Notes under the pieces: model-generated
What the model was told of the DNA's origin: nothing
What the model saw: only the letters and a program-made list of their open reading frames with translations
The model's database searches: none
Made by a program: the position numbers and the translations under genes
In this document: positions 1 to 64,000 of the stretch, piece after piece
Numbering within the stretch: the first letter of the stretch is position 1
Layout of the letters: each line of letters opens with the position of its first letter
Assembly (NCBI GenBank): GCA_030390025.1
Contig: CM059430.1
Span: forward strand, 67,766,001-67,830,000
Length of the DNA: 64,000 bases
Reading direction: 5' to 3'
Source of the DNA: Squalus acanthias
Lineage: Eukaryota

Positions 1-1984
1 GGAAAATAAAACCTGGCACTTTCTATAATGGGGCCGAAGATCTGATGGGGTAGTTTACCGCCCAAGCAGTGAAAGTGTTAATTATCTCCATCTGCAGGTA
101 TATCCGTGTTCTCCAATCCCCAAGATGTAATACATTCTAGTATCATAGTATATAATGCAGCTATGCTAATTGTTTCATTATTTGGAGATTATTCGTCAGA
201 AATATAAATGCTTGTAATAAAAATAATTTTCAAGTTAAATCGGTATTATTTAATATATGACGATCCTATACTATTTCAATTAGAATGATAGGCTAACTGA
301 CATGCTGTAAATATTTATCACCATGTATACAAATGGATGTCTTACATCTCCCGTTTAAAATTCAACGATAACACATATGATAATTTCTTCTGGGAACAAA
401 ACGGAAAAAATGGGTGCTGACTTCAGGGTTTGTGTCACTGTAGTCAACTCCTATTCCAGGTCATGCTCTTGGAGTGGAGGACAGGAAGTTTCAATCCCTG
501 GCCTCATCCATAAACTCTCTGAACTCAACTTACGATTGACGGTACAAGGGACACTCTTGCCTGAACTTTGTGATGGCTACCAATTTCTTTCGTGTTAGAA
601 AAGATTGAATGAACTACGATCTAGGTATTTAAAAGGTTGCGCGGCCTCGTCAAGGGAGATATAAGCAGGCTGTTTGATTTAGACCCTTAACATGAAATAG
701 AGGTTCGACTTTAACAAGCCTAAATGAAGAAGGGAATTGAACTGCAAACACTCACTCCTTTTAGAGTGGTTCCCGCATCAGGAAAGGATAACTCGTGGTT
801 TAAAATGTTAAATTGAGATGTATTTGGGAAGTAGATCAACTAAATTAAAGGATTAGAACATTGTGCAACTGATACTAGAAGAATGGTAGCCCAGCAGTTC
901 CAGTGACTAAGTGTTTGACTCCGAATCTAAAGACCATATAAGAAGTGAATTAGTTGCCTCTTGCTTCGTGCAACTATCATGGTTGGTTGACTGTCTGCAT
1001 TATCAAGCAGGAGCATAGACACAGTACCAAGTATATTAGAATCCTAGAATGTTAGAGAATAGAAACCGGTTATACGGCTCATAGAGTCTGCAACATTGTT
1101 TTTCTCCACTTGAACCATATAGTTAATTCTATACTCCTCTTCGCTCTTCACAAACTTACATTTTACCCTTTTTCATGCTACTCCTTCCCAATGAAAAAGA
1201 TGATCTGCTTCAACAACGGAATGCGGCAGACAACTCCAAATCCGCAAACTACTATGGTCTATGTAAAGAGTATGTTGCATCTCCATTTTGCGATTATGTG
1301 AACTTGGCGCCCACTTGTTACCGTCCACCGGCCAGTAGTAATAATTCAACAATCCTTCACAAACTTGAAAACCATTACATGCGCACCCCTTAAGCTTCTC
1401 AGTTGCGTTGATGAACGCCCCAGCTTTTCAAGTCTCTCCATAACTTTAACCTCACATTCCTGGTAACATAGCAGTTAATCTATGCTGCACGCTTTCCATG
1501 CTTTATCTATCCTTCTTGTAATGGGATGATCATACCAAAACACATCAATTAGAGTCTAACTAATGTCAAGTGCAACATTACCTCTAGGTTTTTATATTTT
1601 ATACAGCTAGACAGAAACTCAAAGGACTCTGTTCGGCCATTTATTGTATCACCATTAACGACTTGTGCATCTGCACGCCAAGTTTACTGCTCCTCTGCAC
1701 CATTTCAAATCCAACTATTCAAGGAGTGTTTTGTTTCTCCGCTTTTTTCTCCAAAATGTATTACTATAACTTTCACTGCCTTCTACATCTGTTGTTTAAT
1801 TGCCCATCCACCGATAACTATCAGTGTTCCCCTGCAGGATTCCAGAAGCTCGATCCTAATTCTCCTACCCTCTTTTCCCATTAGGTGTCATCTACAACAT
1901 TAGAAATGAATCCCTCAATTCCCACGGACAGATAATTTATGTGTGTAGTAAAGAAAAACAGCGCCATACTCAGGCACCTGTGAA

Positions 1985-2925
1985 AAAGCATTCGATAAGT
2001 TGCCACACAAGAGGTTGTTACACAAAATTAGGGCTCATGGGATTTGGGGTAATATATTAACATGGATTAAGGATTGGTTAACGGACAGAAAACAGAGAGT
2101 GGGAATAAATGGTGCATTTTCGGGTTGGCAGGGTTTAACTAAAGGGGTGCCTTGAGGCTTGGGCCTCAACTATTTCGAAAAGCAGAATATTTTTTAAATG
2201 GTGAAAGACTAGGAAATGTTGATATTCAGAGAGACCTGGGTGATCTTGTACACGAATCACAGAAAGTTAACATGCAGGTACAACGTGCAATTAGGGTGGC
2301 AAATGATATGCTAGCCTTTATTAATAAGGGATTGGAGTATAAGATTAAATAAGTCTTACTACAAAAATGTAGGGCCTTGGTGAGATCACACCACTGTGTA
2401 CAGTTGTGGTCTTCTTACCTAAGGTAGGATGTACTTACCTTAGAGAGAGTGCAACGAAGATTCACTAGATTGATTCCTGGGATGAGGGGACTTTCCTATG
2501 ATGACAGATTAAGTAGACTAGACTTATATTCCCTAGAGTTTAGAAGAATCAGATGTGATCTAATTGAAACATATACAATTATTAAAGGGCTTGACAGGGT
2601 AGATGCTCTGAAGATGTTTCCCCTGGATGTGGAATCTATAACTAGGGGTCACAGTCTCAGACTAAGCGGTTGGCCATTTAGGACTGAGAGAAGGAAACAT
2701 TTCTTCAATCAAAGAGTTGTAAATCTTTGGAATTATCTACCCCAGAGAGCTGTGGCGGCTCAGTCGTTGAGTACATTCAAGACAGAGATCGATAGATTTT
2801 TGGATACTAAGGAAACCAAGGGATATGGAGAGAGTGCGGAAAAGTGGAATTCAGGTAGAAGATCAGCCATGATCTTATTGAATGACGGAGCAGGCTAGAA
2901 TGGCCGAATGGCCTACTCCTGATCT
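1985..2925 (+). mobile_element. CR1 LINE 3' fragment with internal deletion
   Basis: [10 protein letters not shown]..., QRRFTRLIPG..., TRGHSL, FFNQRVVNLWN and the CR1 3'UTR. Confidence 0.88.
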
Positions 2926-4201
2926 AGAAAACTATTTTGAATCTAAGGAGTTCTGGAAGATCAAAACCAATGCATCCACTATCTCTGTAGCCACCTCTTT
3001 TAAAACCCCAGGATTTTTGCTGTACTAACAGGTGTTGCTAAATATTGACAACGTCGCATGCGTTTCTAAAGCTAAATCAAGAACATGGGTCAATAGCTCA
3101 ACTCCGCTGCAGCAGCTCAAGCTCTAAATTTAGCCGCTAATAAGTCACACTCAGAAAACGTACCGAGTGTTGCATAGCAACAGTTATTACGCCTCATAGA
3201 TCGGTGCAATTGCAGGAACAGACAACGCTCACATTAAACGGAGATTTTATTTGATAGTTTCCCTTGTAACCTTTTCTAACCCCACTATCAACTGGAATCC
3301 GTAATCGCGTCATCTTCAGGAGGCTGAATCGTTTCTTTTCTCCTCATTTCCTTTATTATGCTAAGTGTAGACGTGTATTCCTCAATAGATTTTCGAGCGT
3401 TTCTTTTATTCATCTGCACACAAGTTTCAGTACAGTAATATTGTCTGTACCCCTGACATATAACTTAATTTAATGTACTGCAATCCTGTAATAATGATCA
3501 AATGGGCTGCCAATATGTAAGTTGTGGACAACTGTCTAAAATGTCAAAAGTATTTGGTTAAAGTGATGCATATTTTATTCAATCGCCTTTTAATTGTGAC
3601 AATTTTAAGAGGAGTGCTGCTAATTAAAATTGCCCCTTGTCAGGGTGCAATACATCTTAGGATTGCAGGTTGTACGCGCCCATGGACTGTATTTCGTAAA
3701 TAATTTCGTGTGGGATATCTTGCCGCTCCAGTCCATCCGCATTATGAGCAGGATACAGCGTAGTGGGTAATTATGATGTCACAGTAGGAGAACTTTCATG
3801 TAAAATTCGTGCTCCCAGGTTGCCTTCAAGCAGCAGTTTAACAGTATACATTGTCTGAAGACAGCAGTCAGTGTATAGGTAATCCCTGTATAACGCTGAA
3901 GGCATAATGGATAGGTTAGAAGAATGCACATTCCCTTTAAGAACACGCTGCCTTTGATTATATTCAAGACGATTGAAATGTTAAAGAATACAAATAGAAT
4001 CAAGTAAACAGACCAACACGCGCGCACACACACTCACTAAATTATAGTCTCTGTGCATACCCAGTGAAAAAGTATCCAACCCAAATTATTAATATTGGTA
4101 GATAAAAAAAATGAATGTGAATATATCATTGAGAAAGGCAATCGTCTTGACAGACTCAATAGGGGAAAAAATATTTTTTTTCGCTATCTCTATCTTAAAT
4201 T

Positions 4202-5095
4202 AGAACATAAGAAATAGGAGCAGGAGTAGGCCATTTGGACATTCGAGCCTGCTCCGCCATTCAATAATGTCATGGCTGATATTCTACCACATCTCCACTT
4301 TCCTGCACTATCCCCATATCTTTTGAATCCCTTAATATTCAAAAATCTATCGATCTCTGTCTTGAATATACTCAACGACTGAGCCTCCACAGCCCTCTGT
4401 GGTAGTGAATTCTAAAGATACACCACCCTCTGAGTGAAGATATTTCTCCTCATCTCAGTTCTAAATTACCGACCCTTATTCTGAGACTGTGAAACCTGAT
4501 TCTAGAAACCCCAGCCAGGGGAAACATCCTCCCTGCATCTACCCTGTCAAGCCCTGTAAGAATGTTGCGTGTTTCAATTAGATCACCTCTCATTCTTCTA
4601 AACTCTAGAGAAGATAGGCCTAGTCTACTCAATCTCTCCTCATAGGAAAATATCCCCATCCCAGGAACCAGTCTGGTGAAACATCATTGCACTCCCTCTA
4701 TGGCAAGTATATCCTTCTTTAAGTAAGGAGAAAAAACTGTACACAATACTCCAGGTGTGGTCTCACCAGGGCCCTATATAATTGCAGTAAGACGTCTTTA
4801 CACTTATACTCAAACCCTCTTGTAATAAAGGCAGTTGCTTTCCTAATTACTTGCTGTATCTGCATGTTAATTTTCAGTGATTGGTGTACAAGGGCATCCA
4901 GGTCCAGCTGAATTTTTTTCAATAGCCTCTTGTGTGGCACCTTATCGAATGCCTTCTGAAAATGCAAATAGATCACATCCACTGGTTCCCCCTTATCTAT
5001 TCTGCTAGTTACAACCTCAAAAAACTCTAACAGATTTATCAAACACGATTTCCCTTTCACAAATCCGTGTTGCCTCTGCCCAATCGTATTATTAA
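4202..5095 (-). mobile_element. CR1 LINE 3' fragment
   Basis: KSCLINLLEFFE, FQKAFDKVPH, RPHLEYC and a TTCTTATG tail. Confidence 0.88.
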
Positions 5096-6959
5096 TCGTA
5101 TCTTAACCCACCACCAACTCGTTGTAATCCCAATCAGTAATGTACTTATTTCACAATTCAGTAGTCATGGCGCTTGGTGCATTTTACACCGTCATTACAA
5201 GTCTGATTGTGAACAAGTTGGGCTTTCAATTATATCGAGTGCATGATTTCTAGACCTGAGAATCAGGACTCTGGTTCCACACAAACTACCGGCTATCCCG
5301 CTGAAAGCGTTATCCGAACTGATCGACGCGAACTAAATTGTAGCGACTGCATTGGATGTTTCAGTGTATATAGATAAGACATCATTGTCACACTGTGCAC
5401 TTTTAAAGCAATGGCGCACGATGGTATTGAGACTGCATCCTGCCCAGCCGTATGAAGAGTGCACATGCAGCCGAAATCCTTTTGCTTTCAATGAGAAACA
5501 CAAGTGCTGATACACAAATTGAGCCAAGACAAACTATAGAAATGATGAGCACCACGAAGGATACCTTGGGAAATTTATTTTTAACGTACTTTCACCTCAC
5601 AGTTTAGTCACACTCAGTGCGGTGTCGAACACAAGCCCTGTGAGACTGATTCCTTAAGGTCGGGCAATAACTTGGACTCAAGCTGGAACGTTAGCCTGGC
5701 TGCCGAGGGGAAACGGTTTGACAGGGATGCTTAAGTTAGTAACAATGGTTTACAGCCACAACTTATAAATCATGCTAGAGCCGAAATTCCAGTTTGAAAA
5801 TGCCAGGAGAAACAAATACGTCTTTTCCAAGATTCAGTGATTGCCGCTGATCACTACCTTATAAAATTTGCCAATATATTAATAAGGAATTCCACTATAA
5901 GACGGAGGAATCGCTCTTTTTTGGGGAAGGGGCTGTTAGGATTTGTTTTCATTAATAAAGTATTTTTGGTAGGAATGCATCCCCTTTGTTACACAATGGT
6001 CTTGCGGGTGACACTGTCAATGGCCGAGTGTAGTAATAAGTAATTCGGGCCGCACTGCTCCTTCTAGTTGATGTTAGTAAAACATAATGTGCTTCATAGG
6101 GTCAAAACTTCCTGAATGCAAACAACTGGACGCTTCTTGCACTATCTGGTTAAATAAAAGTCAAAGACTCGTTAATCAACCTGTCTCCCTATTGCACAAG
6201 GCAATACAGAGATGCTTATCGCAGCAGGAAATTCTGCCCGCCTGTCAACTATTGCAGCAAATTGAAGCTGCATGTATATTTAGCTTGCAACCACAGACAG
6301 TTAGATACGTGCAGATTTACATGTTCATTCATTTACAGTCAAGCAAACCTGCAGCGGCTAAAAATTTTGCAAAGAGAAATCAAATGAAACTTTCTTCCAC
6401 AAATATCTAGGAACACGCACTTTTGGTACAAATACACCCTTACAATATTCTGAGGAAGTTCTTTCTCTATGACCTTTTGACAATTTTGCCTTTGAAGTTT
6501 TACCGCCAAGTATGAAGACCTGTACCTGTTGATACTGTGACCAGCTGCATCAGATTCGTGGTTCTTTTAGCTTCAGAGAAGCACAGGTCTTTCAAACAAC
6601 ATTTGCAGCTCGCTGGTGCTCAGTGGGTCAATGATCCCCGAGGTGCAGTACTGAGTCATGCAGGAAGGTCACTTTTTAAAAGCCCTGTTGTCTGTTGAAA
6701 TAGAGTTTAGGTAGTGGGGTTCTGCAGCCGATTTCAGCTGCCGTGAACTCTGCTTCATGTTCGTGCACAGAGAATATCAGATGGGGATGTGATTGTTCCT
6801 ATGATCTGATTATCTACTAATGGACCGGAGAGAGAAAATGTAACCTGTGCAGCTAAAACACTTGCCTTTAATGTCCGTTAGTATTTTCCCTAAGATTAAA
6901 TAAATCACTGGGGAGTTCATCTGTTTACACTGAACTCAATGGTATTGATACAAAGCGAT

Positions 6960-8336
6960 TCCAGAAAGGAGGGTTGTGAAAACAGGAAACTACAGGCCCG
7001 TTAGAATGACATCAGTTGTCGGGAAAATGCTGGAATCCTTAACGAAGTGGTAACAGGACATTTAGAAAATCATAATGCGATTAGGCAGAATCAACATGGT
7101 GTTGTGAAAAGAATATCGTGTTTAACAAACTTATTAGAGTTTTTTGAGGATGTAACTAGCAGAGTAGAAAAAAAGGGAACCAGTGGATGTAGTATATTTG
7201 GATTTCCAAAAGGCAGTCAATAAGGTGCCACATAAAAGGTTGTTACGCAAGATACGGGCTAATGGGGTTGCGGGTAATATATTAGCATGGATAGAGGATT
7301 GCATAACGGACAGAAAACAAAGGGTCAGGATAAATGGGTAATTTTCAGGTTGGCAGGCTGCAACTAGTGGGATGCCGCAACGATCAGTGCTTGGGCCTCA
7401 GCTATTTATCATTTATATTAATGACTTAGATGAAGGGAACGAGTGTAATGTTACCACGTTTGCTGACGATACAAAGGTAGATGGGAAAGTAAACTGTGAG
7501 GAGGACACAAAGAGCCTGCAAAGGGATGTTTTAAAATTCGTACATGGGAAGTGCGTGGCGCTGGCAAAGCCAGCATTTCCTGCCCACCCTTAATTGCCCT
7601 TGAAAAGGTGGTGGTGAGCCACCTTCTTGAACTGCTGCAGTCCGTTTGGTGAAGGTACTCCCACAGTGCTGTTAGGGAGGGAGGTCCAGGATTTTGACCC
7701 AGCGACGATGAAGCAATGGTGATATACTTCTAAGTCAGGATGGTGTGTAACTTGGAGGGGAACTTGCAGGTGACGGTGTTCCCATGCGGCTGCTGCACTT
7801 GTCCTTCTAGGTAGTAGAGGTTGCGAGTTTGAGAGGTGCTGCGGAAGAAGCCTTGATAATTTGCGGCAGTGCATCTTGTCTATGATACACTCTGCAGCCA
7901 TGGCGCGCTGGTGGTGGAGGGAGTGAATGTTTAAGGTGGTAGAAGGGGTGCCAATCAAGCGGGCTGCATTGTCCTGGATGGTGTCGAGCTTCTTGAGTGT
8001 TGTTGGAGCTGCACTCATCTAGCCAAGCAGAGAGTATTCCATCTCACTCCTGACTTGTGCCTTGTAGTTGGTGGATATAGACAGGTTAAGTGAGTGGTCA
8101 ATAAGGTGGCAGATGGAGTATAATGTGGGGAAATGTGAGATTATTCACTTTGGTAGGAAGAATACAAAAACAGAACATTTTTCAAATAGTGAGCAACTAT
8201 TACATGTTGGTGTTCAGAGAGATTTAGGTGTCCTCGTACAGGAAACACAGCAAGTTAGCATGCAGATACAGCAAGCAATTAGGAAGGCAAATGACATGTT
8301 CGTCTTTATGACAAGGGGGCTGGAGTATAAGAGTAA
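6960..8336 (+). mobile_element. CR1 RT fragment interrupted by another LINE
   Basis: NYRPV, QHG, PQRSVLGP, FADDTK. It resumes after the 7527-8067 insert with DIDRLSEW. Confidence 0.85.
7527..8067 (-). mobile_element. 3' end of a second LINE family (CR1/L2-group RT C-terminus)
   Basis: ORF SAAPTTLKKLDTIQDNAARLIG...HSLHH...SWTSLP...FKKVAHHHL. Related shorter pieces lie at about 11040-11320, 40846-41050, 59740-59995 and 60870-60980. Confidence 0.75.
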
Positions 8337-9590
8337 GAAACATAAGAACATAAGAACACAATAAATAGGAGCAGGAGTAGGCCATTTGGCCCCTCGAGCC
8401 TGCTCCGCCATTCAATAAGATCATGGCTGATCTGATCTTGGCCTCAACTCCACTTTCCCGCCAGCTCCCCATAACCCTTGCCTCCCCTGTAGCTCAAATA
8501 TCTGACTATCTCCACCTTGAATATATTCAATGACTCCGCCACCACAGCTCTTTGGGGTAGAGAATGCGAAAGATTTATGCCCCTCTGAGAGAAGAAATAG
8601 CTCCTCATCTCCGTTTTAATTGCCGACCACTTATTCTGAAACTATGCCCTCTAGTTCTAGATCCCCCCACGAGGGGAAACATCCTCCCTGCATCTACCCT
8701 GTCAAGCCCCTTCACAATCTTATATGTTTCAATAGATCAAGTCTCATTCTTCTAAATTCTAATGAGTATAGGCCCAACCTGTTCAACATTTCTTCAAAGA
8801 ACAACCTCTTCATCTCAGGAATCAAACTAGTGAACCTTCTCTGAACTGCCTCCAATGTAAGTATAGCCCTCCTTAAATAAGGAGCGAAAAACTGCACACA
8901 GTACTCCAGATGTGGTATCACCAGCGCTCTGCATAGTTGTAGCAAGACTTGCATATTTTTGTACCCCATTCGCCTTGCAATAATGGCCAACATTCCATTT
9001 GCCTTCCTAATTACGTGCTGTACCTGCATGCTACATTTTAATGTTTCATGTACGAAGACTCCTGGATCCCTCTGTACCGCAGCATTTTGTAGTCTCTCTC
9101 CATTTAAATAATAATTTGCATTTTTATTCTTCCTACCAAAGTGGATAACCTCACATTTTCCCACATTATACTCCATCTGCCAATTTTTTGCCCACTCACT
9201 TAACCTATCTATATCTCTTTGCAGATTCTTTGTGTCCTCCTCACAACTTGCTTTCCCACTTGTCTTTGTATCATCAGCAAATTTTGCTACAGTACACTCG
9301 GCCCCTTCATCCAAGTCATTAATATAGATTGTAAATAGTTGAGGGCCCAGCAATGATCCCTGTGGCACCCAACTAGTTACAGTTTGCCAAACTAAAAATC
9401 ACCCATTTATCCCGACTCTCTGTTTTCTGTTAGTTAGCCAATCCTCTATCCATGCTAATGTATTGCCCCCAACCCCGTGTTCTCTTATCTTGTGCAGTAT
9501 CCTTTAATGTGGCACCTTCTCGAATGCCTTCTGGAAATCCCAATACACTACTTCTATTGGTTCCCCTTGATCCATCCTGCTCGTTACATC
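8337..9590 (-). mobile_element. CR1 LINE 3' fragment
   Basis: 218-aa RT ORF (PQGSLLGP, FADDTK) and a (TTCTTATG)n tail at 8337. Confidence 0.9.
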
Positions 9591-9594
9591 CTCA

Positions 9595-10205
9595 AAGCAA
9601 GTTTTGTTATAATTATACAGGCCTTTGTTGCAACCACACCAGGAGCACTGTCTACAATTTTGGTCTCCTCATCGGAGGAAGGATATAATTGCCTTAGAGG
9701 CAGTGCAACAAAGGTTCACTAGATTGATTCCTGGAATGAGTGTGTTGTCCTCTGAGGAGAGATTGAGTAGATTGGGCCTCTACCCTCTGGAGTTTAGAAG
9801 AATGAGAGGTTATCTCATTGAAAGTTATACGATTCTCAGTGAGATTGTCAGGGTAGATACTGAGACGTTGTTTCCCCTGGCTGGAGAGTCTAGAACTAGG
9901 GGGCATAATCGCAGGATAAGGGGACGGCTATTTAAGACTGAGATGAGGAGGAATTTCTTCTCTCAGAGGGTAGTAAATCTTTGGAATTCTCTAACCTCAT
10001 TTGGCTGTGGATTCTGAATCGTTGAGTATATTCAAGGCTGAGATAGATAGATTTTTGGACTCTGGGGGAATCAAGGGATATGGAGATCGGGCGGGCAAGT
10101 GGAGTTGAGGTCGAAGATCAGCCATGATCTAATTGAATGGTGGAGCGGGCTCGTGGGGCCGAATGCCCTACCCCTGCTCCTACTTCTTAAGTTCTTATAT
10201 CTTGT
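9595..10205 (+). mobile_element. CR1 LINE 3' fragment
   Basis: VQQRFTRLIPG, TRGHN, FFSQRVVNLWNSL and the 3'UTR/tail. Confidence 0.88.
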
Positions 10206-12642
10206 GATCTTATGGGGTATTTTACGTTATGGGTTATTTGACTCTTTTTACTCTCTCTTTCTCTCTCTCAGACACACACTCTGTAGCTGCAGTTTGTGAA
10301 GTGAAATTGGGTGTCCAACCACGTTGAACTTCTATTTTTGGACCTACAGATGGATTCACTCTGACATCGCTATTGTTTGTGAGCCATCTTTAGGTTTCTA
10401 GTAAATTAAAAAAGTGCTTATCTGTGATAGTAACGATGGGGTCTGAATGCACCCTCACATTACTTGGACTTCACTCGTAGTTGGATGCAAATTCAGTGCA
10501 GTATCAATCCTGGTGTACAAAATGTGCATGTTTAAAGAGGAAGAGCTGCTCCTTGTCAAGCTTCTTGAACGCTCGAATATTTTAATAGTTGCAAGTGCGC
10601 TCTGCCCAAGACAGTATCCAGCCGCACCCAGCTCTCTCCTGGACCTGACTGCTACCAGTCGAGGGCCAAACAATATAAACTTCGGTCTGCCTGGCAGACC
10701 AGAAGTAGAGCTATTACTCTAAGGTCGGTTGCTGCATTGTAAACAAACAGTTCAATAAAATAAAATATGTATTATCTTTAATTCTTATTTATGGCTTCAG
10801 TTGTGCAGCAAGGGTGAAGTTAGGGTGCAGATACATCTAAACCTTTTGAACATTTAGCTTCATCTGAAAGACCACTTGGTCCATCCTAGCTCAGCCATCC
10901 AGAAACCTACATTTCCCCATTAACAACATTTAAATATCTCTTAAATGATTTCAGATGGTTGTCCTCACATGATTACCCAAGTCCACTTCCATTATCGATC
11001 AGTCTCTGTCTGAAGAAAAGCTTTTCCATTTCTGTTCTCGGAATGGGGGTGACATCTGCAAAGCTGCATTTATTACCCATTCCTAGTTGCCCTATACAAA
11101 GTGGTGGTGGGCCTTTTCTTTAACTGCTGCAGTCTTTTGCATAGTTTGGTAGAGTCTTCTTGGATATTGACCCAAAGATTATGAAGGAACGGCGACGTAT
11201 ATCCAAGTCAGGATGGCGTGTGACTTGGAGAAGAACTTGGAGATGATTATGTTCCCATGACGTTGCTGTTCTCATCCTGCTCGTTGGGAGAGGTCAAAGA
11301 GCTGGGATGTGTTGCCCAATAAGAGCTTCCTTATATCAGTCCTACATTGGCTTGCGCCCCGGTAGTCGGACAAAGCGTTTGGAACACGACCGTCAACAGC
11401 GTGACTTTTAGACTTTTAGACAGTCCGCCTGAAATTTAATTTAACACTGTATTTTCGTTTATTTGAAATAAACATCTGGAGCTGAGAACTGTAAGATATA
11501 TGAGTCCTACATGGGTAGAATTGATTTAATAAATGCATAACGTGATGAAGTCTACAGCAGGACGCGTCTTGCAACGGGGGTGTGATATCGCTATCTCAAG
11601 ACACAATTCAAGACTCGGGCTTCCTAGAGTTGTACAGACATGAATGTTATTAACCAACAGATTATTCCGTGTGCACATTATGACAATAATTTTTTTATAG
11701 AATTATTTCGGGAAAGGAAGTTGGTGGCAAGGTTTTTCGTGGGTGATTAAGTGCACTATAATTAACAGTGTTCATGATCTCCAAGCTCACTTTCGAGCCA
11801 TGCAGTTATTTTCTCCTCAACAGCTCCGGACTGTCTGTAAAGTCAATGTCGTCAAGATTTGAACAGGCCCCCATATCGAGAGAGATTCTGATATCTCTGA
11901 CACTCGTGGACAGAACAACAGAAAAGCCTTCATATCTAACAGTTCTTCTCATTCTCATCTGCAGCCTCTCAGTCCCTCACACCATTGCTTTTCCAAACGT
12001 TTCCCTCTTTTCCTACTAAACTGCAAACATGTCTTCCAGCTGGCCCTTCCTCATTTCTGCTCCCTCAAACAATTGAATTCAAGAATTATTCCTTCTGAAG
12101 ACCTCCAAATCGTCAGGATTTCAAAAGCTCTGCTTGCCACTATTAATCACTGCCTCCTGATTTAGCTTGTTTTCCATCTTACACTTTTCAACCTCAAAGG
12201 TGACCATGTCCGGACAACTTGGTTTCTAAATTTAAAAGAAGCTGAAATGCTGGATGTATGTGGCATTTTGTTTGAAACATTACGGCCCTTTCTGTCACCA
12301 TTTCAGACGCTCATAAAACACATCAAATTGCATTGGACAGCTCAATTGCTCTGGTCAATTATGTTCTCAAGTAGAACATTATAAAACTTAAAGATATTTT
12401 TCAACAGATACACGGGTCTGAGATTGCCTTGAAATGACATTGGGTGGTGTGATGAGGCTCTAATCTACATGAAGCACACACCTTCATTTCACTGCTGAAC
12501 TCGGCCGTTGGCACCAGTCACAGGCGTGTAGTCTCACACGTCACTGTCTCACAATTCACATCAGGTTATGCACAGCGTTATTTCCCCAAACTATTAGAGC
12601 TTCGTGTTTGTTGTCTTGGAACGGCTAGCATCCATCACTGAA

Positions 12643-12697
12643 ATGTCTATGAGAGCTGTACGTCGGAGCATACAGTTCATGGGGATTATTTTCATAG
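12643..12697 (+). CDS. IgSF receptor exon 1, leader/signal peptide (MSMRAVRRSIQFMGIIFI)
   Basis: ATG at 12643, basic then hydrophobic residues, phase-1 donor G|GTATTT. It joins in frame to V exon (V-AADTPFEVTQ) across a 102-nt pyrimidine-rich intron. Confidence 0.75.
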
Positions 12698-15600
12698 GTA
12701 TTTTCTTTAGCTCGCTCTTTGTCTTTATGTTTCTCTCTCTCTCTCAGAATCTCTCTACGAGTTTTTTATAACTGTAATAAATGTTCATTTTCTTAATAGT
12801 TGCTGCCGATACTCCGTTTGAAGTAACCCAAGCCCCTGAAAATACCAATTCGGTCGCTGGTACAAACATTGTCTTCAATTGCACATTTCCTGTTTTGCAA
12901 GGCGATTCAGTTGTGAATATTTATTGGTGGAAACTTGGCGAAAATGAATTGATAAAACTAGGCTCAGACACCAGGAAACGATTTCTTACTGAGAAAGGAA
13001 GAGCCTCCTTCCAGCTCCGGAATATCAGTTTCCAGGACTCTGGAGTTTATCACTGCGGAGTGACACATCGGGGAAACAGGAAAGCAAATGGAAGCGGATC
13101 AAAGCTTGTCGTCAGTGGTAAGAACATTTTAAAGAGCGTATCGGCGGTATAGTCTCACAGTTATTCAAAATAAATAATGAGGTATGGCATGCCCCACTCT
13201 TCCTCGTGTTGCTTTAACATTTACATTAGAAATCAAAGGCTTCAATTATAGAGATTCTAGTTATAAAATACAACACATCTGTGTGCTTTTTAAAAACCAT
13301 TTTGACCGTTTTATTAATAATTAGTTTTGTTATGTCATGCTTGTAAGCTTGCGCAGGAAGCGTTGTCATGCCATACAGGTGCGAATACAAATTGTGATAA
13401 CTTGAAAGGTTTTCAGTATAAATAACATTTTGATTAGCCTTATTTGAATATATCCTGAACTGTTTAAAGCTGCAGGTAGATGACCATCTAAACTATCACA
13501 CTAAGCGTGATGTTATCGAGTATAAAGTCTAATTTCAATTATAACATGTACACAGAAGTTAATCCACGTGATTATTTTTAAATGTTGTGTCCCCGCTCTT
13601 GCTGCGATAAATAAGAAAGAACTTGTACTTATGTAGCGCAATTGGTGTCCCAAAGCGTTTTACAATGTAGTTGAAATGCTTTTGAAATGTAGTCACTGTT
13701 TAAATGTAGGAAAACGTGGCAGCCAATGTGCACATAGCAATGTCCGACAATGGGATAATGACTAGATCATTAATGATGGTGCTTGAAGGATAAATATTGG
13801 CCAGGACATCGGCACAATTTCCATGCACTTCTTCGAATAGTGCCGTGGGATATTTTATGTTCGCCTGAGAGGGCAGAGGGGCCGAGGTTTAATATCTTAT
13901 CCAAACATCCCTTCGACAGTGTAGCACTTCCTCCGTAATGCACTGAAGGGTCAGCCTTGATTATGCCCCGAAGTACCTGGAGTAGAGCTTAGAACTCAGG
14001 AATTTCTTACCAGGAGGCAAAAGTGCTACCACTGAGCCATGGCTGACACTGTGTTCTCTGAGAATGAGAGATCAGAGTATCGGAAGCCTGGGTGTTTTTC
14101 CTGTTCTTCAGTCAATAGCTTCTCTCAGCCTCTGGTCGACGAACCAAAGACTTTTTATCTCCTCAAATCCCTTCAAAAACGAATATGTCATCGATAAAGA
14201 ATGTCGTGAATTTGTCCCTGAGTTGTGCAAAATCCATTCGCCACAGTTCTTATTTTCCAGGTACAAAAGTTTCTCTCACGCTGATGTAACCCGTGAAGTG
14301 GAAGGTTCGCCTTTAGTTATTATCCCTGATTGTGATGTTGTACGTTTATTGTAAACCATACAAGTAATACGAATAAAAAACCCAATGGCTGGAAATATAA
14401 TTCATTTGGTGGACGGGGCTAATTGTGAAAAAATCAGTCTAAGATGCTATGCCGCCGCTGTTTATTTCTCGGGTTACCTCCGTAACAAGACGGGCGATGG
14501 GTGTGGGGATACTCTTCCTCTGCTCACTGTAGGTAGCGACAATGTGTGAGAGCAATCAGAAGGTTTCGTTGGGTCGGGAATAGTAGGCTTAGAAGGCCTT
14601 CACAAACGCACATTCTATTCGCTACAGAGACTGGAGAGCTGATTCAAAAACGCGTTCAAATTGTTCTCAATAACGAGGTAACACTGGAAAGTTCGGTTTC
14701 GAAGTTTTATAGAGGGAGCTATATAAATTGTGAGCATAATGGGCTATAGAACCAGAAGCAACATGAGGGGAAACATACGAAGCGAGTTGTTATGATCTGG
14801 AATGCACTGCCTGAAAGGGTGGACGAAACAGATTCAATAGCATCCTTCAAAATGGAATTGGTTAAATACTTGAAGGGGAACATTTGCAGGGTTATGCGGA
14901 AAGAGCAGTGGAGTGGGATTAATTGGACAGCACTTCCAAAGAGACGGCTCAAGCACGATGGGCTGAGTAGCCTCCATCTGTGCTGTACCCTTCTATGATT
15001 CTATAATCTACAATAATTAAAATGTAATGCTTTCGCTATACCATAAACATACAGATTTATACTTCTCTGATACGGTTGTAGCCGATCTGAAGTCGTATCT
15101 ATTCGACTTCAGAAATTCCAGAATAGACCAGATATTTAACTTTCTTCTTCGACCTGTCACCAGCTCCACCAATTCCCCTGAGGATTGTTTCCAACCCATC
15201 TGAAAGTAATGTATTCGGTTCTTTGGCTCTCGTGTGTGAAATGCCTTCATTTTACCCAGTGGGACTGGCTGTCACTTGGTACAAAAATAATCGACGCATT
15301 GAAACCGGAATACATACTACTAAACAGCTCAGCAGAGCCGGGATGTATGAAGCTTCCAGCTATTTTGAAGAGACACAGCCTGTCCAGGGAGGGACTGTTT
15401 ACGTCTGTTTGGTTTCTCACGTGACCCTCCAGTTTCCAGCTATGGCAATTTACTTGGTTCCAAATTCTAACCCAGGTAGGATGTCACTTTGCTTACAAAA
15501 CGAACGTCTGCCATTAATCTGTCAATGGTTATTTGCCAAACAGGGGAAGATTTCCTTTTTTGATTATTGAAAGGGAAACGTGTAAGAAATTTAGCTACAA

Positions 15601-18600
15601 ATAGGGAACAGTGGAAATTATTCACCATATGATATTTTTGTAAAATCCCATCAATATTAAAAATATTACAATTTAATGTTGATTTCCAGAGCAGTTAGAT
15701 TTCCAGTTTTTGACCTACAACCTCCTCCGGAATGCCTGCAATTGGGCGGAAATTTCAACTTTGGTGGGGCGTAAAACTGGCGGAAAAGGATCGGCCCCGT
15801 TATACACGCCGCCAGATTTTCCGTTCCATTTGTTTTTATACGCCTACTGAAGTTAAAAGTTCTCCCAATACACGTGCACCTCTTCAATTCAGTAAATATT
15901 GCAACCCGGAAAATAGTTCTGTCCAAAATTCTTCTTTTCACATCAGGCCATGTTTATTCATTAATATTGACTCTTCGTTCAAACTGCCCATCTCAAATCA
16001 AATAACCGCTGATTCAGCGCCACATGGTCGAAACGCTATGTAGCTTATTTTGTCCAATAACAAGTCCGTGCCGTGAATATTGAAATTCTTTACTCTGAAG
16101 TGCCAAATGAGGAAGAATTCCGCTGATCGCTCTTTGACAAATATATATATGAACATTTCCTGTGATCGCTATTGCTAGGGAAATGGGAAACATACAAAAC
16201 AAAGTTATGTTGGGTTCCGAATTCTAGCTGCATATTTATTCTTTTCTTCAAATAGTGGCAGTCATTTGGTTTGGAATGAATGGAGAGTTGATGAAACAAA
16301 GGGGCGGCGGGAGAAATTTCTGCAGAGAAATGCAACATGCCGAGACATACCTAACAGAGGATACCTTCGCAAAAGAAGTAACGACATAATCCCACATAGT
16401 GACGAGGGCAATTGTTAATTGAATTAATTAACTACTTAAAACTAAAAATTAAGTTTTATTCTTATCAATAGAAAATACTCTTATTCCGTAGAGTGAAAAA
16501 CAGATACAGAAACTAAAGATCGGTCAGCCTTCCAGAAACATAAAATAAACAGGGGGATAAAATTGATCTTCAGCGATAACGCAAAATGGCCGATAGCGAA
16601 TCAGCAGCCGGTTTTGCACTCCTCGCGCGATTTTCTGTTCTATTAGCCCGTTTTCCGCCGGGCGATAATGTCTCCCACCCGTTTCGTTTAGTTTTAAATA
16701 GGGATAAAACAACTTCCATCAGTTAACAATTTGAGTACCCATGCTCAATTGCTGTAAACAATTGTTCAAATATCAGGTTCCATTTAGGGCTCTGATTGCT
16801 GACGGCATCCTCAACAATGCACAGCTCCATATGTGAATGTTACTTTTATCTGGCAGGTAGTGACAGTACTTCGCCCTCGCCTTATTTACGGATCTTTGGA
16901 TGCGCAGGCTTTGCATTGACGTTTCTGGTGCTGGTGATTATCATTGGAATGTCGTTCAGATTCAGTAACTGTAAAGGTAAGTTATCACCAGATTATTTAA
17001 TTTAAATAAAAATTACAACGAATAGAAAATGCTAGTCAGCATGCAGAGAGGATTGTTCCACGCTATAGTTTACTGGTCAGAAGTTTTGTTGACGCGGGAA
17101 TTGAGCTCAGGTTGGTTGTTGAATTTTGAAATCGATCTGTGATCCTGAAATGCAGCATTTATCTTAGAATGGTATGAACATGAAGATGGATTATAGTCCC
17201 GCTGCGCTACCACCCCACCCCGATCCGAAAATCGTCTCTCTGATCTCCACATGTTTAAATATACTGGGGGATGAACATATCTGAAATTCTTCTCCCTTTT
17301 TTTAGGCAGAAGTGTCAGAGTGTTTATTTTTTGTGGAAAGCAATTTCGCATCATTATTGGTCAACAAGCATCCCACGGCGAAAATCTAGGTTGCGGAATG
17401 TTATGAATTTTTTCGACTTTGTCTCACTATAAATTGGGATCCGCCATACTTGCTGAATCATATCGTGCATCATTCACAATGAAGCTTTGAATGTTGTGTT
17501 TTACTAGGCAGGGAGAGAAAAGATGAAGAAATCAATTGTGTAAGTCTGTAAGTTTAAAACATTTATCTGATTGATGTTTTAAGTGTAATGTGATAATTTT
17601 CTGTTCTGTTGAGAACATTTCAAATCTATTTCAGACTACGATAACACGTTTCTGCACTTTGCCAGTTGGTTACATCAGACTGGGACATCAAAAACTGTCA
17701 ACATGCAGTACTCCCAAGTGAAAGTTGACGCAGAATTCGTACCGAAATCCATTGTCTAGGCACTAAATGCACTCAGTCTGCTCAGATCCTGGAGTAGCGT
17801 ACTTTTTTGTCAGTTACAATACCATGGTCAGGGGACGCTCCCAGTGTATGCCGACTCCGTGGCAGGGTCTAGTGCCCGGTTAGAAAGGGAGGAAATTTGA
17901 GTGAGGCCCCGGGCCGTAGGAGTCTGAAAGCAGCTGACATCAGCAGGCTCCCAAGCCCGGAAAATGGTTTAGTAACTTGGAAAAAGTATACAACTTCACT
18001 TTTAGCGTTCTGTTTGTTTTGATGCTACGCCTTTACCGGCCATCTAGACGGAGGAGAGCAGCCAGACACGGCGCAAATCTAACACAATCTTCATGTGACA
18101 TCACTGCATCTAGATATTGAAAATTCTTCGTTTTGAAAATGGGAGGGAGACCTGGAGCTCCCTCTCTCACCTAATTTACATGAATAGGTCGTGCTGCTGC
18201 TGCTGCTGTCCCTAGATCCCAGCGCAAAGTAATGGGGATCAGGCCCTGTATATTTGGTCATTGTCCCTATTTTCCTGACCAATGCGCCCAAGGACCGGTC
18301 ATTTCACCACGGCAAAAATCTGGAAAGTTAACCTTAAACAAAATTCCCAGCTTTGGGTGTTTTATTCTCAAACATCGATAACCTTTCTTCTGAGATTATT
18401 GGTGTAATGTTTCAATTAGCCACAGTTCTGCACCAGCAATTGTTTTCTGCTCACCCATCCAGGGCAAGTTGCCCACTACAGTTGGAAACCCAGCTTGGAT
18501 TTCTGCAAGGAAATTTTAAAAGGTTGGCCACGAAGATTTGCTGGAGCCAATGGCACAATAGTGAGTGGCCACAGAGTGCGCTGCACCAAATTAATTTGTT

Positions 18601-21600
18601 TGTGTTTTGGTTATGCATCATGTAAATGAGAGTTTTAAATTTATGCCCCAGGCTTTGGGTACTCAAAGTGGGTTGAGGCTGCGTCTTTGAGGCGGATGTA
18701 GTTTTTCAGAGATTTAGGGGGGAATTCAGTATCTTTGCGCCTCCCGTTAGCGACAGCAGATGGCGCTAATGGGGTGCTAGAGCATTATTACTGGGGCGAG
18801 GCAAATCCAGCTCCACACACAAAACCACCCCCCTCCCCCGCAGCGCCGGAACTAAAAGTTATTGCCGGGAACATCAACGCTAGATGGATTGTGATGCCAG
18901 TGAGTGTGCAACGCTCACTGACTTCACAATCTGCAAAATTGATTATCGCCACCGACCTTAGCACCTGGAGGATACAGCGACTGGGAGAGCTGTTGGGAAA
19001 CACCAGGAAGCTGGCTCCAAGAACGTTATTTAAAGCAATCATCACTGATGAGTCACAGCTGTAGGTTAGTGCAGTTTCCATGCTTTATTGACAGTTTCAC
19101 ATCGTGCGACAGTCTTATTCTGTGATTTCAAGGTTATTTAATGTAAAGGGTGTTGTCGCAACTAAAATGTAGCTACATTGATTCTTAAAAAAATAAAACT
19201 GCTACACTTGGTTACATTAATGGGGCTGTACTCGCAGTTGACCTCGCCCTCCAGGATCTATGGTGGAGGGAGAGGAGGCAGCGAGAAAGTCTGGAACATG
19301 TGGCCAGAGGGAAGAGGAGGGCCATCAGGGCTCAAAACAGGAGGCCTATCCATCTGAAGGTATTCCAAGATCACTTCTCCTAGCTCCAATTAAGTGAGGA
19401 GCAGTGTATTGGAAGGCTCCGCGTCCCCAAGGAGGAGGTCACAGAACTCTGCCACCCCAGAGCTCCAGCCTCAGATCAGGGTGACCACGGCTCCTTCAAT
19501 GGCCGCCAAGGTCACCATCAAACTCAATTTCTTCACCTGTGGGTCCTTCCAGTCTGCAACAGGAGACAAAACTAACATCGCGCATATTGCCATCCATCGC
19601 TGCATCCGGGACGTCACAGGGGCTCTCTACAGTAGGAGAAGGGACTACATAATCTTCCCCATCACCAGAGAGAAGCAGGAAGAGCGTGCATATGGCTTCA
19701 TCAGGAGAGTGGGATTCCCCATGGTGCAGTGCACCATTGACTGCACCCATGTGGCTTTGCAGACACAGCATAACAATCCTGAGATTTTCTGTAACCGCAA
19801 AGGCTACCACTCACTTAATGTGCAGTTGGTGCATGACCACAGACAGTGAATCCTCAATGTCAATGCCTGCTATCCTGGCAGCAGCCACAGTGCCTTCAAG
19901 CTGCACCAACATTCTTCCAGCCACCACATCAAGCTCACGGCTGGCTGGTCGGAGGCTCTGGCTATCCGCTCTCCACTGGGTTCATACTCCCGCTCCACAA
20001 CCCCAATACATACATACATAGATACATAGAAGACTCCTGCTCTGCACTCACATAATGAGAGCCGTGCTGCCACCAGGAACATAATCGAGCAGACCATCGG
20101 GGGCTCAAGGAACAGTTCTGCAGCCTTGACTGCTCGGGAGGAGCCCTCCAGTACTCGGCTGAGTGGGTGTTCCATTTTGTGGTGGTCTGCTGCATGCTCC
20201 ACAAATTGTCCGTCATGAAGGCTCAGCCCTGCCACTTTAGGAGGAGGAAGACGAGGACGAGGAGGAAGAGGAAGCCGAGGAGGAGGAGGAACAGGAGCGA
20301 CGGAGGAGGCAGCCACTCAATCGGCCTTCTGGAAGGGTGGTCTGTGACCACCTCATCAGAATGCAAATGAATTTAACACCAGATCCCCGTTGCTCAGCAC
20401 ACCCCCAACATTGAATTCCTGTTGCAGGCCATATCACAGCGCAAACCTGAAATGAGAGACACCACAAAAGAATCCAAACTGAATTAATAAATTTATCAAT
20501 AATTAGTGAACACATATTTACAACAAAATATTGGCCCTGATTTTCCGAATGGAGGCTTTCAGCGGGCGGATGCCTCCAATCAGAATAAAATCTATGAACC
20601 TACCTGCTGGTTTCATAGATCCCGAGGCTTCCGATCCTGGGTCTCTCCTGTTGAAATGCGCAGAGGCCCACGTATCCCAGGGGTGCATGCGGTTCCCAAT
20701 TGCCCCTGGGATCATGTGGGCCAGGCGAACCAATCAAAGAAGGGAATCCCCCTTCATACTTTTGACAGGTCTGTAGGGATAGAACTGTCAAAAATACGAA
20801 TGGGTATCACATTTTAAAACTCACTAAAACAGTAAATAAATTTAAAAATAACTACATAATTAAAATTAATTAAAATTTCATGTAATTAAGTTTTTTTTTA
20901 ATTAATTGTTTTGACCAAAAAATGTTTTTACGGGTTTAAAAATAAACTTACCTTTGTGAAGAGGATTTTTAATTTATAAATCAGTAATCAAATTAAAATT
21001 TTCTATTTTTCAGCTCTCTTAAGCTGGTAAAACCAGGCCTTATGTCTGCTTTTACCAGGCATAAGAATTCTATGGTATTTCAGTTGGCTGAAGTTGTGCA
21101 AAAAGCGCAACACTCCACCCGCAGAGGCACGTTTCCCGGGCAGGCGGATTCTTGACAGATCGCAAGTGCTGGTTTTCAGCGTATGCACGGGCGGCAGCAG
21201 TCTCGGCTGGTGGGATGACAGGCAGCAACAAGGGCAATGGCGAGTGGCAGTGGTGGGAGCAGGAATGCTGTCATCCTGAGACAGGACAGAAGGTTCCGCC
21301 TCCACTGACCGACTGCCACTCCTCTTGGGCAACACCTCAGCATCCTCAGCAATCTTTTGGAGCAGATTGCTGGCCTGCTGAGACACTGTGGAAGCTCCGG
21401 TTGACGGTGGTAGACCCAGCCACGATGGCAGCAGTCAGAGCTTGCGTGGCATCAAGCTGAGACTGAATGATAGCAGTCTGAGAAAGAAAAAAAGACTTGC
21501 ATTTCGATAGTCACTTTCACGTCAACTGGACATCTCAAAGCCCTTTTTTTTCCAACTAAGTACTTTTTGAAGTGTAGCTACTGTTGTAATATAAGAAATG

Positions 21601-21907
21601 AGGCAGTCAATTTCTGCACAGCAAGTTTTCACGAACAGCAACGTGATAATGAACAGATAATCTGTTTTAGATATATTGATTAAGGGATAAATATTGGCCA
21701 CGACAGCAGGGACAATTGGCCTGCTCTTTTTCGAAATAGTGCCATGGGATCTTTCACGTCCACCTGACAGAGCAGAGGGGGGGGGGGAGGGCTCGTTTTA
21801 ATGTCTCATCTGAAAGATGGCACCTCTGACAGTGCAGCACTCGCTCAGTACACTACTGTTGTGTCAGTCTAGATTTTGTGCTCAAGTTCCTGGAGTGGGA
21901 CTTGAAC

Positions 21908-21940
<33 letters not shown>

Positions 21941-24147
21941 ACCACTGAGACACAGCTGACACTTTCATTGGATGCCACCAAGCATAGACTGCATTACAGC
22001 ACTAACACGTAGCGTCGCTTCTGCCTGTGCTGCAGTGGAAGCTGCCAGATCACCCAGCACATATGGCATCAGGTCTGGGTCGCCACGGTCAATCTGGAAG
22101 TCCATCATCCTTTGCAGACTAGAAATTATGGGCTCCATGGTGTGTGCAGATCTTTGTGCAGTGTTGGAAGCAGAGTCCTTCACGTTCTCTATCACTGCCA
22201 AGAGGCTCTCAGGCACCCTTGTCATTGCACCTATCATCTCTGTGTGCATGCCCAACACCCTTCTTCTTAGCGCCTCCCTATCAAGGTCCTCATCTGAGTC
22301 CTTATAAGCGGAATTCGCCCTCTGGGGAGCTGAACCACGAGCTACCCTTTCGCCCTGGCCTTGCTGCAGCTTGCCCGTCCCCGGTGCCTCACCCTGTGCA
22401 CATCCCGCTACTATCCTTGCCTCTAAAGAATGCGTAATGCCAGTATCTGAGCTGGTGCCTGCGGATGAGACATGCAGTGACACAGGGTGTTATTCCGCTT
22501 CCTCATCACCCGCCCCGCTCTCTATGGTGCCCTCAGGGACAGGCTGCTCAGGTGCTTGCTCATTATCTGAAAGCATAAAGACACAAGAGTCAGGTTACGG
22601 TGAGGGGAGGGGGGCAGGAACGGAGAAATGAATGCATACAGCATGACTAGCTGCAAAGTGCAAAAGGCTTGTGGGGTGAGGTGGAAGAGGGATGTGAGAA
22701 GAAGGAGTATGGAGGAACATACCGCTGTTGTCCCCAAGGGGTCAACGTCGCCAGTTGCCATGACGCCCACTACCTAGCACCCAATAATCTCCAGCACTCT
22801 ATTTTCCAGCGCAGACAGTGTGTCGACTTGGCCCCCGCCTGTGCGACCCTGCTCCCTCCTGTTGTGAGCCATCTTGGCCTGCAAGAGAAAGGAAAGTGTG
22901 TGAGTGAATGTGGAGCAATGTGTTTGGGTGATATGCCTGCCATATTTGAATAGCTGTCATTGTGTGTAAGGTGTGAGATGTGGGTGAGAGTTTTGGTAGG
23001 TAGAGATTGTTGATGGGTGAGTGCTGGGGTGTGGTGCTTTGGCCACTGTGTGCAGACTGTGTCCCAGACGGTGGTATGTAGCATTTGTTGAGGCATTGAC
23101 TCACACTGACCACCTGCGTGAGGTACTTAAATTTCTTTCAGCACTGTGTATGGGTGCTGGGGACCACAGTGCTGCCTGACAACTCATGGGCAACCACCCT
23201 CCACATGGCATGGAAGCCTTGCGGCGAGCGCTTCCTGCCACTTGCTGGGTAGCGCACCAACCTCTGTCTCTCCACAGCAGACATCAACTCCTCCTATGCT
23301 TGGTCGGAAAATCTGCGGCCTCTCTCTCTGGGGCGTGGTTCTGCCATGAGCACAGCTGATTGAGTCGTCCAGCTCCTTGGACTTGGCTTGCTCCTGTTTG
23401 CTCACACAGGTTCACAGGCAGCAATGCTGAGAATGAGGTTCTGCAGCATGAATGACCCTCCCCTTTAAGAACTGGAAATAGCCTGTGGCAATGATGAATT
23501 GCAATTAGACGGCACCTGATATTGGTTAGAGTTTTGAGTGTAACGCCACTGAGCTAGCCCATTAGCATTTGATTTAGCGCTCCCATCCTTTCTTTGACCG
23601 ATGACATTGAATTTTGAATGCAGCAAGATTCCTTAGCACCTGGCGCTAAATCTCAAACTTTTCCAAAGTTAGCGCCCATTCCTGGGCTAAAATAAATTTC
23701 TTCCCCTATGATTCTAACACTGTATCAAACATGTTGCCTGTGAAACTGTGGATGCAATGGGCATTAAATACTGCATAATGTGGACAATGTCTTGATGATT
23801 ATTAAACTATATTAACAACATTATGGAATTGGGATTTTCTATAGCTTTACTTGAAAATAACTTATTATAGGGGAATGAATGTTATGTAAATAAAATTGCT
23901 TGAGGTAAGTAGCTAGCCCAATAATATACATATATTAATCTAAGGAATATTCAAATATCATCATGATCTTACTCTGTTTTATAAAGCATTCTGAAAATTA
24001 ATGAAGTTAATGCGATAACTTTACAACACATTGCTTTTATAGACCTTGCAAGAAGCTGTTGATAACCCGCTGACGTACGCAACCGTCGTTTTGCTTAGTT
24101 CTGAGAAAAATGGAAAATCTAGAAGGAAGGTAAAGTGCACAGAATAA
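12643..24147 (+). CDS. Ig-superfamily type I membrane receptor, VJ-C1-TM-ITIM (non-rearranging, antigen-receptor/NKp30/SIRP-like); 6 exons, about 313 aa
   Basis: Exons 12643-12697, 12800-13117, 15164-15475, 16857-16976, 17508-17539 and 24043-24147 all have GT/AG boundaries and join in frame (intron phases 1,1,1,1,0; 942 nt). One domain per exon with phase-1 introns is typical of IgSF genes. Confidence 0.85.
12800..13117 (+). CDS. IgSF receptor exon 2, V-set domain with germline-joined J-like G strand
   Basis: VTQxP...FNCTF...IYWWK...ASFQLRNISFQDSGVYHC...NGSGSKLVV: canonical Cys, Trp, DxGxYxC and GxG-x-x-L-x-V motifs. Acceptor TTAATAG|, donor G|GTAAGA. Confidence 0.93.
13613..14049 (-). mobile_element. 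tRNA-derived SINE with Deu-type core (IgSF intron 2)
   Basis: On -: GTGTCAGCCATGGCTCAGTGGTAGCAC head, core ATCCCACGGCACTATTCGAAGAAG...GGCCAATATTTATCC, tail GCGCTACATAAGTACAAGTTCTTTCTT. Confidence 0.8.
14720..15005 (+). mobile_element. Old CR1 3'-end fragment (IgSF intron 2)
   Basis: RVVMIWNALPERV...SFKMEL and a CR1-like tail TTCTATGATTCTAT. Confidence 0.7.
15164..15475 (+). CDS. IgSF receptor exon 3, C1-set domain
   Basis: LALVCEMPSFYPVGLAVTWYKN...YEASSYF...YVCLVSHVTL carries the C1 signatures (C-x-x-x-x-FYP, W, YxCxVxH). Acceptor TCACCAG|, donor G|GTAGG, phase 1 on both sides. Confidence 0.93.
16857..16976 (+). CDS. IgSF receptor exon 4, stalk and transmembrane helix
   Basis: GSDSTSPSPYLR-IFGCAGFALTFLVLVIIIGM-SFRFSNCK: about 20 hydrophobic residues with no charged residue. 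Acceptor TGGCAG|, donor G|GTAAGT. Confidence 0.88.
17508..17539 (+). CDS. IgSF receptor exon 5, short cytoplasmic exon (GRERKDEEINC)
   Basis: Acceptor GTTTTACTAG|, donor |GTAAGT. The 32 nt convert phase 1 to phase 0, matching the ITIM exon. Confidence 0.65.
19219..20370 (+). pseudogene. Harbinger transposase pseudogene
   Basis: Homologous to the 50891-52051 protein but broken by stops and frameshifts (ORF pieces 19394-19849, 20167-20370). Confidence 0.85.
20533..21190 (+). mobile_element. GGCCC-ended MITE, 3'-truncated, in the intergenic region of the 18717 Harbinger
   Basis: ATT|GGCCCTGATTTTCCG start and the same internal motifs. The right end is lost with adjacent host sequence. Confidence 0.75.
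21483..21963 (-). mobile_element. tRNA-derived Deu-type SINE inside the 18717 Harbinger Myb gene
   Basis: Head GTGTCAGCTGTGTCTCAGTGGTTAGCAC...GGGTTCAAGTCCC; core and tail as in the 13613 copy. Confidence 0.85.
24043..24147 (+). CDS. IgSF receptor exon 6, ITIM-bearing cytoplasmic tail (TLQEAVDNPLTYATVVLLSSEKNGKSRRKVKCTE*)
   Basis: Acceptor TTGCTTTTATAG|. LTYATV fits the ITIM consensus (I/V/L/S)xYxx(L/V). Stop TAA at 24145-24147. Confidence 0.7.
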   Translation, partial: TLQEAVDNPLTYATVVLLSSEKNGKSRRKVKCTE

Positions 24148-24830
24148 GGACCGTACAAAAAAGTGATGAGCGCCGATCTGCTACACAGAACCAAGATTAA
24201 AATGATATCAATTCTGGATGTAGACGACTTTTACTTCTTTATATTGGCCGGACCTATCCACGTGACATGCAATGTCCTCTGTTTTCATCAACGTCAGTCC
24301 CTAATATAACTCAGAGCAATTTCAACACAATATTACATCTAAAGCTTCAACGAAATAGTATTTATTATAAGGGAATATGATTTGGTAATTTAAATGAGAG
24401 TTGATTGGATTAATTAGATCTTGTGGTCGATTAATACATTATGCTTCCATGACTGTCAATCCAACTGTAAAAACTGTTCTAACATTGCTTAGAAGTAGCC
24501 AAAAGAAACGGGCAACCTCATTTTTTCAGAGGTTCTATTCAACGTCAATATCTATTTCTTCCCAGGGACAATTCATTTCAAGACTGGTATAAAAAATTAA
24601 ATATTCTGCAGTCTGTCATAAAAAAAGAGTACAGAAGATAAAATATATTTGGGACTCCTCAAAGTGAAAGACTACTATACGTAAAATATGGGGCATCCAC
24701 TTCAGGTATTACTTACTACCAGGTAACATAGCCGGATGTAGCAGACAACTCGTTTTACCCTGTCTCTGAGCGGACAGTATTTCTTCGCCCAAAAACCAGA
24801 TGAGCACTTCCAACTACATAGAATTGCATA

Positions 24831-26318
24831 GGCCCGGAATTTGGGGTCGGAGACGTACCTCCGGTGTACGCCTCCGAGCAGCTAAAAATATCCGCACATA
24901 TTTTCAGGGCCCCAGGCTGCTGAGACTTTGGATCCTGGGCCGAAAGGCGTAGACCTGTGGATATGACAAACGATCCCAGGGACACAGGCGGTTGTGTGCT
25001 TGTGGTCACGTGGGCCTGGTCGTCAAATCAGAAAGGAGAATTCCTAATATGCTTAAAGGATTCCATTTCCGTATGGAATCCCCAGAAACATATTGGGCCA
25101 GAAATTCAGCTTTCAGGCTTCCTGCAGGTGCAAGCATCGCGCGCGTACTTGCCCATCGTGCCTGCCGTTGTGCTTTGGGCCCACGAGGACTTTGGGTCAT
25201 GGGCCTCCTCCAGCTGCCGGCGCGCAATTCTTGTGTATCCCTGGGGCGCAGTTAGTTGGAAGCGTCCCCTGGGATCACGTGGGCCATGGAGAGCCAATCC
25301 TAGCAGGGCATTTTCATTCATAGATTTGACAGGAAGACCTGTCAAATCTATGCATAGAGATCGGCCCCAAAACTACACTTAAACTTCAAATAAATTTGAA
25401 AAAAATCATTACATTTTTAAAATAACTATAAGTTAAATAAATTAACTACCTTAAACAAAAATTTAAATTTCTGAAAAAGTTAATTATACTTTGTAACGGT
25501 GCTAAAAATAAACTTACCTTTCTTTAAAGTATCTAAAAAAGATAAATCTGTTGAAAATTTTTTAAATTGTAATTAATTAACCACTTACCTTGTTAAAAAC
25601 AGGCCTTGCACCTCCATTTTAAAAGCGCAGCTTCTTCATACTTACCTTCCCGGAGAAACCTGAAAGAAAATTGAAGTTCGCTGCATGCGCGCAGCCTCTC
25701 CCGCACACGCGTTCGACATCTGACCCCACCCTTCAGGGGAACAGAAGTTCCGGTTTCCCGCGCATGTGCAGTGCATGCAGGAAACCGACACTTCAGATGG
25801 CCTTACGAGTGAGTACACAACGCGTACTCACCCGACAACAGCCGAATTTCTGGCCCAATAGGAATTCCCAAATAATTAAATAATTTATACACCTAGAATA
25901 AAAATAAAGGTTCTCATTTTCAAATTAAATTGAAAGTCACATCAATAAAGCAAATACAATTTAACGTAATATTTTGAGAAATAATTTTAAACATGTTAAT
26001 CCCGGCCAAAATTTACATAATTATTAATTTTTAATTTAAGATTTATATTAAACCTTACGCTCGTGAAAACTGGCCCTATGTCTATTTTTACCAGGTGTAA
26101 GGTTTTCGTGGGCATTTGCTGGACAATAGTTGGGCTAATAGCCCAACTCTGCATAAGCGAAAGTGATTTTCTATTCGGTTCGGTAGATCTGTCAAGATAA
26201 ACCTAGGCAGATTCCAAAGTCCATGTTTTCGCGCATATGCAGCGCATGTGGAAACCCAGAAATAGCAGGGCCTTTCCGAAGGATAAAATTCCGTCAGCGG
26301 AACCTCAGAATCCGGGCC
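24831..26318 (+). mobile_element. GGCCC-ended MITE with a second family member nested inside
   Basis: TIRs GGCCCGGAATT / AATCCGGGCC. ATA TSD at 24828-30 and 26319-21. Confidence 0.8.
25095..25856 (+). mobile_element. GGGCC-ended MITE (762 bp), nested
   Basis: TIRs GGGCCAGAAATTC / GAATTTCTGGCCC. Same internal layout as copy A (GATCACGTG, AGCCAAT, hairpin, AT-rich core, 3x ACTTACCT, GC-rich hairpins). Confidence 0.85.
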
Positions 26319-26401
26319 ATAGAGTCTACAGCACTGAAACAGGCCATTCAGCCTAACTGGTCTATGCGAGCGTTTATGCTCCACATGAGCCTCCTCCCAC
26401 C

Positions 26402-26788
26402 CAGAGATGTGAACACAAAAATCTAGGCTGAAACTCGAATGCAGTATTGAAGGGGTGTTGCATTGTCTTTCAGATGAGACGTTAAAACAATGCCCCGTCT
26501 GCACTCTCAGGTGGATGTAAAAGGTCCCATGGCATGATTTAGAAGAAGAGCATTAAAGTAATTCCCGGTGTCCTGGTCAATATCTATTCCTCAATCAACA
26601 TTACAAACAAAACAGATTTTCTGGTCATTATAACAATGCTGTTTGTGGGAGCTTGCTGTGCACTAATTGGCTGCCAGGTTTCCTACATTATACCAGTAAC
26701 TACACGTCAGAACTATTTCATTGAATGTAAAGTGTATTGGGTAGTCCTGAGGTCGTGAAAGGCGCTATATAAATGCAAGCCATTCTTT
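26402..26788 (+). mobile_element. Deu-type SINE, 5'-truncated
   Basis: Core CTTTCAGATGAGACGTTAAA...GGTCCCATGGCA and tail GGCGCTATATAAATGCAAG. Further fragments at about 40095-40505 (-) and 62335-62452 (-). Confidence 0.8.
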
Positions 26789-26809
26789 TATTGTTTTCTT
26801 CATCGAAAG

Positions 26810-27200
26810 ATCATTAGCCCATCCTTCTATTACTTTTTTCCTCGTGTGCTATCTAACTGTCCCTTAAATGCATCTATGCTATTTGCTTAACCTACTCCTT
26901 GTGGTATCACTCTCCATATTCTTACCACTCTTTTGGTAATAAGGTTCTTCTGAATCAACTACTGGATTTTTTAGAGGCACTCCTTTATTTATGACCTCTA
27001 GTTTTGGATTCCCCTTCAAGTGCAATCTTTTTCTCTACGTCTACCCCATCAACTCCTTTCATAATCGTAAAGACATCTATCAGATCCCCCCTCAGCCTTG
27101 TCTTTTCTAAAGAAAAGAGACCTGGCCTGTTCAGCCTTTTGTGATAAGTATATCCTCTCAGTTCTAGTATCAGCATTGCGAATCCTTTTTGCACTGGTAT
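26810..27200 (-). mobile_element. Old CR1 3' fragment
   Basis: GLFSLEKTRLRGDLIDVF...SKTRGHK. Confidence 0.75.
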
Positions 27201-28772
27201 AGATATTTCCATTATCTGGTACAGCTATTCCCATCTCCCTCGTATATGTCCGCCCCTGCATGGCCACTGAATAGAAAATTCGTCTCTAATTACGAATTAT
27301 CTTTTTCTGTTGTAGGCACTTCCCCTTTAGAAATTGGTCTACAAACGTCTCAAACGCGTTTCATGTAGGAAGCTCTGGGAGGAATAGAATAGAATTGGGG
27401 ACTTCGATCGCTTCACGCGGGCATGCTTCACTTAGAGGTGGAATTATTGAAAGTATAATATATTAACCCAGCACAACAGCTGGTTGTTCACACTTTATAT
27501 ATTTCATTGTCTGTTGTTCCGTGACTGATCTCACTGAAGACAGATGTTAAACTGTTCGGCCAGCGGCAGAATCTCAGTGCTTTTTCCTTCAGTACCATCC
27601 CTTTCCAGGATTCCCGCTCAGGATCAAACTGACAATGCACAACCTAGCAAGTGCATATCTCACCTGAGCTTCGAGTACTGCATCCAGCCAGTGACCAAGA
27701 CTACTTACTAATAGCACGTGTCCCAATCCCTATTTCGTCTTCACTGCCACGAAAACTCTCATGCGCAACTTTGCCACCTATAGACTGGACTTTCCCAAGG
27801 CTCTCACAGCCAGTTTCTAAGTTCCAACCTCCAAGCACTGATTGAGACCTCCAGTGTGACAATCTTAACTTGCTAATTGCCAATCACCAATATCCCGTCT
27901 GAATAATTGTTGCCATATGGATCTCGGTTAAATCAGCTTCCAAAAGGTGTTCATGTTTAGTTCATTCAATATAGGGAAAAATATGGTTGGCATCATTAGG
28001 GAGAGAGTGAGAGAGATACAGATTTCACTTTGCAACAATTAGCGTTCGTAACCAACCGGCCTTGGATATGTTTATAATAGAATGTTTAGATTAGAATTGT
28101 TATGTTAAGAATGTCTAGAGACTAGAAGTGCTGTGCTTACCACAGCAAGGCCACGGTGTTTTACGTGTATCTAACATTGTTGATGTATGTTGAAGAAAAT
28201 GTAGACTTGTTTCTCTGGACTATGCAGTAGGAGGAGACTTCCATATTAGGCAATGCCAGTTCCAGTTTGATAAGAAAACAATGTATAAATATAAGTTTGT
28301 TCCTTTGTTCAAGCAGCATGAGAAAGTACCTATGTTTAGGTTTACGTGCTTTATTTGTGACTATACTCTGCTTGCAAATTGCTTGTTATGCTGAAGTTGA
28401 AGAATAAAATAATTATAACAAGAAGACTGAATTCATTACTACTCAAGTGAACATCAGAACACTATTTACGCCAACAATAATGAGCCCCTGTGCCTCCAGG
28501 GGTAGACTTCAAATTCCTCATCCTTATCTACAAATGCCTCCATAATATCACTGCACTCCATCCTTCCTCCTCCCTTGCTCTCATTTTAGGCTTTCCATGT
28601 CCACACATCCCATTCTCCCCCATACCCTGCCATCTGTGGCAGAGTCCTCAGTCATCTGGAATTCGGCACTATTTACTTCTCTTCCAAAACATTCTGCCCT
28701 ACTGCATCTTGTCCACTATCAAACTGAACTCTGGGATGGAACCACGGACCAGCTCCTCCAAAGTCCTTCTAG

Positions 28773-29638
28773 GAAATAGGAGCAGGAGTAGGCCAAACAG
28801 CCCATCGAACATGCAATAAGTTCATAGCTGAAATTCTACGTCAACTCCACTCTCCCGCCCGATCCCCATATCCCTTGATTCCCTTAATGCCCAAAAATCT
28901 ATCGATCTCAGTCTTGATATACACATCGACTGAGAATCAACCGCCAGCTCGGGTAGAGAATTCCACAGATTCACAACCCTCTGAGTGAGGAATTTCTCCT
29001 CATCGCAGTCCTAAATAGCCGACTATTATTCAGAAATTATGATCCCTAGTTCTAGACTCTCCAGCCAGGGAAAACAATCTCTCAGCATCTACACTGTCAA
29101 GCCCTCTAAGAATTTTATACGTTTCAAAATAACTCCAGAGAATATAGACACATTCTGGTCAACCTTTCCACAGAGGACAGCACTCACATCCCAGGAATCA
29201 AGCTAGTGAACCTTTATTGCACCCTCTAAGGCAAGTATATCCTTCCTTAGGTAAGGAGACCAAAACTGTACACAGTACTCCAGGTCCGGTCTCACCAATG
29301 CCCTATAAAATTGGAGCAAGCCATCCTTACTTATATAATCCAGCCCACTTGCAAGAAAGCCGATCATACCATTTGCCAAAAATGACCTACTCTCTGTTGT
29401 CTGGCCGTTAACCAATCCTCAATCCATGGTAATTTCAAACCCCCAAATCCCATGAGCCTAATCTCGTGTAACAACCACTTGTGTGGCACCTTATCAAATG
29501 CCTTCAGGAAATCCAAATATACTGCACATACTGGTTTCCCCTTATCTACCCTGCTAGGTACACCCCAAAGGAAACTAATAGATTTGTCAAACACAGATTT
29601 CCTTTCGGAAAGTTGTGTTGACTCTGCATAATCATATT
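28773..29638 (-). mobile_element. CR1 fragment (outermost layer of the nest; continues at 37946-38540)
   Basis: YLDFLKAFDKVPH, RPDLEYC and 3'UTR. The sequence resumes colinearly after the MITE TSD at 37946. Confidence 0.85.
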
Positions 29639-30957
29639 GGCCAGTATTTTCCGATCGCAGTCCTCCCGCGGGCGGAGGCCTGCGATCGGTAAAAATCTGA
29701 ACCCTTCCCTGAGGGCACCCGGGACGCGCACAGTTCCGATGCTGGGCCTCACCAAGCTCCAAGTGCGCAGGGCCCAGGTATCCCAGAGGTGCATGTAGTT
29801 CGCACGTCCCTGGAATCACGTGGGCCATGGGGAGCCAATCACAGAAGGGAATCTCCCTTCATACATTTGACAGGATGACCTGTCAAATATATGAATGGAG
29901 ATCAATGAAAAAACATAGTAATACTTTAAAAATATATATGTTTTAAATCACATTTTTAAAATGACTGGAAATTACAATAAATTAAGTATTTTATTCAAAA
30001 AATGTATCTTTTCAAAACAATAATTAAAGTATTTTATGGGACTAAAAATAAACTTACCTTTTTTAAAGTATTTGTAAATGATAAATCAGTGAAAACATGT
30101 TTTTAAGCAGGCGTAAGAATTGTAAGGGTTTTCTGCGGGTGGAGGGTCTCCAAAAAGTGGAACTATTTGAACATAAGAACATAAGAACATAAGAAATAGG
30201 AGCAGGAGTAGGCCAATCGGCCCTCGAGCCTGCTCCGCCATTCAATAATATCATGGCTGATCTGATCCTAACCTCAAATCTAAAGAACACAAGAAGTAGG
30301 AGCAGGACCCGGCCACTCAGCTCCTGGGCCCGCTCCGCCACCCACAGGGCCCTGACCGATCCGAAATCAGCCTCATGTCCAATTTCCTGCCCACTCACCG
30401 TAACCCCTAATTCCCTTTACCTCTAGGAAACTATCTATTGCTGTTTTAAATTTATTTAATGATGTAGCTTCCACAGCTTCCTGGGGCAGCTAATTCCTCA
30501 GACCTACTACCCTCTGGGTGAAGAAGTTTCTCCTCATCTCAGTTCTGAAAGAGCAGCCCCTTATTCTAAGATTATGCCCCCTAGTTCTAGTTTCACCCAT
30601 CCTTGGGAACATCCTTATCGCATCCACCTGATCAAGCCCCTTCACAATCTTATATATTTCAATAAGATCGCCACTCATTCTTCTGAACTCCAATGAGTAG
30701 AGTCCCAATCTACTCAACCTCTCCTCATATGTCCACCCCCTCATCCCCGGGATTAACCGAGTTAACTTTCTTTGTACTGCCTCGAGAGCAAGTATGTATT
30801 TTCTTAAGTATGGACACCAAAACTGTATGCAGTATTCCAGGTGCGGTCTCAGCAATACCTCCCTGTTTTTATAATCTATCCCCCTAGCAATAAAAGCCAA
30901 CATTCCGTAGGTCTTCTTGATCACCTGCTGCACCTGCATACTAACTTTTTGATTTTA

Positions 30958-33900
30958 ACATAAGAACATAAGAACATAAGAAATAGGAGCAGGAGTAGGC
31001 CAATTGGCCCCTCGAGCCTGCTCCGCCATTCAATAAGATCATGGCTGATCTGATCCTAACCACCAATCTACTATCACATAACCATCTCCTGAACCTAACA
31101 GAATTGGACACACGAAATAGGAGCAGGATCAGGCTACACGGCCCCTGGGCCCTCTACGCTACCAACAGGGCCATGACCGATCCGAACCTAGACTCATGTC
31201 CAAATTCCTGCCCGCTCCCCGTAACCCTTAATTCCCTTTACTTCTAGGAAACTGTCTATTTCTGTTTTAAATTTATGTAATGATGTAGCTTCTACAGCTT
31301 TTTGGGGCAGCATATTCCATGGACTTACCACCCTCTGAGTGAAGTAGCTCCTTCTCATCTCAGTTTTGAAAGAACAGCCCCTTATTCTAAGTCTATGCCC
31401 CCTAGTTCTAGTTTCACCCATCATCGGGAACATTCTCCCCGCATCCACCCGATCCAACCCCTTCACAATCTTATATGTTTCAATAAGATCACCTCTCATT
31501 CTTCTGAACTCCAGTGAGTAGAGTCCCAATCTACCCAACCTCTCCTCATATGTCCATCCCCTCATCCCCGGGATTAACGGAGTGAACCTTCTTTCCACTG
31601 ACTCGAGAGCAAGTATGTCTTTTCTTAAGTATGGACACCAAAACTGTATGCAGTATTCCAGGTGCGGTCTCACCGATACCTTGTACAACTGAAGCAATAC
31701 CTCCCTATTTTTATATTCTATCCCCTTAGCAATGAAAGACAACATTCCATTGGCCTTCTTAATCATTTGCTGCACCTGCATACTAACCTTTTGAGTTTCG
31801 TGCACCAGGACCCCCAGATCCCTTTGTACTTCAGTACTTTCCAGTTTCTTGCCATTAAGATAATAACTTGCTCTACTATTTTTCCTGACAAAGTGCATAA
31901 TCTCACACTTTCCAGTATTGTATTCCATCTGCCAAATCTCTGCCCACTTATTTAGCCTGTCTATGTCCCCTTGCAGATTTTTTATGTCCTCCTCACTCAC
32001 TACTTTCCCTCCCATCTGCAAACTTTGTTATGTTACACTTGGTCCCCTCCTCCAAATCGTTAATATAGATTGTAAAGAGTTGGGGACCCAGCACTGACCC
32101 CTGCGGAACACCACTAGTTACTGATTGCCAGTCCGAGAATGAACCATTTATCCCAACTCTCTGCCTTCTGTTAGTTAGCCAATCCTCTATCCATGCCAGA
32201 ATATCACCCCCAATCACGTGATTTTTTTTCTTAAGCAATAATCTTTTGTGTGGCAACTTGTCAAATGCATTTTGGAAGTCTAAATACACCACATCCACTG
32301 ATTCCCCTTTATCCACCCTGTGTGTTACTTCCTCAAAGAACTCCAGCAAATTTGTCAAACATGACTTCCCCTTCATAAAACCATGCTGACTTTGTCCTAT
32401 TAAGTTATGATTATCCAAATGTCCCGTTACTGTCTCCTTAATAATGGACTCCACAATTTTACCTACCACAGATGTTAGGCTAACCGGTCTATAGTTTTCA
32501 GCCTTCTGTCTATTGCCCTTTTTAAAGAAGGGTGTTACATTAGCAGTTTTCCAGTCTGCCGGGATCTTTGCTGAGTCCAGGGAGTTTTGGAAAATTATTA
32601 CCAATGCATCCACAATTCCTCCCGCCACTTCCCTCAAGACCCGAGGATGTAAGCCATCAGGTCCAGGTGATTTATCCGCCTTGAGTCCCATTATTTTACT
32701 GAGTACCACTTCCTTAGTGATTTTGATCGTGTTTAGCTCCTCCCCCCCTATAGCCCCCTGTTTGTCCAGTGTTGGGATATTCTTAGTGTCCTCTACTGTA
32801 AAGACTGATACAAAATACTCATTCAGTGTATTTTCCATCTCCATATTTCCCACCATTAATTTCCCGGTCTCATCCTCTAAGGGACCAACATTTACTTTAG
32901 CACCCCTTTTTCTTTTTATATAACTATAAAAACTCTTACTATCTGTTTTTATATTATTTGCTAATTTACTTTCATAATCTATCTTCCCTTTCTTAATAAA
33001 TCTTTTTGTTATTTTTTGCTGTCTTTTAAAGTTTTCCCAATCCTCTATCTTCCCACTAGATTTGGCTACCTTATAAGCCCTTGTTTTTCGTCGAATACTA
33101 TCCTTAATTTCTTTACTTAGCCACGGATGACTGTCTTTTCTTTTACACCCTTTTCTTCTCAGTGGAATATATATTTTTTGGAAGTTGTAAAATAACTCCG
33201 TAATTGTACACCACTGATCATGTATCGTCTTTCCCTTTAATCTATTTTCCCAATCGACTCTACTTAATTCCACTCGCATACCTGCAAACTCTCCTTTATT
33301 CAAGCTTAGCACGCTTGTTTGAGATCCAACCTTCTCACCCTCTAATTGAATATGGAATTCAACCAAGTTATAGTCACTCATTCCAAGGGGATCCTTTACT
33401 AGGACATTTTTAATTAATCCTGTCTCGTTACACAGGACCAGATCTAAGGTTGCTTGCCCCCTGGTCGGTTCAGTTACATACTGCTCAAGAAACCCATCCC
33501 TAATACACTCAATGAACTCATCCTCAAGGCAGCCCTGCCCAATTTGATTTGTCCAATTAATATGATAGGTAAAATTCCCCATAAATATAGATGTTCCCTT
33601 ATTACAAGCCTCAACTATTTCCTGATTGATACTCCGTCCAACACAGTTGGAACCATTTGCAGGCCTATAGACTACGCCCGCTACCGTTTTTTTCCCCTTT
33701 TTATTCCTTATCTCCACCCAAACTGTTTCATTATCCTTATCTTTTGACCCAATATCATTTCTCTGTATTACAGTGATTCCTTCCTTTATTAACATAGCCA
33801 CCCCACCTCCCCTTCCTTCCTGCCTGTCCTTCCTGATCGTTAAATAACCTGGTATGTTTAATTCCCAGGCATTGTCACCCTGCAGCCATGTTTCTGTAAT

Positions 33901-34077
33901 AGCCACAAGATCATACCCATATGTAGTTATTTGTGCCATTAACTCGTCTATTTTGTTACGAATGCTACGTGCATTCAGATAGAGAACTTTCAAATATGTT
34001 TTGTGACACTTAGTTCCTGCTTTTGACCTTTTTATTACTTTACCTTTTACTCCATACTTTCTGCCCCTTCCTGACAC
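30958..34077 (-). mobile_element. 5'-truncated CR1 with nearly complete ORF2, nested in the outer CR1
   Basis: A 694-aa ORF (31993-34077) and a 275-aa ORF (31194-32021) are separated by one small deletion at the FADD motif. Own 3' tail at 30958. ATTTTA duplicated at 30952-57 and 34078-83. Confidence 0.92.
31194..34077 (-). pseudogene. CR1 ORF2p (endonuclease plus reverse transcriptase), single frameshift
   Basis: [47 protein letters not shown]; C-terminal RPHLEYC...TRGH...FTQRVV. Confidence 0.92.
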
Positions 34078-34080
34078 ATT

Positions 34081-36370
34081 TTATTGCACTAGGACCCCCA
34101 GATCCCATGGTACTGCAGCACTTTCCAGTTTCTCGCCATTAAGATAATAACTTGCTCTCTGATTTCTCCTGCCAAAGTGCATAACCTCACATTTTCCAAT
34201 ATTGTATTGCATCTGCCAAATCTCCGCCCACTCACCCAGCCTGTCTATATCCCCTTGTAGGTTTTTTATGTCCTCCTCACTTTCTACTTTCCCTCCCATC
34301 TTTGTATCATCTGCAAACATTGATATGTTACACTCGGTCCCCTCCTCCAAATCGTTAATATAGATTGTAAAGAGTTGGGGACCCAGCCCCGACGCCTGCG
34401 GAACACCACTGGTTACTGGTTGCCAGTCCGAGAATGAACCATTTATCCCAACTCTCTGCTTCCTGTTAGATAACCAATCCTCCACCCATGCCAGAATATT
34501 ACCCCCAATCCAGTGATTTTTTTATCTTGAGCAATAATATTTTATGTGGCACCTTGCCGAATGCCTTCTGGAAGTCTAAATACACTACGTCCACTGGTTC
34601 CCCTTTATCCACCCTGTACGTTATGTCCTCAAAGAACTCAAGCAAATTTGTCAGACATGACTTCCCCTTCATTAAGCCATGCTGACTTTGCCCTATTAAA
34701 TTATGTTTATCTAAATGTTCCATTATTGTCTTCTTAATAATAGACTCCAAAATTTTACACACCACAGATGTTAGGCTAACTGGTCTATAATTTCCAGCCT
34801 TCTGCCTACTACCCTTTTTAAACAAGGGTGTTACATTAGCAGTTTTCCAATCTGCCGGGACCTTTGCTGAGTCCAGGGAATTTTGGAATATTGTTACCAA
34901 AGCATCCACAATCCCTACTGCCACTTCCCTCAAGACCCTAGGATGTAAGCCATCAGGTCCAGGGGATTTATCCGCCTTGAGTCCCATTATTTTACTGAGT
35001 ACCAATTCCTTAGTGATTTTAATCGTATTTAGCTCCTACCCCCCTAGAGCCCCTGTTTGTCCAGTGTTGGGATATTCTTAGTGTCCTCTACCGTAAAGAC
35101 TGAAACAAAATATTTGTTCAGCATTTTTGCCATCTCCATGTTTCCCACCATTAATTTCCCGGTCTCATCCTCTAAGGGACCTATGTTTGCCTTAGCCACC
35201 CTTTTTCTTTTTATATAACTATAGAAACTAGTGCTATCCGTTTTTATAATTTTTGCAAATTTATTTTCATAATCTATCTAACCTTTCTTAATCAATCCTT
35301 TAGTTACTTTTTGCTGTCTTTTGGAGACTTCCCAATCTTGTATCCTCCCACTAAGTTTGGCTACCTTATATGTCCTTGTTTTATTCGGATACTATCCTTA
35401 ATTTCTTTACTAAGCCACGGATGGCTGTCATTTCTTTTACGCCCTTTTTTCCTCAGTGGAATATATTTCTTTTGAAAGTTGTAAAATAACTCCTTAAATG
35501 AACACCACTGCTCATGTACCGTCATACCCTTTAACCTATTTCCCCATTCCACTTTAATCCATGCCGCTCTCATACCATCAAAGTCTCCTTTATTCAAGCT
35601 CAGTACGCTTGTTTGAGAACCAACCTTCTCACCCTCTAATTGGATATGGAATTCAACCATGTTATGGTCACTTATTGCAAGCGTATCCTTAACTAGGACA
35701 TTATTAATGAATCCTGACTCATTACACAGGACCAGTTCCAAGGTTGCTTGCCCCCTTGTAGGATCAGTTGCATACTGCTCAAGAAATCCATCCCTAATAC
35801 ACTCAATAAACTCTTCCTCAAGGATACCCTGCCCGATTTGATTTGTCCAGTTAATATGATAGTTAAAATCCCCCATAATTATAGCTGTTCCCTTATTACA
35901 TGCCCCAACTATTTCCTGATTAATACTTCTTCCAGCAGAGTTGCAACTGTTCGGAGGCCTATATACTACTCCCACTAATGTTTTTTTACCCTTATTATTT
36001 CTTATCTCCACCCAAACTGTTTCATTATCCTGATCCTTTGACCCAATATCATTTCTCTGTAATACAGTGATTCCTTCCTTAATTAACATAGCCACCCCAC
36101 ATCCCCTTCCTTCCAGCCTGTCCTTCCTGATTGTTAAATACCCTGGCATATTTAGTTCCCTGTCGTTGTCACCCTACAGCCATGTTTCTGTAATGGCCAC
36201 AAGATCATACCCATACGTAGTTATTTGTGCCGTTAATTCATCCATTTTCTTACGAATGCTACGTGCATTCAGCTAAAGAACTTTCAAATATGTTTTGTGA
36301 CACTTAGTTCCTGCTCTTTCCTTTTTTAACACTTCACCTTTTACTCCATAACTTCTGTCCCTTCCTGACA
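34081..36370 (-). pseudogene. CR1 ORF2p (APE endonuclease plus RT), outer element, frameshifted
   Basis: GVVYRPP, IMGDFN, SDHNMV (endonuclease); [31 protein letters not shown] (RT). Confidence 0.9.
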
Positions 36371-36420
36371 CGCTTTCCTCTGTCTCCCTGCTTAGGTGCC
36401 CAAACCCCTTCCACTTCAGT

Positions 36421-37364
36421 TTAACCCTCCCCAACAGCACTAGCAAACACTCCCCCGAGGACAGTGTTCCCGGCCCTGCCCAGGTGCAGACCGTCCGGTT
36501 TGTACTGGTCCCACCTCCCCCAGAACCGGTTCCAATGTTCCAGGAATTTGAATCCCTCCCCCTTGCACCATTCCTCTAGCCACGTATTCATTTGAAATAT
36601 CCTCCTATTTCTACTCTGACTAGCACGTGGCACTGGTAGCAATCCTGAGATTAATACCTTGAGGTCCTATTTTTTAATTTACCTCCGAACTCCCTATATT
36701 CTGCTTTTAGGACATCATCCCCTTTTTTACCTATATCGTTGGTGCCTATGTGCACCACGACAGCTGGCTGTTCGCCCTCCCCCTCCAAAATGTTCTGTAG
36801 CCGCTCTGAGACGTCCTTGACCCTTGCACCAGGGAGGCAACACACCATCCTGGAGTCTCGGTTGCGGCCGCTGAAACGCCTATCTATTCCCCTTACAATT
36901 GAGTCCCCTATCACTATAGCTCTTCCACTTTTTTTCCTCCCAGCCTGTGCAGCAGAGCCACCCATGGTGCCAGGAAGTTGTCAGCTGCTGCCTTCCCCTG
37001 ATAAGTCATCCCCCCCAACAGTATTCAAAGTGGTATATCTGTTTGAGAGGGGGATGTCCACAGGGGACCCCTGCACTACCTGCCTGCACCTCTTACTCTG
37101 CCTGGTGGTCACCTATTTACTTCCTGCCTGTACACCCGTTGCCTGCGGTGTGACCAACTCGCTAAACGTGCTATTCACGAGGTTCTCAGCATCGCAAATG
37201 CTCGAATACGCATCCAATTGCAGCTCTAGCGCTGTACTGCTGTCTGCCAGTAGCTGTAGCTGGATACACATCCCGCACACATGGTTGTCAAGGACATCAG
37301 AAGGGTCCCTGATTTCCCACATAGCACAGGAGGAGCATACCACGGGGCCGAGCTCTCCTGCCAT
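36421..37364 (-). pseudogene. CR1 ORF1p: N-terminal Cys-rich zinc finger plus SGNH/GDSL esterase domain, frameshifted
   Basis: VCSSCAMWE...HVCGMC; IVIGDSIVRG, CLPGA, VVVHIGTND, PDGLHL (SGNH blocks I, II, III, V). An esterase in ORF1 is known for the CR1 clade. Confidence 0.88.
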
Positions 37365-37621
37365 GACTTACCCTTTAATTCATTCAAATTAAATTAAAAC
37401 AAATCAATCCCACCAATTGCACTACAGTTAAATGATATACTTAATGGCCCTGGTTTACCAACAGTCCCCGCTACACCACAGAGAGCTTAGAAACTATAAA
37501 CCACAGAGTTTAAGTTTAAAAAGAGAGAAATATTCACCAACCAATCACTTACCTGCTTTCTGGTGACGTCACACTTCGATTACTTTTTACTTCTCTCCCT
37601 CCGAGCTCAGAGATTGGTAAG

Positions 37622-37769
37622 CCTACCTGGTCTCTGCCGTCTCTTAATCCTCGCCGCCGCCGCCTGGTTCCCCGCAGGTCCGCCGCCACTCTGAGGCCTT
37701 CCTGGTCTCTGCCGCCTCTTAAACCTCGCCGCCGCCTGGTTCCCTGCAGGTCCGCCGCCGCTCTGAGGC
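37622..37769 (-). repeat. Two GC-rich ~73-bp tandem units at the CR1 5' end
   Basis: CCTGGTCTCTGCCG(T/C)CTCTTAA...CCTCGCCGCCGCCTGGTTCCC...GCAGGTCCGCCGCC...CTCTGAGGCC occurs twice. Confidence 0.85.
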
Positions 37770-39495
37770 CCGCAGAGGCCCTTCTCTAGGGCAGTCGGAG
37801 GATCTGTCAAGAGGATTCTTGACATATCGGAAAGGCCAGGGGTCAGCGCATACACTGTGCATGCCTGATACTGGCATTTCCGATGTCCCTACGGGTGGGT
37901 GCACAGTGCGTACCCACTCATAGGGATCGGAATATCCGGGCCATTGTGATTTTCCAATTCCTTAATAATAGATTCCAGAATTTTCGCTACTACTGATTTC
38001 ATGTTGAATGGCCTATAGCCCGTGGTTTCTCTCTCCCTACTTTCTTGAACAGCGTGGTTACATTTGCTACCTTTCAATCCACAGGTCCAGTCCTAGAATC
38101 TAGCGAAATCTGGATGATCAAAACCAATGCATCCATTGTTTCTGCAACTACCTCTTTTAAAGCTACACAATATAGCCCAGGGGATTTGTCGGTCAATGAA
38201 TCCACTATCTCTGCAACCACCTCTTTTATAACTCCACAATGCAGTCCAGAGGATTTTTCGGAGTTTAGTTCAATTAATTGCTCCAGTACTTTATCTTTAC
38301 TAATCCTAATAAATTTAGGTTCCTCACTCTCATTAGACACTAGGTTACCCAAAATTCGGTATGTTCTTTGCATCCTCTACTGTGAATATAGATACAAAAT
38401 ATTTGTTTACCGTCTGTCATCTCTTTATTTCCTATTATAATTTCTCCTGTCTCTGCCTCTACGGAACCCACGTTTACTTTCGCTAATCTTTTCCATCTTA
38501 CATTCTTCTGAAAGCTATTAAAATTAGTTTTTAAAATTCTTGTGTTTTCTGCTACAGCTTGGATCTGACGCCTAACTGTAAACCGCTTTGGAACATTTGC
38601 TAATGTAAATGTACTATATGAATGCAACTTGTTCTTTGTAAATAGAAATGAGATAAATTTCACAAGCTGCAGAAGAATATAGTAGAAAGTTATATACCAA
38701 GAAAGCAGCTCTCCATATTGTAACTTCATAGACATGACATTGCCATGAGATAATATTATTTATCAAATGAAAGCGTAAGCAACTGTGGTGTAGATTAAAA
38801 AAAATAGTAAATCCAACCAATTCCTGCACTAGGCCAGCGCACGTGAAATAAATAAATCAGAAATATTTAAAATGTTCACGTGTTGCATACATACTTCTTG
38901 ACGCAATGGATAATGGAAATCTAGAACTGTCTCTCTCAAAAGGCTGTGGCTGTTGGGTCAATTGAAATGAGCAATTTTAGATCTATAGATATTTATTGGG
39001 TAAAGTGTTTCAAGGGATATGGGGCAATAGCAAGTAAATGGGATTGAGGTATATTTCAGCCACGATCTAATTACATCGCGAAGAGGATCGAAGGGTTGAA
39101 TGGCCAGCTTCTATTCCAGTGCTTCACTAAATGTATAAAAGGCAGCTGTATGTCCCTTCCAACTAGCTGAGGAATGCACTTTGCGATGTGATACTATACC
39201 AAAAAGCAACAATTTGCATTTATATAGCTCCTTGAAAGTACGAAAACGTCCCAAGGCTCTTCACAGCGAAGTAATCGAAAAACAGTATATAGGTCAGGAA
39301 GGTCTCCGTTTCAATATCTCGTCTGTGGTGAGGTAGCTAATTTTAATCTCTCAATAGTAGAGCGCTCCAACTGGTCTACTCTAGGCCAATAAGACGGAGT
39401 ATTACATGGAGCTTCCATTCGTGATCGTTCGCCACTGTCTTCCACCTGTAGGTCTCAGCTGAGGATTACATTGGTTCAGTTCAATTACCTCCCGA

Positions 39496-39571
39496 ACACA
39501 CACACACACACACACACACATACACATGCACACACACGCACGTATACACACTCATGCGCACGCGCACGCGA
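39496..39571. repeat. (CA)n/(CG) imperfect microsatellite
   Basis: ACACACAC...ATACACATGCACACACACGCACG...GCGCACGCGCACGCG. Confidence 0.9.
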
Positions 39572-41965
39572 GCCAGTTAGCATTGTTGGTTCAGTCTCAC
39601 ACTCGAAGAAACCACTTTGGTGAGAAGCCAGCACCGCGGAAATCGTAGAATGTTCTCTATCAGGAATCACCACTTTGAGGAGGTGGAAGAATTGGATGGA
39701 GAATGGGTGGCCTTAGCTACTTTTCCTGATGTTAATTACAGTTATGATATTTTGTTTAGAATATAGTTTAACATGAACATTTATCGCAAGCTAATTCAAT
39801 GGCTATAGTTTCCGTGTGAGAAACAGTGGGTTTGACGACTCGACGATATCTGTTTGCGACATGATGACATCACTTTCCCTGGTTGCTTCCTGCTTAAATT
39901 ATCACCAAGCCTCTGACTGTTTGGTTTAGGCCTCATATTAGTAACCTTCATTTGCATTAAAAATTATCTGAAATATTTAATATTCAGTCTTAATTAATAT
40001 TTAAAATTTCAAAAAATTAAAATCGGGTAGTTAAGGAATTGTACAAATGCAGAAAACTGAGTCGATTTTGGAACGTTATTGGATGCCTGTCCATACGCTC
40101 ACTACTTGAAAGCAAAATAAAGAATATTCATTGATATGGCGCCTTACTCACCTGCTCGCGACATCCCAAAGTCCTTCACAGTCAATTAGTTATTTTTGAA
40201 GCGCAGTCATTGTTCTTATCCTGGCAATTGGGCAGCCAATTTGTGCAAAATGCCCCACAGACAGGAAATTAGGTGTATAATCTACTTGATGAATTAATTT
40301 ATTTTAAGGCCTCAGTGTTGCGGACAGATTGCTGGCCGGGTCATCGGAAGATCTCCTTGTTCTTATTCCAAGTAATACAGTGGGGTATTTTACAATCAGC
40401 AGAACGGCTAGAACAGGGAAAGAGGGTCTAAGTTTAAGGCCTCGTCCGAAAGATGAGAGTTAGGGTTAGGCTTGGGGACAATGCAGCATTCCTTCAGTAC
40501 TACAATACTGACGGTAGATAGAGGCAGACATAAAACCAGTATGGATTGCTAATATAATTCAATTATTGATGACTTCTTATTCACGATGAAAGGGCGACAA
40601 TAGATATACTACTGTGCATGGAAGGCTAGAGCTTGAGAATTGCGCCACTCATAAACAAATAGATGTGTAACGAAACATTTGCTTTATGGTAACATACTTA
40701 AAATAATCTAGTTTACGTATACATCAGTGGCCATGGCCGTGTGATGAAACTGGATGTAAATAGAAAATAATTAAAATTGAATTCTCTTATAATAAACAGC
40801 AGTTTGTTTAATTCATTATCGGGGTGTCAGCTTCGTTGGGAAGGCAGGAATTCATTGTTCATCATTATTTGCCCTTGAGACGGTGGTGATGGACCTTCTT
40901 CTTGAACCGCGCAGTCTGTCTGGTGAAGTTACTCCTAGGGAGGGTGGGAGTTCCAGTATTATGACTATGCGATGAAGCAGGAAGCACAATATATGTTTAC
41001 GTAGAGATGGTGTGTGACTTGGAAAGAATTTTGGAGTTGATTCTGTTCCCATAAGAGCATAAGAACATAACAATAGGAGCAGGTGTAGGCCAATCGGCCC
41101 TTTGAGCCTGCTCCGTGATTCAATAAGATCATGTCTGACTTTCTACCTGACCTTCACCTTCCCGCATTATCCCCATATCCCATGATTCCATTAGTATCCA
41201 AAAATCTAGCGCTCTCTGTCTTGAATATATTCAACGACTGAACATCCATAGCCCTCTGGGTAGAGAATTCCAAAGATCCACAACCCTTTGAGTGAAGAAA
41301 TTTCTCCTCATACAGTCCTAAGTAGCCGACCCCTTATTCTGAGACTCTGAACCCTAGTTCTAGACTCCCCAGCCAGGGGAAACATATTCCCAGTATCTAC
41401 CCTGTCATGCCCTGTAAGAATTTTATCTGTTTCAAAGAGATCAACTCTCATCGCTCATTCTTCTAAATACTAGGGGGGATAAATTTAGTTGTTTAGCGTC
41501 TCCCGTTAGCCCCTGTCGGGGGCGCTAACTGGAGGCTAATGAAGTAGCGCCGGGGCGAGGTGGATCCAGCACTGCACACCAAATCCAGTCGCCCCTTAGC
41601 GCCGCTGCTAACAGTTAGCACCTGGGGCTTAAGCGCCAGGCAGATCATGATGCTAATGAGCGTGCAACGCTCACTGAGCACCCGATCTGCCAAATTGATT
41701 ATCACCCGATGCCTTAGCTCCTCGCCCCAACAACGACAGCAAGAGGAGGCGTATTAGGCTGATGGCGACTCCGGGGTCGTTATTTAAATTGATGAGTCAC
41801 AGCTGTCAGGTTAGTGCTGTTTCACTGCTTCCTTGTCAGTCTGCAATTGTGCAAGGGTTTAATTCAGTCATTTAAAGGTACTTTAGTATCAGGAGTAATG
41901 TGTCAAGTAAAAATTTGTTAAATTTATTGTGACAAAATTTCAAAGTGCTACACATCGTTACATTA

Positions 41966-43121
41966 ATGGGGGCTGTACTGGTAGTCGACCTCGTCCTCCT
42001 GGATCTACTGGAGAGGGAGTGGTGGCAGCGAGAAAGATTGCAAGATGTGGCCAGAGGAAGGAGGAGGGCTATCAGGCCTCTCAACAAGAGGTCTTACCCT
42101 CGGAGGGGTATTCTAGAGAGCCCTTTTCCTACCTCCAAATAAGCGAGGAGCCATGCATTAGAAGGCCACACTTCAGGATGTGCTCACCAAACTCTGCTAT
42201 CTCCTGCAACCAGACCTCGAGCCTCAGTGGCAGCCAAGGTCACCGTCACCCTCAATTTGTTCACCAGCGGTTCCTTCCAGTCTGCAACAGAAGGTATCGC
42301 AAAAATCCATCCTTGCATTCGGGAGGTCACAGAGGCTCTCTACAGTACGAAAAGGGATTACATTTCCTTCCCCATCACCAGAGAGAAGCAGGATGAACGT
42401 GCATGTGGCTTTGCCTGGATAGCACCATTTACTGCATCCATGTGGCTTTGTGGGCACCGCATAACAACCCTTAGCTCTTCCATTACCGCAAAGGATACCA
42501 TTTATTTCATGTGCAGTTGGTGTGCGACCACAGACAGCGAATCCTCAATGTGAATGCCCGCTATCCTGGCAGCAGCCACAATGCCTTCATCCTTCGCCAG
42601 ACTGGTGTACCTGGTCACTTACAGCCGTCACATCAAGCTCATGGTTTGCTGGTCGGAGACAGGACTAATTGATCTCCACATGGCTCATGACTCCCCTCCG
42701 CAACCCCAACATTCCTGGCCAGCACTCATATAATGAGAGCTACGATGCCACCAGGAACATCAATGAGCAGACCATCGGGTTGCTCAAGCAATGGTTCCGA
42801 TGACTTGTCCACTTGGGACGAGCACTCCAGTACTCAGCTGAGTGGGTGTCCCATTTCGTTGTGGTCTGCTGCATGCTCCACAATTTGGCCATCATAAGGT
42901 CCCATCCCTTGCCACCAGGGATTGTGGGACCACCTCAGGAGGAAGACGTCGAGGAGGAGGATGATGAGGAAGAGGAAGTAGAGGAGGAGGAGGAGGAGGA
43001 GCAACAGGAAGATGAAGTGAAGGAGCAGGAGGAGGAACAGGACCGAGGGAGGAGGCAGCCACTCAATTGGCCTTCTGGAAGGGGAGTCCATGACCGCCTC
43101 AGAAGTCAGTGGTACCAATAA
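41966..43121 (+). pseudogene. Harbinger transposase pseudogene
   Basis: Multiple frameshifts and stops; colinear with the intact transposase. Confidence 0.85.
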
Positions 43122-44016
43122 ATTAAACCCCAGATCCCCGTTGCTCACCACATCCCCATCATTCCATACCACAACATCATCCAAAGCCATTTAAGACATT
43201 TATCAATAATCAGTAAACACGGATTTACAACAATAATATCAGTTATTCACCCTTGTGCAATCCCTTAGTGCCCCTCGTTACAGTGCCTTTGCCTACTCTA
43301 GTGCGTCTATAAAGTGTTGCCCTTGTGGCTGCAGCATGGCGGATGGAAGGCTGCTGAGTATCCATGTGGGAGACTTCAGCTGGCCTTGCAGCACGGCCTG
43401 GAGCGGCTCTGGACCTGGAAGGCCCGGCAGTTTACTGCACTACCTCAGCATGGGCGGCAACAGTCTGGGATGGTTGGATAACAGGCAATGACAAGGGCAA
43501 TGGCGAAGTGGCAGTAGTGGGATCAGCAATGTTGTCATCCTGAGAGCAGACAGCAGCTTCCTGCTCCACTGGCCCCCTGCCACTCGCCCGGGCAGGACCT
43601 CAGCATCACTGCCAATCTGATGGAGCAGAGATTGCTGGTCTGCTGCGAAACCGTGAAAGCACCATTAGACAGTGGTCGACACAGCCATGATCACAGCAGT
43701 CAGAGCTTGCGTGCCATCAAGCTGAGACTGCATGTGATCAGTTTGAGATTCGATGGCACCAAGCATAGACTGCATTACAGCACTAACTCGTTGCATAGCT
43801 TCCGCCTGTGCTTCAATGGAAGCTGCGACAATGCCCATCACACGCAGCATGAGGTCTGGGTCACCACGGTCTCTCTGGGAGTCCACCATGCTTTGCAGAC
43901 TGTAAATGATGAGCTCCATGGTGTGTGCAGAGCTTTGTGCAATGTTGGAGTCAGACTCCTCCACGCTCCTCACCATTGCCAAGAAGCTCTCAGGCACCCT
44001 TGACATTGCGCCTATC

Positions 44017-44682
44017 ATCCCTACTCCTGCTTGTCATATCCCACTTCACACTCACCCCACAAGCCTTTCCCACTTTCCAGCTAATCATGCTGTATGCATG
44101 CCTTTCTCCCTTCCTGATCACTCCCCTCACCTTAAACCGACTCTTGTCCCTTTATGCTTTCAGAGAATGAGCAAGCAGCTGAGCAGCCTGTCCCTGAGTG
44201 TACTATAGAGAGTGCATACCCATCACCCTTCTTCTAAAGGTCTCCGCATCGAGGACCTCATCTAAGTCTTGTGCAGCAGAACTCATGCGCGAAATCGCCT
44301 TCTGGGGAGCTGACTCCCGAGCTACCCTTTCCCCCTGGCCTTGCAGCAACCTGCTCCTCCCCGGTGCCTCAACCTATGCAGATCCTGCTACTATAAAGAA
44401 TACATAGTGCCAGTATCTGAGCTGGTGCCTGCGGGTGAGAAATGCAGTGACACAGTGTATTCTTTGTCCTCCTCTTCTTCGCCTCACTCTCTATGGTACA
44501 CTCAGGGACAGGCTGCTCAGCTGCTTGCTCATTCTCTTAAAGCATAAAGGGACAAGAGTCGGTTTAAGGTGAGGGAAGTGATCAGGAAGGGAGAAAGGCA
44601 TGCATACAGCATGATTAGCTGGAAAGTGGGAAAGGCTTGTGGGGTGAGTGTGAAGTGAGATGTGACAAGCAGGAGTAGGGAT
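44017..44682. repeat. 198-bp inverted duplication (44017-44214 vs 44485-44682)
   Basis: Arms are reverse complements with only a few mismatches; spacer 270 bp. Confidence 0.92.
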
Positions 44683-44835
44683 AAACATACCGTTGTTGTC
44701 CCCAAGGGGGTCAACATCGCCGGTGGCCACGACGTCCACCACCTGGCAATCGACGATTTGAGCTCTCTTTCCTCCAGCTCAGAAAGTGGTTGGGTGTCAG
44801 GTGGTCTCCCGCCTGTGCACTCTTGCTCTATCCTG

Positions 44836-45121
44836 TTCACAGAATCCCCACAGTGCAGATAGAGGCCATTTCGGCCCATCGAGCCTGCACCGACACATAT
44901 CCCACCCTATCCCCGTATTTAATCCCCCTAACACTAAGGGTCAATTTATCATAGCCAAATCAACCTAACCCGCACATCTTTGGACTGTGGGAGGAAACCA
45001 GAGCACCCGGAGGAAACCCACGCAGACACGGGGAGAATGTGCAAACTCCACACAGACAGTCACCCATGGCCGGATTCGAACCCGGGTCCCTGGCGCTGTG
45101 AGGCAACAGTGCTAACCACTG
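44836..45121 (-). mobile_element. V-SINE (HE1-like tRNA-derived SINE with CR1-type tail), inside the Myb gene of the 41473 Harbinger
   Basis: On -: tRNA head (CAGTGGTTAGCAC...GGGTTCGAATCC B box), V-domain GTGGAGTTTGCACATTCTCCCCGTGTCTGCGTGGGTTTCCTCCGGGTGCTCTGGTTTCCTCCCACA, and CR1-like tail GGCTCGATGGGCCGAAATGGCCTC. Confidence 0.88.
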
Positions 45122-46144
45122 TTGTGAGCCACCTTGGCCTGCAAGAGAAAGGAAAGTGTGTGAGTGAGTGTGGAGCAATGAGTTTGGGAGATGTGCCTGC
45201 CATAGTTGAGTAGCTGTCATTGTGTGCAAGCTGTGAGATGCAGGTGTGAGTGTTGGGAGGTGGAGACGGTTGGTGTGTGAGTGCTGGGTGTGTAGTGCTT
45301 TGGGAAGTGTGTGCAGACTGAGGTTCAGATGGTGGTATGTAGCATTTGTTGAAGCATTGACTCACCCTGACCACACGAGTGAGGTCGTTAAATTTCTTCC
45401 TGCACTGTGTTTGGGTCCTGGGGAACACAGTGCTGCCCGAAACCTGCTGGGTTATCTCCCTCCACATGGCACTGAATACTTGCGGCGAGGGCATCCTGAC
45501 ACTTGCTGGGTATAGCTCCACCCTCTGTCTCCCCACAGCGAGGATCAAGTCCTGCAATCCTTGGTCTAAGAATGTCCGAGCTCTCTCTCTGGACCGTTAA
45601 TCTGCCATAATGACACCTCCTTCAGTGGTCCAGTTCCTTCTCCTTCGCCTTCCGCTGCTTGCTGAGAAAGCTGCAGAACCAGCAATGCTGAGAATGAAGT
45701 TTTGCAGCATTATTGAACTGGGAAGAGCCTGTGGCAATGATGACTAACGATTAGACTGCATATGCAATTACTTAGCGCATTGAGTCTAATGCCACAGAGC
45801 TAGGTCATTAACGCTTGAGTTAGCATTCTAGTCCTTTCTTCGAGTGCTAACACTTAAGTTAGCATGCAGCGAGTTTCATTAGTTCTTGGCGCTCAATCTC
45901 AAACTTTTCAGAAGTTTGTGCCCATTCCTGGGCTATAATGAATGTCTACTCCTTGTTATTTTGGGCCTAGTCTCCTCAATCTCTCATCATAAAACAAACC
46001 CCCATCCCAGGAAAGGTCTGGTGAACTTTCATTGCACTCTCCGTAAGGCAATTCTATCCTTCCTTAGGTAAGGACACCAAAACTGTACACAGTACTTCAG
46101 CTGTGGCCTCTCCAAGACACTATACAATTGCAGTAAGACTTCTT

Positions 46145-46810
46145 GGGGGAAAAATTCGGCTGCGCCTCCTTTGGGGCAGTAACTTCGCCTGGGTGGTTCC
46201 TCTAGTGCCCCGAAAATGTTAGCACCCCTGTGCCATAAATTGAGTGTTAGCGCCCCAAGCAGGAGGCGGGGTGCTATTGGAAGCGCTCCCCCTCCTTCCT
46301 GGCGCGCTACCATTCAATATCATGGTGCTACGTGAAACAGAACAACGTGCGTCAGCACATAGCATCGCATTATTACAGGCCTCCCTCCCCTGATTAAAGG
46401 ACGACTGGGGAGCAGGATGCCGCGAAAACAGCCCGGCACTCAAGAGCAGTGCCAGGCTGACCACTTGCGGCCGGCACCAAGCATGAGGAAGCAAAAGGGG
46501 GCAGGTGCTGGCAGGTGATACAACAAAAATGGCATCCGGCACCTGCCCTTTAATTTTCGCCGCCACGGCTGCAAAAGCGCCACCCTGACCCTGTCAGACA
46601 TATCGTTCGGCGGTAATTCACGGGGCGCAACTGAAGTAATCGCCGGAGGCGCAGTGCTGCAGGATGCTACCATCTTCCGCCGCTGCTAACCTCCTGCTGT
46701 ATTTCACAGGAGGCGTTAGCGGCACGTGCCAATGCACTAAGGGCTTTGCGCATCATTAGCACCCCCCTAGGGCACTAACGGGAGATGCAAAGCAACCCAA
46801 TTTTCCCCCC
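46145..46810. mobile_element. Non-autonomous Harbinger-derived element (MITE, about 665 bp)
   Basis: GGGGAAAAATTCGGCTGC ... GCAACCCAATTTTCCCCCC inverted termini and subterminal TTAGCGCC/GCACTAA motifs like the autonomous copies. No coding capacity. Confidence 0.7.
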
Positions 46811-47214
46811 AGGGGGAGAAATTCAGTATAGTCCCGTTTGGGGTGCTAAAACTTTAAGGGGAAAAATTAGGTCGCGCCCCGTTTGGGGCGCAAATATCGT
46901 CTGGATGCAAAAATTAGCGCCTGGCACTAATTATCGCCATTCACTGGAAACTTCACTTTTACCGCCCCGGGAGGTGAGTGGAGCGCTAAATCAGGCGCTG
47001 CACACCTGTCTTAAGGCGCAAAGGCCGAGCAGTGAGGCGCTAACTCAGCACGCGAGCGCAGCGCAGGTGCTGCCAGTTAGCGAGGGAACACAGACACACT
47101 GGCGCCAGCCAGTTCTTAAAGCGGGGGGGCCAACTTGCTCCCCAGCCACACCCTGCTCATTGTAGCCTTGAATCTCGGCCTGGAGAGACCTGTGAATCCA
47201 TTTTGCTGCCAACG

Positions 47215-49154
47215 ATGGAGAGGGTGAGAGAACGAGCTCAGCGCTTCACCGAGCGGGCCTTGGATGCTCTGGTTGGCACGGTGGAGCGCAGAAGATGTAT
47301 ACTCTTCCCTGAGAGTGGCAGGAGGCCTTTTCCACGCGAGTACAGAAAAGTGTGGAGGGAGGTGGCTCAGAGCGTCTCCTCCAGGAGCATGATGCCCAGG
47401 ACCCATGTTCAACGCCGCAAAAAGTTCAATGACCTCACTCGGGTCGTCAGGGTGAGTGGCTTTTTCTCAATACCTCTCCATCCCTCCATCTCAACCTCAC
47501 TCTATGGCCAGAGGGTCTTAAAACCCCAATGCACAACACTCATCCAACACCTATGGCCCTTTCATGAAACACACACACACATTCCACAATTTGCATACAG
47601 TAAGGGCTATTCACCTATGGGAGGCACATCAGGCAAGACCATGGCTGCATACAGTAAGGGCTATTCACCTATGGGACGCACATCAGGCAAGACCATGGCT
47701 GCATACAGTAAGGGCTATGCACCTATGGGACGCACATCAGGCAAGACCATGGCTGTATATTTACTCAGATGCTGTCCTTTTACTTGCAGGCCAAGCTGGC
47801 GCATAATAGGAGACAGCAGCAACAGACAGGTGGAGGGCGGCCTCAGCTGCAACCCCTCAGCGATCTTGAGGAGCGCGTCCACAGGATTGTGGCAAGCCGG
47901 GTGATCGGTCCCGCCGGCACTGGAGACGCCGACCCCGTTCTGGACAGCAATGGTAAGGTCATTACATTTTTGTCCTCTGTCCTTCCACTTGTCCCTCACA
48001 AGACCAGCCTTTGACACTTTCAATCCAACTTGCTAACTCGCTGCACTTATTCCTCCCTTACTGCCACCCTGTCCTCACGCTAAAGCCACTCTTGTACCTC
48101 CCTGCTTTCAGATGGTGATTCACCAGCTGAGAAGACGGGCCCTGAAGCTGCCAGTGGGAGTGAAGCTGCAGCCGAGGAGGAAGAGGAAGCCGGAGCATCA
48201 GCGCCACCCTCTCCCGAGGAAGCCCATGCCCACACTGGGAACACGCCTTCCCTGGAGGGGAGCAGGGAGGAAGGGTCTGATGAGGGTGAAGCTCCAGGAC
48301 CCAGCGGGCTGCAGCAACGCCATGGGGGTAGGGAAGAACGGGGGCCTTCTCCCCAGAGGGAGAGTATGCCAGCGACTCCTAATGCAATGGACACAGAGGA
48401 GGAGCGGCTGATCGCAGAAATGGACACCCAGGCGGTGGGCATGCACACTGAGCTCATGGGTGCATTGGGAAGGGTGCCCGAATGCATTGAGTTACTGGCA
48501 AGGAGTGTGGAACACTTCGCTGTAGCACAGGCGGATGCCACACTAACGTTTAGTGCTGCAATTCAGTCACTGACTGCCGTGATCTCATCTCTGACTTTTC
48601 TCATGCAGACTCAGATTGGGGCCACGCGAGCACTGACTGCTGCCAACCTCGATGGTTCGTTCACATGCCCCCGGGGCTCTCACCGCACCGCAGCAGGCCA
48701 GCAATCTGTGCTCCAGCAGATTGCTCCGGATGCTGAAGTGCTGCCCCGTGGGAGTGCCAGTGGGTCGGTCGAGCAGGGAGTTGCTGTCCTCTCTCACGAT
48801 GACAGCATTCCTGCTGCCAACACTGTCACTTCTCCACTGCAGTTGCCACCGCTTGTAGGACAGACTGCTGCCGCCCATGCAGAGTTGGTGCAGTCTGCAG
48901 CCGGGCCCTCCAGGCCCAGAATTGGTCGAGGCCGTCCTTCAGGGGCATCTGCAGTGTCAGGGTCGGACAATCAGCAGCCTTCCACCAGCCTTGCTGCAGC
49001 CACTGAGGTCCCATTACGGAGGAGCAGTAGGGTTAGAAGGGGGGAAGTGCGCAAGGGAAGAGATCACCCTCGAAGGGCAAAAAGTAGGAGGTGTGACCAA
49101 ATGCTGGTCATTTTTTTATTAAAGGCCGAGGTTCGTGGTCCAACTTTTGTCTAG
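47215..49154 (+). CDS. Harbinger Myb/SANT(trihelix)-like DNA-binding protein, copy 1; exons 47215-47451, 47790-47952, 48112-49154 (about 480 aa)
   Basis: Exon 1 RAQRFTERALDALV...VWREVAQSVS...RTHVQRRKKFNDLTRVVR is the Myb/SANT domain typical of Harbinger ORF2/NAIF1-like proteins. Exon 2 AKLAHNRRQQQQTGGG. Splice sites AGG|GTGAGT, TTGCAG|, G|GTAAG, TTTCAG| keep the frame open to TAG 49154. Confidence 0.85.
47593..47754 (+). repeat. 54-bp minisatellite x3 in intron 1 of the Harbinger Myb gene
   Basis: Unit GCATACAGTAAGGGCTATTCACCTATGGGAGGCACATCAGGCAAGACCATGGCT starts at 47593, 47647 and 47701. Only two units in copies 2 and 3. Confidence 0.92.
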
Positions 49155-49167
49155 TGTTTTGGACATT

Positions 49168-49908
49168 GGCCCAAAAATTCGTGAGGAAGCCTTCGTGCGA
49201 GGGTAAGGCTTCCCCGCGATCTCTCACTGCGCGTTGGCTTTTTCAGTTCCAGCTCGCACGAACTTGATGTTCTGGACAGCTGCTGTGCAGTGCATTCGTA
49301 TCCGACAGGCGTAGTTAATTCGTGCGAGCTGTGGGATCACGTGACTCAGTTAGAGCCAATGGCAGCACACCATCTTCCATTCATAACTTTCACATGAGTG
49401 CTGTGAAAGCTATGAATACTATAGCCCCCCAAAAGAACAGCTAAACCTCAATTAAATTTTAAAAAACCCATCACATTAATAAAATAAGTATAGTTAAATA
49501 AATTAAACATTTTAAATAAAAAATTAAATTTTTGAAAACATTTAAAATCTTTAAAAAAGTTATAAAAATAAACTTACCTGTCTTTAAAGTCTCTAAAAAA
49601 GATATACATGTAAAAAAAATTCAAAATACTACTTAATGCACTACTTACCTTGTTAAAAGTGGGTCTTACTCCTCCTTTTTTTATGTGTAAAATCTTCCAT
49701 ACTTACCTGCGCGTTGAAACCACGAAGTGCACTGCATGCGCGCAGCCTGTAGCGTGCACGTGGTTCACCTAGGAATCGCCCCCTTTTCCATTCACCAAGT
49801 GCCGGTTTTCAGCGCATGCGCAGTGCATGCAGAAAACCGGCAATTGGAGACAGAATATGCGAGAGTACACAGTGCGTACTCTCGCGTATCAACACAAATT
49901 TTTGGGCC
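49168..49908 (+). mobile_element. GGCCC-ended MITE, copy A (741 bp)
   Basis: TIRs GGCCCAAAAATT / AATTTTTGGGCC. Absent at the equivalent position of Harbinger copy 2 (GGAC-ATT-ATCTCC). Confidence 0.88.
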
Positions 49909-49911
49909 AAT

Positions 49912-50655
49912 GGGCCGAAAATTGATCCCGGGACGCGAGAGTACGCACTGCATACTCTCGCGTATTCCCACTCCAATTGCCGGTTTTCTGCATGCCCTGC
50001 GCATGCGCTGAAAACCGGCAATTGCTCTTCCGAAAAGGGGGCGGGGCCTGGCTGCATCGCGTGCGCGCTACAGGCTGCGCGCACGCTGTGCACTTCATGC
50101 TTTGGACGCGCAGGTAAGTAGGGAAGATTTTGGAAATGTAAAAAGGAGGAGTAAGACCCGCTTTTAAGAAGGTAAGTAGTGAATTAAGTATTTTTTTGAA
50201 TTTTTTTTTACAGGTATATCTTTTTTATAGACTTTAAAGACAGGTAAGTTTATTTTTACAACTTTTTAAAAGATTTTAAATTTTTTCAAAAATTTAATTT
50301 TTTATTTAAAATGGTTAATTTAATTAACTATACTTATTTTATTAATGTGATGGGTTTTTTTTTTAATTTAATTGAGGTTTAGCTGTTATTTTGGGGGGGT
50401 GTAAGATTCATAAGTCTCACAGCCATGCTGTGAGACTTATGAATGGAAGATGGTGTGCTGCCATTGGCTCTAACTGAGTCACGTGAACACCCAGCTCGCA
50501 CGAATTAACTACGCCGCTGGGATACGCAAGCCCAGCACAGCTGATGTCTGGAACATCAATTTCGTGCGAGCTGGATCAGAAAAAGCATAAGCGAGGTGAG
50601 ACATCGCGGGGAAGGCTTACCCCCGCGGGAACAGAGCGAGATCAATTTCTGGGCC
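49912..50655 (-). mobile_element. GGCCC-ended MITE, copy B (744 bp), inverted relative to copy A
   Basis: TIRs GGGCCGAAAATT / AATTTCTGGGCC. Its reverse complement aligns along copy A. ATT duplicated at 49165-67 and 50656-58; AAT spacer at 49909-11. Confidence 0.88.
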
Positions 50656-50890
50656 ATTATCTCCAGGTTGTGAGAACCAGTTATGTTAATGACTGTTTTT
50701 TTGTGTTTATTTCTATCAGTTTGTCATGAGGAAATGACACACACAGAGTTTGTAAAATTAATAAGTTTTTGTATTCAAAATATACATGTTTGGTGTTTGG
50801 AATCATTGGTGCCTTGGCCGGCTTAGGGGTTGCGTGCTGGGTTCATTGATGTTGTTAGCAATGGCAGAAGCCATTTCCACAGCAGGGGCC

Positions 50891-52051
50891 CTAGAAGCGG
50901 CTTGCTATCAGCCGTTGACGGACGGCCCTTGCAGTTTCACCATTGTGGGCCGCCCTCCCGCCTTGGTGCTGCTGATGATCATCCTCCTCGTTCTCTTCCT
51001 CCTCTTCCTCCTCCTCCTCTGGTGGTGCTCCAAGGCCTGGTGGCATTGGCTGGGTCCTGACGATTGCCATGTTATGCAACATGCAGCACACAACTACGAA
51101 GTTGGATACTCGCTCAGGCGAGTACTGCAGGGCTCCTCCAGAATGGTCGAGACAGCGGAACCGTTGCTTCAGCACGCCGATTGTGCGCTCAATGATGTTC
51201 CTGGTAGCTTGATGGCTCTCGTTGTACCGGAGCTCAGCAGGGGTGTTGGGCGTATGGAGCGGTGTCATCAGCCAGGTGCTCAATGGATACCCCTTGTCCC
51301 CGAGAAGCCAACCAACTGGCTGATGCGGTGCCTCGAAAAGTTCTGCCACAGTAGTCTGGCGCAGGATGAAAGCATCATGGCAGCTGCCAGGATAGTGGGC
51401 ATTGACAGCGAGTATCAGCTGTCTGTGGTCACAGACCAACTGAACATTCAAGGAATGGAACCCCTTTCTGTTCCGGAAATCCTCGGCATTCTCATGTGGA
51501 GCATGCAAAGCCACATGCGTGCAGTCAATGGCGCCCTGCACCATGGGGAAGCCCGCTATCCTCGCAAAGCCCAGAGCGCGGTCACGCTGCTTGTCTGGGG
51601 TCATGGGGAAAGACATGAACTCTCGTCTCCTTTTAAAGAGGGCATTTGTGACCTGCCGGATGCAGCAATGCACCGCGAACTGGGAGATATTGGCGAGGTC
51701 CCCAGCAGCAGCTTGAAATGAGCCAGTAGCATAGAAGTTGAGAGCCACTGTGACCTTCACTGCCACCGACAGAGACGTCCTGGACCTCAGTTGAGGCTGC
51801 AGATCTGGCTGCAGCAGGTGGCAGAGCTCAGTGACCACCTCCTTGCTGAATCGCAGCCTTCGCAAACACAGCTCCTCAGACATATGAATGTAGGAGAGCT
51901 GTTCACGATATACCCTGGGAGGGTAAGCTCTCCTGTACATACGCCTGTTGGCCCTCCTCCGTCTGGCCATCATTGCCACTCTCTCTCTGCATCTCTGTGT
52001 CCTCCGATTCAGCTGGAGCAGGACGACGCCCCCAATCAGTGCAGCCCCCAT
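50891..52051 (-). CDS. Harbinger DDE transposase (HARBI1-like family), copy 1, 386 aa from ATG 52051
   Basis: Uninterrupted ORF with GAIDCTHV, NRKGFHSLNVQLVCD, YPGSCHDAFI, LLGDKGYP and RNIIERTIGVLKQRFRCL motifs (D-D-E triad), plus an acidic C-terminal tail. Confidence 0.95.
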   Translation of the reverse strand: MGAALIGGVVLLQLNRRTQRCRERVAMMARRRRANRRMYRRAYPPRVYREQLSYIHMSEELCLRRLRFSKEVVTELCHLLQPDLQPQLRSRTSLSVAVKVTVALNFYATGSFQAAAGDLANISQFAVHCCIRQVTNALFKRRREFMSFPMTPDKQRDRALGFARIAGFPMVQGAIDCTHVALHAPHENAEDFRNRKGFHSLNVQLVCDHRQLILAVNAHYPGSCHDAFILRQTTVAELFEAPHQPVGWLLGDKGYPLSTWLMTPLHTPNTPAELRYNESHQATRNIIERTIGVLKQRFRCLDHSGGALQYSPERVSNFVVVCCMLHNMAIVRTQPMPPGLGAPPEEEEEEEEENEEDDHQQHQGGRAAHNGETARAVRQRLIASRF

Positions 52052-53607
52052 AGTCTCTTTGCAAGCAAAGTTATGAAGGACAGCAACCAAACTACCAGCG
52101 AAGTTAGGATCAGTAGGCAAAACTACCTCACAAAGCGTTGACTCAATGCAGAAGTCTCTCTTTCTCTCTCTCCGAATCTCTCTCTCTCTCTCAGAACGAG
52201 TGGTGCAAAAATGTCAACCACAGAAAAAGACAGGAAGAGGCCCCCTTTAAATAGCGCCCCCCCAGCCCCACAGCGATTGATAGCGTTCCAGTCTTCCGGT
52301 CGTTGGATGCGCCAGGCGGTAAGGCAGGGGGCGCCACTCAATTTCCGCTCCGGGGCGCCACAAGGGTGTTGCACCATGGAATGACGTCACAATCTGCGCG
52401 CACAGGTGGTCGCGGTGGTAAAGTTTAGCGCCGCCGCACAATGTCTAGTTAAGTTCCCGAGCGGCGCAAACATCGCTGCGCCTGGGCGCTAGCGGCTTTG
52501 CGCCCCATTAGCACACTCTTAAGGCGCTAAGGGGAGGCACAACCAACTGAATTTTCCCCCCTAAAAGTTGAAGAATTAGCGCCAGGCAGTAATCATTGTT
52601 GACTCCCGTGAAACTCATTGTTGGCGCTCCAAGAGGGAAGTGGAGCTCTAAATCAAGCGCTACACTCCTAATTTAAGATTCTATCCTCTGAGAGTGGCGC
52701 GCTACCGGCAGAGCGATAAAGAAGGTCATGTGCTGTCCAACCAGCACTCTTTAATCACAGAGTCCGCTTTCATCTCTTAAAGGGAAGGGCCAATCACTCT
52801 GTATAACCTCATAGTCATCAGTGGTGTTTTTCACTGCGACCTGGGCGACTGCCATTGCTGCCCCCATCACTTTCAGAAAGTGCAGCATTTGGCGATGTTT
52901 GAAGAACAGGTGTAAAAGATTTTGTGCAAGCAGCAGATTGGTGCAAGTAATAAACGGTGCGATCACTGAAAGGGTCTTTCTCGCGATGTTCCAGCGACAC
53001 GGAAGCATTCCCTTTTATTACTGCTCCTGCAGCACACTTCTGATGCACAACGCTTCCTCCTACTTGCGTTGTTAGTGCGATGAGCTAAAGCAGGGGGCAA
53101 AAGGCAATTTTGCATCGTGGCCATTAACAGGGCATTGCACATGCATTGACGTCAACATATGAGCGGCGCTAGACGCCTAGGTGCTAATTCACCACTAACG
53201 GTCATGTGCAGCGTTGTTTTCACCGCAGCTGGTAGTTAAACCCTTAGGGGGGAAAATTAGGTCGCGCCCCATTTGGGGCGCAAATATCGTCTGGACGCAA
53301 AAATTAGCGCCTGCCGATAATTATCGCCACTGACTGGAAACTTCACTTTTACCGCCCCGGGAGGAGAGTGGAGCGCTAAATCAGGCGCTGCACACCTGTC
53401 TTAAGACGCAAAGGCCGAGCAGTGAGAAGCTAACTCAGCACGCGAGCGCAGCGCAGGTGCTGCCAGTTAGCGAGGGAACACAGGCACACTGGCGCCGGTC
53501 AGTTCTTAAAAGTGGGGGGGGGGCAACTTGCTCCCCAGCCAAACCCTGCTCATTGCAGCCTTGAATCACGGCCTGGAGAGACCTGTGAATCCATTTTGCT
53601 GCCAAGG

Positions 53608-55417
53608 ATGGAGAGGGTGAGAGAACGAGCTCAGCGCTTCACCGAGCAGGCCTTGGGTGCTCTGGTTGGCGCGGTGGAGCGCAGAAGATCTATACTCTTC
53701 CCTGAGAGTGGCAGGAGGCCTTTGCCACGCGAGTACAGAAGAGTGTGGAGGGAGTTGGCTCAGAGCGTCTCCTCCAGGAGCATGGTGCCCAGGACCCATG
53801 TTCAAAGCCGCAAAAAGTTCAACGACCTCACTCGGGTCGTCAGGGTGAGTGGCTTTTCCTCAATACCTCTCCATCCCTCCATCTCAACCTCACTCTATGG
53901 CCAGAGGGTCTTAAAACCCTAATGCACAACACTCATCCAACACCTATGGCCCTTTCATGAAACACACACACACATTCCACACTTTACATACATTAAGGGC
54001 TATTCAACTATGGGAGGCACATCAAGCAAGATCATGGCTGCATACAGTAAGGGCTATTCACCTATGGGAGGCACATCAGGCAAGACCATGGCTGTATATT
54101 TACTCAGATGCTGTCCTTTTTCTTGCAGGCCAAGCTGGCGCATAATAGGAGACAGCAGCAACGGACAGGTGGAGGGCGGCCTCAGCTGCAACCCCTCAGC
54201 GATGTTGAGGAGCGCGACCACAGGATTGTGGAAAGCCGGGTGATCGGTCCCGTCGCCACTGGAGACGCCGACCCCGTTCTGGACAGCAATGGTAAGGTCA
54301 TCACCTTTTTGTCCTCTGTCCTTCCACTTGTCCCTCACAACACCAGCCTTTGACACTTTCAATCCAACTTGCTAACTCGCTGCACTTATTCCTCCCTTAC
54401 TGCCACCCTGTCCTCACGCTAAAGCCACTCTTGTACCTCCCTGCTTTCAGATGGTGATTCACCAGCACAGGAGACGGGCCCTGAAGCTGCCAGTGGGAGT
54501 GAAGCTGCAGCCGAGGAGGAAGAGGAAGCCGGAACATCAGTGCCACCCTCTCCCGAGGAAGCCCATGCCCACACTGGGAACACGCCTTCCCTGGAGGGGA
54601 GCAGCGGGGAAGGGTCTGATGAGGGTGAAGCTCCAGGACCCAGCGGGCTGCAGCAACGCCATGGGGGTAGGGAAGAACGGGGGCCTTCTCCCCAGAGGGA
54701 GAGTATGCCAGCGACTCCTACTGCAATGGACGCAGAGGAGGAGCGGCTGATCACAGAAATGAACACCCAGGCGGTGGGCATGCACACTAAGCAGTGGGAA
54801 GGGTGCCCGAATGCATTGAGTCACTGGCAAGGAGTGTGGAACACTTCGCTGTAGCACAGGCGGATGCCACACTAACGTTTAGTGCTGCAATTCAGTCACT
54901 GACTGCCGTGATCTCATCTCTGACTGCTCTCATGCAGACTCAGATTGGGGCCACGCGAGCACTGACTGCTGCCAACCTCGATGGTTCGTTCACATGCCCC
55001 CGGGGCTCTCACCGCGCCGCAGCAGGCCAGCAATCTGTGCTCCAGCAGATTGCTCCGGATGCTGAAGTGCTGCCCCGTGGGAGTGCCAGTGTGTCGGTCG
55101 AGCAGGGAGTTGCTGTCCTCTCTCACGATGACAGCATTCCTGCTGCCAACACTGTCACTTCTCCACTGCACTTGCCTCCGCCTGTAGGACAGACTGCTGC
55201 CGCCCATGCAGAGTTGGTGCAGTCTGCAGCCGGGCCCTCCAGGCCCAGAACTGGTCGAGGCCATCCTTCAGGGGCATCTGCAGTGTCAGGGTCTGACAAT
55301 CAGCAGCCTTCCACCAGCCTTGCTGCAGCCACTGAGGTCCCATTACGGAGGAGCAGTAGGGTTAGAAGGGGGGAAGTGCGCAAGGGAAGGAGATCACCCT
55401 CGAAGGGCAAACAGTAG
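53608..55417 (+). pseudogene. Harbinger Myb/SANT gene, copy 2, frameshifted in exon 3
   Basis: Same three-exon layout as copy 1. A 10-nt deletion near 54788 (CACACT-AAGCAGT-GGGAAG vs CACACT-GAGCTCATGGGTGCATT-GGGAAG in copy 1) shifts the frame. Confidence 0.8.
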
Positions 55418-55729
55418 GAGGTGTGCCAAAATGCTGGTCATTTTTTTATTAAAGGCCGAGGTTCGTGGTCCAACTTTTGTCTAGTGTTTTGGACATTATC
55501 TCCAGATTGTGAGAACCAGTTATGTTAATGACTGTTTTTTTGTGTTTATTTCTATCAGTTTGTCATGAGGAAATGACACACACAGAGTTTGTAAAATTAA
55601 TAAGTTTTTGTATTCAAAATATACATGTTTGGTGTTTGGAATCATTGGTGCCTTGGCCGGCTTAGGGGTTGCGTGCTGGGTTCATTGATGTTGTTAGCAA
55701 TGGCAGAAGCCATTTCCACAGCAGGGGCC

Positions 55730-56890
55730 CTAGAAGCGGCTTGCTATCAGCCGTTGACCGACGGCCCTTGCAGTTTCACCATTGTGGGCCGCCCTCCCGC
55801 CTTGGTGCTGCTGATGATCATCCTCCTCGTCCTCTTCCTCCTCTTCCTCCTCCTCCTCTGGTGGTGCTCCAAGGCCTGGTGGCATTGGCTGGGTCCTGAC
55901 GATTGCCATGTTATGCAACATGCAGCACACAACTACGAAATTGGATACTCGCTCAGGCGAGTACTGCAGGGCTCCTCCAGAATGGTCGAGACAGCGGAAT
56001 CGTTGCTTCAGCATGCCGATTGTGCGCTCAATGATGTTCCTGGTAGCTTGATGGCTCTCGTTGTACCGCAGCTCAGCAGGGGTGTTGGGCGTACGGCGCG
56101 GTGTCATCAGCCAGGTGCTCAATGGATACCCCTTGTCCCCGAGAAGCCAACCAACTGGCTGATGCGGTGCCTCGAAAAGTTCTGCCACAGTAGTCTGGCG
56201 CAGGATGAAAGCATCGAGGCAGCTGCCAGGATAGTGGGCATTGACAGCGAGTATCAGCTGTCTGTGGTCACAGACCAACTGAACATTCAAGGAATGGAAC
56301 CCCTTTCTGTTCCGGAAATCCTCGGCATTCTCATGTGGAGCATGCAAAGCCACATGCGTGCAGTCAATGGCGCCCTGCACCATGGGGAAGCCCGCTATCC
56401 ACGCAAAGCCCAGTGCACGGTCACGCTGCTTGTCTAGGGTCATGGGGAAAGAGATGAACTCTCGTCTCCTTTTAAAGAGGGCATTTGTGACCTGCCGGAT
56501 GCAGCAATGCACCGTGGACTGGGAGATATTGTCGAGGTCCCCAGCAGCAGCTTGAAATGAGCCAGTAGCATAGAAGTTGAGAGCCACTGTGACCTTCACT
56601 GCCACCGAGAGAGACGTCCTGGACCTCAGTTGAGGCTGCAGATCTGGCTGCAGCAGTGGGCAGAGCTCAGTGACCACCTCCTTGCTGAATCGCAGCCTTC
56701 GCAAACACAGCTCCTCAGACATATGAATGTAGGAGAGCTGTTCACGATATACCCTGGGAGGGTAAGCTCTCCTGTACATACGCCTGTTGGCCCTCCTCCG
56801 TCTGGCCATCATTGCCACTCTCTCTCTGCGTCTCTGTGTCCTCCGATTCAGCTGGAGCAGGACGACGCCCCCATTCAGTGCAGCCCCCAT
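55730..56890 (-). CDS. Harbinger DDE transposase, copy 2, 386 aa from ATG 56890
   Basis: Open ORF near-identical to copy 1 with the DDE motifs intact. GSCHD is changed to GSCLD. Confidence 0.92.
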   Translation of the reverse strand: MGAALNGGVVLLQLNRRTQRRRERVAMMARRRRANRRMYRRAYPPRVYREQLSYIHMSEELCLRRLRFSKEVVTELCPLLQPDLQPQLRSRTSLSVAVKVTVALNFYATGSFQAAAGDLDNISQSTVHCCIRQVTNALFKRRREFISFPMTLDKQRDRALGFAWIAGFPMVQGAIDCTHVALHAPHENAEDFRNRKGFHSLNVQLVCDHRQLILAVNAHYPGSCLDAFILRQTTVAELFEAPHQPVGWLLGDKGYPLSTWLMTPRRTPNTPAELRYNESHQATRNIIERTIGMLKQRFRCLDHSGGALQYSPERVSNFVVVCCMLHNMAIVRTQPMPPGLGAPPEEEEEEEEEDEEDDHQQHQGGRAAHNGETARAVGQRLIASRF

Positions 56891-57470
56891 AGTCTCTTTG
56901 CAAGCAAAGTTATGAAGGACAGCAACCAAAGTACCAGCGAAGTTAGGATCAGTAGGCAAAACTACCTCACAAAGCGTTGACTCAATGCAGAAGTCTCTCT
57001 TTCTCTCTCTCCGAATCTCTCTCTCTCTCTCAGAACGAGTGGTGCAAAAATGTCAATCACAGAAAAAGACAGGAAGAGGCCCCCTTTAAAAAGCGCCCCC
57101 CCAGCCCCACAGCGATTGATAGCGTTCCAGTCTTCCGGTCGTTGGATGCGCCAGGCGGTAAGGCAGGGGGCGCCACTCAATTTCCGCTCCGGGGCACCAC
57201 AAGTGCGTTGCACCATGGAATGACGTCACAATCTGCATGCGCAGGTGGTCGCGGCGGTAAAGTTTAGCGCCGTCGCACAATGTCTAGTTAAGTTCCCGAG
57301 CGGCGCAAACATCGCTGCGCCCGGGCGCTAGCAGCTTTGCGCCCCATTAGCGCCCTCTTAAGGCGCAAACGGGAGGCGCAACCAACTGATTTTTTCCCCC
57401 TTAGCCTCCCCATTAACGCCCCCGCCAGGCACTAATGGGAAGCACTAAACTACCGAATTTTGCTGCCCAG

Positions 57471-58910
57471 AATGTTGGTCATCAGGTTCAGAGGATTTGT
57501 CGGCTTTTAATCCCATTAATTTCTCCAGAACTTTTTCTTTACTAATACTAACTGCAGTAAGTTTCTCATTCTTACTGGACGCTTGGTTCCCCACTATTTT
57601 CAGAATGTTTTTTGTGTCTTCTTCATTAAAGACAGATATATAAGTATTTGTTTAATGTCTCTGACATTTCCTTATTCCCCATTATAATTTCTCCTGTCTC
57701 TGCCTGTAAGGGACCTATGTTAACTTTTGATAATCTCTTCCTTTTTACATATCTATAGAAGTTTATACAATCTGTTTTTATGTCCCTTGCTAGTTTACTC
57801 TCATATTCCATGATCTTTATCAATTTTTTGATCCTGCTTTGCTCAATTCTATAAATACTCCCAATCCCCAGGCTTGCTACTCTTTTATGCAATATTTTAT
57901 ACCTCTACCTTTAATCTAATACTATCTTTAATTTCTCTTGTTAGCCACGATTGGACCATTTTCCCGTGGGGTTTTTATTCCTTAAGGGAATGTATATTTG
58001 TTGTGAATTATGAATTCTTTCTTTAATTGTTTGCCATTACTTATCTACCATCATATATTTAACCTAGTTTTCCAACCTATCTTAGCCAACTAAATCCTAT
58101 ACCAACGTAGTTTGCTTTGTTCAGATTTAAGACGTTTGTTTCAAACTTAACTAAATCACTCTCAAACTCAATATAAAATTGAATCATATTATGATCATTG
58201 TTCCCCAGAGGCTCCTTTAGTACAAGGTTATTAATTGACCCCGTCTCATTGCACAATACTAGATCTAAAATAACCTGTGTCCTAGATGGTTCCTCGCCAT
58301 ACTGATTTAGAAAGTTATCTTGAATGCATTATATGAACTCATCCTCTGCACTGTTACTGCAAGTTCGGTTTGCCAAGTCTATATGAAAATTAAAGTCCCC
58401 CATGATTACTGTATTATCCTTGTTACATGCACGTCTATTTTCCTGATTTATACTGTGCCGACACTAAAACTAAGGTTGGTGGCGTATAAACAAATCCCAC
58501 TAATGTTTTCTGCCCCTTGTTGTTTCTTAGCTCCACCCAAATTAATTCTACATCTTCATTTTCCAAGCTAAGATCCTTTTTCTTTACTGTCTTTATCCCA
58601 TCCTTTATTATCAGGGCTAAACCCGCACCCCCCCCCCCCCAACTCTTTTTCCATTCTGCCTATCTCTTCTAAAAGTCAAATATCCTAGAATATTTAGTTC
58701 CCAACCTTATTCACTCTGCAACCACGTCTCTGTAATGGCTATTAGATAAAACCAATTTATTTCTATCTTTGCAAATAATTCATCCTTTTTTTGCGAATGC
58801 TTTGCACATTCAGATATAGTGTGATTAGCAGTAACATTTTTTCTATTTTTACCTGATGTCAGCTTAGTCAATGATGCCCCATTACCTGTGTTAAGCTCTC
58901 TGTCTCTTCC
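57471..58910 (-). mobile_element. Decayed CR1 ORF2 fragment (endonuclease and linker)
   Basis: EYESKLARDIKTD...KVNIGPL...GNKEM; colinear with 32640-34070. Confidence 0.82.
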
Positions 58911-58911
58911 T

Positions 58912-59245
58912 GCAGGGAGGAAGTTTCCCCTGGCTGGGGAGTCTAGAATCAGGGGTCAGAGTCTCAGAATAAGGGGTCGGCCATTCAGGACTGAGATGAG
59001 CAGAAATTTCTTCACTCAGAGGGTGTTGAATCTTTGGAATTCTCTAGCCCAGAGGATTGTGGAGGCTCAGTCGTTGAGTATATTCAAGACAGAGATCGAT
59101 AGATTTTTGAATATTAAGTGAGTCAAGGGATATGGGGATAGTTAAGGAAAGTGGAGATGAGGTAGAATCAGCCATGATCTTACTGAATTGCAGAGCAGGC
59201 ACGGAGGGCCAAATGGCCTGCTCCTGCTCCTATTTTTTATGTTGT
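58912..59245 (+). mobile_element. CR1 3' fragment
   Basis: FPLAGESRIRGQSL...FFTQRVLNLWNSL and 3'UTR. Confidence 0.85.
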
Positions 59246-60294
59246 AATGACCCATTCTGATAGATTTTACTGCTTTTGAATTTACCCTTTCTTGAATCCT
59301 CCCACCCCTCTCCATTCATTTAATGCTCTGTCTACCACCCTACAGCTTCATTGCACAGGTTATTTGTGAGTAACTGCCACTTGACAGCACTGTTGATGAC
59401 TCCGAGCGTCACTTTGGTGATGATTGAGAGTAGGTTGATAGGGAAGCAATTGGTCGGATTGGTTTTGCCCTGCTTTTTTGGGGCCAGGACATACCTGAAC
59501 ATCTTTTATATTTCCCACAACAGCCAGCTCTACGTTCGATTCTCAATTGTGCCAAATTAGGGCTACTTTTCTGCTGGAGGTTCAAATGAATCTAAATTGA
59601 GATATAAATAATCTTCCTTTTGAGTAGAGAAGAGATTTTACTAGTTGAAATCTGGTTCTCCAGTGAGACTGGACAGTTTGCTGAAACATTGTAGTCAACT
59701 TGCAGCTGTTGGTCCCATACGCCTGCTGCAGAAGGCGCCTGGGAACACCATCACCTGCAAGTTCCCCTCCAAGTTACACACCATCCTAACTTCGAAATAT
59801 ATCGCTGTTCCTTCATCGTCGCTGGGTCAAAACCCTGGAACTCCCTCCCTAACAGCAATATGGGAATACCTTCACCACACGGACTGCAGCAGCTCAAGAA
59901 GGAGGCAAACCATCACCTTCTGAAGGGCAATTAGGAATGGATAATAAATGCTGGCCTTGCCAGCGACACCCCCATCCCAGGATCGAATAAAAAATATCTC
60001 GGTGTTATGTTAGAGCTTCCATGTTTTCAAAAACCAGCATTGGATAAAAGTTCAAATATGAATAATCAGTCATTAAGTGGATCATTATTTTCTTTCTTGG
60101 GGAATGGAACTAAATTATTAAAAAGTGTTACAAAAGCAAAAAGGTAACTGTTAAATTACTAAATTATTAATTATTAAGAAGTGTTTACTGATTCATTAGA
60201 ATTAATGCAAAATTTAAGGCTCACCAAAACCACAGTAGCTAATATTACACTTTAAAATACGCTCATAATTATATTGCACGAATGTGCGCATGTT

Positions 60295-61032
60295 GGGCTG
60301 GAACTTGTGTTCGGAGGCTTCCTGAGAGCGAATGCCTCCAAACCGCACATAAACACCACACCTACCTGGTGCCTCCGGCCCGTCAAAGACTCGCGTTCCT
60401 GGGCCTGCAGGCATACACCTGCATAAAATCCCACATAATTCAGGGGCGCATGCGGTTCCCATGTGTCCCTGGGTTCACATGGGCCAGCCCAATCAGTGAC
60501 AAAGCGGGACTCCCATTATGCTTATGGAGATTCGATTTACATATGCCATTTAACTAAATAGTTAAAACAAAAATTTAATTTTCTGAAATAAAATGTAAAT
60601 GTTTTAAAGGAGCTAAAAATAACCTTAGCTTACTTTACAGGTGTTTTAATGTTTAAATAGTTTTTTTTAAATATTTTTACATTAATTTAAACTCTTAAGC
60701 TGGTAAAAGCAGGATATACACCTGCTTTTACCAGGCGTAAGAATTTCACGAACATTCGCTGGGCAGAAGTTGGGCAAATAGCCCAAATCTCCACCTGCGG
60801 ATGCCCTTTTCCCGGGGATGCATTGACTCTGTCAAGAAGTTCATGGAAGCTTTAACATGACACTGAAGGTTTTTTTTTATTCGATCATGTTATGTGGGCG
60901 TCGCTGGCAAGGCCACCATTTATTGCCCGTTCCTAATTGCCCTTCAGAAGCTGATGGTGATCCACCTTCTTGAACTGCTTAGCGCGTGAAAACCCGAAAC
61001 TTGCGTGTAGCTCGTACTCACCCATAGGGGCC
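60295..61032 (+). mobile_element. Diverged member of the same MITE family, interrupted by a LINE 3' fragment
   Basis: Shares GGTTCACATGGGCCAGCCCAATCA, an AT-rich core and the CTGGTAAAAGCAGG...CCTGCTTTTACCAG hairpin with the 20533 copy. Right end unclear. Confidence 0.6.
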
Positions 61033-61458
61033 TCAAAATACGGAACATTCTTATAAAGATATATGAGTAAGTTAAAGGTATGGAAGAGGTACAACGAGAA
61101 AATTGCTTTAAATTAAATTGCAGAGTTGATCAAAGGGCTATGAGTAAAATTACCACTGATATGAGGACGTCCATCACATCAAGAGTGCCCAATTCTTTCA
61201 ATGAACATCCGACAGAATACTGGAGCTGAAATCTCTTTGGAATCATTTAAGCACAAATTTAATGCTGTAATGTGGGGAATGGCGGGTCTTTCATGAATTG
61301 ATTAGCCTTTTTCATCAGCAATTATCTTGTGAGCATCTGTTGCGAAGACAGAATGGCCAGGAATTCTGTTGAAACGCAGTCTGAATGTGTCACAGGAACA
61401 GGTGGGATTAGAAATAACGGTGAGGCTAATAGCCCTCACCATTATTAAAGTATAAATC

Positions 61459-62156
61459 GGACAGCAGCTTCCGGCGACCAGGCGTGCGCAGTTAAACGCA
61501 TAAATCAGGAAGCTGCTGTCCAATTTGCCTTACTACTCCAAAAGCTGCGCTATACCGGTATCTCGCTGATACTGGATATTGATACATATGCACCTGCTTG
61601 AAGTTGGTGTTGTTCCGTGATATATACCCACTAAACTCGCCAGAAAAGTTTGGGCTTGTTCATTCCTGTGCAAGTACATTTTTAACGGCGTGACCAGTCT
61701 TAATTACTGCCAAACAACTTCTCTGGTTCTGAAAATATTTTTTTACAATTGTGAAATGTCGATCCTACACATTGTAATTACTGTTGTAGATTAAATAAAA
61801 ATAAAAAATATTTGTTTTTACTTTGACTTTTACCTCTCTCTCTTAATCATATCTCTATTTGACTATCTTTATTTAGCTTTCTGCAACTTATTTGACATTG
61901 AATTAAATATTCTGTCTGATTCTTCCTGGTTCAAATTCTGTGCTGCTCATTAACGATTCTACAATCTGATTGGTTAAGGAGATACACATTTGCTTTTCCT
62001 GTTCACACAGGTCCCAGGTCAACAGTAGAGGGTACCGCACTGTTTTGGCTTTCTAACTTACAGTAAGTTCCAGTGAAAAATCCCATAAAAACTCTGTGTG
62101 CGAGGGCAATGACCTGCTGGCACCGTTCGGTCGCCACTGAGCGCAAAAATTGGCCC
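61459..62156. mobile_element. Probable related non-autonomous DNA element
   Basis: Right end AAAAATTGGCCC resembles the MITE TIR, with GC-rich ends around an AT-rich core. The left TIR is degenerate. Confidence 0.35.
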
Positions 62157-62565
62157 AAGATTACCATCCATCTGACACGGCGTATATTTTAGCATTATAT
62201 TGTAGAATGCAGTCACAGTTAGTACTTTTTCAATAATTTATGAATTTTCAATCAGCAAAGCAATTATATAGGAAAACGTGAACTTTTTGATATATGTTCA
62301 TGTTAACTCTGTATTCGTTATCAGGACAAATGAAAGAAAGAAAGGAATACTTGCATTTATATAGCGCCTTTCACGACCACCGGACGTCTTAAAGCGCTTT
62401 ACAGTCAATGAAGTACATTTGAAGTGAAGTCACTGTTGTTATGTGGGAAACGGTAATAACATAATGTTGCTAATGTTTATATTTATCCACTCAATTGACA
62501 TTTCTGTCTTTTAAAAGCTTCATTAAAGATTTTGTTTCAATGATTCAACCTGTCTTAAAAGCTTA

Positions 62566-64000
62566 GGGGGAAAAATTAGGTCGCGCCCCATTTGGGGCGC
62601 AAATATCGTCTGGACGCAAAAATTAGCGCCTGGCGCTAATTATCGCCACTGACTGGAAACTTCACTTTTACCGCCCCGGGAGGTGAGTGGAGCGCTAAAT
62701 CAGGCACTGCACACCTGTCTTAAGGCGCAAAGGCCGAGCAGTGAGGCGCTAACTCAGCACGCGAGCGCAGCGCAGGTGCTGCCAGTTAGCGAGAGAACAC
62801 AGACACACTGGCGCCGGCCAGTTCTTAAAGCGGGGGGGCCAACTTGCTCCCCAGCCACACCCTGCTCATTGCAGCCTTGAATCTCGGCCTGGAGAGACCT
62901 GTGAATCCATTTTGCTGCCAAGGATGGAGAGGGTGAGAGAACGAGCTCAGCGCTTCACCGAGCGGGCCTTGGATGCTCTGGTTGGCGTGGTGGAGCGCAG
63001 AAGATCTATACTCTTCCCTGAGAGTGGCAGGAGGCCTTTGCCACGCGAGTACAGAAGAGTGTGGAGGGAGGTGGCTCAGAGCGTCTCCTCCAGGAGCATG
63101 GTGCCCAGGACCCATGTTCAATGCCGCAAAAAGTTCAACGACCTCACTTGGATCGTCAGGGTGAGTGGCTTTTTCTCAATACCTCTCCATCCCTCTATCT
63201 CAACCTTACTCTATGGCAAAGGGTCTTAAAACCCCAATGCACAACACTCATCCAACACCTATGGCCCTTTCATGAAACACACACACACATTCCACACTTT
63301 GCATACAGTAAGGGCTATTCACCTATGGGAGGCACATCAAGCAAGACCATGGCTGCATACAGTAAGGGCTATTCACCTATGGGAGGCACATCAGGCAAGA
63401 CCATGGCTGTATATTTACTCAGATGCTGTCCTTTTACTTGCAGGCCAAGCTGGCGCATAATATGAGACAGCAGCAACGGACAGGTGGAGGGCGGACTCAG
63501 CTGCAACCACTCAGCGATGTTGAGGAGCGTGTCCACAGGATTGTGGCAAGCCGGGTAATCGGTCCCATCGCCACTGGAGACGCCGACCCCGTTCTGGACA
63601 GCAATGGTAAGGTCATCACCTTTTTGTCCTCTGTCCTTCCACTTGTCCCTCACAACACCAGCCTTTGACACTTTCAATCCAACTTGCTAACTCGCTGCAC
63701 TTATTCCTCCCTTACTGCCACCCTGTCCTCACGCTAAAGCCACTCTTGTACCTCCCTGCTTTCAGATGGTGATTCACCAGCTGAGGAAACGGGCCCTGAA
63801 GCTGCCAGTGGGAGTGAAGCTGCAGCCGAGGAGGAAGAGGAAGCCGGAGCATCAGTGCCACCCTCTCCTGAGGAAGCCCTTGCCCACACTGGGAACACGC
63901 CTTCCCTGGAGGGGAGCAGGGGGGAAGGGTCTGATGAGGGTGAAGCTCCAGGACCCAGCGGGCTGCAGCAACGCCATGGGTGTAGGGAAGAACGGGGGCC
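62566..64000 (+). mobile_element. PIF/Harbinger DNA transposon, young copy 3 (runs off the window; Myb/SANT exons 1-2 and start of exon 3)
   Basis: TTA|GGGGGAAAAATTAGGTCGCGCC terminus. Near-identical to copies 1 and 2. Myb exon 1 begins at ATG 62924 (MERVRERAQRF...QCRKKFNDL). Confidence 0.92.

What the first reader, a model, noticed from the sequence alone, without database searches (positions are those of the whole stretch)
12643..24147. Non-rearranging VJ-C1 inhibitory receptor: an antigen-receptor-chain architecture with an ITIM tail
Seen: one exon encodes both V and a J-like strand (YHC...ANGSGSKLVV), followed by a C1-set exon (FYP, W, YxCxVxH), an uncharged TM and an ITIM (LTYATV). V and J are joined in the germline and I see no separate J segments. 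Established: C1-set domains are restricted to few families (Ig, TCR, MHC, B2M, tapasin, SIRP and relatives), and germline VJ domains occur in NKp30, SIRP and CD8-type proteins. Inference: this resembles a membrane-bound TCR/IgL-like chain that never acquired rearrangement and signals inhibition. It is a candidate relic of the pre-RAG receptor family, or a cartilaginous-fish NK-type inhibitory receptor. It is easy to miss because the last exon lies 6.5 kb away, behind a transposon.
Basis: partly seen in the sequence, partly recalled or inferred. Interest (0 to 1): 0.85.

Follow-up and report, generated by a model that had tools for sequence, protein, structure and literature searches.

The report
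Shark SIRP-like VJ-C1 receptor gene
This is a real shark gene for a cell-surface immune receptor built like a single T-cell-receptor or antibody light chain that never rearranges, one member of a large family that public gene predictions show in sharks, rays and chimaeras and for which I found no published study.

Summary
On the + strand lie a leader exon, one exon encoding a V domain with a fused J-like strand, a C1-set exon, a TM exon, a 32-nt cytoplasmic exon and, 6.5 kb on behind a Harbinger remnant, a tail exon with the ITIM LTYATV.

It is not an orphan:
- V and C1 trees each place it (SH-aLRT 98) in one orthogroup with predicted genes of nine elasmobranch species.
- That orthogroup sits in a family of at least 107 distinct V-C1 proteins, with hits from 16 cartilaginous-fish species. 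RefSeq names them inconsistently: SIRP-alpha-like, tapasin-related-like, Ig-lambda-like, NCR3LG1-like.
- The bamboo-shark ortholog carries the same exon chain with ITIM.

Corrections:
- There are five coding junctions, not six.
- A conserved Arg flanks the TM.
- The tail looks eroded. TAA replaces the second motif's Tyr. The ITIM is in frame only from the upstream of two tandem GTAAGT donors.

The nearest named families are Ig light chains and SIRP, about equally. The pre-RAG relic reading is untested. Expression is unshown. Other first-stage notes describe this family on other pieces of this genome. I rate it a new member of a known kind, of moderate interest.

The parts
12643..12697 (+). Leader exon: ATG at 12643, 18 codons plus 1 nt, donor GT at 12698 (phase 1)
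   Evidence: Sequence read; splice context. The translation aligns with the leaders of the orthologs (for example P0163).
12800..13117 (+). VJ exon: a V-set domain with a fused J-like G strand (NGSGSKLVV). Phase 1 at both ends; in-frame codons 12802-13116
   Evidence: Translation. Pfam V-set 9.7e-9. AlphaFold model mean pLDDT 90.1. 71% identical to P0163. Family-invariant W42, R58, Y83, C85, N96, G97. No RSS-like site in 12000-17000.
15164..15475 (+). C1-set exon (FYP, W, YVCLVSH); in-frame codons 15166-15474
   Evidence: Translation. Pfam C1-set 2e-10. Model mean pLDDT 89.8. Nearest folds are MHC class II beta-2 domains. 82% identical to P0163.
16857..16976 (+). Connecting-peptide and TM exon: a 22-residue uncharged core (IFGCAGFALTFLVLVIIIGMSF) flanked by Arg on both sides
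   Evidence: 76% identical to P0163. The outer Arg is R or K in 8 of the 9 ortholog models that have a TM.
17508..17539 (+). Short cytoplasmic exon (..RERKDEEINC). Donor A (GTAAGT) at 17540 gives phase 0. A second GTAAGT at 17548 (exon end 17547) would give phase 2. Read-through stops after three more codons
   Evidence: 7 of 10 residues match P0163. Three orthologs have three more residues here (GNS, DKS, GKS).
18715..23707 (.). Harbinger-like transposon remnant with nested repeats, inside the last intron (17540-24042)
   Evidence: blastn against the window: 66-84% identity to copies at 41471-45953, 50982-51993 and 55821-56832. The intact copy at 50894-52120 encodes DDE_Tnp_4, E=1.2e-40.
24043..24147 (+). 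Tail exon, phase-0 acceptor, 34 codons plus TAA. ITIM LTYATV at 24070-24087. The stop at 24145-24147 is where orthologs have the Tyr of a second motif
   Evidence: 21 of 34 residues are identical to the tail of P0202, aligned end to end. Orthogroup alignment.
24196..24201 (+). ATTAAA, a possible polyadenylation signal 49 nt after the stop
   Evidence: Pattern scan. Use not shown.

Best explanation
The locus is a real six-exon gene for a type I membrane glycoprotein. It has a signal peptide, one V domain whose J-like strand is encoded in the same exon (so no rearrangement is needed or possible), one C1-set domain, a short stalk, one TM helix and a short cytoplasmic tail.

It belongs to a conserved elasmobranch orthogroup within a large family of VJ-C1-TM receptors found across cartilaginous fishes. 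Long-tailed members of that family carry an ITIM (LTYAxL/V) followed by a TEYAx(I/V) motif.

Inferred working: the V domain binds a so far unknown, probably conserved, ligand. In the ancestral form the phosphorylated ITIM and second motif recruit SH2 phosphatases and damp the cell, as SIRP-alpha does.

In this genome the tail is partly eroded. The second motif is cut off by a stop. The ITIM is kept only if the upstream of two tandem donors is used. So this copy is at best a weakened inhibitory receptor.

Shown: exons, domains, orthology, family and tail homology. Inferred: expression, donor choice, phosphatase recruitment and ligand.
For: Gene model and domains:
- Domains and folds.
- Canonical splice sites and no RSS.

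Orthogroup:
- V and C1 trees were built separately from 108 rows each. Each puts the window exon in the same 10-row group, one model from each of nine other species, with SH-aLRT 98.
- Identity to the Heterodontus francisci model P0163 is 71% (V), 82% (C1) and 76% (TM).
- The Chiloscyllium plagiosum ortholog P0202 (327 aa) has the same chain, including R at the TM edge, LTYATV and TEYAEI. Its tail aligns to the window's last exon end to end, 21 of 34 identical.

Family breadth:
- 397 proteins at E<=1e-3 in the HMMER search.
- 46 of 46 hits and 82 of 83 hits (one unnamed) are chondrichthyan by name or record series, from 16 species across.
- 107 distinct V-C1 proteins in my local set.

Likeness to SIRP:
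- The family profile matches SIRP-alpha D1-D2 contiguously at 64.1 bits, plus D3 at 48.9 bits. SIRP-alpha ranks 4th of 177,635 distinct PDB sequences.
- SIRP-alpha clusters are the first named look-alikes in the Atlas, score 0.96.
Against: - No transcript evidence. No RNA run holds the stretch. The three runs laid covered only intronic repeats and showed no joint at any exon border.
- Six of ten ortholog models lack the ITIM: P0163, P0201, P0158, P0211, P0153 and P0210. One more, P0200, lacks the TM.
- Relative to three orthologs, the small cytoplasmic exon lacks three residues. The DNA reads as if one base short of their codons, so the downstream, seemingly ancestral, donor would put the ITIM out of frame (frame 1 of the last exon reads PCKKLLITR*).
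- The SIRP likeness is no stronger than the likeness to Ig light chains (kappa 69.9 bits, lambda 67.6 bits).
Confidence: 0.7

Rival explanations
1. This copy is a short-tailed, non-inhibitory member, either activating or a decoy. The transcript ends at or reads through the small cytoplasmic exon, or uses the downstream donor, so the ITIM exon is a vestige of an inhibitory ancestor. The conserved Arg at the outer TM edge could pair with an acidic-TM adaptor, as in activating partners of paired receptor families.
For: - Six of ten ortholog models have short tails without an ITIM, including the closest one, P0163, which stops one residue after the small exon.
- R or K at the TM edge in 8 of the 9 orthologs that have a TM. 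Long-tailed paralogs mostly have a hydrophobic residue there.
- Two lesions in the tail: the stop at the second Tyr, and the apparent one-base shortfall before the downstream donor.
- A 5-kb transposon remnant sits in the last intron.
- Across 102 family proteins, a basic residue near the outer TM goes weakly with absence of an ITIM (24/37 against 26/15, odds ratio 0.37, p=0.026).
Against: - Three orthologs (P0202, P0217, P0198) combine the same TM region with an ITIM tail. P0202 and P0217 also have the Arg; P0198 has Gln at that position. So R and ITIM coexist.
- The tail exon is still open for 34 codons, with an intact acceptor and the ITIM identical to the bamboo shark's.
- The Arg lies at the edge of the hydrophobic core, not inside it.
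- The test is crude: its window includes juxtamembrane residues.
- Short RefSeq models may be incomplete.
Confidence: 0.3
2. The family is the cartilaginous-fish branch of the SIRP family proper, a true homologue by descent that has lost or never gained the third domain. That would move the origin of SIRPs back to the jawed-vertebrate ancestor.
For: - RefSeq's most frequent automatic name for family members is 'tyrosine-protein phosphatase non-receptor type substrate 1-like'.
- SIRP-alpha and SIRP-gamma are the best non-rearranging tetrapod proteins among solved structures (E=1.5e-31 and 5.4e-28). The alignment runs across V and C1 in one stretch, and D3 scores 48.9 bits on its own.
- Atlas look-alikes point the same way.
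- Long-tailed members have several tyrosine motifs of ITIM type.
Against: - The window has one C1 exon and no second one, against the two C1 domains of SIRP-alpha.
- Ig kappa and lambda chains score as high or higher.
- No bony-vertebrate protein appeared in two family searches. Those searches are limited to word-sharing candidates.
- No synteny is available: the window holds only transposons besides this gene.
- A 2026 survey places the SIRP family's conservation at Tetrapoda (PMC13262535, passage seen).
Confidence: 0.2
3. One reading: the family is a surviving non-rearranging relative of the V-C1 chain that the RAG transposon invaded. On this view it is closer to IgL/TCR than to any innate receptor.
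For: - Its architecture is exactly one antigen-receptor chain (L-VJ-C1-TM).
- The family profile scores kappa and lambda light chains highest per V-C1 stretch (69.9 and 67.6 bits).
- RefSeq calls several members 'immunoglobulin lambda-1 light chain-like'.
- Many unchecked first-stage notes say family members lie among Ig light-chain clusters on other pieces of this genome.
- Published work treats VJ-C1 genes such as UrIg and UrIg2 as such relics (PMC12227049, abstract and passages seen).
Against: - Nothing in this window links it to Ig or TCR genes.
- HMM scores do not separate IgL from SIRP.
- The V model's structural neighbours are a mix of VNAR, NKp30, TCR V, CD79b, VL and PD-L1, all with nearly equal scores.
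- The linkage claim rests on unverified notes.
Confidence: 0.12
4. It is a silent pseudogene whose extracellular exons have not yet decayed.
For: - Tail lesions.
- Transposon in the last intron.
- No expression evidence.
Against: - All six exons are open with canonical splice sites.
- V and C1 keep every family-invariant residue.
- End branches in the trees are not long: 0.096 for C1 against a median of 0.11, and 0.18 for V against a median of 0.12.
Confidence: 0.1

Closest known systems
SIRP family (SIRP-alpha, -beta, -gamma; PTPNS1)
   Same: - N-terminal V domain with a germline J-like strand, followed directly by a C1-set domain, a TM and, in long-tailed family members, several ITIM-type tyrosines.
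- The family includes both short-tailed and long-tailed members.
- The family profile aligns to SIRP-alpha D1-D2 in one stretch (64.1 bits) and to D3 (48.9 bits).
- SIRP-alpha clusters are the first named Atlas look-alikes.
   Different: - One C1 domain instead of two.
- No evidence for CD47 binding.
- No synteny data.
- Similarity is no greater than to Ig light chains.
- In the passages I saw, SIRPs are reported only from mammals, birds and lizards, and their origin is called unknown (PMC9652883).
Ig light chains and TCR chains
   Same: - The same exon plan: L, V(J), one C1.
- The highest per-stretch HMM scores: kappa 69.9 bits, lambda 67.6 bits.
- C1 exon against lambda CL: 25.3 bits.
   Different: - V and J are fused in the germline within one exon.
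- No RSS.
- Has a TM and a tyrosine-motif tail.
- No cysteine in the stalk for an interchain bond.
UrIg and UrIg2 (non-rearranging elasmobranch VJ-C1 genes; PMC12227049)
   Same: - A non-split VJ exon followed by C1-type domains.
- Found in elasmobranchs.
- UrIg2 (9dmx_A) is the second-best PDB hit of the family profile, E=2.3e-35.
   Different: - UrIg has three C domains and is secreted. UrIg2 has 9-11 C domains. Both form disulfide-linked dimers (passages seen).
- Here there is one C1, a TM and an ITIM.
- The V-C1 stretch scores only 53.2 bits, below SIRP-alpha and IgL.
NKp30 (NCR3)
   Same: - A V domain with a germline J-like strand.
- The human NKp30 structure 3noi_A is the second-best Foldseek match of the V model (E=4.5e-9, TM 0.79).
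- A basic residue at the outer TM edge of NKp30 is recalled, not tested here.
   Different: NKp30 as I recall it has no C1 domain and no ITIM. The window gene has both. The Foldseek scores of VNAR, TCR V, CD79b and VL are practically the same.
B7 family (B7-H6/NCR3LG1, PD-L1, CD276)
   Same: - V plus C ectodomain and a TM.
- RefSeq names the closest ortholog 'NCR3LG1-like' and some paralogs 'CD276 homolog'.
- PD-L1 V domains match the V exon at about 1e-5.
   Different: - No B7-family chain is among the 8 PDB sequences at E<=1e-27 for the family profile.
- The C domain here is a clear C1-set.
- No phylogeny was done.
PRARP (chicken MHC-linked non-rearranging VJ genes; Fu et al. 2019) and teleost NITRs
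   Same: Non-rearranging VJ-type V domains in innate-type receptors. They are listed together with SIRP, CD8 and NKp30 as joined-VJ IgSF members (PMC11599192, passage seen).
   Different: Not compared. The PRARP paper is not held, and what I know of PRARP and NITR architecture is recalled only.

Membership tests
SIRP family | N-terminal V-set domain with a germline J-like G strand | tested here: met
   V-set 9.7e-9. NGSGSKLVV lies in the same exon. It aligns to SIRP-alpha's G strand in the profile alignment.
SIRP family | Two membrane-proximal C1-set domains (V-C1-C1) | tested here: not met
   There is one C1 exon only. tblastn with the C1 exon and with eight family proteins finds no second C1 in the window. 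The orthologs also have one.
SIRP family | Cytoplasmic tail with paired ITIM-type tyrosines that recruit SHP-1/SHP-2 | tested here: inconclusive
   One ITIM (LTYATV) is present. The second motif is replaced by a stop, and the frame depends on donor choice. Binding is not testable here.
SIRP family | Descent from the same ancestor as tetrapod SIRPs (phylogeny, synteny) | tested here: inconclusive
   SIRP-alpha E=1.5e-31 and SIRP-gamma E=5.4e-28 are among the top 8 PDB hits, but IgL scores as high. No reference sequences could be brought into a tree. There are no neighbouring host genes in the window.
SIRP family | Binding of CD47 (SIRP-alpha, SIRP-gamma) | not testable with these tools
   Needs a binding assay.
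Rearranging antigen receptors (IgL, TCR) | Separate V and J segments flanked by RSS | tested here: not met
   V and J are in one open exon. There are 0 RSS-like heptamer(<=1 mismatch)-spacer-nonamer(<=2 mismatches) sites on either strand of 12000-17000.
Rearranging antigen receptors (IgL, TCR) | V followed by a C1-set domain | tested here: met
UrIg/UrIg2 | VJ exon followed by three or more C1-type domains; disulfide-linked dimer | tested here: not met
   One C1 exon. No cysteine in the stalk. The defining features are taken from PMC12227049 passages.
NKp30 (NCR3) | Single V domain joined directly to stalk and TM, with no C domain (recalled definition) | tested here: not met
   A C1-set exon is present. 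The V fold resembles NKp30 (rank 2).
Tapasin / TAPBPR (RefSeq names of some members) | Large N-terminal tapasin domain before the Ig domains (recalled definition) | tested here: not met
   Only Ig-type Pfam families hit the exons. The ortholog proteins of 268-327 aa consist of leader, V, C1, TM and tail.
ITIM-bearing inhibitory receptor (functional class) | (I/V/L/S)xYxx(I/V/L) in the cytoplasmic tail | tested here: met
   LTYATV at 24070-24087. It is conserved as LTYATV, LTYAEV and VTYAEV in three orthologs. The consensus itself is recalled.
ITIM-bearing inhibitory receptor (functional class) | The motif is part of the expressed protein and recruits SH2 phosphatases | not testable with these tools
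   No RNA evidence. Donor ambiguity.
Chondrichthyan VJ-C1-TM family (unnamed; RefSeq predictions) | Family-invariant V residues (W42, R58, Y83, C85, N96, G97), C1 signature (C24, W38, C81, SH), and placement inside the family tree | tested here: met
   (invariant columns include the window exon). (orthogroup of 10 rows, SH-aLRT 98 in both trees).

The most novel reading that the evidence does not exclude
The gene belongs to a family confined to cartilaginous fishes that is the membrane-bound, never-rearranging sister lineage of Ig light chains and TCR chains. [quoted passage not shown] It would also be the stock from which tetrapod SIRPs arose. Its paired long-tailed and short-tailed members would then show what a pre-RAG 'antigen receptor' did: germline-encoded recognition with inhibitory and activating signalling.
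Probability: 0.12. Interest if true: 0.85.

Novelty: new member of a known kind. Interest (0 to 1): 0.45.

Why it matters
- Non-rearranging VJ-C1 genes are the material from which models of the origin of antibodies and T-cell receptors are built. UrIg and UrIg2 were reported on exactly that ground (PMC12227049).
- This gene shows the minimal antigen-receptor-chain architecture (L-VJ-C1-TM) joined to a SIRP-like inhibitory tail. It has a conserved orthogroup across sharks and rays and sits in a family spanning all three cartilaginous-fish lineages.
- In the passages I saw, the origin of SIRPs is called unknown (PMC9652883) and the family is placed at Tetrapoda (PMC13262535). A chondrichthyan SIRP-like family therefore makes that question testable by phylogeny and synteny.
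- For genome annotation, the family's RefSeq names (tapasin-related, Ig lambda, NCR3LG1, CD276, MHC class II, TCR beta) are mutually inconsistent and should not be propagated.
- The single gene in this window is an ordinary member, and its tail looks partly decayed.

Tried and rejected
- Paralogs in the window: none. tblastn with each exon and with eight family proteins found no second V, C1 or tail exon.
At phase 0 it runs into a stop, the other phases need a non-GT donor, and tblastn with eight family proteins found no match there.
- Expression: the look-up of sequencing runs listed no RNA holder. The three same-species runs, laid on 12500-18400, covered only repeats in intron 2 and the start of the last intron. 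They gave no joint at an exon border. This says nothing about absence.
So this step rests on protein alignments only.
- Synteny: the rest of the window holds only LINE and Harbinger copies.
- Activating or inhibitory pairing by TM charge: a crude count over 102 proteins gave only a weak association (p=0.026). Three orthologs have an ITIM tail on this TM region, two of them with the Arg. I therefore did not adopt the activating reading as the main one.
- Structure searches did not discriminate between V families: VNAR, NKp30, TCR V, CD79b, VL, PD-L1 and SIRP-alpha all fall within E=4e-9 to 9e-8.
- Trees with SIRP, IgL, TCR, NKp30, B7-H6, tapasin, UrIg and PRARP reference sequences were not built. 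No tool gave me those sequences as stored proteins, and I did not type any from memory.
- Literature: seven full-text searches found no paper that names or characterises this family. Six papers that may bear on it are not held and were not seen: PRARP (Fu 2019), UrIg (2023), Ohta 2019, Ohta & Flajnik 2015, Flajnik 2012, and Dornburg & Yoder 2022. Supplements were closed. The supplementary figures and tables of PMC12227049 and of the genome papers may list such genes.
- No joined exon model was translated, searched or folded.

Full report
**What is there**

Reading the + strand and translating exon by exon gives six coding exons with canonical AG/GT borders and pyrimidine tracts.

| Exon | Coordinates | Notes |
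|---|---|---|
| Leader | 12643-12697 | ATG at 12643 |
| VJ | 12800-13117 | V domain and J-like strand in one exon |
| C1 | 15164-15475 | C1-set domain |
| Stalk and TM | 16857-16976 | 22-residue uncharged core |
| Small cytoplasmic | 17508-17539 | two tandem donors follow |
| Tail | 24043-24147 | ITIM LTYATV; stop TAA |

- The first four junctions are phase 1, as is usual for Ig-superfamily genes. The small exon ends in phase 0 and the tail exon starts in phase 0.
- Pfam calls the second exon V-set (E=9.7e-9) and the third C1-set (E=2e-10). The TM and tail exons match no family.
- AlphaFold models of the two domain exons, each with a family alignment, are confident: mean pLDDT 90.1 and 89.8.
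- The C1 model's nearest solved folds are MHC class II beta-2 domains.
- The V model's nearest are shark VNAR, NKp30 (rank 2), TCR V, CD79b, lambda VL, PD-L1 and, at rank 46, SIRP-alpha. All fall within a narrow band of scores.
- The V exon ends in NGSGSKLVVS, a J-like GxG strand encoded in the same exon as YHC.
- There is no RSS-like signal on either strand of 12000-17000.
- The last intron (17540-24042) holds a Harbinger-like remnant at 18715-23707. An intact relative in the window encodes a DDE_Tnp_4 transposase.

No joined model was translated, searched or folded.

**It is not an orphan**

- An exhaustive HMMER search with the V exon found 397 proteins at E<=1e-3.
- The single-V hits of 260-420 aa that I looked up or whose names were listed are predicted proteins of sharks, rays and the chimaera Callorhinchus.
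- A word-indexed search with one of them (P0002) returned 46 hits, all chondrichthyan.
- A profile of 29 members returned 83 hits. Of these, 82 are chondrichthyan by name or record series and one is unnamed.
- Sixteen species are represented across. In each species the members sit on one chromosome-sized record.
- In my local set, 113 proteins (107 distinct) have the V directly followed by the C1.
- RefSeq's automatic names for them contradict each other: SIRP-alpha-like, SIRP-beta-like, tapasin-related-like, Ig lambda-1-like, NCR3LG1-like, CD276 homolog, PD-L1-like, MHC class II-like and TCR-beta-like.

**Orthologs**

Local BLASTP of each exon against all fetched proteins gives these identities:

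| Model | Species | V | C1 | TM |
|---|---|---|---|---|
| P0163 | Heterodontus francisci | 71% | 82% | 76% |
| P0200 | Cetorhinus | 68% | 80% | not applicable |
| P0198 | Mustelus | 65% | 74% | not listed here |
| P0201, P0158 | Scyliorhinus | 61-63% | 69-72% | not listed here |
| P0202 | Chiloscyllium | 63% | 65% | not listed here |

- Separate maximum-likelihood trees of 108 V segments and 108 C1 segments each recover the same group of ten rows, with SH-aLRT 98. The group is the window exon, six shark models and three batoid models (Pristis, Mobula, Hypanus), one per species.
- The gene is therefore a conserved, apparently single-copy orthogroup older than the shark-batoid split, inside a much larger and more fluid family.
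- These are 'quick' trees on about 100 columns. I lean only on this one starred branch, found twice independently.

**The tail**

- The Chiloscyllium ortholog P0202 (327 aa) carries the full chain. It has R at the outer TM edge, the small cytoplasmic segment, then a tail with LTYATV and TEYAEI.
- The window's last exon aligns to that tail from its first to its last codon, 21 of 34 identical. Tails of long-tailed paralogs align over the same 34 residues at 41-50%. This settles that the distant exon is the family's tail exon and belongs to this gene.

Three things qualify 'inhibitory':

1. The stop TAA stands exactly where relatives have the Tyr of the second motif.
2. Three orthologs have three more residues (GNS, DKS, GKS) between the small exon and the tail exon. 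The window DNA there has two tandem GTAAGT donors, at 17540 and 17548.
   - It reads as if one base short of the orthologs' codons.
   - The upstream donor keeps the ITIM in frame.
   - The downstream donor puts the tail exon in a frame that stops after nine codons.
   - Read-through stops after three codons.
   - This step is inferred from protein alignments only, because ortholog DNA could not be fetched.
3. Of ten ortholog models, three have an ITIM tail, six have short tails without one, and one lacks the TM. Short models may be incomplete or may be true isoforms.

**The TM**

- An Arg precedes it directly (YLRIFGC). This position is R or K in 8 of the 9 orthologs that have a TM.
- Long-tailed paralogs mostly have a hydrophobic residue there.
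- Across 102 family proteins, a basic residue near the outer TM goes only weakly with absence of an ITIM (odds ratio 0.37, p=0.026; a crude window).
- P0202 and P0217 combine the Arg with an ITIM tail. P0198 has the ITIM tail with Gln at that position.
- I keep an adaptor-pairing, activating or decoy role as a rival explanation, not the main reading.

**What it is like**

A profile of 30 family sequences was searched against all PDB sequences. Per V-C1 stretch it gives:

| PDB match | Score |
|---|---|
| Kappa light chain | 69.9 bits |
| Lambda light chain (part of V plus CL) | 67.6 bits |
| SIRP-alpha D1-D2 | 64.1 bits (D3 a further 48.9) |
| UrIg2 V-C1 | 53.2 bits |

- By whole-chain E-value, UrIg2 (2.3e-35), SIRP-alpha (1.5e-31) and SIRP-gamma (5.4e-28) are the only non-rearranging proteins among the eight best.
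- The protein-language-model Atlas gives, after two unnamed V+C1 clusters that may be the family's own, SIRP-alpha clusters (0.96) and then kappa-like light chains (0.95).
- So the family stands about equally far from Ig light chains and from SIRPs. It works most like a SIRP: V-C1 ectodomain, tyrosine-motif tail, long- and short-tailed members.
- It fails the SIRP architecture, having one C1 rather than two. Descent from the SIRP ancestor is untested.
- It fails the defining features of rearranging receptors (no RSS or separate J) and of UrIg/UrIg2 (three or more C domains, dimers). It also fails those of NKp30 (no C domain) and tapasin (large N-terminal domain), as I recall those two definitions.

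**Literature**

- UrIg and UrIg2 are described as non-rearranging VJ-C1 relics of elasmobranchs (PMC12227049: outline, abstract and passages).
- The cartilaginous-fish MHC paper discusses VJ-C1 precursors and names NKp30, PRARP and UrIg (PMC10751288: passages).
- A review states that SIRPs are known from mammals, birds and lizards and that their origin is unknown (PMC9652883: passage).
- A 2026 survey lists the SIRP family under Tetrapoda (PMC13262535: passage).
- Seven full-text searches found no paper on this family. Six possibly relevant papers are not held, and supplements were closed. So 'undescribed' holds only for what I could search.

**Expression**

No RNA run holds the stretch. Contigs of three same-species runs lie only on intronic repeats and show no exon joint. 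Expression is neither shown nor excluded.

**Other notes of this scan**

- First-stage notes report further VJ-C1 receptor genes just before the window and 34 kb beyond it.
- Many notes describe the same family among Ig light-chain clusters on other pieces of this genome.
- All of these are unchecked. This window holds no Ig gene.

**Verdict**

This is a real gene and a correct gene model in essence. It is a member of a known kind: a non-rearranging VJ-C1 receptor with an ITIM, SIRP-like. It belongs to a large chondrichthyan family already present as unnamed predictions. In this copy the inhibitory tail is partly eroded. The family as a whole deserves a proper phylogenetic and linkage study. 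This single locus is of moderate interest.

Noticed in passing
window 46858-52561 and 53500-57000: Two near-identical Harbinger copies. Each has an open 409-aa DDE_Tnp_4 transposase ORF on the minus strand (50891-52120 and 55730-56959; E=1.2e-40 for the first). Each also has long ORFs on the plus strand that could be the Myb-like partner. The element may be recently active.
   Followed up: partly
window 29300-36200: Nested LINE copies on the minus strand. They include a 694-aa ORF (31993-34077) with endonuclease and reverse-transcriptase domains (RVT_1, E=2.6e-23).
   Followed up: partly
window 13680-14075 and 14667-15060 (intron between the VJ and C1 exons): Two short repeats are covered at summed contig depths of about 8,000-17,600 in all three same-species runs, while the exons are not covered. 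They are probably abundant SINE-like elements. One also recurs in the last intron (21565-21963 matches 13680-14050).
   Followed up: no
window 17540-17553: Two perfect GTAAGT donor motifs lie 8 nt apart at the end of the small cytoplasmic exon. The upstream one looks as if it was created by the same one-base shortfall that disturbs the frame of the downstream one.
   Followed up: partly
proteins P0001, P0003, P0009, P0016, P0050, P0067, P0113: The best non-chondrichthyan matches of the V exon are turtle, lizard and snake proteins. P0001 and P0003, whose sequences I read, are tandem VJ-type V domains (HMMER matched 6 and 5 stretches), and P0001 also has a TM. The others match in 3-4 stretches, and P0016, P0050, P0067 and P0113 carry ITIM-type motifs in their C-terminal parts. 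RefSeq or depositors name them 'NCAM2', 'titin-like', 'pIgR-like', 'FcRL5' and 'tyrosine-protein kinase-like otk'. This is a second, reptilian, mis-named family of non-rearranging VJ receptors.
   Followed up: no
family alignment A1: The J-like strand of the family starts with an invariant Asn-Gly followed by Ser or Thr. So the GxG bulge carries a conserved N-glycosylation sequon in all 30 aligned sequences.
   Followed up: no
protein P0158 (Scyliorhinus torazame): This RefSeq model fuses the V domain of a different family member in front of the ortholog's own V. It is probably a read-through of two neighbouring genes, which fits the tight clustering of the family.
   Followed up: no

Follow-up and report, generated by a model that had tools for sequence, protein, structure and literature searches.

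Stacked same-strand 5' splice-site motifs in the core of an abundant non-autonomous Harbinger element of Squalus acanthias

A Harbinger-dense locus and its 744-bp elements

The window analyzed here, a 64-kb stretch of the 3.7-Gb genome of the shark Squalus acanthias (G000:C6:67766001-67830000), is dense in Harbinger transposons, and a first look across the whole genome returned 58,163 Myb-like and 63,886 transposase domain candidates. Two sister elements, copies A and B, were inserted between the convergent genes of a host Harbinger of another family, and a sister copy of this host retains the empty insertion site, a single ATT, near 55491-55497. The elements of the window and the features of copy B are given below; a caret marks the exon-intron boundary of a putative donor, and the names CCAAT, E-box, TATA-like and GT box are labels that we assume for the motifs concerned.

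46813..52562: autonomous-type Harbinger of another family, host of the A-B pair; Myb-like ORF on the plus strand, transposase (52051-50894) on the minus strand
49912..50655, plus: copy B, 744-bp non-autonomous Harbinger with GGGCC..GGCCC terminal repeats, AAT on its left, ATT on its right, and ends matching autonomous partners
49168..49908, minus: copy A, inverted sister of B, head to head with it and ~86% identical
49701-49709, 49643-49651 and 49572-49580, minus: donor-like sites of copy A
25095..25856, minus: full-length copy of another subfamily, with three donor-like sites
29634..30106, minus: truncated copy of a distant lineage, with donor 3 only
20526..21191, minus: copy of a distant lineage, with donor 3 and a CAG^GTAGGT site near the right end
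49912..50170, plus: left end of B, homologous to the transposase-side end of autonomous Harbingers (profile match to about position 260)
49933..49963, no strand: subterminal palindrome GCGAGAGTA..TACTCTCGC, whose arms co-vary between lineages
49998..50008, no strand: TGCGCATGCGC, which we take to be an NRF1-like motif, invariant on internal branches
50111..50119, plus: donor 1, CAG^GTAAGT; GT^GTAAGC/A or CGG^GTAAGT at the homologous partner site, absent from distant lineages
50169..50177, plus: donor 2, AAG^GTAAGT; in 45/45 near-full copies, distant lineages reading CAGC/CAGG^ATAAGA
50195..50213, plus: acceptor-like site, a T-tract and CAG, counted as a fourth donor in the original prediction
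50241..50257, plus: donor 3, MAG^GTAAGT followed by TTATTTTTA, the deepest-kept donor
50406..50444, no strand: palindrome of 39 bp with inner arms that co-vary between lineages
50463..50485, no strand: CCAAT box (ATTGG, 50463-50467) and E-box (CACGTG, 50480-50485)
50616..50655, plus: right end, matching the Myb side of the partners at 85-100% identity

The 744-bp element is a non-autonomous Harbinger derivative. [quoted passage not shown] The family is dispersed at high copy number (~24 copies per Mb): 19 core matches were found in 0.8 Mb of random DNA and 14 in 0.6 Mb of dynein genes, which extrapolates to ~88,000 copies genome-wide. Both outer flanks of the A-B pair are ATT and the spacer between the copies is AAT, one letter off, which a single mutation or else a composite move would explain. 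Copies arranged head to head or in tandem recur in the family (window 49165-50658; L013 665-2076; L012). Derivation of the A-B pair from its host Harbinger (46813..52562) is unsupported; the ends of the host differ. The element thus has the general build of the Tourist-like PIF/Harbinger MITEs, such as rice mPing, from Ping/Pong, and zebrafish Harbinger3N_DR, which are described as short and non-coding, with terminal inverted repeats, a 3-bp target duplication and ends shared with an autonomous element whose products are a transposase and a Myb-like protein (PMC2836001).

The subterminal palindrome at 49933..49963 is likely a site for the Myb-like protein. In the right half, the 39-bp palindrome adjoins the CCAAT box and E-box, with TTCATA..TATGAA on the outside and differing paired sequences on the inside; it may form a cruciform or an RNA stem, or serve as a dimer site. 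A protected, CpG-island-like promoter was considered and rejected: CpG transitions run at 3.0-3.7 times the non-CpG rate in the MITE and at 2.3-4.8 times in other repeats, so the MITE copies have not been kept unmethylated. At the right end of B-like copies the ratio is 1.5, on 4 events.

No host exon near copy B came to light in a Pfam scan that took in 60 of the 124 candidate frames from non-repeat DNA. Elsewhere in the window an immunoglobulin-superfamily gene lies on the plus strand (12781-13149, 15127-15567 and 16796-17002), with V-set and C1-set frames and a hydrophobic, membrane-like frame that ends near an AAG^GTAAGT at 16974.

The donor motifs and their conservation

The original prediction, made from the window alone, placed four 5' splice-site motifs in copy B, namely CAG^GTAAGT at 50111, AAG^GTAAGT at 50169, CAG^GTATAT at 50211 and CAG^GTAAGT at 50241, and their reverse complements in copy A. 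All of these sequences are present, those of copy A ending at 49709, 49651 and 49580, and the asserted identity of 49699-49709 (ATACTTACCTG) with the start of U1 snRNA holds for the 5' end of one of this genome's U1 genes. The more distant copies also carry the sites ascribed to them: three in the 25095 copy (25512-25519, 25583-25590 and 25640-25647) and one each in the 20533 and 29639 copies (20946-20953 and 30052-30059). U1 snRNA genes form a tandem array of at least 42, many ~3.4 kb apart, at G000:C16:12.10-12.36 Mb.

Donors 1, 2 and 3 begin at element positions 200, 258 and 330 of 744, and in copies A and B they match the U1 5' end of this organism at 9-11 of 11 positions. Shuffling 50100-50260 yielded two or more MAG^GTRAGT motifs in 0 of 20,000 trials, and a single one in 105, so the cluster is not a chance product. 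Throughout 80 random 10-kb stretches AGGTAAGT was seen 113 times against 18 expected (6.3x the order-3 expectation), with the 24 one-letter variants tested at 0.6-2.4x. Every one of 45 near-full copies has at least one AGGTRAGT, and the 115 instances all lie on one strand, with 0 on the other.

The motif at 50211 we reject as a donor. Across the 45 copies it reads CAG^GTATAT in 22, CAG^GTTTAT in 19, CAG^ATTTAT in 2, CAG^TTTTAT in 1 and CAT^GTATAT in 1 (copy A); because its AG follows a T-tract and is kept in 44 of 45 copies, while the donor tail is unstable, the site fits an acceptor better. This reassignment also qualifies the claim that the motifs are spaced too closely for introns, which is correct from donor to donor but does not extend to donor 1 and the AG at 50212-50213. 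These two would bound an ordinary 100-nt intron, leaving a 30-nt exon-like piece that ends at donor 3.

We measured conservation on a phylogeny of 45 near-full copies, which remained of 47 after a distant hit and a tandem duplicate had been removed. The sample is partly biased: a query that included the donors yielded 29 of the copies, random DNA another 13 and the window the last 3. The GGTAAG cores of the three donors, 18 columns in all, underwent 0 changes on internal branches, against 0.65 changes per comparison column locally and 0.90 overall; three invariant 6-column windows would arise by chance with p ~0.002-0.008. On terminal branches the donor cores changed 5 times against 12 expected (p=0.02). 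The expectation that motifs would outlast their flanks is therefore borne out for most flanking columns, but parts of the flanks are conserved too, and the AT-rich surroundings do not simply diverge as had been described: AGGTAAGTTTATTTTTA, TATCTTTTTTA and ACTTTAAAGA are invariant on internal branches. Fully 6% of all 8-nt windows are as invariant as the donors, among them the subterminal palindrome, GCATGCGC, the CCAAT box, the E-box and AT-rich blocks beside donor 3, and between positions 200 and 480 internal branches show no change at 68% of the columns.

A wider set of 39 copies, chosen for covering the right half and spanning 13 clades up to 54% apart, reveals a deeper pattern of persistence and turnover. 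Donor 3 is perfect in 32 of these copies, altered in 3 and missing from 4, of which two are truncated, one has a deletion and one is a remote outlier. Donor 3 is outranked by the windows of the CCAAT box and the E-box, the latter being the best-kept motif scored across the 13 clades. Donors 1 and 2 are confined to four near clades. Of the 39 copies, 24 have an additional AG^GTA site on the same strand, placed 55-75 nt from the right end, which A and B lack; the lineages without donors 1 and 2 mostly carry it, and this right-end terminal donor of other lineages faces outward. Donors 1 and 2 and this fourth donor thus come and go between lineages, and donor 3 persists. We conclude that the donor motifs have been under purifying selection, as judged in a partly biased sample with conserved flanks.

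Autonomous partners and the origin of the motifs

A transposase search returned young elements whose ends match those of the MITE family. Among 12 such partner loci, 10 carry both genes by tblastn, a DDE_Tnp_4 transposase that reads inward from the left and a Myb-like protein gene that reads inward from the right, and the eight partners that could be delimited are 4.5-4.7 kb long and share their ends with the MITE. Positions 1-112 of copy B are 85-92% identical to most partners and positions 705-744 are 85-100% identical; other MITE subfamilies match other partners over ~250 bp. Homology to the transposase-side end of the partner identifies the left 260 bp of the MITE as a transposase promoter and leader end. 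The right half, with its palindrome, CCAAT box and E-box, has no good match in the partners, and a search with the Myb domain returned other Harbinger families, the partner's end not being among them. A simple deletion MITE would differ from the shark element, in which only ~260 bp on the left and 40-100 bp on the right match partners well; the core, with its stacked donors, palindrome, CCAAT box and E-box, forms a separate, older lineage.

The young autonomous family (L171-L182; for example, L176 1189-5786) has open transposase frames of 384-392 aa. The ends of the MITE subfamilies correspond to different partner subfamilies while the older core is common to them, which suggests end exchange or co-evolution.

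The partner leader carries a donor of its own. In 28 scorable partner copies of 30, a GT donor stands at site A or B in 27 (A only in 23, B only in 2, both in 2), and the 8-19 ATGs between site A and the start codon point to a leader intron that would be spliced in the partners. Tandem GTAAGT/GTATGT repeats occur in L171-L178, ~570-620 nt from the left end and directly before a conserved TGTTACAG in the transposase leader; they are reminiscent of the pseudo-5' splice sites of the P element. The donors of the MITE could be functionless relics of the parent leader intron, embedded in a constrained AT-rich core or homogenised between copies. The leader donors of the partners and the extensive invariance of the 200-480 region both speak for this, as do the lack of orientation bias and of depletion in genes reported below. 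Three observations nevertheless make it unlikely. Pairing of donor 1 with U1 averages 9.6 of 11 in the MITE, against 6.0 at the homologous position in most copies of the partners and 8.5 in two; donor 2, although fixed in the near copies, is missing in distant lineages; and the full consensus recurs in several unrelated families of repeats. Homology of donors 2 and 3 to the partner leader, which counts against the reading favored below, is weak and ambiguous, with p of 0.003-0.08 against local shuffles (6 of 8 under 0.05) and two different alignments.

The recurrence in other families emerged from 1.4 Mb of sampled DNA clustered by flanks. Repeat-borne GGTAAG extends to A-GGTAAG-T at 12 of 36 sites. 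Among 17 control hexamers the corresponding figure is 31 of 451 (p=1e-5); GGTGAG (6 of 65) was excluded from that pool. Without the three sites of the MITE family the count is 9 of 33 (p=6e-4), and by our count from the listing position -3 is A or C in 11 of the 12 extended sites. These 12 derive from about six families, so the p-values overstate their independence.

Two other groups of Harbinger elements deserve description in their own right. A MITE family with GGGCTGGATTTT ends (L074 2234-3080, L065 1250-2095, L086, L108) has one donor facing 3-4 GTAAGT/GTGAGT sites on the opposite strand, a cluster that resembles the CA-rich first intron of Myb-like genes; such opposite-facing clusters may be by-products of that intron. 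Other Harbinger families (L056, L065 and one upstream of window position 42124) carry CAG^GTTAG ~25-30 nt after TTTAAAGGG or TTTAAA, a presumably TATA-like run upstream of their transposase.

An alternative of a different kind is that the GGTAAG motifs are DNA-binding sites for the Myb/SANT-like protein of the partner or for a host factor, their likeness to U1 sites being coincidental. Harbinger ends are described as bound by a Myb-like protein (PMC2836001). Here, an outward-facing right-end site reads GCGGTA(T/G) in 8 of 8 partners, GCGGTAA is repeated in the end of the host Harbinger family, and the left palindrome is GGGTGAGTAC in some lineages. Trihelix-type GT boxes, moreover, resemble GGTAA. 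We regard this as rather unlikely all the same. The 115 sites all face one way, whereas the palindromic sites of the element are inverted pairs; the extension beyond the core (A at -2, A or C at -3, T at +6) is that of the U1 complement; donors 2 and 3 lie more than 250 bp inside the element; and the candidate binding motifs, that of MSANTD3 among them, were not found in the literature searched.

Candidate roles for the donors

The original prediction named a splice trap, a polyA suppressor and a first-exon donor as roles. At the level of the host, with selection acting through it, U1 at the donors would guard against premature polyadenylation and so make insertions tolerable to host genes, or the element would serve these genes as a splice trap or as a first exon that is portable. 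U1 telescripting is presented as an established process (PMC10228655), AATAAA/ATTAAA occurs 0.3 times per copy on the donor strand and 5.0 times on the other, and the shortfall of terminal-branch changes in the donor cores would also fit. The asymmetry of polyadenylation signals is, however, a chance outcome of a T-rich strand (P=0.72 and 0.40), and we reject a designed U1/poly(A) strand asymmetry, which base composition explains; signals that lie on the strand without donors could not, in any case, be shielded by them. The orientation of intronic copies, a test that the original prediction set, was scored in eight dynein heavy-chain genes, sampled as 60 stretches that total 600 kb; the direction of each gene was taken from its N- and C-terminal domains. 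The copies divide 7 sense to 7 antisense, a small, deep-intronic sample whose 95% interval of 23-77% sense leaves room for a mild orientation bias, and their density (23.3 versus 23.8 copies per Mb) is that of random DNA. Orientation bias in mammals is described as strongest near exons (PMC3088655), and the dynein sample is deep intronic. Taken together, these results tell against a splice trap or poly(A) suppressor that serves host genes, and we consider selection through the host quite improbable.

In the dynein gene set, two very long heavy-chain spans (G000:C9:136.4-137.8 Mb and 138.3-139.6 Mb) are adjacent and have near-identical scores, and N-terminal exons are repeated on C15 and on small contigs; this is either duplication or assembly redundancy.

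The suggestion that the opposite strand makes an RNA mimicking the U1 5' arm draws on the exact match of copy A to the first 11 nt of this genome's U1. Any perfect donor yields the same match on its other strand, though, positions +7 and +8 vary freely, and the 11-nt identity at donor 1 is found in just 4 of the 45 copies; such a mimic is very improbable.

The reading that we favor, with a probability of roughly one half, is that the three same-strand donors, kept through the diversification of the family, bind U1 on RNA from a promoter at the left end of the element. Under this proposal, the left-end 260 bp would be an active promoter; U1 bound near it would favor transcription of the element or access to it, and better access would promote mobilization by the proteins of the partner. 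The stacked donors would have arisen by gain and loss on the background of the partner leader, and the benefit would be the element's own, not that of a host gene. We favor benefit to the element because the motifs are selected, strand specific and U1-like, without sign of selection at the level of the host; their cores were spared on the lineages that kept transposing. The part of the original prediction that saw U1 sites or first-exon donors here thus appears to be its best one: the motifs lie on one strand, show a 9-nt donor consensus that includes A or C at -3, and are better kept than most of their flanks. A TATA-like run (our label) at about position 232, which would place the start site on donor 2, counts against this account.

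Reads were sought on the first 359 nt of copy B in four runs. Two runs whose kind was guessed yielded 378 and 205 contigs, and their depths, near 10^4, look like those of DNA; in these DNA-like runs the same 359 nt contained no joint at any donor and one joint elsewhere (49973-50019, CA..GG), and none of the 12 loose read ends among those listed falls at a donor. Two runs on record as RNA placed no reads on the same 359 nt. These reads weigh neither for nor against use of the donors.

Several known systems resemble parts of this arrangement. Promoter-proximal U1 binding is described as raising transcription without full splicing, and the likeness lies in promoter-like motifs with strong one-strand donors within 100-250 bp; the described effect concerns host genes, and the one proposed here would concern a transposon (PMC10228655). 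The exonic splicing silencer of the P element is likewise a case of clustered pseudo-5' splice sites in a DNA transposon, bound by U1 without splicing, but that element is coding and its sites exert control over a transposase-gene intron, and the shark element is non-coding, with near-perfect, putative U1 sites (PMC7776569). Xenopus Harbinger, hAT and Kolobok MITE enhancers are also vertebrate MITEs with transcription-factor motifs, NRF in a Harbinger MITE among them; that work concerns domesticated copies at open chromatin, and its available portion does not treat donors (PMC12676858). Introners and SOS splicing are a further meeting of DNA transposons with RNA splicing, in which the element is removed at or near its ends, whereas the donors described here lie 200-330 bp inside (PMC12779559). 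Splicing from the MITE donors would leave most of the element in place, unlike that of an introner, and we reject an introner identity, since an introner would have its donor and acceptor at opposite termini and the donors here start at 200, 258 and 330.

The available text of PMC2836001 does not describe splice donors for MITEs of the mPing/Harbinger3N_DR type, and titles and the opening lines of abstracts disclosed no paper on donor clusters in vertebrate Harbinger MITEs, although the family may already be catalogued. The kind of element is already known; the variant is a set of conserved, turning-over, stacked donors in a non-coding core.

MITEs are expected to require just their ends. We tentatively propose, as a doubtful generalization, that non-coding Harbinger elements evolve stacked same-strand 5' splice sites because these promote, in cis, the transposition of the element itself: recruitment of U1 beside the terminal promoter would turn a copy into a better substrate for the proteins of the partner. 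If true, an RNA-level selective force would act on an element that moves as DNA, and the genome would have been seeded with tens of thousands of ready promoter-plus-donor cassettes. If the donors are mere relics, the element would be an ordinary derivative of Harbinger in which the remnant of the leader is unusually tidy; if the deep internal donors are selected, splicing factors would shape which non-coding DNA transposons amplify.
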